DNA of 64,000 bases from Mobula hypostoma (lineage: Eukaryota): contig NC_086097.1 in the NCBI RefSeq assembly GCF_963921235.1, positions 127,598,001-127,662,000 on the forward strand, read 5' to 3'. The position numbers and the translations under genes were made by a program. This document shows positions 1-64,000 of this stretch, in pieces; position 1 is the first letter of the stretch; each line of letters opens with the position of its first letter. The notes beneath the pieces were generated by a model. That model had not been told where the DNA came from. It worked only from the letters and a program-made list of their open reading frames with translations, and made no database searches.

Positions 1-125
1 GGGATGCGGGAGGAACAAGGAGCACCCAGAAAGCAAAGCAGGAAGGAATTGCAAGCTCCTCATGGACAGGAACCGAGGTCAGGATTGAACCTGGTCTCAG
101 GTGTTGTGAGCCCGGGGCTCTACAA
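1..125 (-). mobile_element. V-SINE-like tRNA-derived SINE fragment
   Basis: GGGAGGAACAAGGAGCACCCAGAAAG resembles the reverse complement of the V-SINE central domain (GGGAGGAAACCGGAGCACCCGGAGG). It is followed by GGATTGAACC, a reverse B box. Confidence 0.6.
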
Positions 126-574
126 TCTGCACGTCTGTGCTTCCTCCCCTCAGGATGTTCGAAGTTAGGGGCTGGTCTGTCCTGTGCCAATTTGTTCCCA
201 ACTTCTGCAATCCTTGCTGTTGGCCTGGATGTCACAGGTGATAGGACAGTGGTTCTTGTGAAATGTACAGCATACGGAAAATGAGCCTGAGCAATAACAA
301 CCCTTTTAAGTGGCATTGCTTTCAGGATTGTGGCATGTTCTCTGTTTGTAGTAATATACTGTATGTTGTGCAGTGTTCCGGAGATTCTGACCGAGATAGC
401 CACAACAGAAGATTGGGCTCCCATAACAGGCTTTTCTTTTATTTAATAAAATGCCCAGGTTGTTAGTTTAAATTGGTATTGGTATTGGCATATTTTTGTC
501 ATGTGTCTCATCCAGACAGATCATGCCATACGTAATTATATCGAGATAGTGAAAGATAAATCAAATGCAGAATA

Positions 575-1642
575 TTCAAGAATCAATACTCGAGATTCAG
601 GATTGTTTAATGTCATTTCCTGTACTGTACACAAGTTGTTCATCCAGTTCTGATGCAGCACAAAAGAAAATACAATAAGCTAATTAACATAATAATAAAA
701 ATCAGCAATAAATTTAAATACACAAGATGGTTCTCCATAGATGCTGCCTGGTCTGCTGAGCTCCCCCAGCATTTTGTGTGTGTTGGTTGGTTTATATACG
801 TAGATTTCGTACGTTCAGAAGGTGATGCTCGGCACAAAAGGGTCTGTACATAAGGTGACTCTGACAGGAGATGATAAAGTAGATGTGGTTGGGGGTGTGG
901 AGCAGTGGGTTAGTGGGTGGAGGGGTGGATTAGCCTTATAGCTTGGGGAAAGTAACTTTATTTGAGTCTGGTGTTTCTGGTGTTGATGCTATTTAGCCTC
1001 CTCCCTGATGGGAGTGGGACAAGCAGTCTATGAGCAGGGTGGGTGGGGTCCTGCATGATGTTGTGGGCCATTATCCAGCATTTTTTCTGGTCCTTGATAG
1101 TGAGTAGGCTGGTGCTGGTGATACATTGGACAGCTTTGACTACCCATTACAGAGACTTGCTTTACACCGTATCAAACAGTGATGCAGCATGTTAGGATGC
1201 TCTCTACCATGAATCTGTAGAATGACATGTGCATAAACGTGCATTGTACACCTCTCTTCAGCCTTCTCAGAAAGTAGAGGCATTGGTGAACTTTCCTGTT
1301 TCTGTAGAATATGATCCAGGACCAAGAAAGGTTATGCAAGATGCGCACTCCCAGGAGCTTGAAACAGCTTGCAGTTTCCATCTTTGCACTACCGATGTAA
1401 AGAGGGATATGGGTGATGCAAGTTTTCCTGAAGATAATAACCATCCCCTTTGTCTCGCTTACATTGAGGAAGATGGGTATTTACCTGGCACCTGGCCTCG
1501 AGCTCTTCCACCTCCTCTCTGTAGGCCTTCTTATCCACTGCTATCATGTCATTGGCAAACTTGACAATGTAATTACTTGCGTGTTTGGCCGTGCAGTCAT
1601 GTGCCATCAGAATGCACAGGAGTGGGCTCAGCACACAGCCTG
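575..1642 (-). mobile_element. Rex1/Babar-clade LINE, 5'-truncated and decayed (RT C-terminus + 3' UTR)
   Basis: Minus-strand peptides GCVLSPLL, HDCTAKHASNYIVKFANDM, AYREEVEEL, FKLLGVRI, CLYFLRRLKR and FYRFMVESILTCCITV are typical of Rex1 RT. There are several frameshifts. A short Penelope-tail piece sits at ~736-785. Confidence 0.8.
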
Positions 1643-1701
1643 ATTGGGAAGGAGGAGCTGTGGTACATCCTGACTAACTGACGTTGGTTAGTTAGGAATA
1701 C

Positions 1702-1938
1702 TATTATGTTCAGTAACTCCAAAACATAGAACTCATCGAAAGAGAAACACGGGAGCACTGGGATAACATGTACTCTCCATTTTTACTTTAGTGAAGCATA
1801 CGATTACGATGTGGTGACATGATGATGTATGCCATTCACGTGCTTTTACATGAAACCTGTAATGATTTATGTAAGTAACAAAGAATGCTCAATAAAACAG
1901 TATATTTACAATATTACGCAAATATTAAATACACAACA
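1702..1938 (-). mobile_element. Solo LTR of the Mag-like Gypsy family also present at 36.7-41.1 kb and 61.6-64 kb
   Basis: Colinear similarity with 40874-41114 (ACAAAGAATGCT..., AATATTAAATACAC). Ends ...ACACAACA. Flanked by ATAC/ATTC, a probable 4-bp TSD with one mismatch. Confidence 0.75.
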
Positions 1939-2220
1939 ATTCAGAGTTGAAGTTATAGAGAAAGTGCACTGCAGTTAGGCTAATGAAGTGCCAGGACAAC
2001 GGTGAGGTAGATTGGGAGATCAAAAAAGTTACCTTTAGCGTATGAAATTCCAGACACATCTCAAAAGAGAAAGTTTTCTGCAGAATGCCCTCCAAAACTG
2101 GGCCAGTGACTTTGTCCAATGATTTAGTGGATGCACTAACCTCCAATAAAATAACAGATAGCATCTTAGTCATTCACTCCCAGATATTTGCAATCATATC
2201 GGTGCAAGCCAATTCCTTCG

Positions 2221-2500
2221 GGTGTCACAGTAGCGTAGTGGTTAGCGCAATGCTGTTCTGACTAGGGTGGCATAGTCCAGAGTTCAATTCCAGCATCGTC
2301 TGTAAGGAGTTTGTACTTTCTCACTATGACTGTATGGGTTTCCTCCGGGTTCTCTGCTTTCCCCCCCACTGTTTAGTAGGTTAATTGGTCATCGTAAATT
2401 GTCCTGAGATTAGGCTAGATTTAAATAGGTGGGTTGCTGTGGTGAGGCTTGTTAGGCCAGAAGTACCTGTTTTGTGTTGTATCTCCAAATAAAATATAAA
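2221..2500 (+). mobile_element. V-SINE (tRNA-derived)
   Basis: A-box TAGCGTAGTGG, B-box AGTTCAATTCC, V-domain TGGGTTTCCTCCGGGT..., LINE-like tail ending in AAATAAAAT. Confidence 0.8.
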
Positions 2501-3709
2501 ATAAGTAAGTGAAGGGTTTGGCCATGAGTCTCATTATGGCTTTATGAGCCTCAGTGTCCATTCCTGTGAAAGGATAAATAATCATTCCAGGGCATGGATT
2601 AAAATTGGCCTGTGTATTCCAAGAACAGTTTACAGGATCATGGAGAAAAGAACTGTTTTGAACTCACAACATTTGCACTTGGTTCCATATTTCCATTGGT
2701 GTAGCAAGCACAAACAAGTATTTATATTCGGAATGTTTTAAAATATTGAACGTAAGCCAATATAAGTCATAGACAGGTACACCAAAACTGAAAAGAGTTG
2801 AATGTAACCATTTACACATTATATAAATTAACAGGAGGTTAATTCAGTGATAATACTGCTGATATACATCCCTCCTGGCATTTATTTTTGCTCTCAGATA
2901 CTGTGTACCTGTGCCAGATTTAAATTCACTCCACTGATTTTTATACCTTTTTAAAAAGAATTTCCCCTATGTGCTTTTGTGGAGCCATCTAGAAATTTTA
3001 CTAAAGAATTTGAAATAGAACGACAAATTGTTGTATCAAACTGGTTATAGCTGAACTCTCAAGATTTCTGTTAGGACCAATTCTTGCTCAGTGCCAAAAA
3101 TGCTTCACTTCATCCTAAACACTAGCTTTTAATGTTTGCTTCAGTGGACTCCACACGTTTAGTATATCTGCTGAACCTTGGTCTTCTGGGAGTGATTGAA
3201 AGGTCACATTCTAATGGAATACATCAAAATGATGTCCTGAACTCCATGAGAACAGAAGAGTTTCCATTTTTCATGCCCCTGGTGTGGAGATTTTCCCTTC
3301 TAATACTTTTGTTTAAATGCAGCTTGCCAGCACCTGAAAGACAATTCATCTCTGGCCTGTTCTGCTGCACAGCAGTGTCAATGCATTTGATCCTGCTACT
3401 GAAATTCATTCTAATGATACACGCTGCTACATGCAGTGTTTCACCCTATTGACTGTCGATGAACTTCTCGATGATTATCTGGTGCTAAGTCACTGATGGC
3501 AGAGTTGGCCCCCTATGTGTTAGCCATGTGATCATTCCAATACCAGCATTCATAGTCACAGCTGAACAAAAGCAATAAATGTGTTGCAACATGAAAGCAG
3601 GTAAACAAGTAAAACTTCAATAACCAGTTTTCCAGCTCTTCAGAAACCCCTATTTGTCATCTGCCTCCTTGGATGATGTTCTGTCTGTCAGGGAATTGCT
3701 TTATATTTC

Positions 3710-4430
3710 CCCATTCACTGGGGCTCTGTTTCCCACCGTCCCCTTCCATTCACTGGGGTTCCAGTTACCATTGTAACTCTCGATTCGGCCAGCGGCTTAA
3801 TCTAGGGGATGATAGCCCCTCGGCCCAGCCAAACTTAAGAAATCTCATTTGGGTGGATGCTGTGTGATGTGTGTCCCCTGTTACAAATCAGTACCAAAAA
3901 ATAACAAACAGTACACAATATGTGATTAAATGATTGAGCTTTATAATTCTTAGTTTGACTATATGGTTAGTAAAGAAATAAAAAAAGAAAAATGGCCCAT
4001 TCTCATGAAACAGTCTAACACACATTGTTGGAGCTCACTGATAAGGCCGTTCGTCCACCATCGACCTCCTCTGATCATCACTGACCTTCGGATCCTCACT
4101 CCAAGTCCACTCCGTCCAGTGTCTACTAACTCTCTCCATTCGCGTCTTCTCTCCTCATCTCTCCCTGGCAAAAGACCCGCAAATTCCCGGCTCCCAGACG
4201 CACAAGAAAGAACAACATCCCGCTCATTGGCTAACATGCCCCGTTATCTCTAGTCATAACCCAAACATTGCTGCTACAGAGAAACCATTACCACAGCAGT
4301 GGAACATTACAGAGAGGCCATTACATTAGCCTTAGCAGTGAAACATTACAGCGTGTTACACTATCTTCCCCTTGCATTCATTGGGGTTCCATTTACCATC
4401 TTCCCCTCCCACTCCCTGTGGCTCCAGTTC
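3710..4430. repeat. Short ~35-bp tandem repeat (CATTCACTGGGGTTCCAGTTACCATCTTCCCC-like), 3-4 degenerate units, interrupted by the solo LTR
   Basis: Units visible at ~3712, ~3747, ~4375 and ~4410. Confidence 0.6.
3772..4360. mobile_element. Solo LTR (589 bp), family not identified
   Basis: Termini TGTAAC...GTTACA form a perfect 6-bp inverted repeat. Flanked by CCAT/CTAT. Removing it restores one unit of the surrounding ~35-bp tandem repeat. Confidence 0.75.
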
Positions 4431-4450
4431 TCACTCACCTCACCCACTCA

Positions 4451-4595
4451 ACCCACACAAAATGCTGGAGGACTCCTACCGAAGGGTTTCGCCTCAAAAT
4501 GTTGGCTGTACTCTTTTCCTAGATGCTGCCTGGCCTGCTGAGTTCCTCCAGCATTTTGTGTGTATTGCTCGGATTTCCAGCACCTACAGATTGTG
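4451..4595 (+). mobile_element. Penelope-like pseudo-LTR fragment with inverted 5' piece and decayed hammerhead
   Basis: CACACAAAATGCTGGAGGA is inverted against TCCTCCAGCATTTTGTGTG. The body matches the tail of the GIY-YIG element at 5222-5915. Confidence 0.65.
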
Positions 4596-5221
4596 GTGGA
4601 ATTACTCCTCATCCACTCACTGGGACTCCAGATCCCTCTAAAGCTTCCTGATTTACTGGGAGAATTTTTATAATGTTGCAAAAAATCTAAAGAAAACATG
4701 AATGAAAATTGTGTTGAGGTATTAATGTGAATAACATTCGATAATCTTGAAAATTTGCTAATCTGGCACCACCAAGGTACCCCAGGTTACAGATTATCAT
4801 CTGAGTTTTAATGTAATTTGTAAACCAGGCCATAAATCCAATTAGGTTGACTGCTTGTAATATGATGAATGACAAATACATGAACGTAGAAGTTAGTCAT
4901 AAGAGTTAGCCATCCATCATTTCACTGCTTTGCCACTCAGTTGATCATGGCAGATCCCATTCTATGATCAGCTCTGTATTCCACTCTACCTGTCATTAGC
5001 GTTCATCTCCTCGCCTATCAATTACCTCTATCACTATCTTAAAAACATTCAAAAACCCTTGCGTTCCTCATTCTTTTGAGGAAAGGGGTCAGAGATGCAT
5101 GACCCCCCTGAAAGAGTGGGAAAAACCACCTCATTTTCAATTAACTGGGTGCATCCTAATCTACGCAGTAACCTTTCATTGTAGATTCTGCCACAATAGG
5201 AAACTAGCACACTTGAGATCT

Positions 5222-5915
5222 TCACAAACATGAGGAAATCTGCAGATGCTAGAATTTCAAGCAACACACATAAAAATTGCTGGTGAACGCAGCAGTCCAG
5301 GCAGTTTCTCTAGGAAGAGGTACAGTCAACGTTACGGGCCGAGACCCTTCATCAGGACTAACTGAAGGAAGAGCTAGTAAGAGATTTGTAAGTGGGAGGG
5401 GGATGAGGAGATCCAAAATGATAGGAGAAGACAGGAGGGGGAGGGATGGAGCCAAGAGCTGGACAGGTGATTGGCAAAGGGGATATGAGAGGACCATGGG
5501 ACAGGAGGCCCAGGGATAAGGAAAAGGGGGAGTGGGGGAAAACCCAGAGGATGGGCAAGGGGTATAGTCAGAGGGACAGAGGGAGAAAAGAGAGAGTGAG
5601 AGAAAGAATGTGTGTATATAAATAAATAACGGATGGGGTACGAGGGGGAGGTGGGGCATTAGCGGAAGTTAGAGAAGTCAATGTTCATGCCATCATGTTG
5701 GAGGCTACCCAGACAGAATATAAGGTGTTGTTCCTCCAACCTGAGTGTGGCTTCATCTTTACAATAGAGGAGGCCGTGGATAGACATGTCAGAATAGGAA
5801 TGGGATGTGGAATTAAAATGTGTGGCCACTGGGAGATCCTGCTTTCTCTGGCGGACAGAGCGTAGATGTTCAGCGAAACGATCTCCCAGTCTGCATCGGG
5901 TCTCTCCAATATATA
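5222..5915 (-). mobile_element. Penelope-like retroelement 3' portion: GIY-YIG endonuclease C-terminus + pseudo-LTR
   Basis: ORF 5659-5961 reads VYIGETRCRLGDRFAEHL...PVATHFN...EATLRLEEQHLIFCLGSLQHDGMN, with the YIG, R, H, E and N of GIY-YIG. A pyrimidine-rich tract and a hammerhead-bearing tail follow. Confidence 0.9.
5324..5359 (-). ncRNA. Minimal type-I hammerhead ribozyme motif (one core substitution)
   Basis: Minus strand reads AGUC-CUGAUGA-A-GGG(UCUCGG)CCC-GUAA-CG-UU-GACU. Stems I and II are intact. GAAA is changed to GUAA. Confidence 0.75.
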
Positions 5916-8900
5916 CATCTACATCTCCTCTACATCTCAGAGCTCTGCAATTTCTCACCAAAATGTGCTTTCTATTTAATTTTCTTTACAAAATAGGCAA
6001 CTTTACATTTTCCCACTTTGAACCCTATTTGACAAGTTTTTGCTTTCTCAGTCCATAGCCCTTTGCACCACCTTATGTCGTCTCACAGCTTTCTTTCCCA
6101 CCTTTGCGTCAACAGCAAATTCAGCAACTATGGATTGAGTGACTCCACTAATTATCATCAAGTTAGGTATTTCTCGTCCCATGTAGCTTTAATCACATAT
6201 TCTCTGCTTTCTGACTGTTCAAAATCTTGTGGAGTATAGCAGGTGGAGTCCACTTGTAACCTGAGAGAGGATGTGACAGGTGTTTAGAGTCATGAAGGGT
6301 ACAGTAGACATTGGAAATTGTTTGCACAGGGATTGAAGTTAATTGGGAAAAGAACCAAAAGTGGTGTGAAGTTTCTTTTGACACCATGAAAGTTTAGGAT
6401 CTGGGTGACTGCAGTGGAGACAGATTTATCGGTAGTATTTAAAAGGGAGCTGAAAGGAAATAACCCTTAGGGCTATGGGCAAAGGGTATATAGAGAAACA
6501 AGCTTCATCACCATTAACAGGTTAAATGGCCTCTTTGTGATTTTGTGATATCTTCTGGGATGGGACCTTTATGAAGCAGTAACAAGAATGCATTCTCTTT
6601 TATTTATATACTGCCTGTCACAACCTGAGCACTCCCCAATTCTCTTTATTGTAAACAGAGTTCTCTTTGAAGAGCGGTCAGTTAATGCACAACAGGGTCC
6701 CACCAATAAAAGTATGGCAGTGACTAGATTAATGTTGGACTAATGAGGGTCAACATGGTTTAGTGGGCCGAAAGGCCAGTTTCAGTGCTGTATCTTTTTT
6801 TGATTACTGACCCAAAGTGCCAGCATGGATTATGTCCTCAAATCTCTGGCCTGAGGTTTGAAGAACAGACAGGACCTGGAGAAGTTGAGGTTATGAATGG
6901 GTCCATGCTGTGTTGTAGTTAACACAGCATGTTACCTGGGTACAATCCTGACCTCTGTGTAGAGTCTGCAGGTTTATGCATAGATTTCACTTGGTTTCTT
7001 TAGACAACACAAGGACATTGGTTGGACATTGCAAATTGCTGCTGGTGTGGTAGAATCTGGAGGGAAATGATTAGGAATGTGTGGAGAATAAAATGGGATT
7101 AATGAAGGATTGAGGAAAAATGAGGGCTTTATGGTCAATGTGGTCTTAATCCTGTTTCTGTACTCTGTGGTTCTGAGCCATTATAAATATCTCTTTGTTC
7201 CTCGGGCTAGCTTTGGTGTGGTGGTAACAGATCCTGGAGTGAGTCAGCTTTGGTGAGACAGCAGCCCAAGAGAGAGCAGATTAGAATGAAGTATGATGAA
7301 ATCTTCCTACTTAAAGCTACAGTTTTACAATGTTCCTGGCAGAAATCTAGAGATGCTAAAAATTCTTTGAACCAATGCAACATCAGGAATCATATTGCTG
7401 GAAAATGCAGGATCTTAATGGAGAATCTGGATGGATTGTACATCACTCCCAAACACCTCTTTACCTTCCACACTCCTGGATGGTCACATCATTCTTTTTT
7501 CCTTGTTAAAAGGTATAGCTTTATGACACAGCGTCTACATTGAGTGCATCCAGGGAATTCAGATATTCAATATAATCACAGAGAAGATGCATTATCTAAC
7601 TCCATGCTGAAATGGGAGGCACTCCATAATACACTGTCACTTCCATTTACCTGTTATTTGCTCTGTGTACCTTCTTTGTTATTTTACCCAAGACTGTTTC
7701 TGAAACACTGACTGAGATGCTTCAGAAGGCTTCTCTGGTGAAGCTTGTGCCATATTCTATTGAATGCTGGTGGATTTTTTTGTGCCATATCAAAAGGCAC
7801 TACACACCACCCAATAGCCCCCAGCCATCTTTCTGATTTACGATGTCTTTAACAAAGACACCGGTGGATAAAGGGTCAACACTCCACCGTTGGTGTCGTT
7901 GCTATTCAAGAAGGAGAGGGGAGGAATGGTATACTAAGACACTGAGACTTACCAGGGTAATTTCAAGCCTTGTGAGTCGATGGTTCCTTTATCAATATGT
8001 AAATCTTATTATATCACAGCTTAAATGAGTCACAGTTCAGAGAGGAAAGAAGGGAGAAACAAAGGAAAACAAGAAAGAGAAAACGAAATATGTTTTTCAT
8101 GAAGTATCATTCAACCATTGTTGCACAGGAAATTTGCGCATAGGAAGATTCCATAAGCATCAAAATGATAATATCCTAGATTTTCTTTTTGTTGCATTGG
8201 TTATGAGAGAAATATAAAGAATGCTCGTATCTAAGCAGCACTTGACACATCTGTAGGAACCATGGAATGATCTGACAGATAATGAAGCATTACTGAAGTG
8301 TAGACCGTTTTAGTATGGAACATGCTGCAGCCAATTAGCACACAACAAACTTTCACAGTTTTAATTGGCAGTTTTCTTATTTTAAGACTATGATCCCAAG
8401 CTCTACATTCTGCCTGAGGAAATAGCCTTTCAGCATCTAACTTGTAACATCTCTCAGCATTACATATTGCCTAATAAGCACTTCAAATTCTTACAAACAC
8501 CCAAATAACTTTAGCTCACATGTAATCTTGTGTACTTGCAGATTGCCAACACTTTTCTATCTCCCTTTAGGAATGAAGAACAAGAATGCAGGTAATGACT
8601 CAAATGACAAAATTTCCCTGCCATCTTGCAAGACTTCCTTGCTTATATACTCCAAATTCCTTACACAGAAACGCGAGCACTAAACACCTTCCAAAAAGCG
8701 TGCAGGACATACATGTTTACAGTCTGCATCTAATAAATCTGCAAACTGAAACTATTCAATGCAACATTATTTACAGATTTTCTCAAATAAAAAATAATTC
8801 TATTTATTATTTCTTCCTAACAAATTGCCAAGCTTTATTCTCCATTTGCCATTTTGTTGTGTTCCCTTCAAAGTTGACTTAAACAACGAGCCTTGATTTA

Positions 8901-9069
8901 TGGGAGGTTGTGAACTAGTTGTGTTTTATCTTTTCATTCAAGTCAATCGTACATATGGCTATGGGCCCAGATTTGATCCCTACGATGCCCAGTGCATTCA
9001 CTGAATGTATTCACGATTGCTTTTATTCACAGATTTAAGAAAATCTCAATCGATGCCCATTTTACAAGT

Positions 9070-10620
9070 TGAAGTTTGCCGATGACACCGCTGTCATTGC
9101 CAGAATCAAAGGTGGTGATGAATCGACATAGAACAGGGAGATTGAAAATCTGGTCGAGTGGTGCCACAACAACAACCTCTCACTCAGTGCCAGCAAAGCA
9201 AAAGAGCTGATAATTGACTACAGGAGGAAGAAACCAGAAGTCCATGAGCCGGTCCTCCTGAGGGGAATGGAGATGGAGGGGTTCAGCAAATTCAAATTCC
9301 TGGGTGTTATTGTTTCAGAGGATCTGTCTTGGGACCAGCATGGAAGTGCCATTTCAAAGAAGGCATGGCAGTGCCTTTACTTTCTAAGAAATTTGCACAG
9401 ATTTGGCATGTCATCTATAACTTCTATAGATGCACAGTGGAGGGCATCCTGAGTACTTTGGTTATAACATGGTCTGATATGGAAACATCAAAGCCCAAGA
9501 ATGGAAAAGCCAACAAAAAGTGGTGGATAGAGTCCTCCCCAGCATCGAGCACATCAACAAGGGGCGCTGCCACAAGAAAGTAGTATCCGTCATCAAGGAC
9601 TTCCAGGTCATGTAGTCTTCTCACTGGTGCCATCGGGAAGGAGGTACAGGAGCCTTAGGTCACACACTGCCCAATTCAGGAACAGTTATTACCATTCAAC
9701 CATCAGGCTCTTGAACCAGTGTGAAAAGCTTCACTCACTTCAACACAGAACTTTCTTTTTCAATCTTCTTATTAGTTTCATAAAATATAAACATAACATA
9801 GCAATAATACAAGTAGTTGGAGATACATCGTTGTACTTAAAATGAGTAATTATAAAACCAAATAGTATAAATTGACAGAACTCCCAATCGTGTAAGATAA
9901 CAATGAATAATACAGAACAAAAAAAAATCGGAGAAAAATCATGAAAAAGAAAAAAAAATAGAAAAAAAACAAAAACAAACCCCATCCCAAAAGAAAAACT
10001 AAACTAAAAAGACTTGGGTAATTCTAACAACGTAAAAATGGAAGAGAAGTAAACCTTAGTGTCGATGACTCCGTTCCTCTCAACCAACAGCACAGAGAAG
10101 TAAAATAAGTTTGGAAATGGTCAAATTACATCATATGAAAATGCTGAATGAATGGCCTCCAAGTTTTTTCTAATTTAATGGAAGGGTCATAAACCACACT
10201 TCTAATTTTTTCCAAATTCAAACCAACATAGTTTGTGAAAAGCAATGAAATACAGTAGGAGGGTTAATCTCTTTCCAATTCAGCAAAATGGATCTTCTAG
10301 CCATTAAAATAAGAAATGCAATCATCCGGTGTGCTGAAGAGATTAAATAATCCTCTTCAACACAGAACTGATTCCACAACCTATGGACTCACTTTCAAGG
10401 ACTTGGCAACTCATGTTCTCAGTATCATTTATTTGTTTATTTTTGCATTTGCACGGTTTGTCTTCTTTTGCACATTGGTTGTCAGTCTTTGTGCACCGTT
10501 TTTCATTGATTATATTGTATTTCCCTGTTTTACTGCGAATATCTGCAAGGAAATGAATCTCAGGGTAGTATATGATGACATATATATACTTTGATAATAA
10601 ATTTGCTTTGAACTTTGAAT
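9070..10620 (+). mobile_element. Rex1/Babar LINE 3' fragment, split by an L1 insertion
   Basis: KFADDT, WCHNNNLSL, FKFLGVIVSEDLSW, CLYFLRNL and PSGRRYRSL are present. The 3' tail resumes at 10355 and ends in TTTGAACTTTGA. Confidence 0.85.
9753..10354 (-). mobile_element. L1-clade LINE, 5'-truncated (ORF2 C-terminus + 3' UTR + A-tail)
   Basis: Perfect 15-bp TSD CTTCAACACAGAACT (9738-9752 / 10355-10369). The minus strand encodes MARRSILLNWKEINPP...LEKIR...KTWRPFIQHF, typical of the fish-type L1 ORF2 end. A T-run lies at the left junction. Confidence 0.85.
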
Positions 10621-11029
10621 TTTAGAACAAAGGTAGATGCAATTGACTTCCAGGTGCATTAATAGATCAAAGTTGTCTGTTCTACAGTAGGATCTTAATG
10701 CGTCAGTCAGTATCGGAGGACTTTTGATATTTTGGGTCGAGACCCTTGAGGATCTTGACCTGAAATGTTAACTGTCCATTTCTCTCCACGTAGCCATGGA
10801 TTCATAGACCAATACATCATGGAAACAAGCCCTTGAGCCTAATGTATCCATTCATACTCAGATGCCCTCCCCAGAACACTCCCCTCGTTATCCCCTTTTT
10901 TAAAAAAAACTATTTATTTATTTTAGTAATTTATAGTAATTTTATTGCTTTGCATGGCACTGCTGCTGCAAAGCAAGACATTTCAATTCCTATAAATCAG
11001 TGATAATGGTTCTGATTCTGATTCTGACC

Positions 11030-11205
11030 CCCACTCACCAATGAAAAAAGTCCTAATCTGCCCATCCTCTTCCAGTAACTCAGTTTCTCAAGTCTTGGCA
11101 GCATTCTCACAAGTCTTCCTTTCATTCTTTCCAGCTTAATAACATCACCCCTATGAAAGCACACCTGAATCTGTGCACAATACTCCAGGTGCAGCCTTAC
11201 CATTA
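11030..11205 (-). mobile_element. Old CR1 LINE fragment (RT C-terminus)
   Basis: VRLHLEYCAQ...KLERMKGRLVRMLPRLEKLSYWKRMGRLGLFSL. Confidence 0.7.
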
Positions 11206-11689
11206 ATAGCACAGCAGATATTACATTAACACATCCCAAATAAACTGGAGGATATTCTCATATAAAACCCCATTTTCATCCACTCCAGTTGAAATACTAT
11301 TTTTCAGTTCAATTATCATGTGAGATCAGAAGGGGTGAGTTCCATCCCAAGATCGTTTCAGAGCGTGTCAGGTACCTCAAGATGTTTGACACCCTCCCAA
11401 AAGCAGAGATTTCAATAATAAACCCAATTTATTACCAAATATGAATTGCCTGTCATTTCTTGATGGTAGGTTGTGATTGAATGCTGCACACGAGTATTTT
11501 CTGCTGAATTGCAAGTTAGTAAATATTGTATGCAACTGTGGCACATGTCCACTGTAAATAATCCAATGTTTCCACCTATAGCAAAGAAGTTAAAGTTTGG
11601 ATTTTGGTTTGATTGCTCCAAAAATCAAATTCTTTAATTCCTTCGCTTTCACCACACCCTCACTCATGTGACGAGCTACCATAATAAAC

Positions 11690-12150
11690 TGTCAGGACAC
11701 TGGAGCAGGGATCCAATTGCAGACCCAGTACTGTGCACACAGTGATATTAATTGAGTAACAAATCCCAAGGTGCAAACAAAGTCAGCGTCAAAGTTCAGG
11801 TAGAGATCAAAACATTCAGAGAAATCTGAAAACCAGAATTGGGAAACAGGCAGAGTTGATATTCAGATGGACAGAGTGCAGATACAAATGCTGGAAAGGC
11901 TCAGGAAAATTCACTGGCACAATCTGGCAACAAACAGGTGAAAACACAGGACTAAACTACACTGAGCATAAACAGAGAGGCAGATGATAGGTGGAGGACA
12001 ATGAGACACAGGTGGCAGCAATGCAAAACCACAGACTGATGGCTAGGGGGGAAACACACAAAACGACAAAGTTCAGCTGGAGGTACTGAAATAAACATAG
12101 TAAATGGGCAACACAGAATACAAAGCAGATGGAGAACAAATACAGTACAT
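11690..12150 (-). mobile_element. Probable Gypsy-type LTR remnant
   Basis: Begins TGTCAGGAC on the plus strand, and its motif layout (GGATCCAATTGCAGAC, CAGGCAGAG repeats, CAGGTG repeats) resembles fish Gypsy LTRs. Right end and TSD not resolved. Confidence 0.4.
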
Positions 12151-13530
12151 GGCTCCTACATTGACCTTTGAGGTACTGTATCCACCTTTAGAGAATATCA
12201 CCAGCTAGCTTCAGTGCAGTTATGTATGTTGACAACACAGGACTTACTGCCCTTGACTACAGGGCCTTGACGCTGGTGACCAGCTTCAGTAGAACATTAC
12301 AATTTGCTCCACAGTCACACTGAAATGTCAAGGTTACTCTTACATAGGCATCTTAGAAGAGATACTTCTACTGTGCCAGGTACAGAATTGGACCTGCAAG
12401 GCTCACCTCCAGAGACTTCGTAAGGAAGTAGAAACATTTTTGAAAGATCATGGAACTGACGGCTGTCAGAACCAGCACAGAGGAGGAGTTGAGGCTTGGG
12501 GTAGTTCAGTCATGGCTATATTGAATGATGCAGCAGACTTGGTAGTTTGCCCCTATTTTCTTAAGTTCTCGTGTTTCATTTTTAAGCTGGTTGCAATCAC
12601 TGTTCCACCTAAACTCTGTGGGTGCATGGCCACACAGTAACTGAAATGCTCCTGTGCACATTGCCTTTCTGGCCACAAAGCTGGAATTTTCTTTTATAAA
12701 ATTTTAATATAATTTTGAAATCTATATAAATATGATTGTGTAATTAATTATGCATGAATGAATATGATCCATTAATTTTCTAAATAATAAATGTACCATA
12801 ACCTTTACTTTGAGACGTTTTAGAGCTTCAAATTATTTACATTGTTAATGTTTCAAGTTACAACACCATTACAAACTGTAACAATAAACACAGAATGGAA
12901 GTCGGTAGCTCATTGTTAATAAACTGCCAATGCAATCTAGTCAAAACATTTTACTTTTGCCATTGTGCCTGTCAGTTGTTTTGACTACTTGAATCATTTA
13001 CTTGTATTGTGAGTTGTGGTTTGTGAAAAATTCCATATTCTGATATTTTTGGTAATCTTTCAAAAAAACACATTATCTAATAAGATTTTTTAAATTAAAA
13101 AATTGTTAGAACGAAGTAAAATTCATTTCTATAAAATTGTTTGCATGACTGTGGTTATTTTATTAAATTTTCAATTTATCTTGCTAAATTTTTCAAATAA
13201 TAGTAGCTATTACTTTTACTATCCTAAGGATGGTGAAAAGAAAAGCAGAAAAAAGTTAAATGCTTTGAAGAACAAAGGTTTCACAAAATTTAAGGTAGAA
13301 TGAATTGCTTTTGCAACTTGTAGATACTGAACTACTGTCTTTGCATCAATCACAAAAAAATAAAAGTTGGTGATATTTTTTACATACAGAGATACTGGTG
13401 ATGTTGTATGCACCATTTGTGCTAAAGTTGTGGTGTGTCAGTAGTGAAAATATGAGAAAAATGGAAGTTAGATTACTCAGAACAACTTTTAACCAACGAA
13501 TTCATGTAGATACTGTTTCCAAATTATGCA

Positions 13531-15202
13531 TCCAGTAGAAGATCCTGACAACTACACCTGCAAAAAGTTCATCCAGCTGCAGCTTCCAAAAATCCATGTT
13601 AAGGAGTTGGAGCTGGAGCTGGATGAACTCCAGATCATTTGAGAGGCTGAAGGCGTGATAGATAAGACATGTAGAGAGGTAGTTACTCCCAAGGTACAGG
13701 GTATAGGAAACTGGGTGCCAGTCAGGAAGGGGAAAGGAGTTAAGGAGCCAGTTCAGAGTACCCCTGTGGCCATCCCCCTCAACAACAGGTTTGTCACTTT
13801 GGATACTGTTGGAGGGGTTGGCTTAACAGAGGAAGATCACAGTGGTCGGGACTCTGGCACTGAGCCTGCTTCTGTGACTTAGAAGGGAGGTGGAGGGGGT
13901 GAGGGGAAGAGGCATGTGGTGGTGATAGGAGATGCATTAGTTAGGGGAGCAAACAGGAGGCTATGTGGGTGAGAACAAGACTCCTGGATGGTACGTTGTC
14001 TCCCAATTGCCAGAGTCCGGGATATCTTGGATTGAGTCCTCAACATTCTTAAGTGGGAGGGTGAACAACCAGAAGTCATGATCCATGTAGGAACCAACGA
14101 CATGGGAAGGACAAGTGATGAGGTTGTGGACAGGGAGTTAGGTGCGAAGATGAAGGGCAGGACCTCCAGGGTTGTGATCTCAGGATTGCTACCTGTGTCA
14201 CATGCTAGTGAGACCAGAACTAGGAAGATTATGCAGTTTAATATGTGGCTAAGGAGTTGGTGTAGGAAGGAGGGCATAAGGTTTTTGGATCATTGGGCTC
14301 TCTTCTTGGGAAGGTGGGACCTGTACAGAAGGGATGGTTTGCATCTGAACTGTAGGGGGGACTAATATCCTACTGGGAGGGTTTGTTATCGCTGCATGGT
14401 GGGGTTTAAACTAAAGTTGCAGGCGAATGGGAACTAGAGTGCCAGAACTGTAGTGAGGAGAGACTGTTGATTACACAAAATTGCTGTCAACAGGATGACT
14501 TGGAGTATTGTGAGCAGTTTTGTGGCCCTTATATTAGAAAGGACGTGCTGAAACTGAAGAAGATTCACATGTGTTTCACAAAAATAATTCCAGGATTGAA
14601 TGGTTTGTCATATGAAGAGTACTTGTGTTCACTACAACTCAGAAGAATGAGGGGTGACCTCCTTGAAGCCTATCAAATGGTGAAAGGCCTTGATAGAGTG
14701 GATGTGGAGCGAATGCTTCCTATGGTGGGAAAATCTAAGACCAGAGGACACAGCCTCAGAATAGAGGGAAGCACACACAAAATGCTGGAGGAACTCAGCA
14801 GGCCAGGCAGCATCTACTTTTTTCCATAGATGATGCCTGGCCTGCTGAGTTCCTCCAGCAATTTGTGTGTGTGTGTTGCTTGGATTTCCAGCATCTGCAG
14901 ATTTTCTCTTGTTCAGAATAGGGAGGCATCCTTCTAGAACAGAGGTGAAGGAGGAATTTCTTTAGCCAAAGAGAGATGAATATGTGGAATTCTTTGCCAC
15001 AGGCTGCTATGGAGGCCATATCTTTATGTATATTTAAGGCAGAGTTTGATAGATTCTTGATTGTTCAGGGCACGAAGGGATATGGGAGCAGGCAGGAGAT
15101 TGGGGCTGAGAGGAAAATTGGATCAGCTGTGAGGAAATGGTGGAGCAGAATCAATGGGCCCAATGGCCTAATTCTACTCCTATACCTTATGGTCTTATGG
15201 TC
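13531..15202 (+). mobile_element. CR1 LINE, internally deleted (ORF1 esterase fused to ORF2 3' end)
   Basis: ORF1 SGNH-esterase motifs VIGD, HVGTNDMGR and DGLHLN. Jumps at ~14495 to LEYCEQF and RRMRGDL. Ends in the CTTATGGT repeat tail. Confidence 0.85.
14769..14912. mobile_element. Fold-back Penelope pseudo-LTR mini-insertion
   Basis: 45-bp inverted arms at 14772-14816 and 14827-14871. Flanked by duplicated TCAGAATAG (14756-14764 / 14913-14921) inside CR1. Confidence 0.75.
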
Positions 15203-16820
15203 AAAATGTGGAAGTTTGCACATGTTAACTGAATGTCCAAAAGAGTGTTAAGCAAGTGTGAAACTAGATGCCTGAAAGAAGTCAGCCCTGGTCTGGTCAA
15301 AGTGGTAATTGATAAACAGGTTATGAAAGAGCTGCGCAAATCTGCTTTCCAAACATTAATTGCTGATGAAAGTACAGACATTTCTGTACAGAAAATGTTA
15401 ATGTATTTTAAGTTTCGACTGGAAAATGAAACTTCCTATAAGACTATGCTTGTAGGTGTTTTGAAACTACTACATGAAACAGTCTCACTATTGTTGAAGC
15501 AATAAAAAATTATATCAACTACAGTCTTTATATTCAAAAGATGGTGATGTTTACATCAGACTGGACAAATGTTATGCTTGGAAAGTGGCAGCAATTCTTC
15601 CATGAGAAATAAAACATCTGTCTGAGCAACAATGTGTTGCACACAGAGAAGACTTAGGATTAGATGACACAAGGTATCAATTATGCAGGATATCGAAACA
15701 CTGCTACGACAGTGTACACACCATTCAGCAGGTCATCGATTAAAAAAGGAGAGCTAGATGAATTAGCTAATGTCACAGAATGCAATGTTGTGTCAGTCAT
15801 ATCACTAAACAAAGTAAGATAGCTGCCAGTACATTTTGCCGTTAACTGCTTTAATGAGGAATTATGAAGTTTTGATCCAGTATTGCAAGAACAAGTTAAC
15901 GAATGCAACAATCTAATCAGCAACTACTGCCTGAAGATTTTGACCAAATCACAATATCGAGCACCATTAACTGTCCTTAGCAATGTTTTAGAACATCTGG
16001 CATCTCTTTGTAAATTCCTTCAGAAAAGCAGCTTCAATACCATTGAGACATTGCGGTATGCAAAACCAAGAATGAATAAGTTACAATCACAGTCTCTTGG
16101 TGATACCCTTTTTGGAGTGACAATGTAAAAGATCTGCTTGTATCTTTAAGTTCTGATATCGACACTGCGCCTAATATTCAATTCATTCAATGTGTATGTA
16201 ATCACCTGGGTAATAGATTTCCTGATGATGAGTTAAGAAATGGTAAGCTTTGGAGCCGGTTGCTATTGCAAACACAACCTATTTTCAATTTGTAAAGAGA
16301 ACGTTGTACAGAATAATACTCAGGTGCAAACAATGATGGAAGTGTTGCCTCAAAAATATTGCAGCAGGACTGTGATTTCAAACTTGTCGCTCTGTGAAAG
16401 GTAAGACTGGTTCACTTAAGATGTTCACTCTTAATTTGAACTACATGCTTAGAAATGAAGAGTTTGAAGAACTGTCAATTCTGGTAAACATCATTGGAAC
16501 ATTTAAAGCTTCTAATGCTGACTGCAAATGTGGATTCGGTCTTATGAATTCATTCGAATGTAAATCCAGAAATAGACCAGAGGCAGAACATTTGGTTGAT
16601 CTACTGAGGATTAAGACATATCTTTCATGTGGGTGTGAAATTAATCTAGATAGTGTTCGTAGACAATGGATTTGTAACAAAGACAGACAAGAAAAAATTT
16701 ACAAAATGTGAATGATTTTCTTTGCTGTACTGTATTTCATTATGTCTTTTAATTAATAAATAACATCAAAAGTATGTGTATTTTCAATTTTTATTCTCAA
16801 TATTCATAGTACACATATTA

Positions 16821-17108
16821 CGGAGAGGGAGAATGCTGCCCAGGCTTTCTGCGTTTTGGTTGTGGACTTTTTTTCAGATTTGTGGATTTTTTGTATTCTG
16901 TGTTTGTCTCCCAATCTTTCTCTTGTTTTTCTATGTGGGGGATGGGGATTAGGGAGTCAATGTTTCATTTTTGTTTGCTTTTTTTGTGCGGGGAGGAGGG
17001 ATTTGGGGGTTGATGATTGTGCTGCCGTTCTTTACTTTCTTGGTTTCATGGCTATCTGGAGAAGAAGAGTTTCAGAGTTGTATACTTTGATAATAAATGA
17101 ACCTTTGA
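16821..17108 (+). mobile_element. Non-coding retroposon with Rex1-like 3' tail
   Basis: T/G-rich body. The tail GCTATCTGGAGAAGA...TCAGAGTTGTATA...TTGATAATAAATGAACCTTTGA is shared with 37827-38148 and resembles the Rex tail at ~10545-10618. Confidence 0.6.
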
Positions 17109-17959
17109 CAAAACAAAAACATTTAAAGTGGCACACAGTTTTCATGCTGTGTCAAAATTTCCTGCTCACAGCAATGGTTGGTCACACAGCTGTAAAAAAA
17201 TTAGAGGGAACATTGGTTGCAATGTATTAGTAATACATATAATATAATCTACTGTGCCTCATTTGAGGGCTTTATGGCATGCATCAAATTTTTTCTTAAT
17301 GAGTTACAATAAAATCTTTACCTCCATCACTCTAGTTGATCTCCTACAGCCAGCTGAATAAATATTTATTATTATTTAGCAATACAATGCAGAGTTGGCC
17401 TTTTCAGCTCTTCAAACCACGTTGCCCCAGCAGCCCCAGATAAACCTGATTAACGTTAACTAAACATAGGACAATATACCGTTCCAAGAATCACCCCTTG
17501 TAATAATGAACAATGAGGTATAGAGTATCTGTATTTACTGATAAGTAACTTAATTATTGTCTCAACTAAAAAGCACGTGGGTTCACAATCTGACTACTTG
17601 TGTGCACCCTACTAAAATTTTCTTATGCTCCATGAGCAGGCAATGAAGAGAAAAGTTATTACCCGGGAAAGGAGTCTACACTGGCCAAGCATCCCTCGCG
17701 GTCCCGATCTCCACGTGTCTGTGGGGTCCTCCTAATCCGCGATGGTTGCTGAAGAGCTATTGCCCCTGAGTATTCAGAGCTCCTGACTCTTATAGTGTTC
17801 CTCATCAATTGAACCATTGGATCGCCATCCCATTGGGTCACCTGACCAACCTGGGTCACCTTCTTCTACCTGGATACAGAGCTACAACCAACATAGTTTC
17901 ATGACTCTGCCCACCCTAGTTTTGTATATTTGTATCTCTTAGCTCTGACTCTCCAAACT

Positions 17960-18082
17960 GGTACATGGAACTTAGAAAAATAGAGTGCTATGGGTAATCC
18001 TAGGTAACTTCTAAAGTAAGTACATGTTCGGCACAGCAATGTGGGCCAAAGGGCCTGTATTGTGCAGTAGGTTTTCTATGTT
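17960..18082 (+). mobile_element. Short CR1 3'-end insertion
   Basis: Tail TGGGCCAAAGGGCCTGTATTGTGC...TTCTATGTT. TSD TCCAAAC (17952-17958 / 18083-18089). Confidence 0.7.
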
Positions 18083-18196
18083 TCCAAACCAGTTAAATGA
18101 GGCAACCCAGACAGAGTCTAATGAGATTACAGATTGCTTCTTTGTTAGGTCTGGCATTTTACATGCTAAGTAGCTACTCATCCGAGGATAGTCTCA

Positions 18197-19103
18197 GGCT
18201 ACGTCCACACTAGACCAGGTAAATCCATAACCGAAGCTTTTTCTCTTCATTTTGACCCTCTGTCCACACTGAAACGGTGTTTTCCTCCCCCGAAAATGGA
18301 GATTTTCTTAAACGTCCTCCAGAGTGTGTAAATTTGAAAACACCGGTTGTGCAGAGCAGTGTGGACGGGGTAAATGGATATTTTAAAAAACGCTGTCATG
18401 ATGTGCCGGAACAGATGGCGGCAGTGCAGCATTTCATTGTTTTCTTGAATGCAACCCCCCCCGCCACACAACCTAACAATTTCAGAACAGACGGCAACGA
18501 GACTGAAGCCAGAAGAGCTAGAAATGTACTCACCAAATACTTTGACCCATAGCTTACTGAATAAATAAGTATACTCACTTTGTCCTGTTTTCTGTCCTTG
18601 CTTGTATGAAGGTGGTTTACCTATTTATGCAAGTACTTCTCCGACAATAGATGTGTAACAGCCTAATGTAACGTTGTATGGAAATACAAGATAACACTGA
18701 TGCAGACATGTTTTATACATTTAACAAGGTGCTTTATTAATACAACAGAGTTAGTTGGTTTTCAATGTTCGTCGTCAGTCGGGTCATACTGTCCGTGAAC
18801 GCCCTGTCGGCTGCCTCCATACGCTTCGGTATTTGTTTTTTTTTAGTTTTAAGTCCTCCTGCACGAGACCCAATAGTAATTCCTTTTAAGTTTTTCTAGT
18901 TTGTATCTGGACAAACGCGCACCAAGTATACCGTTTCCTCTTTGCTTGTTTTCTGTGTGTCCTGCACATGCCCAGTAGGAGGAGATTCGCCCAAACATCT
19001 GTCCTAATGTGGACAGAGATATTTTTAAAAATGCTGGTGTGGACGTTTTTACACAAAACCGGCATTTTCAAAATTATCCGGTCTATCTAGTGTGGACGTA
19101 GCC
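18197..19103. mobile_element. Non-autonomous DNA transposon (MITE), PIF/Harbinger-like
   Basis: Perfect TIR GGCTACGTCCACACTAGA / TCTAGTGTGGACGTAGCC, repeated subterminal GTCCACAC/GTGGAC motifs, 3-bp flanks TCA/TCC, no transposase ORF. Confidence 0.85.
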
Positions 19104-20607
19104 TCCGATTTAGCAGGTCATTACCTGTAGTTCCTTGTGTCCACATTCAATTGTTCTGATTAGGTTGTCCCAGAGCAAGAATCAGCTCAGAGTCCACAAG
19201 ATGGGGAGAAACAAAGACAACTGGTTTGTCTGCTTCCCCTGTCCTCAATTAAACTGTAGTTTCTTCTGGCCAACATTACAATGACCAACTAACCAACCTG
19301 TTGCATCTTTGTACTGTGGGAGGACGTAGAGAGACTCCTTACAGAATGGTGCCGGAATTGAACTCTGAACCCTGGAATACTCCAAGATGTAGAAGCATAT
19401 GCTAACCGCAATGCTACCGTGGCACCTATGTGCGAACTCCGAGCTTTATTGTTTCCAGTTATAGATGGGGTACCTGACTGAGAATTCAGCAGCTTCATTA
19501 TCCGTCTTAGCTAAATAACACAATTTGCATATCCAATTATTCTCTTAATAGGATAATAATTATTATCTAATAGCTTCACATCTGGTACTTGATAATTAAG
19601 ATTCAGTCACTGGATTCTAAACAACTGGAGCTTCTAATACCATGTCAAGAAGCTGGAAAAAATTCACAGGAAACATTTAATCTTGTGCAACAGTTCTTAA
19701 AGTAGTGTAGCTTTAGAACAGCTTTGATTTGTTTCCTTAATTTCACATATATTATAATAATAAGTCCCAATCTTACAAGCACTGTGGCTCATAAAACAAA
19801 ACTATGTACTTCTGCCAAAACTGTACACAATTCAATGCTCAATTAAATATTAAAAAATCAATTAAATTTTAACAGCCACATATTTGACATAAATATATGC
19901 TTGTAGGTTGTGAAATTTTTGTGGAATTATGGCAATAGATGAATTTTTAATTACTACATCTCCTATCTCAAGAAACTGATAAAATGCATTCTTAATCTCC
20001 AGAGTCAGATTAGCTTCTAACAATAAATCTTGAATTTGGTGAAGTAAAAATCTAAACGCTCTGATAAAATATTCAAATACAAATCAAATCTGACCATACT
20101 GTACAGTTTGACAATAGTGTCACTGAATTATTTCATACCATTAATTCTTTAACATGTTGTATTACATTATGCTTATTAACTAGGCAAATATTACTGCATC
20201 ACTTTTCTCCATTTTAGTCTTTAGAATGCAGGACTGATCCATATGGTCTGCTTTGACTTTAAAGTCCCATCCTTGTCTTCACTGCTTCTTTTCCCAGTTG
20301 AACCTCTCCCCACACTCTTGATTTCTATGCTCATCCAGTTCTGGTCTCTCTTTCATCCTGGATCTCCTTTCCTCGGCTTTTGGTGGACCCATTTCCTGGA
20401 ACTTGCTTCCTGTTGTTCTCAACCTTTCTTTTCTTTTAAAATAACTCTTAAAACCTTTTTTTTTCAATCAGCCTGCCCATATTTCCCTTCATGCAACACA
20501 GTGCCAAATTGTGCTTGGTTATTGCTCCTCTGAGGTGCCTCTGAAAATGTTACTACATTGAGGATGGCAGTTGTTATACAGTCTAAACTTGGACATGAGC
20601 ACAATAA

Positions 20608-20800
20608 TGGCCACCCTCAGGGTGGAGGAGTAATACCTTATATTATGTCTGGGTAGCTTCCAACCTGATAGCATGAACATCGATTTCTCTTTCCAGTAAA
20701 ATAACTCCCTCCTTCCTTCCTCTATTCTGCACTCTGACCTTTTATTTCTCAGCTGCCTATTACTCTCCCTGGGACCCTTCCTCCTTCCCTTTATCCTGTT
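20608..20800 (+). mobile_element. Penelope-like GIY-YIG C-terminal fragment (probably resumes at 21138-21180)
   Basis: ATLRVEE*YLILCLGSFQPDSMNIDFS is homologous to 5659-5760. A pyrimidine tract follows. Confidence 0.75.
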
Positions 20801-20802
20801 GT

Positions 20803-21137
20803 CTATTGTTACCATCAGGCCACTGCCTTGTTCTCATTGTTACCATCAGGCAGGAGGTACAGAAATCTGAAGGCACACACTCAACAATTTAGGAACAGCT
20901 TTTTCCCCTCTGCCATTTGATTCCTAAAAGGACATTGAACGTATGAACACTGACTCACTTTTTTAATATATATTATTTCTGTTTTTGCACGATTTTCAAC
21001 CTATTCAATATGCATATACTGTAATTGATTGATTGATTTATTATTTTTTTCTATACTATGTATTGCATTGAACTGCTGCTGCTAAGTTAACAAATTTCAT
21101 GACACATGCTGGTGATAATAAACCTGATTCTGATTCC
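20803..21137 (+). mobile_element. Rex1/Babar 3' end/UTR fragment
   Basis: CCATCAGGCAGGAGGTACAGA (PSGRRYR) and tail GATAATAAACCTGATTCTGATTC. A 16-bp 5' duplication ATTGTTACCATCAGGC is present. Confidence 0.7.
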
Positions 21138-21213
21138 GGTTATCACCTCCCAGCTAGCCCCCTTCCCCTCCAGCCTCCTCTTTGTGTGTGGCTCTCCAAG
21201 CTGGCTTGTTAGC

Positions 21214-21257
21214 TTGCAGACGTTTCGTTACCCAGCTATGCAACGTCATCAGTGCAA
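21214..21257 (-). ncRNA. Minimal type-I hammerhead ribozyme, intact core
   Basis: Minus strand reads UUGCA-CUGAUGA-C-GUUGC(AUAGCUGG)GUAAC-GAAA-CG-UC^UGCAA: 5-bp stem I, 5-bp stem II, palindromic ACGU stem-III loop, GUC cleavage triplet. Confidence 0.85.
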
Positions 21258-21314
21258 CTTTGAATTAAATGTTGGTGATCTACATTGTTCGCCTTTTATG
21301 TGACCTGTGGTTAG

Positions 21315-21354
<40 letters not shown>

Positions 21355-21501
21355 CACGTGGGATGGGGGGGGGGAAGTATATGTGCCATTTCTATTGATT
21401 ATTGAGTATATAAACCGCAATTGGCTGATTAAAATCCGATTAGGTGACTAATCACAGGACACATAAAAGACGAACAATGTAGATCAACATCTCATTCGAA
21501 G

Positions 21502-21545
21502 TTGCACTGATGACGTTGCCTAGCTGGGTTTCGAAACGTCTGCAA
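21502..21545 (+). ncRNA. Minimal type-I hammerhead ribozyme, intact core with weakened stem II
   Basis: UUGCA-CUGAUGA-C-GUUGCCU(AGCU)GGGUUUC-GAAA-CG-UC^UGCAA. Predicted cleavage after 21540. Stem II has two U-U mismatches. Confidence 0.8.
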
Positions 21546-22839
21546 GCTAACAAGCCAGCTCAATGAGCTGCTCAATAACAACATTCTCAACCCGAGCTAC
21601 AAATCTTTTCCAACATCTTAAAGAAGTACTGTATGCTCGGTATTTGTCATATTGCATGGGGTCGAACAGCGAAGAGGAAGAAATGAAGGAGGGAGGCAAT
21701 GATAATCTTCAAAAGTAAATACGGAAAGCAGGGCTTTTTGTAAGATTATTCAGACATTGTGAAAAGATCAACACACACAAAATGCTGGAGGGACTCAGCA
21801 GGTCAGGCAGCATCTATGGAAATAAATAAACGAATTGAATGAATAAATGAATTGCGAAAAGATACTTTAAGCATTCATCAGAGATATTGGCACACTTACA
21901 GTATGTTCTTTATGTATAAAAGAGAGCCTTGGTGTAGGACCACTGATCAGTAATTATAGAACCATTTTGATATAAGCATTCTTCAGATAAATGTACTGAA
22001 GAGAAAAACACAACTTACCGCTTGGCTTAACAGCCCTGATGGAAATAATGAAAAAAAAGCTCACATATAAATCTTTAGTAAAATTGTAATGTTTCTTTCT
22101 ATTAAATATGCATCTGCAGCTTGCCTGTATGATTTTGTTCTACCTCAAGTGTGAAATATATCTGCTATAAGCTAAATTAAAAGTACATTTGTGGCTGTAC
22201 AGTAAAATGATCATGATAATGAAATGTCACATCTGAATCTTACAAAACAGTCAGGAATCCATTTGTGCAAATGTCGCTTTTGAACCTTGTTGGAGGAAAG
22301 AGAATGTGGTTCTCTGTTTTGGTGCACAGAGACTGACAAATGTGCTTTTAGAGAAAATAAAAGTGTGTATTTACATAGCAACTTTACCAATCTCAGTGAA
22401 TGTGGTCAATGTTGCCATACTGTAGATATAGGTTCCCACTACCTCTTCCACTTCTGAGTCCACCATCCCCCGGCTTCCCCAGATGAGCAATTGGAGGCAA
22501 GCTTCTGGGCTCAGAAGACTGGGGAACAAATGTTGTCCTGACCTCATGAACACTGGACTTTAACTGGATCCCTCTAGCCATCCCAACCAATAGAAGTGTG
22601 AGATCACCCCAGAGACTCAAGAGACCGCGGACGCTAGAATTTGCAACAACTGATCTGGAGCAACTCAATAGGTCAAGCAGCTTCTGTAGGAGAAAGAATT
22701 GTCAACGTTTCAGGCCAAAACCCTGTATCAGGATAATTTCAGCACAATTTGAAATCAGCCTGGGTGCTTGGTATTTGGCCATGATTTGATCTTCTCAGAC
22801 AATCCTTTACATAATGAGCAAATGCAAAGTTGTCCAGTC

Positions 22840-23348
22840 ATAAACAAGAGAAGATCTGCAGATGCTGGAAGTCCAAGCAACACACACAGAATGCTGGAGG
22901 AACTCACCAGGCCAGGCAGTATCTATGGACAAGAGTACAGTTGATGTTTTAGGCTGAGACCCTTCAGCAGGACTGGAGAATAAAAAGATGAGGTGTAGAT
23001 TTAAGAGGTGTGGAGAGGGGAGGGAGAAACACAAGGCGATAGGCAAAACTGGGGGGAGGGAGGGGTGAAGTAAAGAGCTGGGAAGTTGATTGGTGAAAGA
23101 GATACAGGGCTGAAGAAAGGGGAGTGTGATAGGAGAGGACTGAAGGCCATTGAAGAAAGAAAAGGGGGGAGGAACACCAGAGGGAGGTGATGGGCAGGCA
23201 AGAAGATAAGGTGAGAGAGCGAAAATGGGATGGGGAATGGTGAAGGAGAGGTGGGGGGCATTACCAGAAGTTCGAAAAATTGACGTTCATGCCATCAGGT
23301 TGGAGGCCACCCATATGGAATGTAAGGTATTGTTCCTTCAACCTGAGT
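22840..23348 (-). mobile_element. Penelope-like 3' fragment (GIY-YIG end + pseudo-LTR, decayed hammerhead at 22938-22975)
   Basis: Colinear with 5222-5750, including GGCATTAC...GTTCATGCCATCAGGTTGGAGG...AACCTGAGTG. Confidence 0.85.
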
Positions 23349-23367
23349 GACTATAGATACTTAATTA

Positions 23368-23660
23368 TATTTATTTGACACATATATATCGAAACATTGC
23401 AACATGGTGAAACGATCATTTGTGTGGATGATCAGCACAGTCTGAGGGTATGCTGGGGGCAGCTTATGGCACCAATGTAGCATGCCAACAACTTACTAAA
23501 CCTACCCATACAATTTATCATTTGGAATGTGGGAAGAAACCGGAGCACCCAGAGAAAACCCACATGGTTACAGTGAGAATGTACAAAACTCTGTAAAGAG
23601 GGCAGTGGGAGTTGAACACAGATTGTTGGTGCTATACGCTCACTGCTACACTACTGCACC
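23368..23660 (-). mobile_element. V-SINE
   Basis: TGTGGGAAGAAACCGGAGCACCCAGAGAAAACCCACATGG (reverse V-domain) and a reverse B box GGAGTTGAAC. Confidence 0.75.
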
Positions 23661-23679
23661 TCTCTTTTGCAGTCAGGGT

Positions 23680-23975
23680 TACAAGTACAGTTACAAATGT
23701 AGGAAAATTGGGCACTAATTTTATGCACGGCAAGCTACCACTGTCTGAAATGTGATCACGATCAAGTAATCTGTTATATCAACTGAGGCTTGAACGTAGG
23801 TCAGGCCATAGAAGGGAACTTTTCTACTCGTGAACTTTAATCTAAGGGTCAATGCAGGCCTTGGTTTAAGACCCATCTGGAAGACGGCATCTCCAGCATT
23901 GTTGCACCCCTTCACTAATGCTTTGGGAACACCACCCCAGGCTTTAGTGCATCCATGTTTGGAGTGGTGTTCTAA
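23680..23975 (-). mobile_element. Ancient Deu-domain SINE remnant (SacSINE1/AmnSINE1-like)
   Basis: GGCCTTGGTTTAAGACCCATCTGGAAGACGGCATCTCC and ATGTAGGAAA...AATTTTATGCACGGCAAG resemble the reverse strand of DeuSINEs as I recall them. Confidence 0.55.
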
Positions 23976-24704
23976 ATGCACAGACTCCTGGCTCCATTGA
24001 AACAGCTGTCGTGAACTGTATGCTTAGCAACAGGGCACCTGTTGAAAAGAGATTGGAAAAGCTCTTGTTTTGGTATATAGAAAAGAAAGGAAAAGAAAGG
24101 AATGGCAGAAGTTACAAAAGTTTGAAAATATGCACCCCAAAGTTCGAGGGTGTCTTCTATCCTGCTGTTAGGATACACTTGAGTGGATCTCTTGTATGAT
24201 AAAGATGAATTTGACTTTATAATCCACCTTGTTATGGCCTTTGTACCTGCACTTTCTCTGCAACTGTAACACAATATTCCGCATTCTGTTTTTTGCTTTT
24301 CCCATTAAGTACTGAGGTTTTGAAATAATCTGTATGGATGGTGTTCATTTCTATTTTGGTAAATGTGACAATATAAATCAGTTTACTAAATTAACAACAT
24401 GCTGTGCCACCTTCAAGGATTTTTCACAATTTTAGAAATATTATAAAAGGGATCGTGAAATAGAATATAGAGCCTTGTTGACTTTACCAGCAATGGTGTA
24501 ACTTTGGCACCATTATCCAGGAGCACAGATGTAGGCTCAATAAATACATTAAAAAAGTAATTCGATGAAGATTAAGATTATGATGTAGGGAGAAATAAGC
24601 CTAAATATTACACTGCCTAAAAGAAGAGGAAAGTCCCAACAACAACAGAAGAGAATATATGTTATATGTTTCAATGCTGTTAGTAATGCTGTCTTACAGC
24701 AATA

Positions 24705-26185
24705 ATATGTTGTAATGAGAGATGCAGAGGTAGCAGAGGAACTGAATGCATATTTTGCATCAGTCCTCACAGTGGAAGATATCTACAGTATACCAGACAT
24801 TCAAGAGTGTCAAGGAAGTGAAGTATGTGCAGTGAAAATTACAACTAAGAAGGTGCTCAGGAAGCTTAATGGTCTGAGAGTGGATAAATCTCCTGGACTT
24901 GATGGAATGCATCCTCTGGTTCTGAAGGAAGTAGCTGGAGAGATTGGGGAGGCACTTACAATGACCTTTCAAGAATCGATAGATTCTGGCATTGTACTGG
25001 ATGACTGGAAAATTGCAAATGTTAATCTGCTGTTTAAGAAAGGTGGGTGGCAGCAGAAAGGAAACCATAGACCTGTTAGCCTGACATCAGTGGTTGGGAA
25101 GTTGTTGGAATTGATTGTTAGGAATGTGATTACGGAGTACCTGGAGGCAAATAACAAGATAGGCCAAAGCCAGCATGGTTTGCTGAAAGGAAAATTTTGC
25201 CTGACAAGCCTACTGCAATTTTTTGAGGGAATTACAAGCAGGATAGGCAAAGGACCTGCAGTAGATGTGGTGTACTTGGATTTTCAGAAGGCCTTTGACA
25301 AGGTGCTGCACGTGAGGCTGCTTAGCAAGATAAGAGCCCGTGGAATTACAGGGAAGTTACTAGCATGGGTGGAGCATTGGCTGATCGGCAGAAAACAGAG
25401 TGGGAATAAAGGGATACTATTCTGGCTGGCTGCCGGTTACCAGTGGAGTTCCACAGGGACTGCTGTGGAATTGGGACTGCTGCATTTTATGATGTATGTC
25501 AATGATTATGGGACTATGGGATTAATGGATTTGTGGCTAAATTTGCCGATGATACAAAGATAGGCAGAGAAACTTGTAGTGTTGAGGAAGCAGAGAGCCT
25601 GCAGAGAGACTTAGATAGTTTAGGGGAATGGGTAAAGAAGTGGCAAATGAAATACAATGTTGGTAATCGTATGGTCATGCACTTTGGTGGAAGAAATAAA
25701 TGGACAGACTATTATTTAGATGGGGAGAGAATTCAAAATGCAGAGATGCAAAGGGACTTGGGAGTCCTTGTGCTGGATACCCTAAAAGTTAACCTCCAGC
25801 TTGAGTTGGTGGTGAAGAAGGCGAATGCAACGTTGGCATTCATTTCTAGAGGAATGGAGTATAGGAGCAGGGATGTGATGTTGAGGCTCTATAAGGCACT
25901 CGTGAGACCACACTTGGAGTATTGTGTGCAGTTTTGTGCTCCTTATTTTAGAAAGGATATACTGACATTGGAGAGGGTTCAGAGAAGATTCACGAGAATG
26001 ATTCCAGGAATGAAAGGTTTGCAGTATAGGGAACGTCTGGCAGCTCTTGGGCTGTATTCCCTGGAGGTCAGGAGAATGAGGGGGGAATCTCATAGAACCA
26101 TTCTGAATGCTAAAAGGCCTGAACAGATTAGATGTGGCCATGGTAGGGGATTCTAGGACAAGAGGACACAACTTCAGGATTGAAG
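24705..26185 (+). mobile_element. CR1 LINE ORF2 (RT) fragment
   Basis: KSPGLDG, NHRPVSLTS, QHGL, YLDFQKAFDKV, KFADDTK and RPHLEYCVQF are present. Frameshifts at ~25400-25530. Confidence 0.92.
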
Positions 26186-26189
26186 TCCA

Positions 26190-26915
26190 TGCAAACACAA
26201 ATCATGCAAGCAATAAAAGCAAGGAACCACATTCAGAACCAAACTGAGCCCGGAGCAGCCACAGTAGGCTATTAGCCTCAGTGTCAGTTGATCACACAGC
26301 GGGGAAGATTGCCACAAAGCTCACAGGCATGCAGCGTGGAGCAGCTGAAGCAGTCTCACAGCCTCAGTGCCACAGAGAGAGGAGTAAATGTCGTGGAAGA
26401 GCAAGGGGAATCAGTCCTGTCCTCTCCTGCGTTTTCAGCCTATCTGGACTGGCATTTAAATTGTCCAGACACTGGGCTGTCCCCGCGGTAGAAACCAGGC
26501 CCTGCTGCAGTGATACGATCTGGGCCTGTACCCCGGTGCCCAGCCTATGGCCATTCTCGACCTTTCCAAATCAGCTTGGCGCTTAGAATGATCCAATCTT
26601 GCTCTCAGTTTAGGAGGACACCCTCTGAAACTCCTCTGCACGGCCTCCTCTCCGAGTCACTCACTCCAACTCCATCTCTGTGTGGAACGTGCCTTGACCT
26701 TGCTTATCCTCGAACATGCCACACTCCGATTTTGCATCACACTGGCACGGCTCAACCCTCGAGTCAGCCTTGCCTTCACTGACCTCTTCATTGCTTGTAG
26801 TGATAGTTAACCACAACTTACCAAAGAAAAAGTGTTATTAATGAAGTATTTTGTCAAATTTCTTCCCTTACAGATCACCAGTAAGCTGTCGTCCAACTCA
26901 TTGCTGACATCAGCT
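26190..26915. mobile_element. Unclassified interspersed repeat (GC-richer, non-coding), possibly the body of a non-autonomous retroposon
   Basis: Sharp compositional change relative to flanks, CpG-containing, no credible ORF. Family not identified. Confidence 0.3.
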
Positions 26916-27182
26916 TTCTAGCATGGCAGCAAGCCTTTCCAAAGGGTCAGAGCTGCTTTTAACAAAGTTAAACTTCTAAGCAATATTCCTTGCTCATCTT
27001 CTTGTTCTAAACGAGTAAACAGTGTTGTCTTGGAGGCCCATATTAAATCAAAGGAAGATGGGTTTATGTTAATTGGCCAGATAACACTGGCTAATTTATT
27101 GGCACTATTGTGACTGAGTTCAAGGAAGCTTGCAGACCAGACTGAATTTCTCATTTAGAACATCAAACATGGTCAGAGGTAT

Positions 27183-29585
27183 AAACATAGAAAAATAGAA
27201 ACATAGAAAATAGGTGCAGGAGTAGGCCATTCGGCCCTTCGAGCCTGCACCGCCATTTATTATGATCATGGCTGATCCTCCAACTCAGAACCCCGCCCCA
27301 GCCTTCCCTCCATACCCCCTGACCCCCGTAGCCACAAGGGCCATATCTAACTCCCTCTTAAATATAGCCAATGAACTGGCCTCAACTGTTTCCCGTGGCA
27401 GAGAATTCCACAGATTCACCACTCTCTGTGTGAAGAAGTTTTTCCTAATCTCGGTCCTAAAAGGCTTCCCCTCTATCCTCAAACTGTGGCCCCTCGTTCT
27501 GGACTTCCCCAAGATCGGGAACAATCTTCCTGCATCTAGCCTGTCCAATCCCTTTAGGATCTTATATGTTTCAATCAGATGCCCCCTCAATCTTCTAAAT
27601 TCCAACGAGTACAAGCCCAGTTCATCCAGTCTTTCTTCATATGAAAGTCCTGCCATCCCAGGAATCAATCTGGTGAACCTTCTTTGTACTCCCTCTAAGG
27701 CAAGGATGTCTTTCCTCAGATTAGGGGACCAAAACTGCACACAATACTCCAGGTGTGGTCTCACCAAGGCCTTGTACAACTGCAGTAGTACCTCCCTGCT
27801 CCTGTACTCGAATCCTCTCGCTATAAATGCCAGCATACCATTCGCCTTTTTCACCGCCTGCTGTACCTGCATGCCCACTTTCAATGACTGGTGTATAATG
27901 ACACCCAGGTCTCATTGCACCTCCCCTTTTCCTAATCGGCCACCATTCAGATAATAATCTGTTTTCCTATTTTTGCCACCAAAGTGGATAACTTCACATT
28001 TACCCACATTAAATTGCATCTGCCATGAATTTGCCCACTCACCCAACCTTTCCAAGTCACCCTGCATCCTCTTAGCATCCTCCTCACAGCTAACACTGCC
28101 ACCCAGCTTCGTGTCATCCGCAAACTTGGAGATGCTGCATTTAATTCCCTCATCCAAGTCATTAATATATATTGTAAACAACTGGGGTCCCAGCACTGAG
28201 CCTTGCGGTACCCCACTAGTCACCGCCTGCCATTCTGAAAAGGTCCCGTTTATTCCCACTCTTTGCTTCCTGTCTGCTAACCAATTCTCCACCCACACCA
28301 ATACCTTACCCCCAATACCATGTGCTTTAAGTTTGCACACTAATCTCCTGTGTGGGACCTTGTCAAAAGCCTTTTGAAAATCCAAATATACCACATCCAC
28401 TGGTTCTCCCCTATCCACTCTACTAGTTACATCCTCAAAAAATTCTATGAGATTCGTCAGAAATGATTTTCCTTTCACAAATCCATGCTGACTTTGTCCG
28501 ATCATTTCACCGCTTTCCAAATGTGCTGTTATCACATCCTTGATAACTGACTCCAGCAGTTTCCCCACCACCGACGTTAGGCTAACCGGTCTATAATTCC
28601 TCGGTTTCTCTCTCCCTCCTTTTTTAAAAAGTGGGGTTACATTAGCCACCCTCCAATCCTCAGGAACTAGTCCAGAATCTAACGAGTTTTGAAAAATTAT
28701 CACTAATGCATCCACTATTTCTTGGGCTACTTCCTTAAGCACTCTAGGATGCAGACCATCTGGCCCTGGGGATTTATCTGCCTTCAATCCCTTCAATTTA
28801 CCTAACACCACTTCCCTACTAACATGTATTTCGCTCAGTTCCTCCATCTCACTGGACCCTCTGTCCCCTACTATTTCTGGAAGATTATTTATGTCCTCCT
28901 TAGTGAAGACAGAACCAAAGTAATTATTCAATTGGTCTGCCATGTCCTTGCTCCCCATAATCAATTCACCTGTTTCTGTCTGCAGGGGACCTACATTTGT
29001 CTTTACCAGTCTTTTCCTTTTTACATATCTATAAAAGCTTTTACAGTCTGTTTTTATGTTCCCTGCCAGTTTTCTCTCATTATCTTTTTTCCCCTTCCTA
29101 ATTAAGCCCTTTGTCCTCCTCTGCTGAACTCTGAATTTCTCCCAGTCCTCAGGTGAGCCACTTTCTCTGGCTAATTTGTATGCTTCTTCTTTGGAGTTGA
29201 TACTATCCCTAATTTGTCTTGTCAGCCACGGGTGCACTACCTTCCTTGATTTATTCTTTTGCCAAACTGGGATGAACAATTGTTGTAGTTCATCCATGCA
29301 ACCTTTAAATGCTTGCCATTGCATATCCACCGTCAATCCTTGAAGTGTCATTTGCCAGTCTATCTTAGCTAATTCACGTCTCATACCTTCAAAGTTACCC
29401 CTCTTTAAGTTCAGAACCTTTGTTTCTGAATTAACTATGTCACCCTCCATCTTAATGAAGAATTCCACCATATTATGGTCACTCTTACCCAAGGGGCCTC
29501 TCACGACAAGATTGCTAATTAACCCTTCCTCATTGCTCAAAACCCAGTCCAGAATAGCCTGCTCTCTGGTTGGTTCCTCGACATG
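27183..29585 (-). mobile_element. Young 5'-truncated CR1 LINE (EN C-terminus, complete RT, 3' UTR, (TTTCTATG)-type tail)
   Basis: ORFs 27912-29597 and 27285-27884 are in the same frame and separated by one TGA. Motifs SDH, PGPDG, QHGF, DFQKAFD, GVPQGSVLGP and KFADD are intact. Confidence 0.95.
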
Positions 29586-29899
29586 TAGATCAATCAATCA
29601 ATTATAGTTGATCAATCAATTGGGATATTTGTGTACTCAGGCAGTCAGTCCTCATAGTATTAATTTTGGATGTCCGGGATTTCAGTCCCCAGAAGCTTTT
29701 AGACCATCTGCGTGAATAACTTGTCCCAGCAAAGATGTCCGAAAAATGTCACATGCAGAAAATGTCAACTTATAGCCAAACAATATAAATGTTAGAAAGC
29801 ATTGGGGGTTGTTAGGAGTGACAAGGAGAATGACAGAAAGATGGAGAGACAGAAAGAAGAATTAAAATTCATTCCTCAGCCTTCAGTTTCTGTGACGTA

Positions 29900-30835
29900 T
29901 GACCTGATCGTTGTAAGAGTAGGCTCCCTCACCTCTCTCAATGCAGGAGTCTCTTCTTTTACTCCCTGTATACCCATGACTGTATCGCCACCTACAGCTC
30001 CAATCTGCTAATTAAATTTGCCGATGACACTACATTGATTGGCATTATCTCAAACAATAGCGAGGTGGCCAACAGGGAAGGAGTCATCTCTCTGACACAG
30101 TGGTGTCAAGAAAACAACCTCTCCCTCAATGTTGCAAAAACAAAGGAGCTGGTTGTGGATTACAGGAGGAATGGAAATGGGCTAACCCCTATTGACGTCA
30201 ATGGATCTGGGGTTGAGAGGGTAAACTACTTCAAGTTCCTCGGTATCCACATCACCAAGGATCTCATGTGGTCTGTGCACACCAGCTGTGTGGTGAAAAA
30301 AGCACAACAGCACCTCTTTCACATCAGACAGTTGATGAAGTTTGGTATGGGCCCCCAGATCCTAAGAACTTTCTACAGGGGCACAATTGAGAGTATCCTG
30401 ACTACCTGGTATGGGAACTGTACCTCCCTTAATCGCAAGACTCTGCAGAGAGTGGTGCGGACAGCCCAGCGCATCTGTAGTTGTGAACTTCTCATGTTTC
30501 AGGACATTTACAAGGACAGGTGTGTAAAAAGGGCTGAAGATTCATTGGGGACCCAAGCCACCCCAACCACAATCTGTTCCAGCTGCTGTCATCCAGGAAG
30601 CGGTACTGGAGCATAAAAGCCAAGACCAACAGGCTCCAGGACAGCTTCTTCCACCAGGCCATCAGAATGATGAACTCACACTGATTTGAGTGTACTCTAT
30701 ATTACATTGATTGTTCTATTTATTATAAATTATTATAAATTACTATGATTGCACATTGCATGTTTAGATGGAGAAGTAATGTAAAGATTTTTACTCCTCA
30801 GGTATGTGAAGGATGTAAGAAATAGAGTCAATTCA
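29900..30835 (+). mobile_element. Rex1/Babar LINE 3' fragment
   Basis: LYTHDC, KFADDTTLIG, WCQENNLSLNVAKTKELVVDYRR and FYRGTIESILT are present. 3' UTR ends AATTCAA. Confidence 0.88.
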
Positions 30836-31034
30836 ACTTGTTGGTATATTCTTTCAGTTTGTAAGAATTGTACCTGTGTTTGGAAATCCTTTGAAGTTTG
30901 TGAATCTTCTGTAATTTGGAAATCTTTTATAAATCAGAAATGCTCATTGGATTTTAGATGAACTATTTGCCTAAATCTAAACGTATCTCATTAAAAACTA
31001 ATTAAACTGTGCTTAAACTTTAATTTAAAACATA

Positions 31035-32958
31035 TGAATCCAGGGAGGGCCAATATCCTGGCAGGGATGTTTGCTGAGGCTATTGGAGAGAGTTTAAACG
31101 AGAATTGCTGGAGGGTGGGAACCAAACTGAAGAGACAGAGGAAGGAGTGGTTGGCTCACAAATGGAGAAAGCTTGGAGACAGTGTGAGAGGGAGGATAGG
31201 CAGGTGATAAAGAAGGGATACGCTCAGACCGATGGTTTGAGATGTGTCTATTTTAATGCAGAAGCATCATGAACAAAGTGGATGAGCTCAGAGCGTATAT
31301 CAGTACTTGGAGCTATGTTGTTGTGGCCATTACAGAGACTTGAATGGCTCAGGGGCAGGAATGATTACTTAGAGTGCCAGGCTTTAGCTGTTTCGGAAAG
31401 GACTGGGAGGGAGGCAAAATAGGTGGGGGCGTGACACTGCTGATCAGAGATCGTGTCACAGCTGCTGAAAAGGAGGAAGTCATGGAGGGATTGTCTACTG
31501 AGTCTCTGTGGGTGGAAGTTAGAAACAGGAAGGGGTCAATAACTCTACTGGGTGTTTTTTATAGACCATCCAATAGTAACAGAAACATCGAAGAGCAGAT
31601 AGGGAGACAGATTCTGGAAAGATGTAATAATAGCAGGGTTGTTGTGGTGGCAGATTCTAATTTCCCAAATATTGATTGGCATCTCCCTAGAGCAGGGGGT
31701 TTAGATGGGGTGGAGTTTGCTAGATATGTTCAGGACAGTTTCCTGACACAGTATGTAGATAAGCCTACAAGAGGAGAGTCTGTACTTGATGAACCTGGTC
31801 AGGTGTCAGGTCTCTCAGTGAGAAAGCGTTTTGGAGACAGTGATCACAATTCTACCTCCTTTACCATTGCATTGGAGAGGGATAGGAACAGACAAATTAG
31901 GAAAGCGTTTAATTGGAGTAAGGGGAAATATGATCTAACAGGCAGGAACTTGGAAGCATAAATTGGGAACAGGTGTTCTCAGGGAAATGTATGACGTGAG
32001 ATACTAGGACTAATCAAATGTGGCAGTGGAAAAGTGTATATGGCACCGGAGGAGATAGCAGAGGTACTAAATGAATACTTTGCTTCAGTATTCAATATCA
32101 GAAAAGGATCTTGGCGATTATAGGGATGATTTACAGCGGTTTGAAAAGCTTGAGTATATAGACATTAAGAAAGAGGACGTGCTGGAGATTTTGGGAAGCA
32201 TCAAGTTGGATAAGTCTCCGGGACCGGGCGAGCTATACCCTAGGCTGCTGTGGGAGACAAGGGAGGAGATTGCTGAGACTCTGGCGGTGATCTTTGCATC
32301 ATCAATGGGGATGGGAGAGGTTCTGGATGATTGGCGGGTGGCAGATGTTGTTCCCTTATTCAAGAAAAGGAGTAGAGATAGCCCGGGAAATTATCGACCA
32401 GTGAGTCTTACTTCAGTGACTGGTAAATTGATGGAAAAGTTCTTGAGAAGCAGGATTTATGAACATTTGGAGAGGCATAATATGATTAGGAATAGTCAGA
32501 ATGGCTTTGTCAAAATAAGGTCATGCCTTACGAGCCTGATTGAATTTGTTGAGGATGTCACAAAACACATTGATGAAGGTAGAGCAGTAGATGTAGTGTA
32601 GATGGATTTCAGCAAGGCATTTGATAAGGTACCCATGCAAGGCTTATTGAGAAAGTAAGGAGGCATGGGATCCAAGGGGACCTTGCTTTGTGGATCCAGA
32701 ACTGGCTTGCCCACAGAGGGCAAAGAGCGGTTGTACAAGGGTCATATTCTGCATGGAGGTCGGTGACCAGTAGTGTGCCTCAGGGATCTGTCCTGGGATC
32801 CCTTCTGTTTGTGATTTTATAAATGACCTGGATGAGGAAGTGGAAGGATGGGTTAGTAAATTTGCAGATGACACAAAGGTTGGGGGTGTTGTGGATAGTG
32901 TGGAGGGCCGTCAGAGGTTACAGCAGGACATCAATAGGGTGTAGAACTGGGCTGAGTC
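31035..32958 (+). mobile_element. CR1 LINE fragment (ORF1 end, APE endonuclease, RT) with deletions
   Basis: GGGVTL, YRPSN, DSNFP and GDSDHN (APE), then KSPGPG, NYRPVSLTS and KFADDTK. Confidence 0.9.
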
Positions 32959-33839
32959 TATGGGGAAAGATTTGGGAAATGGTGCTCATGTTGTTTATCC
33001 TTTAGGAGATAACTAACATTACAGGTTCAATGGCCTCCTATTTTGATATAACAATTCTATACTTCTATGATTTAAAGTGGTTTCTGTTGAGGTTGGAGAA
33101 GGGTGTTAGGAACTATTTAATGTTTGGATTATGAAAATGCTTGAATTTCAAAAGGTATTTAATTGATGGAATGTGTTTTGATATATCCTGAAATACAATA
33201 TAATTTCCTATACTTAAAAGAATTATCCCTGCATAAATGCTGTCAAATTGTACCACTTTTTAGGTTAATGATTTGGCGTGTCATTTGCTTTTCCTTCCCA
33301 TTGACTTGTTTTATCAAGGTAAAGTAAGAAATCCTGTGCAATAAATTCCACTATAAGCCTAGTCACTCTTCTGTGAAAATCAAAGTGACCCATTTATTGC
33401 TCGTGTCAGATTGTACCTTCCTCTGGAGGTTCCTGCTAGGTTAGAATTGCTCCTCCTTAGCTGTCAGACTATTCTGATGAACAAGTCCAAATCTCTTTTT
33501 AAAGGCAGTGTCAGAAGTATGAAATAATCAAATCATCTGGGGCGCTTAATCCAGGGTAACGATCTGTCCTTACAAGGTTGGACAACCTTTCCTGAAATTA
33601 AATTTGTTCTGGCACACTGGGAACTTTGGATCTTGGAAGGATGATTAGCAGGATTTAATCCTAACCAGACTCTTAACCAAAATTAATTGTGTTGTTTTCC
33701 TTTGGGAAATCTTTATCACCCAACAAACTGGATTGCACGGTATCCGTATTATTTTTAGGTACCAGTTTTGACTTCAGTTGGAACTGATCAGGCATGAGAT
33801 AATTTCCAGGTGAAATTGTGATAGATGCAAAATTGTCTT

Positions 33840-34370
33840 TGGTAGCATGTTAGTGAGACTGCACCTGCTATGTTGTGTGCAGATCTGGTTGCTGTACTAT
33901 AGGAAGGCTGTGATTAAGCTAGAGAAAGGTAGAAAATATTCACAAGGGTGCTGTCAGGACTGAAGAGTTTGTGTTGTGTTATGGATAGATTGGGACTGTT
34001 TACCCTGAAATGAAGGAGGCTGAGGGGTGAGAGTTTATATAATCATGAGGGTCATATATAGGGTAGATCTTATCACAGTCTTATGCCCTGGGAAATCAAT
34101 TAGAGGGCATGGTTTTGAAGTGAGAGGGGAAAGACTTAAAGGCGACTTGAGGAACAACTTTTTAGTGCAGAGAGGTCGGTGGGTGGATGGAATAAACTGG
34201 CAGAGGAAGTGGTAGAAGTGGGGGTAATTTCAATGTTTGAAAGAAATTTGGAGGGATAGGTCCAAATTTAGACTTTGATAGGAAAGGTTTGGAAGAATTT
34301 GTGCTGCATATAGGCAAAGGGGTTCAAGCTCATGAAGGCACTTCAGTCGTCATGGACAAGTTGAACCAAA
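33840..34370 (+). mobile_element. Old CR1 3' fragment
   Basis: Degenerate RLHL..CV, RRLRG and RGHGFEVRGERLKGDLRNNF. Confidence 0.65.
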
Positions 34371-34371
34371 G

Positions 34372-34720
34372 GGGATAATTTCACTCAACTTCACGACCCA
34401 TCATTAAAATGTTTCACAACCTATGGACTCGCTTTCAAGGACTCATCATCTCATGTTCTTCATATTTATTGCTTCTTTGTTTGCTTGTTTATCTATCAAT
34501 CAACTATTTTCAATTAATTAATTAATTCTTTTTGTATTTGCACAGTTTGTGTCTTTTGCACACTAGTTGAACACCAAAATTGGTGAGGTTTTTCATGTAT
34601 TCTATTATGGTTATTGGATTTATTGAGTATGCCCACAAGAAAAAGAGTCTCAGGGTTGTATATGGTGACATACAGTATATGTACTTTAATAATACATTTA
34701 CCTGGGACTTTGAATTTTGA
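34372..34720 (+). mobile_element. Rex1-type 3' UTR
   Basis: Matches 10355-10620 (CAACCTATGGACTC.CTTTCAAGGAC..., CTCAGGGTTGTATATGGTGACAT). Confidence 0.7.
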
Positions 34721-37700
34721 ATCAGACAGAAGTATCTTGCGATCTCTGACATTAAAGCCCTCTTCTGTATCTTTATGCTATTCCTACTCTAGTTTTATCA
34801 TCATTGCAAACACCAAAAGCAATATTAAGCAAGTAGTAATAGAGACAGGTTTGCTTTAATTGGTAAGGAAATAACTGCAGATGATGGAATTTTGAAATAA
34901 AAACGGGAGATACTCAGCAGGTCAGGAAGCATCTGATGGGTAGAAGCAGATTGTTCTGAAACACTATTTCTGTTTCTCCCTCGCTGGTGTTGTCTGACTT
35001 CAGTATCCCAGAATTCCTGTTTGCTCTCTGTTGGTTACACCATCGAACCAATGGATAATATCTACCGTGGTTGAATGGAACTCCAGCATATTGAAGCCAA
35101 ACATGTCCAATTTCTCCTTTAGCCAGATGATTGTTGATTCACTCATGGCACTGTGCTACCCTGACAGGCAGCCATCAGGACAAGAAAAGTGCCTTCTCCA
35201 ATGCCCTTCATTATTTACAATTAATTGTACCCTCCCTCCTTTCCTTAAACATGCAGCATGGAACTGACCTTTAAATGATAGAGATGGACAACTGGATTTC
35301 TCCAAGGTAAAAATGCCTGCACTACAGGCCTCATACCTGTACATTTGGATGTCTTGTTTAGTTCCATAAAGATAGTAAAGGGAGGCCCCTGCTTCCTTCT
35401 GAACAAGGCAAGCATCACCTCTTTTGGTGAATTGTAATATTGCAGGAACTAGGTACACGGTTTGCTCTACTTAAAGATTGCTTCGGACTGATATGGTTAG
35501 GAAGTTCAACTTTTGGTAACCTTCCTGACCTTTATTGTTTGGCTTTTCTTTCAGCTAGAGGCTCAGTTTTCAATGTGCTCCTCAAAACTGCCTGCCCACA
35601 TCATCCCCACCCTCCTCCCAACCTCCCTTCACTCTTCACTTTCATAGAAAGTTAGGCATTATGACAAAGTATCAGGTTACAGGACACTAGGAAGCTGGAA
35701 AGCCTCCCAAGAACTCCCTTGAGAGGCTAGCCTGCTCCTTGGAGACTGGTGTGATAGAGTTCTATTGCATGCCTGAGAACACCTTTGTTTCCCCGTTGAC
35801 TCCAGGCCGGAATGCTGCTTGGTTTAAGTAGAGTGTGATGTTGCTCTGGTAAGTGAATGACGTGCTTGTAATTTGTAAATAGAAATTCCATTAGTAAACT
35901 TTTAAATTCTTTTATACTTTGCTCCGTTGTATCATCTTGCTTTTAGATTCAAATGTTTTAATATTTCTGAGTTCAGACTGTTCTTTAAAGACATTACTTC
36001 TTTCTCAGTGATGACATCACTGTTCCTGCACTTGTACTGTTTTATGTTCTATGTTCTATCAGACCATTTTAATAAATTACATTTCAAAAAATCAGTGTCT
36101 GCTCATCTTGAGTTAATAGGAGGACAGGGATCAGAAGAAGAGAGGAAATTATGAAATTGGGTTACAATGGTAGCTCTATGAGGAGAAATGCTGCCACATT
36201 CAAATTTGGGGCTGGCCATTTATAGTTCTAAGATTAGCGGGAGACAATCATTTAAAGCCTCGGGTGTGTCTGGAAAGGTTCTCTCAGAAGATGGTGAATC
36301 TCTGGAACTTTCTAAATTGCAAGATTATGGAGTTTAAATCACTGAGAGGACTTGTAGAGGAATTAAGTAAATCTTTATAGGTCAGGAAATTGAAGGGTTA
36401 GGGACCAGGAACTGAAGAAAAGTGAGACCCAGGGCAGATGAGCTGTGATCATATTGAGTGGTAGATCAGGTCTGATGGGCAGAGTGGCCTACTTCTACTC
36501 CCATTTTCTTGTGTCCTTATAACATTAAAAGTTCTAATGTGATTCATGACCTTTGAACTAGCTAATTAATCAGAGTCAGGACCATAAATTATCAATCTGT
36601 AACCAACTACTGATTATTTGGAGTCATGGTGCAGTTAGGATGTGGACGCTTGTGGATAGCTCACTCGACAGAGTCCAGTTGAAAAGCAGCAGGTTTAATT
36701 GGACTGAAGAACATGAAGATAGAAAGCAGAGTGCATAGAGCTGTGATTTGTAACTTCAAAAACTAATCGAAAGAAAAATATGGAAGCCAGGGATAAATGT
36801 GTCTAATCTCCTCAACTGATTGAAGTGTTGTCTCCAGATGACATCTGATGCAATCTCCACTGTGTTGGAGAATGGTCCAGTTCTGCCTTAATCGTTCCAA
36901 GCACCCTCTTTTAATCATCTCGGTAGTCTCTCGCCAGGACTGTTTGTCCAGGAGTGAAACATCAAGCCTCCTTGTTTGAGGAGCCTTCAATTTATCTCTG
37001 CTGTTTGTCCTGTCTACTCCTTCTGAGATTGAGTTTGAGGAGATCCAAACATGTGTGCAGGGGATGACCCAGGCACAGCATAGCTGGGAAGTTATTGGCT
37101 GTGGAGTGGGCTGCATTGCGATAAACAAGGAGGAAATTTGTCAGCTCCTGATTCGGTGTTAGGATAGTGTGTTCTGCTGACATTGCTTGCAGTGCAGATT
37201 TCAGACTCTGGATAAACCTTTCCACCAATCCATTTGTTGCCAGGTGACATGGTGCAGATGTAATATGTCTTATCCTATTTATTTTCAGGAATGACTGAAA
37301 GTGTTCCACGGCAAGCTGTGGCCCACTGTCACTGACTAAGTGTTGTGGCAAAATCCTCTGTTAGGGCAATGGAGGCCAGCAATAGGGATGGAGAGGCACT
37401 GTGCTTGGCACATGATGGCATTCCTAACGGCGCATGGCAATCTGCTTGATTTGCTGATCTATCCTAGGCCACCAGACAAAGCTTTGGGCCAATGCTTTCA
37501 TTTTGACCACGCCTACAGGAACGGCATGAAGCTCCTCCAAAATTCTAGATCTCAGCTTGCAAGGTACAACTCTCAGTCCCCGCATAAAAAAAACCCTTGT
37601 CAAGGACAAGTTCATACCAGCGCTGATAAAGATGGGGAAACTGCAATTTCTGCTGCACGTTCCAGCCATTTTGGGTAGTCATGTAGACCTGAAACAGTGT

Positions 37701-37826
37701 GGGGTCTTTTCTTGTTCCCTTTTGGATCATCTGCCATAATAGTGAGACTTCCGATTTGCATTAGGGAGAATACATCAAGTGTCCTCTTTTGTAAATGTTT
37801 CAGATATTTCCTTTTCCAAGGGTTAA

Positions 37827-38148
37827 TCAAAGGTTCATTTATTATCAAGGCATATATCCATATACAACTCTGAAATTTGTCTTCTCCAGATAGCTGCAAA
37901 ACAAAGAAAGAATAGGAAAATAGTTCAGAGACAAACATGAAACCCTGCACAAAAAAGAATAACATCTTGATCATCAACCCACCAAACCCCCTTCTCCCAC
38001 ACAAAAGCAGAATAAGAATGCCGGCCCCCCAAAAAACAACCCCTCCCCCCCACAAAAAAACTAACAGAACAACAACCCCCCAAACACCCTCCTCTCACAC
38101 AACAAAATGGAAAGGAACAGGCAAAAAAAAACACATAACATAAAATCA
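37827..38148 (-). mobile_element. Non-coding retroposon with Rex1-like tail, inserted in Gypsy RNase H
   Basis: Same tail as 16821-17108. Interrupts the HGN.DGLS|LPLE-like segment of pol. Confidence 0.65.
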
Positions 38149-40622
38149 TAATGAGATAATCCATCACCATTTCCATGATAAGTTATCCTTTTCAATTTGA
38201 TCTTGTAATTGTGTCCTCCAAGAAGCAGCCCATCTCTGTATTTGTGCTGTTGTTAGTGGAACACCCTTCAGTAGATTGCAAATGGACACTATTGGTTGAT
38301 TATTCAGTAATGAGGATAAACTCCCTCCCATACAGGTACTGGTTAAAATGTTTTACACCCCAAATCAGACTCAAGGCCCCACTATCAATCTGTGCATAAT
38401 TTTTCTCTGCAGCAGTAAGGGATCATGATGCAAAGTCTAAGGGCTGTTCACTTCCATCACCTGTATCATAATGTGAGGTACACAGGCAAGCTTCAGTGGG
38501 CGATAGGGATTATAAAGTGTGAGTACAGTGTCTTTTGTCACCATTTCCTTTACCATTTCGAAATCCACCTCACACTTCTCTGTCCATTGCCATTTCTTCC
38601 CAATCTGTAGTAATGAGTTCAAGGTGTGGAGCACAGTAACATCCAGGTATGGCAGGAATCTGTTACGGTAATTGACAAATCCGAAAAAGGACCACACCTT
38701 TGACATGTCCTTTGACGTTGGGCATCCGCTATTGTTTGAATTTACTTTGCGTTTCAATGGTGTGACCATAGTAAATGATGCTTGGTTTAAAGAATTCACA
38801 CTTATTGCATTGTACCCCGAGCCCAAATCTTCGAATCTTTTTGACATTGTCTTGAGATTTTGGGGATGTTCCTTGTCGTCCTCACCAGAAACTAGTTACT
38901 GGTGAGGATGACAAGGAGCATCTTAGCTACTGGTGCTGGAGTGCAGGTGCAGATGCTACTCGAAAAATAAACCTTTTATAGTGATAAAGCCTTTTGAGTG
39001 TGTTTATAGTGAGAAGCACCTTGGACTCTTGTTGCTTCTCCATCCCAGCTAAGTCCACTTTGTTGAAGTATTTTCCTTCACAAAGGTTTGCCAAGATATC
39101 CCCTATCCAGGGCAGAGGGTATTAATCTACTTTCACTACTGGGTTGATGGTGATCTTATGATTACCACAGATCATGACAGACACATTCTTCTTGGCTCCT
39201 ATGGCCACTGGCATTGCCCATGGGCTCCACTCAGACTTGGAAAGAATTGGTCAGCCTCCAAGCAATCTAGCTAATGGCTACTTTATCACAGCTGGTATAA
39301 GGAACCGGATGGGCTTTGTAAAATTTGGGTGTGGCATTTTCATTTAACACTATTTTACCCATGACGTGCTTGAGTTTTGCTAGAATGTTGCTGTGGTTTC
39401 ATCCAGTACCTTTCTTAATTCACTCTCAGTTGACTCTGTTGCAGGGGATGAGGCAGGCAAATGGTGGATGGATCTCCAATGAAGTGGCAGTTGTTTCAGC
39501 CAATCATGTCCCCTCAGTGCTGACCCTCTTGTTTTTAGAACATACATGCCCAATGTAGCCTGTTGGTTCTTTAATTTCATTGTTACAAATGTCATTCCCA
39601 CAGGAGTTATTTTTTTCTCCAGTATAAGTTCTTGCTTGGATATCTGCAGGGTTTAGTTCAATATCTTTGAAATGCCTTTCAGACTCATTTTGTGGAATGA
39701 CTGAAACCGCCAAGCCAGTGTCCAGTATTCCATTTTAATTAATTTGCTATTCATTTCTGGTGGAAGCCATATTGCTTTTCTCTTATTAGTTTTCACATTG
39801 TAAATTGCAAGGCTACCTCGTCCTTTGTCACTCTCATCATTATCAGATTTTTCATTGACAGCATGAAAATTAGTGTTCAATTTGAAACTTTTTCTCTTTC
39901 CTATGTAGTCCATTTTTTATCTGCTGAATGTGCTCTTTGTATGTGTCCTGCTCTGTTGCATATTCTGCTAGTTTCAGCTATAAACCTGTATCGATCTGAT
40001 GTATGAGAGCGCCTGCCACAACGGCAACATAATTTGTTCAGCCGGGCAGGCTTCTGTTTAGAGATTTCTATTTTGTTCACGCTCACTTTCATTCCAGGTT
40101 GCAACTCAATTGCACCTCTCGCTGCAGTTTCCATTGATATAGTGATTTCAACTGTTCTTTTAAATGTGAGTTGTTCTTCAATTAGGAACAATTTTTCTTG
40201 TAAGATTCCAGAAACTAAATGATTTCTTAGTGCATCATTAAGCCCATTACTGAACTGACAATGCTTGGAGAATTTCTTGCGTTCAGCCATGTAAGCTGAA
40301 ATGGACTGCCCTTCCTTTTGATTTTCGTTATGAATTCTAAAGTTTTCAGCAATTAACAATGGTTTTGGTCCTAAATGTTTTTGTATTGCTTTCATAATAT
40401 CAGCAAAGCTCATCTTGGCTGGTTTGGTTGGAGCAGTTAAACTTTTAAACAAATGGTATGTCTTTCCATCAACTGTACTCAGCAAAACTGACACTCACTT
40501 GTACATTGCTATTTCACTTGCTTCAAAATACTGCTGAAGTCATTCAGTATACATCACCCAGTCATCTGCTGTTCAGACGAACACAATTACTGTATCTTTC
40601 CAATGTAGCTAGACATTTCTGC

Positions 40623-40693
40623 TATTTATTTATTTATTTATTTATTTATTTATTCATTCATTCATTCATTCATTCATTCATCATCATCATCAT
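40623..40693. repeat. Compound microsatellite (TATT)n(CATT)n(CAT)n
   Basis: Directly visible, inside the Gypsy 5' leader. Confidence 0.9.
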
Positions 40694-41254
40694 CTGCTAC
40701 TCACTGTTTATGAACTCACGAATTTCATCCTGTTTTCACCTTTTTTCTTCAAAATTTTGACTGTCTCCTCTTCTAAAGAAACACGTCCTATACTTTGTTG
40801 AACACTAACATCTTGCTACATGTCAACAGGTAGGTCATCGTTTCAGGCTCATTTTAAAACTTCCTCATCCCACTGTTGTTTTTTGTAATTTCAAAAACTA
40901 ATCAAAAGGAAAATATGGGAGCCAGGGATAAATGTATCTACTTTAGTGAGGTGTGCACATATGACGTGGTGCCATAATGATATGACGTGGCAGTATGCAA
41001 TTCACATACTTTTACTTATAACCTGCAATGAATTATGTAAACAACAAAGAATGCTTAATCAGCAATATATTTGCAATATTACTCAAATATTACTGAAATA
41101 TTAAATACACGGCACATAGGAGTGATCTCAAAAATCTAATTCCAAGTCAGGGTCATAAAAATGATGAACCAAGTGACTAAAACCTCTTGAGTTTTATTGT
41201 TAGTTGATGTATCATCTGAGCTCTCTATTATGTCACTGCTTTTAACAGAAAAGA

Positions 41255-41550
41255 TTATTATAGGGTTGCCTTTCACAATGTCTCAAAGCATTTTATAAGC
41301 AATGAAATTTGTTATTGTTGGTAATTGGAGTCATTATAGTTAAGTAAGAAATTTGGCACGTGCACTGAGATCCCACCACAATGCACTTATGACCATGTGT
41401 AGGTGATGTTGAACAAGGAAAGAAAATTGACCTCCAGAGTGGGAATAATTTATTCTTGGCAGTGGTACTGAATCTTTTACTTCTGAGGAAAGGAGGCTCT
41501 TCAGAGGGTTAACATCTCTAATTGCTTCTGGATTTTAGTCAGTTTGCTCT
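41255..41550 (-). mobile_element. Ancient Deu-domain SINE remnant
   Basis: TGCCTTTCACAATGTCTCAAAGCATTTTATAAGCAATGAA...AATTTGGCAC...GATCCCAC...GTGATGTTGA...ATCTTTTAC follows the same order as 23680-23975 and 52770-52995. Confidence 0.45.
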
Positions 41551-42749
41551 CCAAAAGTAAAGTAACCTACACAATTTTATAACAAAACTGAAAGCATGTA
41601 TGCCTGCTTTTTATGTTGGAAAGCTGTAGATCAGGGCCAGGTGTTTACACTGTAATGATGGCAGTATTATCTATGGTTGCTGACACTGTGCTGTGAAAAC
41701 GGCTTTGGGATTTGGGCAAATCGCTATTTTTCCTTGGATTCACTAGAGTTGCTGTTAGGCCTTCTGCTCTCCCCTCCACCCATTGGGATCTCCCCTGCAA
41801 TTGAGAAAAATAAGTAAATTGATGAAAATTTCAAATATTTAGTATGAAAAGCAACAAGGCCATAAAATTAACCTTTGGAATCACTGCAAGTAAAAACTAC
41901 ACATCTGAGCAGTTAAAAAATAATGAAACTTACTGGAAGAACGATAACAGTCAATTTGAAGAGTTCACGTTTGCAGGAACATTCTCCAGCATATGATCAT
42001 TTGTACTGTATGATGTCTTATTAACCAGGACTAACCTTTGTGTGAAATGAACCATTAATTCCATGCTTCAGAATAAAGGTTTTTACATTGCAAACAAATG
42101 GAAAAAAGAAGGCATGGAAGGTTGCTGGAACCAGATATTTTTTGCACATAAGTAAATTAATGTGAGATGCTTCTGTAGAAAATCGGGTCATTGCTGGGCT
42201 GAATGGAAGTCTTGGAAACTCAAGAGAATACAGATGCTGGAATCTAGAGTAACATACAAACAGGAGGAATTCCGTGATCATGAGGCCAGCATTTTGGTTC
42301 ATCTGAACCAAACGAAAGGTCTCAACCTGCTTTCCTGTAGCTTGTTGTATGCTGATGAATAGAAGATTTGAAGATTACTAAGAAGGACTCAGCTAATTGT
42401 TGAACTTACATGCATGATCCAATTATTAATCTTAATTGCAAAAATCAACATTTGCATGGAGTCGGGCAATTCCTCAATATCTGGGGGTGTTCCCAGGATG
42501 AGGAGTAGTGAGCGCACTAGGGATCATTTACTGCTCCTTCTCAATATGCTTACCTTAATACACGTTTCTTATTATAATTTACTGAGTTTCTTTCTTACTT
42601 ATTGCAATGTGCTTTGCCACATAACAACAGATTTCACCACATATGCCGGTGATATTAAACCAGATTCTGATTCTGATTCTGAACTGCTCCTCTCTCATGA
42701 AGGCTGTTGTCTGGACTAGTACGTCTCCCACAGCTAGACCTTGTTTTAC

Positions 42750-43390
42750 CATGAATACAACAATCATTGCACCATGACAATCATCTGTATCACTACTAGT
42801 ACTTTTGTCACCTCTGCTATCACTACCACAACTAGCAGTATGTATATTTAGCAATGAAATTACTAATACTTCTACAACTGCAAAACATATTACCTTAACT
42901 AGCATTACTGCTGTAACCATTACCATTATAAGTACTACCAGCACCCTGATTATTATAACTACTATTGCACTTAATATTACGGATAGTAACACAGGCACCA
43001 GATCATTATTATTAATACTGGTATTGCTAGCATCCTAAGATTAGTAAAATTCTAACAATTGTAACCACCAGCTTTGCTATAGTTGAAGGTACTATTGTAT
43101 CAAATATCATAACTGGTATTACTTAAACCCTGATTAGAATTCCAAGTAATTTATCAACATGTTCCTCTTGAAATTGCTGTACCCTGGTGTTACTCAGGGC
43201 TCTAGCTAGTAATATTGGTAATTAGCACATTATTACAATGTGATTAGAATTATCAATACTATAACTGCTATTGCTGCATGTAGGACTAAAATGCTGATTA
43301 GCATTACTAACAATAGTAAGAGCACTATTATTATCATGTAAGAGCATATTATTGTCAATCATTGCAACAATTCCTACCAGCAACAATAGC
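42750..43390. repeat. Low-complexity degenerate ACT/ATT/AGT trinucleotide tract
   Basis: Recurring ATTACT/ACTATT/AGTA words. Translates as Thr/Ile-rich runs broken by stops. Confidence 0.6.
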
Positions 43391-43619
43391 AGGAAACTTC
43401 GGGGTCCAAACTCATTATGAGATACTGTTGTATACAGGATCAGACACTAGGTGGCTCCACAGACCAACAACTGGAACTTCATCATGTGACGATGTCACAA
43501 TGGCTGCCCCTGACTTGTCCTTATTTCTGTGCTTAGTTTTCTCCACTGTCTTGCTTTGACATGAGCCTTGTTTACAGAGCTCCATTGACACTACCCTGAC
43601 TGCCCTCACAGATGTTACT

Positions 43620-44085
43620 TGAGTCTCTCTGTTGGCCAGGGTCGAGCATGAGCATTGCATCCTAGTTGCCTACATGATACGCAAGCCAGGGCAGTATGAT
43701 ACGGAGAGCGAGCTGTTGTCCATGTAACAGGCTCCCCCACTCTACACTGCTGGCAAGTCCAAAGGAGCAGCAGAGCCCGATACAGTTTGGCACCAGTGGC
43801 ATTGCAGGAATTGCCAGTCAGCGTTAAACTTAACATAGGACTGCCTTAGAGACTCCAGCTCCGGACTTTTCCACAGGGTTTACTCCCGAAGCCTTCCCCA
43901 AGGCAGCAGAGGTCTGAGATCAGGAATCGCCATCTCTTAGGTGAGCTGGCAACCACAGCTGACGAGCCCCATCTCTCCAAAGCAACTGGTTTTAAGGCAC
44001 CAGTAATGTGTTTTTGCCCCTTCCCCTGTCACTAGAAATGGATCTGCCGGACTTAGTAACTAAGCCACACGTGAAGGCCAGGAGC
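43620..44085 (-). mobile_element. Probable RTE-clade LINE 5' region or derived non-autonomous repeat
   Basis: CAGTTTGGCACCAG, GGGTTTACTCCCGAAGCCTTCCCC and GCTGACGAGCCCC resemble RTE-associated leader repeats, from recall only. No ORF. Confidence 0.4.
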
Positions 44086-45974
44086 TTTTTCATACAATGC
44101 AGGATTAGCACTCATTCCTTTAAATAGTATATTCATGAAGTGCGTGAGTGGATGTTATATAGGACCCAGCCACAGTGTCCAGTGACAGCCAGACTTCAGG
44201 CTGTGGTCCTTCTCTACAGAAACTCTGCAATGGCTGTACGAAGTTTAGGCGCATCTCTCAGCACATAGTCTCACGCCCTGGCAGGGTTGGTGAACACTTT
44301 CACTATTCAGCAGATAACACCCTTAAGGAACAACACCTCTTACTACCACTGCCATGGGGGACTGTTCCTTCAGCATTGCTCTGTGGTCTGAGCCCAAATT
44401 CTAAACTCTGGCATTCTTGCACTTTAAAGAGAGAACAAGCTGAAATGCCAGAACTGCAAAACAAAAAAAAAAAGTTTTGCATCTTATTTCATTTGTGAGC
44501 CATGGTTGGTGAAGGATTTTTTGGGCAATGGACATGAGGCTGTGGTGGTAAGATTTCAGAATGATTTCTAGTTGGTTTTCATTAACAGGCTTGTTAGCAG
44601 GCATACCTTACCCAGAAAAAATAACACCTTATCTCATGTGGATCCTACACGAGTTAGATGACACTCTCAAGAACAGCTTTTAAATATCCAGTTCTGGACT
44701 AACTTTGGCTGACATCAGCGAAGGGAGTGTTGCAAAAATTATGGAAATGTTTGAATCTCGCTCTGCTTTGAAAGTCACCCAGTCAAAATCCCCCTCAGAT
44801 CCCTCAAGAAACTGAACTACTATTTATTTCCAACTGTAACGGGATTTGCAGGATGTCAACCATGGCCCACACAGGAGGTTCCTTTCATTATCAAAATGCT
44901 TGTCCTTGTCATCTCTTCATTAGCTGCTTCCTTTGGCTTCTAGTTTATCAATCAAGGGGTGCCAACACGATGGTGTCCAAGGCATAAGTTTGCTGCGACT
45001 ACCTCTCGGCTGATTTCCGGAACAATGCGGTCAGCAGTGCACATCCAATTTACTCCGAGCAGATGTGTGTGAGTGGCTGTGTTTTTAGCTATTCAAAACA
45101 CAGAAAGCCACCAAACCACCCTGCCTATTATGAGGAAGGCTCAAGGCCAAGAGGTCAGGACACTAATGACAAAATTAGGTCGTGATTCTGACCCTAAGTA
45201 TTTTGATTTGTGAAACTGAATTCCAGTCCCCTCTTCCCTTGAATTTATCTTTGTTTTACACAGCTGATCCTAATCAGATTATCACACCAGTGTATAAAGT
45301 ATAAACTGTAGACCCTCTTAGCACAGGGGCTTGTCTGTTGCCGCAACAGAACTTGCAGATTACCTCTTAGTCTTTCATTTGGATGTGTTTCTATTTTTTA
45401 AATTCTTCACTTTGTCTTCTCTTGGCCTCTTCTTACACCATGAAGTATTCTAAACAAAAACTATGACTGACGGTAAAAAAATAAACGTTTGTTGGTGAGG
45501 GAGACATGGAGCTAGCTGGGTTGTGCTGCAGTCAGAGGAGAAATCACAGCACTGAAAGGCAGCATGTGAGGCTGGCATCAGGGCAATAGCAAATTGTTCC
45601 AGCAGCTTCACCAGGCAAGAAACTGCAAGCTCCGGGCTCCAGTTCCACTCACAGTGGCCTCAAGTCTTGGGGAAGCTCAGGGCTAAATGCTGGAATCAGT
45701 TGGGTGTGGGAAGGAGGTTGGGCTGGGGTAAGATTCTTGGGGGCAACTGTACCGGCAGTGACTGCCTGTGCCCTGTGACTTTGGGTTGGCATCTTAATTT
45801 GTTCTCAGCTGCTTTGGCTAAGTCAGCAAGGCACAGAAAAAAATGGGTGAAGCATTCTGCCTTGGAAATTCTGAAGTCATTGAAATTTGGAAAAGAAAGA
45901 ACAATGTGGAGGCACTGCTCTAAATGTGTGTTTAGCACTTGCTGCTGGTGGCTGTCTCCTATGGTTCCCTCCTA

Positions 45975-46210
45975 GACCATGGTTATGTTGATCTGGTAAC
46001 CCTAAGAAGACCCTAATTAGTCACCCCTTGACATGATAACCCTAAACCCAACCCTGGTTAAGCAGAACTTGATTTGTTAACCTGGAAAGCAGCCTGGTTA
46101 AATGCACTTTCATCTCAGAGTCCTGGTTAGTCACACAATGACCTAGTATTGTTGAAGAGACCTTGTTTAAGAACATCTGATGTGGTAATCTAGAACAGAC
46201 CCTGGCTTAA
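45975..46210. repeat. Degenerate ~30-42 bp minisatellite, ~7 units
   Basis: GACCCTGGTTA-like core at 45975, 46009, 46051, 46091, 46120, 46159 and 46198. Confidence 0.55.
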
Positions 46211-46892
46211 TATCTTAACAACCCTTAATCGCTTTATAATCGACACTAATGATATCTCTATATTCCCACATTTAACAATAAGCAGGTCTTTTCGAGTAAC
46301 TGCTGACACTTCTGTGATGGAGTGACCACAACACTTAGCTTTCATGTGGCTGTAACCAAGAAGTTGTCTCTGTCCTTGACTGGAATCCGCATTCTAATCC
46401 CCTTCTGATACTTGAACCACTCGCTGTCTATGTGAAACCCTTCCCAGTTTGGACGAGTGGACGGGCATCAGTATGCCTGCATTACTTGACTGGCAGAATG
46501 TTCTTCCAGCTGGCATTGAGTTGAGGATGTTCAACAAAGATGCTTATTGTTCAGTGCGTTCAGCAGAACACCATACGCATGTATTAGGATGCTTGCTGGC
46601 AGGGTCGCTGAATATTTTTAAGAGAGTGATAGGTTACCAGGAGTAGGTTGGAATCTGAAATTGAAGTCACTGTCAGATCAGCCATGAGTAGCAGACCAAG
46701 CATGAGGAGCTGAGTGGCTTTCTCCTTCTCCTTATTCACATATTTGAATGTAAAATTTTACATCAGGTTACTGAGCTAACACATTATAACATAATTGCAC
46801 AATGCTCTGATATGGCCGAAGATTGTGCAAATCACAATAACAATTCAACTTCTCCTTTTCTTTTCAATTGTATCTAGATATAATTATAAACA

Positions 46893-47465
46893 AGTCTGAA
46901 GGCACACACTCAACGATTCAGGAACTGCTTCTTCCCCTCCGCCATCTGATTCCTGAATGGACATTGAACCCGTGAACACTACCTCACTACCTTTGTTTTA
47001 TTTTTGCACTACTTATACGTCGAGAGCCGGGAGGACATCACAAGCGATCGCTCTCGCTGGAGGCTGGACCTACGCAGAGGTGTAAAAAGAGGAGAAGAGA
47101 AGCTGAGGCTTGCTGCTGAAGAAAAGCACACTCGTCGGAAAAACAGCACCAAGACAACACTGGAGGACAGCGCCTTCAAGTGCAGTCGCTGCAGCTGAGA
47201 CTGTCACTCCCATGTGGGCCTCTACAGCCACAACAGGCGCTGCTCTACCAACACAGGCTTTCCAGGCGCAGATCCATGGTCTCGCGAGACTAACAGATGC
47301 TACAACAACAACTTATTTAATTTGTTAATATACTGTATATACTTATTGTAATTCATGTTTTTTTTCTCTATTATTATGTTTTGCATTATACTGCTGCCGC
47401 AAAGGCAACGAATTTCACGACATATGCTGCTGATATTAAACCTGATTTTGATTCTGATTCTGATA
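46893..47465 (+). mobile_element. Rex1-type 3' end, split by an RTE insertion
   Basis: Matches 20860-21137 (TCTGAAGGCACACACTCAAC...; ATTAAACCTGATT.TGATTCTGA tail). Confidence 0.75.
47017..47310 (+). mobile_element. RTE-clade LINE 3' end with C2H2 zinc finger and (CAA)n tail
   Basis: EDITSDRSRWR...FKCSRCS*DCHSHVGLYSHNRRC. Tail ACAACAACA. TSD ACTTAT (47011-47016 / 47311-47316). Confidence 0.75.
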
Positions 47466-47564
47466 ATCTGTAAAATTCACACAACTGAAATGTGGAAGAA
47501 AACTTAGACTTGTGCAGTGTTACTGGAGCATTTTTTTTCTGAGGCATCAAAAATAACATGTAAC

Positions 47565-48025
47565 TTTTCAGTCCAGATGAACTGTCTCAACCTGAAGCGT
47601 TGATTGGCCTTTTCCTGCCGTGGTTACAGCCTGATATTTCGAGTTCCTCCAGATTTTTTCCTGTTACTTCATTTTACAGAATCTGCAGTCTCCCGTGCCT
47701 CCATTTTGCTACTCTGCTTCAAAGTCTTTTGAGGGTCTGCCCACTTTCAGCAAGTTTCAGTCCTCTTTTTGACGGAAGTTCTGTGAGACCCGCTCTCACT
47801 GCTCACTCTCTCTTCTGTTGCTCTCCTCTCACTTCGACTCACAGCTCCTGCTCCATCCCTTCCCTCCACCTCTTTATACCAGCTACCTCCCCTCTGTCTT
47901 TCAGTCCAGTTGAAGGGTTTAGAATCGATATGTCAGCTGTCCTACCCCTCTCGGTAGATGCTGAATGATCTGTGGAGTTCCCCAAGTGTGTTGCTCCAGG
48001 TTCCAGCATCTGCTCTTTCCTGTGT
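47565..48025 (+). mobile_element. Two old Penelope-type pseudo-LTR fragments (47565-47700, 47830-48025) with decayed hammerheads
   Basis: CAGTCCAGATGAA...GAAGCGTTGATTG and CAGTCCAGTTGAAGGG...GATATGTCAGCTG, each followed by GAGTTCC... and ATCTGC tail words. Confidence 0.55.
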
Positions 48026-48055
48026 CAACTTCTCCTCTGAAAGAAAACTTAACTC

Positions 48056-48940
48056 TGTGCAACATTGTTGGGGCTTCTGTCTAAGACATCAATTGTGTAA
48101 ATAAGAAGTACAGATGAAAACCAAAATAAAAACGTAGGGAATTTGATAACAGGGATGGTCCTCTGTCAAGTATCATATCAGGATTTGGGGAGAATACTCC
48201 ACGGCCTAGGAAGAAATATTGGAAACCACAGAACAAAGGGGCACAGCAAAGAAAGATTATGTAATCGACACCTGGGTGGTCTCAATTGAGACAACTTGAC
48301 TGCCCTGTGGACTATCCCATTGAAAACATCTCACTGTATGTTAGCCTGAAGACAGTTCAAGCAGCTAGGGGTACTTGGGATCTGACATTCTTGTGGAAAG
48401 TGCTATTTGATAGATTGCAAATCAAAAATAAACAGCCTTGTAATTTAGGAACTAAATTGTAAATATAATTATAAGATGGTAGCAGCAGAACTATGAAGTT
48501 AAGGGAAAATATGCTCATATGAATAAGGATTGGAGTTAAGGTTGTGTAAAGACCATAAAGAACTAAACAACGTTCGGGAATTACGTGAAGAAATGTACGA
48601 AAAATTGTCTTACAAGATAACTATCAGCAGTGAATCACGAGATCAACCAGGGGAAAAAAGTCCCTGGATGAGGAACTCAAAGAACTTGCTAAGATTGAAC
48701 CCTGGCCAGGTTCATCAAAGTGTGGATAACATCCAAATAAAAGTGATGAGTTTTAGAAGTCGTGAAAGTAAACTAGAATTGAACAAGTAATTAAAGGAGT
48801 TGCAAAACTAAGGAAGTAAGTGTTTAAAACTATGTGGTGAACCTTTGAGTCATTTGGATCAATCGCGATTAATAAAGTAATCTAGTCACTTGGCAATTTT
48901 ACTGGTGTGTTTTATTGTGTTTGGTACTTAATTATTAACA
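48056..48940 (+). mobile_element. Candidate solo LTR (~885 bp)
   Basis: TG...TTAACA termini with ACTC/GCTC flanks. AATAAA at 48871, followed by a GT-rich U5-like segment. The left end is uncertain. Confidence 0.4.
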
Positions 48941-50383
48941 GCTCACCATTCAGTGTTTAGATAAAATACTTTACTTTCTGGAACTCAGTGCCATCACTTG
49001 CCAGGCATTAAATTATTCACTCCTCTGTTTTATATCTGTCCTGTTAAACAGGTGCCAAACCAGGAAGGGCTAAGATCAGGTCTGAATCACCCAACTCCCT
49101 TAGATAATCATGTTTTGAAAAGTTACACCCCAGCATTGTTGAGTTTTCGCTCCCTATGCAGCCAGAAAAAAAGAGCACTTATTTAAAGTGCCACAGTGCA
49201 GTAGCAGATGCCACACACACCTTGCCCACCCCATCCCTGGAAGGTATAGGGTGTACATTTTTTAAGCCAGCTCTAAAATAATGTGGACACCATTCCATCA
49301 CAGATTGTTCCTCTGTAAGCTCGAATGCTTATCATTCCAGTTATCTCCACAAAGCAAGCTGCAACGGAGAGAGATGCATTTAGAATTTAGATGATACAAT
49401 ATTCCTTAGCTAGAGAAATTCATAATTTACGGCACACTGATCTCATTTATTCCTGAGCCCGCCTCAGTCACGTATGCTGCAGAAAGTTCACAACGTCAAG
49501 TGACATTGTTAAGAAATAAAGTTTATCATCATTATCAGAATGAAGTCATTTGCCAGCTTTGACACACATTTAAGCATATCAAGCACCTGCCCAGCTATTT
49601 GATTTGCCTGGTTACAGAGACACATTAGTCTTTGTTCAACTTTACAGCCATTATACTGAAGTCTAATGTTTCCTTTTCCATAAATCATAAATTATGAGCT
49701 ACTGGTAGCAGCCAAAGCAGGAATAATCATTAGCCAACGCTGCCTACAGCACTAAGCCCTGTGTTCTAGAAGAGAAAAAAAATGGTCACGCTTCTGTGAA
49801 ACCAGTAATGATGTTTAATATAACAATGGGTTGCTCAATGAGGCTGACAGCAACCAACTCAACTGTGTGACAAAGCGAGCTCTGTGTACACTGCTCACTC
49901 CATAACACATCCTTCACCCTTCAGGTAGTCGGCGAGAAATAAGACCAAGGCAAGGTGCTGACTGACCTGACCAAACTTTTTTTTGTTACTCCACCTTCCT
50001 TCACCTCCCTTTACCGATGTGTTAGGTTTCAAACCGGCCTTTCCAAACAGAGCTGTCATTAAAGGAGGTGGACTCACTCCTCCAAAGGTGCAGTGCGGTT
50101 GAGGTAAAACAGTCATTGTTCAAACACCTTGCTGATGCAAAGTTGTGTTTGGCCTGGCCTGTGAGACTATTTTGTTTTGGCTGCTGTTGCTGATTAAACC
50201 CATGAATTAATAGTGTTGCCACAATATAAAACATCTTAAAGGAACTAAACTTGAAGATAATAATGTTAAGTCAGCCACTTGTATGAAGAGAGAACACAGT
50301 CCATCATGCTTACAGACTGATTGCAACTTGCTATCTCCTATGTGCTAATGATGCAATCCTATGGGAGTGTTGCAGTCAAAGGT

Positions 50384-50384
<1 letters not shown>

Positions 50385-50445
<61 letters not shown>

Positions 50446-51041
50446 GGAAGAGAGAGAGGGGGAGGGGGCATAACTATGATTTTTGTAATAATGAGAGAGG
50501 AATAGAGAGAAAGAGAGGAGAAAGATAGAGAGGGTGAGTGAGAGAGAGAGTGCTGAAACTACTTCTGACTTTTGTAAGGACGAGAGACGAGGGGAGAGAG
50601 AGGTGGGGGAGAGACAGAAGGGGGGGAGAGACGGAGGGGGAGAGAGAGAGCAGGAAGGGAGAGAGAGAGAGGGGGGCATAACTACTTCTGACTTTTGTAA
50701 GAATGAGAGAGGGATAGAGAGAAAGAGAGGGGAAAGATAGAGAGAGAGTGGTGAAACTACTTCTGACTTGTAAGAACGAGACAGAGGGAGAGAGAGAAAG
50801 GGAGAGAGAGTGAGAGAGAGGGGAGAAGGAGAGAGAAGGAAGAAACTAGTTCTGTCTTTTTTAGGAATTAGAAAGAGAGAGAGAGAAGAGAGAGAGAGAT
50901 AGAGAGAGAGGGGAAACTAGTTCAGCCTTTTATAGGAATGAGGGAGAGTGGGGAGAGAGAGCAAGAAGGAGAGGGGGGGAGAGACAGGGACAGAGAAGGA
51001 GAAAGAGAGAGAGAAAACTAATTCTGTCTTTTGTAGGAACA
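50385..51041. repeat. GA-rich polypurine array with seven interspersed ~27-bp repeats
   Basis: (GA)n tracts separated by AACTACTTCTGACTTTTGTAAGAA-like units at 50472, 50556, 50680, 50754, 50843, 50914 and 51015. Confidence 0.85.
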
Positions 51042-51399
51042 AGTGTTTGTAGTGCTGTGTCAAAGCATCTGAGCTTTGAATTTAATAACTGATGGAAGCT
51101 TGTTTGCATGTAGTGGATCCAAAACCCCTGTGAATTAATGAAGTGACAAACTGTATAAACAATCCCAAGGAAGTATTTTTGAAAGGAGCGGGTGAGCATC
51201 CTGGTCATTATTTATGCCTCAACCAACAGCACTGAAGCTTGTTTGCCTCTTTGACTGCAGATTGGCTGCTATGTTTTTTACATTGTATTAGTGACCGCAC
51301 ACTGGAGAGCATCTTAGGATGTCTTACTATTGAGATGGTTTCTGTTCCTGCATGATTTTTTTTCATACAAGAGCTACCCGCTGATTCAGAAACTATTAT

Positions 51400-51900
51400 G
51401 TATTGTCACCAGAGAGAGGATTGAGAAACAATGATCTTACATTTTGATTTTACCACAAAGCTAAAGTGTTCTATTTTTCAATTCACAGAATCTGGGATAT
51501 TTTTAGCATTGTGCACAGAGTCAGTGATGCAAGATGCTGGATCCAGCCATTACAAACTGATAATACTAGGTGGAATGTAGGTGAGACTGTCTTCCATTTG
51601 GGTTGATAGAGGATAACTGCATTGAATTACAGTCTACAAGTTGAAGGATTAATTTTACTGTATGGTCTCATGTTTTACATGAGAAGGAGTGATGTGTTCT
51701 TTTTTCCCTAGAAGGCAAAGTCTATTTCTGTCAAAGTCCTTTATTGAGACCATGAGCAAAAAAAATGCAGATATCTTCAAGATAAATCTTATAACCTCAA
51801 CTCCGCAGTAGCTAGATTTCTTTAAATCCATCTTCTTAGATTTAATTAGTATTTCTTCCTTTGTAATGGCTTCATTTGATACTTCAATAGGATTAGTGTA
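51400..51900 (-). mobile_element. Very old LINE RT remnant (CR1/L2 group)
   Basis: ITKEEILIKSKKMDLKKSSYCG...RFILKISA resembles the pre-RT I..EV...L..L...KS.GPDG segment. Confidence 0.35.
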
Positions 51901-52998
51901 AACCTTTGGTCCCATGAATGTGCATGTCTGTTAGGAAATTGTAAGGTTATATCTGCATGCAGAGGAGAGCCAGATGGAAATTGTCTACCAGTCACAAGTC
52001 AGTCAGTGCATACCTATTATACAGCAATAACATTTCCTTTGGGACTATATTTATGAAGAAAAGGCCAATAATACATTATTGATTTCAATTTAACAAGTGG
52101 TGAAATGATTATACACATATAACTGTTAAACCCACTAACTGATAAGGTTGAATTAAAAGAAAACTATTATAGCCAGTATAAATGTGAATATTCCAAGAAA
52201 ATCTCATAGCCACATAGATTGTTTATATATTCATCAATGCTTCAGAACATTCAGTGTAATGGATCTAATGCATTTTCCCTAACTGAAGGCAAATTCAAAA
52301 AAAAATCCCATTACTACTCTCTGGATGATTTTACTTTGTCAATTACATTAAAAGATAAGCCATCTTTTTTCTCTCAGGGAAGTGGAGCTGGATTGCCATG
52401 TTGTCAACAGGTGCTCTCTTCTCACGTTCAGTAGTATTCTCGTTGCCACCATGTTCAGAAAAGATTGTCAGAAATTCAAGGATGATGCGCTCAAGTCTTG
52501 CTTGAAGACAAGGTTCTTACTTTTGTCTCCTTGTTACTAATGTGTTGCGTCCTTGAAGTGAGTCGGGGGCAAGTGTAGAACCTACATTGTTGTTGATCTG
52601 CATGGGTCAATGTGAAAAGCAAAGAAGACAGGATTTCATTTTTAACAATTCCATTGCTTTTGCCCTTACTGTTGTATTTGTTGTTGTACTTACCATGGCC
52701 TTGCATACTTCGTGAGCTTCATTGAGTGAGGTAATTCATTGCACCTGGGTGACAATAGACTAATCTGAATTCTGCAGCCTATAAAGTAATTGTCAAAGTC
52801 AGATCATTATTGTGATGTGGGATACACAACAGCCAATTTGCATGTGGTAAGCTCCCACTGACCACAATGTGCTCAAGATGAGTAGAACTACTTTATAATA
52901 GTTTCCAAGATTTTCTTGGAATATTGACTGAAGGATAAATATTGGCAAATAGCATCACAGATAACTCCCTGTACTTATTTTCATTAATGCTGTCCAGG

Positions 52999-53338
52999 CC
53001 ATAAGACCATAAGACATAGGAACAGAATTAGGCCATCCAGCTCTGCCATTCCATCAAATGGCTGATCCCGGCTACCACTCAACCCCACACACCAGCCTGT
53101 GATGCCCTGACCAATCAGGCAATGAGTAACTTCCATCTAAAACATACACATGGACTTGGCCTCCACCGCATTCTGTGGCAGATCATTCCACAGATTTATT
53201 GCTCTCCAGTGAAAGAAAATTCCTCCTTACCTCTGTTCCAAAAGGTTGTCCCTAAATTTTGAGGCTGTGTCCTCTAGTTCTGGATACCCCCACTATTGGA
53301 AGCATCCTCTGCACATCCACCCTATCTAGTCTATCAAA
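52999..53338 (-). mobile_element. CR1 3' fragment
   Basis: CCATAAGACCATAAGACATAGG is the reverse of the CR1 tail. Body homologous to 60000-60346. Confidence 0.8.
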
Positions 53339-53344
53339 TGAGAG

Positions 53345-53788
53345 CAGAATGAATAGATGAGGTTTTTAATGCCTCTGGGCCTGTACTTGCTGGAGTTTAA
53401 AGAATGAGGGGAGATCACAATGAAACCTATCGAATATTGAAAGATCTGGATGGAGTGAACGTGGTGGATGTTTTCTATACTGGGAGAGTCTAGAACTGTA
53501 GGGCATAGCCTTAGAATATAAGGATGTCCCTTTAATACAGGGATGAGGAGGAATTTCTTTAGTCAAAGGGTGCTGAATCTCTGGAATTCATTGCCTCAGA
53601 CAACTGTGGAGGTCAAGTCATTGGGTATATGTAAAACAGCGGTTGATAGGTAAGGATGTCAAAGGTTATGGGGAGAAGGTGGGAGAATGGGGCCGAGAGG
53701 GATAATACATCAGCCATGATGGAATGGCAGAGCAGACTCAATGGGCTGAATGGCCTATTTCTGCTCCTATGTCTTATAGTCTTATGGA
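53345..53788 (+). mobile_element. CR1 3' fragment
   Basis: LGLYLLEF.RM.G-like coding end and tail TCTTATAGTCTTATGG. Confidence 0.8.
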
Positions 53789-54404
53789 CTTTAGAAGAAT
53801 GAGCATTAACCTCAGTGGAATATACAAGATTTTTACACATTTGAAGAGGGGAGATATGGGAAGGATACTCCCCTGGCTGAGGAGTCCAGAATTAGGGTCA
53901 CATATTCTCAGGGGTGAAGCTGCAGTCAATGACTACATTCAAAATGGAGATCAATGTGCTTTTGGATATGAAAGGAATGAGTCTACACATCAAGTTACCT
54001 CAGGAAATCAGACAGCATAATCCGAGACACCAAATTTCCCAACTCTTCTTTTCCGTTGGGCAGAAGATACAAAAAAATGAAAGCACAAACTATCAAACTC
54101 AAGGGCAGCTTCTTTTCCACTGTTATCAAGTGGACCTTCATACACTGAAAGGTAAACACTTAATCTCCCAACCTCCCTCACTGTGGCTTTGTACTTCATT
54201 TGTTTACCTACACTGCACTTTCTCCGTAGCTATAACATTATTTTCTGTATTTTGTTTTTCTTTTTACTATCTCAGTGTAATTATGTATAGAATAACCTGT
54301 TTTCATAGCATGCAAAACAAAAGCCTTTCACTGTATCTCAGTACATGTGATAATAATCAACCAACAGTAATACATAATTACTGATGTCCCCGTTGTAATG
54401 TGAA

Positions 54405-54905
54405 AAGGGTCTTCTCCTCTTGTGCCAAGATGAGGCCACCCTCAGGGTAGAGGAGCAATACCTTATATTCTCTCTTGGTACCCACCAATCTGATAGCATG
54501 ATTATTGATTTATACTTTCGGTAAACTAGTTCCACGCCCTCCTCCTCTAATCCCCACTCTGACCTTTTACTTCCTCTCACCTGCCTATTACTTCTCCCTG
54601 AGTCCCCTCCTGCTTCCCTTTCTCCTATGGCCCACTCTCCTCTCCTGTCAGATTCTTTCTTCTCCAGTCCTTTACCTTTTCCACTCACCTGGCTTCACCT
54701 TCCAGCTAGCCTCTTTCCTCTCCCCCCCAACACCTTTTTATTCTGGCAGTTTATCCCTTCCTTCTCAGTCTTGAAGAAGGGTCTCAGCCCGAAACGTTGA
54801 CGGCTTATTCATTTCCATAGATGCTGCCTGTCCTGCTGAGTTCCTCCAGTGTTTTGTGTGTGTTGCTCTGGATTTCCAACATCTGCAGACTTTCTCATGT
54901 TTGTG
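54405..54905 (+). mobile_element. Penelope-like 3' fragment (GIY-YIG end + pseudo-LTR)
   Basis: CQDEATLRVEEQYLIFSLGTHQSDSMIID, then a pyrimidine tract, a hammerhead motif and the TAGATGCTGCCTG..CCTGCTGAGTTCCTCCAG tail. Confidence 0.85.
54766..54803 (+). ncRNA. Minimal hammerhead motif (C3 to U substitution)
   Basis: CAGUC-UUGAAGA-A-GGG(UCUCAG)CCC-GAAA-CG-UU-GACGG. Confidence 0.65.
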
Positions 54906-55220
54906 ATCTGAAAATAAGTTGTGCACTGGCCAGAGCCATTTTGACATGGACATCCTAAGTAAGGCCTGTCATATTGGATAAACAATATAAAAATATATGA
55001 TGCTACTTATTCTAGCGATACACCAATGCTGAAAATAAAGCTTCTTACATCTATGGACTTACTAAATTTCATATCCTAGTACGTATAAAGGGTTAGCAGG
55101 TGTCCAACAAATAAGAAATAAGAGTGCACATATATATCACCTTACTCATCCTCCAGATGTTTCAAATTTCCTTCAAGCCAATTAAGTATCTAAGTACTAG
55201 TATTAGAAACAGAATTAGGT

Positions 55221-55550
55221 GGGCCAGCTGGTGGCACAATGACATCAGCACCAGACTCTGGAACGTTGGTTCCCGGGTTCGAAACCAGTTGGATCCACTC
55301 CTATCAGTGAGCTTACCATCCGTGCCAGGTTGAGTGTCGAGATCGCAACTCGACCTCGTAAAATAAAAGGGAAAAATACTGCGAAATGTCTGTGTGAGGA
55401 GAGGCGGGTCACACAGTCTCTCTCTCTCGCTCCGCGCCTTGTAAAGGCATGAAAAAGACATCGTCCTACCAACGTCACACAAGCATGGATGCACGCACGC
55501 ACACACGCACACACGCACACGCAGACGCACACACACACGCCAAAAAAAAA
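55221..55550 (+). mobile_element. tRNA-derived SINE with poly(A) tail and 16-bp TSD
   Basis: A-box TGGCACAATGA, B-box GGTTCGAAACC, (CA/CG)n then an A-tail. TSD AGAAACAGAAT(T/C)AGGT at 55205-55220 / 55551-55566. Confidence 0.85.
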
Positions 55551-56060
55551 AGAAACAGAATCAGGTTTCATATCACTGGCATATGTCATGAAATTTGTTA
55601 TTATGTGGCAGCAGTACATTGCAATGCATAATAATAAGAACTATAAATTATAGTGAGAAATATATATATTTATATTAAAAAGTTGATTTAAGTAAGTAGT
55701 GTAAAAAGGGAAAGAAAAAGTCGTGAGGTAGTGTTCATGGGTTCAATGTCCATTCAGAAATCGAATGGCAGAGGGGAAGAGGCTGTTTCTGAATCACTGG
55801 TTATGTGCCCCCAGGCTTATGTACCTCCTACCTGATTGGAGCAATGACAACAAAGCATGACCTGGGTGATGGGGGTCTTTAATAATGGATGCTGCCTTTT
55901 TTGAGGCATCACTCTTTGAAGGTGTCCTGGATGCTGAGGAGGCAAATGCCCATGATCGAGCTGACTGAGCTTACAACTTTCTGCAGCTTATTTCAATCCT
56001 GTGCAGTGCTCCCCCACATCAAACGATGATGCAGCCAGTTAGAATGCATCTGTAGAAATC
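55551..56060 (-). mobile_element. Rex1/Babar 3' fragment
   Basis: Reverse of the ...AAACCTGATTCTG tail. Reverse-strand coding remnant of ILTGCIIV and the PSGRRY region. Confidence 0.75.
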
Positions 56061-56419
56061 TGTAGCATTGTCAACAGAAGAAATTAGTGTAAAGTATGCT
56101 CTCACAGATGAGCAGATGATCCGCTCTGCAGTAAAGTTACTTTGGATAAGACAATATAAAGAGAGAGAGAGTTCACTGGCTCTTTGACTGGTCGCACCTG
56201 ATGTTGTACATCCACCTGAAAAGGCAGGCTGTTTGAGCCGGCCATCTGAAACATCAGCCCAAACATCTGGAGTGGAAACTGAACCCACAACCCGCAACAG
56301 CTTTGACCAGTGGCCAATCCAGACATTGGAAATTTTGAGAGGAGGTGACTTCAATCACGCCTGCTGCCCGAGTACAGAAGGAGACAGCGGGTCGCTACAG
56401 CGATAAAGAGCTTTGACCT

Positions 56420-59400
56420 GCGACTAATTGGCGTTTGGGATTGATAAGCAAGTGCAAATTAAGAGAGGGCAGTGGCCATTGTTGCAGCGGCCATCATCTG
56501 AGTGGGCAGAGTCAGAGTGGTGATCTTATTGCTTTAGCCCATTGAGGCTTCAACGAAGGGAGGCTTCAGTCAGAGAAAGCAAAAGAAAAGAAATGATCTG
56601 GCGTTTTCCTTCCCTTCTTTATATCTGCTCAGCTAGGACAGTAGAGATGCCAGGCAGGATAGTTGAATGCTCATAGTGTGGGATGTGGGAAGGCAGGGAG
56701 ACCTCCAGTGTCCCTGATGACTACAACTATGAGAATTGTATCCAACTGCAGCTTCTAACAATGCATGCTAAGGAGTTGGAGCTGGAACTGGATGAACTCT
56801 GGATCATTCGGAAGGCTGTAGGGGTGATAGATAGGACATATAGAGAGGTAGTTACACTCAAGGTGCAGCAAACAGGAAACTGGGTGACAGTCAGGAAGGG
56901 GAAAGGAGTTAAGGAGCCAGTGCAGAGTACCCCTGTGGCCAACCCCCCTCAACAAGAGGTATATCACTTTGGATACAGTAGGGAAGGATGACCTAACAGA
57001 GGAAAGTCACAGTAGTTAGGTTTCTGGCACTGAGTCTGCCTCTGTGACTCAGAAGGGAAGGGGAGAAGAGGCACATTGTGGTGATAAGAGATTCATAAGT
57101 CAGGAGAATGGATAAGAGGTTCTGTAGGTGAGAACGAGATTCCTGGATGGTATGTTGCCTTCCGGGTGACAGGGTTTGGGATGCCGCCGATCAAGTCTTC
57201 AGCCTTCTTAAGTGGGAGGGTGAACAGCCAGATGGCATGGTCCGTGTAGGTACCAATGACATGGGTAGGATGAGTGACAAGGTTCTGCATAGGGAGTTCA
57301 GGGAGTTAGGTGCTAAGTTAAAGGGCAGGACCTCTAAGGTTGTGATCTCAAGAATGCTACCTGTGCCATGTGCTAGCGAGGCCAGAACTACGAAGATTTA
57401 TACATTTTAATATGTGGCTAAGCAGTTGGTGTAGGAGGGAGAGCATAAGATTTTTGGATCATTAGACTCTCTTCCAGGAAAGGGGGGAGCTGTACAGAAG
57501 GGATGGTTTGCACCTGAACTGGAGGGGGACTCATATCCTAACGGGAAGGTTTGTTAATGCTGCATGGTAGGGTTTAATCTAGAGTTGCAGGGGATGGGAG
57601 CCTGAGTGCCAGAGTAGTTAGTGGAGAAGTTGTCGAGGCAGATGTTGGAAAATTTCAGACAAATTTAGAAATCAAATGATTGACCATGGTGCGACTAGTG
57701 TCCTGAGCTGAGTATATTTCAATGCAAGAAGTATCATAGGAAATGAGGATAATGGTGTTGAAGATGAGGTAACTGGTTGACAAACAGAGGCAATGTGTAG
57801 TGAGGAGAGGCTGTTGATAGGGCAAAATTGCAATCAATATGATGAGTTGCAATGGAGAAGGTGTACAAAAACAAAAAGGGTGAATATTGGACTGAAGCAT
57901 TTGTATTTGAATGTGCACAGTATATGGAATAAGGTAGATGAACTTGCAGCACAGTTGCAGATTGGCAGGCATGATGTTGTAGGCATCACTGAATCGCGGC
58001 AGAAAGAAGATTATAATTGGAATTTAGTGTCCTAGGATACACATTGTATCAAAAGGACAGGCAGGAAGACAGAGGGGGCAGCATGTCTCTGTTGGTAAAA
58101 ATTGAAATCAAATCATTTGATAGAGGTGACATGGAGTCGAAAGGCGTTAAGTAGCTGTGGATAGAGCTAAGGAGCTGCAAGGGTAAAAAGACCCTGATGG
58201 GAGTTGTATACAGACCCCAAACAGTAGTAAGGATGTGGCCTACAAATTACAACAGGAGATAGAAAATGGCCAAAGGAGCAATGTTACAATTGTCGTGGGG
58301 GATTTCAATGTGCAGATAGATTAGGAAAATCAGATTGGTGCTGGATTCCAGCATGGGGAGCTTCCAGAGTGCCTACAAAATGGATTTTTAGAGTAGCTCG
58401 TGGTTGAATCCATTAGGGAATCAGCTATTCTGGTTTGGGTGTTGTGTCATCAACCAGAATCGATAAGGTAGCTTGAAGTAAAATGAAATATCAGGGAAAA
58501 GTGATCATAATATGATCAAATTCACCCTGAAATTTGAGAATGAGAAGATAAAGTCAGATGTATTGGTATTACAGTGGGATAAAGGGAACTACAGAGGTAT
58601 GAGACAGGAATTGGCCGGAATTGATTGGAAAAGAACACTGGAAGGGCTGCTGGCAGAACAGCCATAATTTCTGGAAGCAATTCTGAAGGCACAGGATATG
58701 TACATCCCAAAGAGAAAGAAGTATTCTAAAGGAAAGATGACACAACGATGCCTAACAAGAGAAGCAAAGCCAACATAAAAGCAAAATACAGGGCATATAA
58801 CAGAGCACAGATTAATGGGAAGTTAGAGGATTGGGAGGCTTTTAAAAACCAACAGAAGGCAACTAAAAAAGTCATGGAGAAAGTAAAGATAGAATAAGAA
58901 AGTAAGCTAGATGGCTGAAGGGATTGTGGAGGCATTAGTAATGATCCTTCAAGAATTTATAGATTCTGGAGTGGTTCCAGAAGACTGGAAAATTGCAAAC
59001 GTCACTCCACTCTTCAAGAAGGGAGAGAGGCAGAAGAAAGGAAACTATAGGCCAGTTAGTCTGACCTCAGTGGTTGAGAAGAATTTTGGAGTCAATTCTT
59101 AAGGATGAAATCTCAGGATACTTGGAGGCACATGATAAAATAGGCTGTAGTCAGCATGGTTTCCTCCAGGGAAAATCTTGCCTGACAAATCTGTTGGAAC
59201 TCTTTGAAGAAATAGCAAGCAGGGTAGACAAAGGAGAATCAGTAGATGTTGTGTACTTGGATTTTCAGAAGGCCTTTAACAAAGTGCCACACATGAGGTT
59301 GCTTAACAAACTATGAGCCCATGCTATTGGCTGTCTGTGTCTAGTGGTGTTCCACGGGGGTCTGTGTTGAGACCGATTCTTTTTATGTTATATGTCAATG

Positions 59401-60346
59401 ATTTGGATGATGGAATTGATGGCTTTGTTGCAAAGTTTGCAGATGATATGAAGATAGGTAGAGGGGCAGGAGGTTTCTGGAAGTCAAGAGGCTATAGAGG
59501 GACTTAGGAGAATGGACAAAGAAACAGCTGATGGAACATAGTGTTGGGAAGTGTATGGTCCTGCACCTTGGTAGAAGAAAATTAAGGGTTGATTATCTTC
59601 TAAATGCAGAGAAAATACAAAAAACTGAGGTGCAAAAAGACTTTGGAGTCCTTGTACAGGATTCCCTAAAGGTTAATTTGCAGGTTGAGTCTGTGGTAAG
59701 GAAGGCAAATGCAATGTTTGCATTCATTTCAAGAGGACTAGAATAAAAAAGCAAGGATGTAATGTTGAGATTTTATAAAGCACTGGTGAGGCCTCACTTG
59801 GAGTACTGTGAGCAATTTTGGCCCCTTATCTTAGAAAGGATTTGCTGAAACTAGAGAGGGTTTAAAGGAGATTCACGAACGCGATTCCGGGATTGAATGG
59901 CTTATCATATGAAGAGCGTCTGACGGCTGTGGGCCTGTATTCACTGGAATTCAGAAGATTGAGGGGTGACCTTATTGAAACCTATCGAATGGAGAAAGGC
60001 CTTGATAGAGTGGATGTGGAGAGGATGTTTCCTATTGTGGGAGAGTCTAAGACCAGAGGACTCAGCTCAGATTAGAGGGGTGTCCTTTTAGAACTGAGGT
60101 GAGGAGGGATTTCTTTAGCCAGGGAGTAGTGAATCTGTGGAATTCTTTGTCGCAGGCAGCTGTGGAGGCCAAGTCTTTATGTAAGGCAGAGTTTGATTGA
60201 TTCTTGATTGGTCAGAGCATGAAGGGATATGGGGAGAAGGCAGGAGACTGGGTCTGAGAGGAAAGTTGGATCAGCCATGATGAAAGGGTGGAGCAGATGA
60301 TGGGTCAAATGGCCTAATCCTGCTCCTATATCTTATGGTCTTATGG
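56420..60346 (+). mobile_element. Near full-extent, decayed and probably composite CR1 LINE (5' UTR, zinc-finger/esterase ORF1, APE, RT, tail)
   Basis: ORF1 from ATG 56648 (CxxC, ELELELDEL, VGTNDMGR, DGLHLN). APE YLNVHSIWNK/GITES/GDFN/SDHN. RT NYRPVSLTS, DFQKAF and KFADD. Tail TCTTATGGTCTTATGG. Confidence 0.9.
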
Positions 60347-61284
60347 CCTTGCAACCTTTTGAGCCACAGCTAGTATGTAATATTTTCAGGAAGGGCACTG
60401 GAAGGGTTGTTTTATAAAATATTAGTTTCCTAATCTTTCATTTGCATTTGGATAGAGATCAGTTCCCTTCTTGTCTTGCAAAAGTCTAACATGAGAAAGA
60501 AAGGGAAAAATATATGAAACAGTTACCAAAAGGAATACAATTTTGGACATAAGACTTGTGGTGTTTCAGCAGGTTTTTTGACTAGAACTCATAACCTCAC
60601 ACACATCACTATGCCCACTAGAGCCATAGAAAGATCCAACAATGGATCAGGCCCTTTAGCTCTCCTAGTCCGCATAATCTATCAGCCATTTATTAACCTG
60701 GTCCAACCATGTAGCTGCAGTAAGGCAAGGTTAAAGACAACATCCAGGTGAGGATTACTGTGGTGGTGTGTGGACAAAGCCAGAAAAGAGAGATCTATGA
60801 AGTGAGACCACCAGAGCCAAATTTGCTTTCTGCAGACAGATAGGTGAGAATGTCTGCAGCAGTATGTAATCAACCTAGAAGAACATCGCTTCCTTTACAT
60901 ATTAGGGAGTGCTGAAGACAGCCGAGATAGTGAAACACACCCAACAACCAAGGGGCTATTGTGTTACTAACTTCAAAGTTTAGCTTGTAGTTTCTATTAA
61001 CTTTTGTCATCTCTATTGTGAATGGCGATTGATCTTGCAAGTAAGGAATTCAAACATATGCAATTTACCAGATGGTCAATATCCATAACAGATAAGCCAA
61101 TCCTGTATAAAATTAGCAAGTTTTCTGTCCTGGCTTCAGAACAGTGTGGGTGATGGGCTCATGCTTTTTTCCTTGTGCACAAGTAAAATACAGTAAAAAT
61201 ATGTTTGAGTTGTAAGATTACCTGTGTTCTGGTGTTTAGTTACGTTATTTTAATATTGGTGACAACAGAAAATATAACCAAGAG

Positions 61285-61615
61285 AGCATCTACCTTCAGA
61301 AGGCTAAGGAAATTCAGCATGTCCGCATTGACCCTCACTCATTTTTATACAAACTCCATAGAGCATCCGATCTGGTTGCATCATCTAGTACAGCATTTGC
61401 TCTGCCTAGTACCACAAGAAGTTGCAGAGAAATTTGGACACAGGTCAGTCCATCATGCAAAGCAGACCCCCTCTCCATCACGGACCCTGTTTGCACCTTA
61501 CTGCCTTGGAAAAGTAGCCAACATAATCAAAGACCACTTCAATCACTGAGGTTCTCTTTTCTCTCCCCTCCATCAGGCAGAAAATACAAAAGCTTGATTA
61601 TTATGTACCACCAGT
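61285..61615 (+). mobile_element. Old Rex1/Babar fragment
   Basis: FRRLRKFSMSALTLTHFYTNSIE and PSGRKYKSL remnants. Cut off by the Gypsy LTR. Confidence 0.65.
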
Positions 61616-64000
61616 TGATGTGTACTTAGTATTTCAGTAATATATTTGTATTATTGTAAATATATTGTTTGATTCGGCATTCTTTGTTTGTTTACATAAT
61701 TCATTGGGGTTGTACTGAAGAAGTACGTGAATTGCATGCATCTTTATACCACTACATCATAAGTGTGCATCCACTAAAGCAAAGTTAGTGCACAAATATC
61801 TTGGGCTCCTATATTTTTCTTTTGATCAGATTTTGGAGTTAAGAAATAAAACAGTGGCAACAAGGTAGTTTTAAAACGAACCCGAGACGACTACCTGTTG
61901 TAACAAGGCATGTGTTTCTTCAGAAGGGGAGAGAGACGGACGAGTTAAAAGAAGGCTGAAAACAGACAGAATTCATGAGTTCATAAACAGTGAGTACCAG
62001 GTGGTAATAATAAATAAAGAAGTAAATAAGCAGCAATGGCTGGCTACATTGGAAAGATAGATGAAATTACACGACATCACATCTGGATGATATATACTGA
62101 ATGAACTGAACAGTATTTTGAGGCCAATGAAAAGTGAGCGCCAGTGTTATTAATTGCAATAGGTGGAAAAGCATACAGTTTACTTAGAATTTAACTGCTT
62201 TAACCAACCCAGCCAAAATTAGCTTTGCTGATATTGTGAAAGTAATGCAGGAACATTAACAACTGAAACCATTGTTACACGCTTTAGGTTTCATAAGCGG
62301 AATTAAAAGGAAGGGGAGTCCATTTGAGCTTACGTGGCTGAATTGAAGAGATTGTCTGAGCATTGCCAGTTCAGTAATGGGCTTAAAGATTCACTGAGTG
62401 ATCATTTAGTTTGTGGAATCTTCCAATAAAGCATTCAAAAATGGCTCCTAATTGAAGCTCAACTCACATTTAAAAGAACTGTTGAAATCGCTGTATCAAT
62501 GGAAACAGCAGTCAGAGGTGGAAGAAGGTTGCAGTCAGGAATGAAAATGAGAATGAACAAATTTGTAATGTCTAAACAGAAAACAGCCTGGCCAAACAAA
62601 TCATGTAAACATTGTGGCAGAGGCTCACATACACCAAACCAATTCAAGTTTAATGACAAAACTTGCAAAAAATTTAACTAAGTAGCACACATACAAAGAG
62701 CATGTCAGGCAGACAAAAATAAATAGACTGTACAAGGAAGAGAAGAAGTTTAAAAAGATTAGTTCGGTTTGAAAAACAGCACCCATCTGTATGCTGCTGA
62801 AGAAAAATCTGATACTGATGAGAGTGACACAGGACTTGGAAGGCTTCAGATTTAAAATGTGAAAACTAACAAGAGACAAGCAATATGGCTTACACCATAC
62901 GTGAATGGCAAATTAATTAAAATAGAATTGGGCACTGGCTCAGCTGTTTCAGTCATTCCACAGAATGAGTTTGAACAGCATTTCAAAGATTCAGAATTAA
63001 AGCCTGCAGATAGCCAACTAAGAATTTATACTAGAGAAAAGTAACTCCTGTGGGAATGACATTTGTAACAGTGGAATATAAGAACTAATATGCCACATTG
63101 GGCTTAAATACGCTAAAAACAGGAGGACCAGCATTGTGGGGCAGAGATTGGCTGAGAAAACTGCAACTTGATTGGAGCTCCATTTGCTGCCACACCCCCT
63201 GTAACAGAGTCAATTGAAAGTGAATTAAGAAATGCACTGAAAGATGTCATGGCAGTGTTCAAGGATGGCAGTGGAAAACTCAAACGTATAAAGGATGGAA
63301 TAGTGTTAAATGAAAATGTCACACCCAGATTTTACAAAGGCCATCTGGTTCCATGTACCATCCATGATATTGTAGCCAGTGAGCTAGATTATGCGGAGAC
63401 TGAAGGAATTCTTCCCATGGTTGAGTGGAGCCATGGGCATCACCAGTAGTCCCAGTCGCAAAGAAGGCTGGGTTTGCCAGGATCCCTGCTGATTTTAAGG
63501 TCATCATCAGCCCAGCACTGAAAGCATTTTAATACCCTCTGCCCAGGATAGGGGATATCTTTGCAAACCTTTCTGGAGGGAAATATTGCAGCAAAGTGGA
63601 CTTAGTAGACAAAGTAGACTGTTCCCACAGATGGGGAGTGACAAAGAGTCCAAAGTGCTTCTCATCATAAACACCCAGAAAGGGCTTATTTCTGAAGTAG
63701 CACCTGCACCTGCACTCTGGCGGAAAACTGAGTACTGCAAGGCTACCCAGGCACTCAGTTTTACCTGGATGACATCATTGTTACCAGTGAGGATGGCAAG
63801 GAATATCTCCAAAATCTCAAGACAGTGTTGGAGGATTACAGCCTCGGAGCACGATGCAACCAGTATGAATCCTTTAAACCAACCATCACTTACTGTGATC
63901 ACACCATTGATGCACAAAGATTACACAAAAACGTGGAGAAAATTCAAACAGTGGTGGACGGCCCGAGGCCAATGGGTGTGTTACAGTCGTGGTCCTTTTT
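61616..64000 (+). mobile_element. Decayed Mag-like Gypsy retrotransposon: 5' LTR, PBS, gag, protease, RT (runs off the window)
   Basis: LTR at 61616-61853 (TG...ACA, homologous to 40874-41114), PBS-like TGGCAACAAG. Gag MAGYIGKID, AYVAELKRLSEHCQF and CKHCGRGSH. PR ELGTGSAVSVI. RT YPLPRI and YLDDII (~63762). Confidence 0.9.

Follow-up and report, generated by a model that had tools for sequence, protein, structure and literature searches.

Back-to-back minimal hammerhead motifs in the Mobula hypostoma genome: a probable relic of a single Penelope/Poseidon-type insertion

Two minimal hammerhead ribozyme motifs, one on each strand, are carried by the arms of a fold-back element in Mobula hypostoma (contig NC_086097.1), within a stretch of 64,000 nucleotides that is referred to here as the window. 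The arrangement raises the question of whether the pair is a working device, a small mobile element in its own right, or the remains of something larger. A preliminary description had proposed either an ORF-less, ribozyme-bearing retroelement or the relic of a Penelope-like element (PLE) insertion, and had added that transcripts starting in a central spacer would expose a ribozyme in either direction while read-through RNA would mask it, as a possible conditional switch. The analysis presented here indicates that the locus is very probably a single old Penelope/Poseidon-type insertion, composed of two 5'-truncated copies of the element's 3' end, one inverted and one direct, likely laid down by two priming events and likely inert.

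The two arms (21199-21316 and 21446-21560) are inverted repeats with 89.8% identity over 118 columns, and they differ by nine substitutions and one 3-nt indel. Each carries the complete minimal core in type-I order (CUGANGA / GAAA / UH). The pattern CTGAYGA-N8-38-GAAACGTC has two exact matches in the 64-kb window, one per strand, at 21507-21540 (+) and 21252-21219 (-), and none in 100 shuffles. In the right motif stem I is formed by 21502-21506 with 21541-21545, C3 is 21507, A9 is 21513, stem II occupies 21515-21532, G12 is 21533 and C17 is 21540; the left motif mirrors this layout from 21257 down to 21214. The hallmarks of the minimal class are also present, namely an extra C (21514) between A9 and position 10.1, the pair G21515-C21532, and the palindrome ACGU (15.2-16.2). 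Stem I, core, palindrome and predicted cut sites (Table 1) had all been correctly placed in the preliminary description.

Table 1. Features of the insertion (window coordinates)
Feature	Position	Strand	Remark
Inverted copy	21452 to ~21190	-	BLAST against natural family copies; outer limit approximate (21185-21199)
Left minimal type-I hammerhead motif	21214..21257	-	Predicted cut between 21219 and 21218
Internal (CA)n tract and C-run of the family, in expanded form	21318..21374	-	(GT)n and G10 on the + strand
Element 3' UTR segment (remainder of the "spacer"), containing TATATAAA at 21407-21414	21377..21452	-	
Head-to-head inversion junction; short microhomology, palindrome GATTAG-GTGA-CTAATC	21438..21453	.	
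Direct copy, truncated at its 5' end (about -70 to +107), with a tailed end of the long type	21446..21620	+	
Right minimal type-I hammerhead motif	21502..21545	+	Predicted cut after 21540
Likely remnant of the ORF's first 36 codons, from hammerhead A9	21513..21620	+	
"Tail" of ~36 nt, direct arm only	21585..21620	+	Family end histogram

An Rfam search, which had been recommended as a check, returned no hammerhead family, whether the whole window was searched at E<=1 or the region at E<=10; its snoRNA, scaRNA, miRNA and psbJ matches were rejected, with scores far under the gathering threshold. Because Rfam gave no match, the ribozyme call rests on the motif as read against published features of PLE minimal hammerheads (PMC4209133). 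As set out in the relevant portion of that paper, these include an extra nucleotide before G10.1, a G10.1-C11.1 pair and a palindromic remnant of helix III, with a helix I of 4-5 bp and a helix II of 7-8 bp. The locus shares all three hallmarks and has a helix I of 5 bp, and family-typical copies have a helix II of 7 bp. It also shares the placement on opposite strands: dual minimal motifs some 100-700 bp apart were reported in 2014 (PMC4209133), and the core starts here are 255 bp apart. It differs in that the published opposite-strand examples, in the same portion of the paper, come from Schistosoma, and that both helix II stems are mutated. Core and hallmarks together support the earlier reading of a Penelope-like pLTR minimal hammerhead.

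Stem II is damaged in both motifs. A single C-to-A change in the left motif reduces the helix to 5 bp, and an AA-to-TT change at 21530-21531 disrupts its base in the right motif, so that helix II measures 4 and 5 bp at the locus against 7 bp in a family-typical copy. The corresponding hairpins are predicted at -2.6 and -2.5 kcal/mol, versus -6.7 in the family-typical copy. Three of the nine arm substitutions (21520, 21530 and 21531) lie in stem II, and none is compensatory. It is true, as had been pointed out, that no arm difference falls in the core or stem I, but the chance probability of such an outcome is about 0.08.

The 129-bp segment between the arms, which had been taken for a separate spacer, is instead the upstream continuation of the left arm on the same strand, and consists of 3' UTR sequence of the family. 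In other family copies the sequence at 21377-21452 is found upstream of the arm and in the orientation of the left arm (84-86% identity to the six best-matching copies shown), and a CA tract occupies the position of the (GT)n and G-run in most of them. The (GT)n (21318-21347), the G10 run (21365-21374) and the TATA-type motif TATATAAA are all present as first described. The last is a mutation private to this copy; it is found in none of 57 distinct homologous segments, 32 of which read TATGTAAT, and the promoter that had been postulated in the spacer is therefore unsupported.

With positions counted from the putative start codon (21513), the inverted piece covers roughly -166 to +60 and its direct partner roughly -70 to +107, with the two arm alignments overlapping by a few bases at 21446-21452. 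The putative start codon reads ACG here, and the frame has two stops. No target-site duplication (TSD) was found at this locus (score 3), and a search of 12000-21210, up to 9 kb upstream, for a displaced duplication or a missing left end gave chance-level matches only; on the left, the element stops short against a fragment of another repeat. With arms and "spacer" both recognizable as family sequence, the earlier suggestion of a PLE insertion relic is borne out.

The parent family is widespread in the genome. The right arm has at least 251 first-look candidates in 3.48 Gb, and among the 40 that were scored, the others are 82-89% identical to it. Longer copies lead upstream into a GIY-YIG-type endonuclease (EN) and then into reverse transcriptase (RT) coding remnants; the EN motif (YKIPC..C..HYIGQTG) occurs in L015, L027, L030, L037 and L044, and RT motifs (GTPMGSP, VDDTF) in L073, L081 and L083. 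Ten places reach the RT core; none was seen extending further, and no full-length parent was found. Pfam gave no relevant match to three short EN/RT fragments searched alone. Among 44 candidates, the EN fragment of L030 matches 23 proteins, of which the best has 56% identity and an RVT_1 domain; the named matches are from bamboo sharks and flukes. By these comparisons (P0001-P0023) the family EN is about equally close to fluke PLE proteins (42-54% identity) and shark proteins (52-56%), which might reflect horizontal transfer or slow evolution. One of the matched proteins, P0002, bears the annotation of a MAP3K7 isoform from shark and includes the EN fragment, through either exonisation or an annotation artefact.

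An extra Zn-finger motif in the RT-EN linker is described as a trait of Neptune and Nematis in the pertinent section of PMC8557442. The linker in the present family (L060, L069, L073) and in proteins P0001 and P0004, inspected by eye with no profile, carries no such motif and therefore would place the family in the Penelope/Poseidon clade; the coding remnants thus point to a Penelope/Poseidon-type PLE. As in EN+ PLEs, RT is followed by a C-terminal GIY-YIG domain upstream of the pLTR in other family copies, an arrangement that is absent from the studied copy. The 36-codon N-terminal frame from 21513 is stop-free in 14 of 30 long arms. The putative ORF is placed as in the anole element Poseidon_Ac (PAc), where the reading frame opens at stem II and the two reverse-transcription start sites, in the portion of the study consulted, bracket the tail (Frangieh et al. 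2024, PMC11167929); unlike in PAc, neither an intact ORF nor a partial-tandem master copy was found here.

The family is distinct, as had been supposed, from the nearby GIY-YIG copy at 5659-5985, which has 32% identity to the family EN over 38 aa. GIY-YIG-like fragments of that other PLE family occur at 5659-5985 (-), 20609-20797, 23274-23347 and 54434-54626. Several further repeats in the window deserve mention. The sequence at 21769-21831 is the end of a far more abundant repeat, with a second copy at 22878-22929; contig ends from this repeat continue into a different hammerhead-like motif, and it probably represents a second PLE family that is truncated immediately ahead of its ribozyme. 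A 67-bp near-perfect hairpin at 14788-14857, with sub-threshold Rfam psbJ and miRNA matches, belongs to the same high-copy repeat and is possibly a tiny fold-back insertion of that family. Two adjacent long stop-free frames of 561 and 208 aa at 27285-29597 (-) presumably derive from a fairly young LINE reverse transcriptase, and broken gag- and pol-like fragments at 36992-40494 (-) have what we take to be the look of an LTR retrotransposon.

The head-to-head layout is by no means peculiar to this locus. When 89 family loci were merged to 65 sites and examined with 1.5-kb flanks, 93 distinct 3' ends were recovered, which fall into two main classes: 48 lie at +100 to +107 (39 of them at +107) and 40 at +56 to +75 (14 at +66 and 10 at +71), with five elsewhere. 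Divergent head-to-head pairs account for 22 of the 65 sites, each with one long end (~+107) and one short end (~+66-71). One other site has an internal deletion in the short arm, two are more strongly rearranged, and 39 show a single end within the flanks. Among the 65 sites there is no long+long, short+short or tail-to-tail (convergent) pair and no true direct tandem, the apparently direct entry at L062 having been rejected as a split alignment. One long end is favoured in the first 30 loci, since these were picked with a query that held the long end. Junction positions differ at each tabulated locus, and spans range from 128 to 2130 bp. EN coding sequence is reached by many of the arms, while the start of some direct arms lies past the hammerhead (e.g., at +17, +18, +51 and +53), from which it follows that two ribozymes are not needed for the layout. 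At L031, L035, L038, L045, L060 and L083 the direct arm is nearly tail only (+17 to +53), leaving fold-backs with one hammerhead. An extra inverted internal piece between the arms at L004, L007, L012, L055 and L060 suggests further template switches during insertion.

Target-site duplications accompany the layout. A duplication score of at least 8 was obtained at 16 of 25 multi-arm sites, compared with 1% of 600 mismatched flank pairs. Many duplications, as judged by eye and with no statistical test, reach 1-5 bases into the short arm, a hint that priming is assisted by microhomology; the anole in vitro study reported no homology at initiation (PMC11167929). The inverted 5' copy, a one-sided tail of 30-40 bp and junction palindromes are typical of PLEs according to the sections consulted of two papers (Craig et al. 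2021, PMC8557442; Arkhipova et al. 2013, PMC3846280). The insertion unit of EN+ elements described there resembles the present locus in its inverted 5'-truncated copy at the 5' end, its one-ended tail and its junction palindrome, and resembles other sites of the family in the TSD around the unit, which the studied copy lacks. It differs in that the studied copy is so truncated that no coding body lies between the arms.

Two priming events are inferred because the outer ends are fixed, with one of each kind per pair, while the junctions vary and the duplication surrounds the whole unit. The account that we tentatively favour, and would put at somewhat short of an even chance, is a two-site twin priming in which the target is cut in a staggered fashion and its two strands use different fixed start sites on the RNA. 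The endonuclease would nick both target strands about 10-15 bp apart; one nick would prime reverse transcription at about +107 of the element RNA and the other at about +71. Both cDNAs would extend upstream and terminate early, their 3' ends would anneal via a few bases of microhomology (here 21446-21452), and each would complete the second strand of its partner. Two hammerheads would be present only because both cDNAs chanced to pass the motif. The left outer end and its duplication would likely have been lost by a later deletion or by loss of target site at insertion. In the anole system both target strands are nicked and extended, and PAc is predicted to be a dimer (PMC11167929). The wording "twin priming" is absent from the PLE literature that was searched, the examined portion of PMC3846280 included; subscription journals were thinly covered, and the idea may be published.

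An inversion made by self-priming fold-back of a single cDNA or antisense template, at the palindrome now seen at the junction, appears unlikely. A route of this kind has been proposed for head-to-head PLE inversions (PMC3846280, in part), and the locus does have a small palindrome at the expected place; however, joining by microhomology also leaves such a palindrome. At the studied locus the short-ended arm extends farther upstream than its partner, which nevertheless runs 36 nt farther downstream, to +107, and the same relation is seen at L002, L006, L018, L035, L038, L071, L075 and L089. Because a fold-back copy never exceeds the end of its template, a short-ended arm cannot have templated its partner's tail.

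The preliminary description's other proposal was an ORF-less element. In its fuller form, a non-autonomous element resembling a retrozyme or MITE and mobile as an arm-spacer-arm unit, it would predict what is in part observed: head-to-head pairs do recur, and duplications flank the entire unit. The junction, however, is common to no two tabulated loci, many arms reach EN coding sequence, and the family has coding relatives; a mobile unit of this kind can therefore be set aside as highly improbable. Animal non-LTR retrozymes (Li, Clavereau and Pollet, bioRxiv 10.64898/2026.07.22.740005, in part) are likewise PLE-derived, non-coding and equipped with a type-I hammerhead, but they are head-to-tail, same-strand tandem repeats, a layout found at 0 of 65 sites, whereas the studied locus is head-to-head on opposite strands.

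Whether the motif has been kept or is decaying was assessed on 42 arms from loci L001-L030 (30 long and 12 short), with non-spanning arms such as the short arm of L012 excluded. Within the motif, 48 of 168 CpG cells carry a change; outside it the figure is 115 of 394. Core and palindrome are intact in 13 of the 42 arms, and both arms are intact at one of the 12 two-arm loci, the studied one, where the expectation is about 1.15. A separate pattern search found GAAACGTC retained in 11 of 29 matches. Non-CpG changes are less frequent in the motif (66/1386) than in the rest of the arm (219/3047; p=0.002), and when the 13 columns whose variants are shared by at least four arms are left out, the figures are 55/1554 and 112/2443 (p=0.12). 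The lower non-CpG rate may reflect selection among source elements or BLAST ascertainment, and less probably weak constraint. Arms of one locus are no more alike (0.872, 12 pairs; 0.873 at the studied locus) than arms of different loci (0.866, 849 pairs), on which ground gene conversion between arms was rejected; the best match of the left arm (0.934) belongs to another locus. Of the earlier proposition that a unique layout with cores decaying as fast as flanks would mark a one-off neutral relic, the decay is largely observed, but the layout is recurrent; conversely, the arm-spacer-arm arrangement does recur across the genome with duplications, but with a different junction at every tabulated locus.

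A DNA run from a second organism yields contigs that span both flank junctions and the inversion junction; the insertion is shared and therefore older than the split of the two. The contig covering 21533-21794 has nine differences, of which five are listed in the 174-nt flank, leaving about four in the 88-nt part of the element.

There remains the proposed regulatory function. In read-through RNA from either strand the two arms are predicted to pair with each other; that of the plus strand folds into a predicted hairpin of -228.6 kcal/mol (z -19.7), in which the hammerhead fold has a probability of about 1e-50, and to this extent the suggestion that read-through hides the motif is upheld. The constrained monomer hammerhead fold has a probability of 1e-5 to 1e-9 at the locus and 1.5e-5 in an intact family copy, a comparison that does not discriminate between them and leaves the read-through figure as the informative one. 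Cleavage by minimal hammerheads in dimeric form was reportedly described by Lunse et al. 2017. A dimer in cis is impossible within one transcript of this locus because the motifs are on opposite strands. Single minimal hammerheads showed no cleavage in vitro, by the account consulted in PMC4209133, and the anole PLE hammerhead required the element's protein, with RNA-seq giving no cleaved ends (PMC11167929). With one sense motif per transcript and inactive monomers, the masking comes with any insertion of this kind. Two putative RNA runs list no locus-specific contig, although contigs cannot show absence and this is not counted as evidence; depth was zero on the unique flank 21648-21749, and one run, X21, gave a contig of 242 nt that belongs to a different copy of the family and shows 13 differences.

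A co-opted regulatory element, in which a central bidirectional promoter would send out transcripts that expose the ribozymes while read-through masks them, or which would serve as a source of dsRNA or small RNA, must accordingly be judged a very long shot. The intact cores, stems I and palindromes of both arms, the very stable hairpin and the presence of the insertion in a second organism are what such an element would call for. Against it, both stem II helices carry uncompensated damage, TATATAAA is private to the studied copy, the arms have not been homogenised, double intactness is at chance level, CpG decay of the motif equals that of its flanks, the monomers of this class are inactive in vitro and the anole hammerhead is protein-dependent, and the second-organism contig has its differences in the element part also. 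The locus is likely a decaying fossil rather than a switch.

It is important to emphasize that the back-to-back hammerhead layout is common in this genome and has already been published (PMC4209133, in the portion cited above). The locus itself is of little weight, since its architecture is known and many other copies are decaying in the same way; PLE insertion routinely produces twin ribozymes on opposite strands, and a functional explanation is unnecessary. The pairing of long and short ends, the variable junctions and the duplications do bear on the formation of inverted pLTRs and tails, and the pattern across the family yields predictions that are testable in the published anole in vitro system. 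If true, twin priming would tie the start sites observed in vitro in 2024 to the long-unexplained tail and inversion of these elements.
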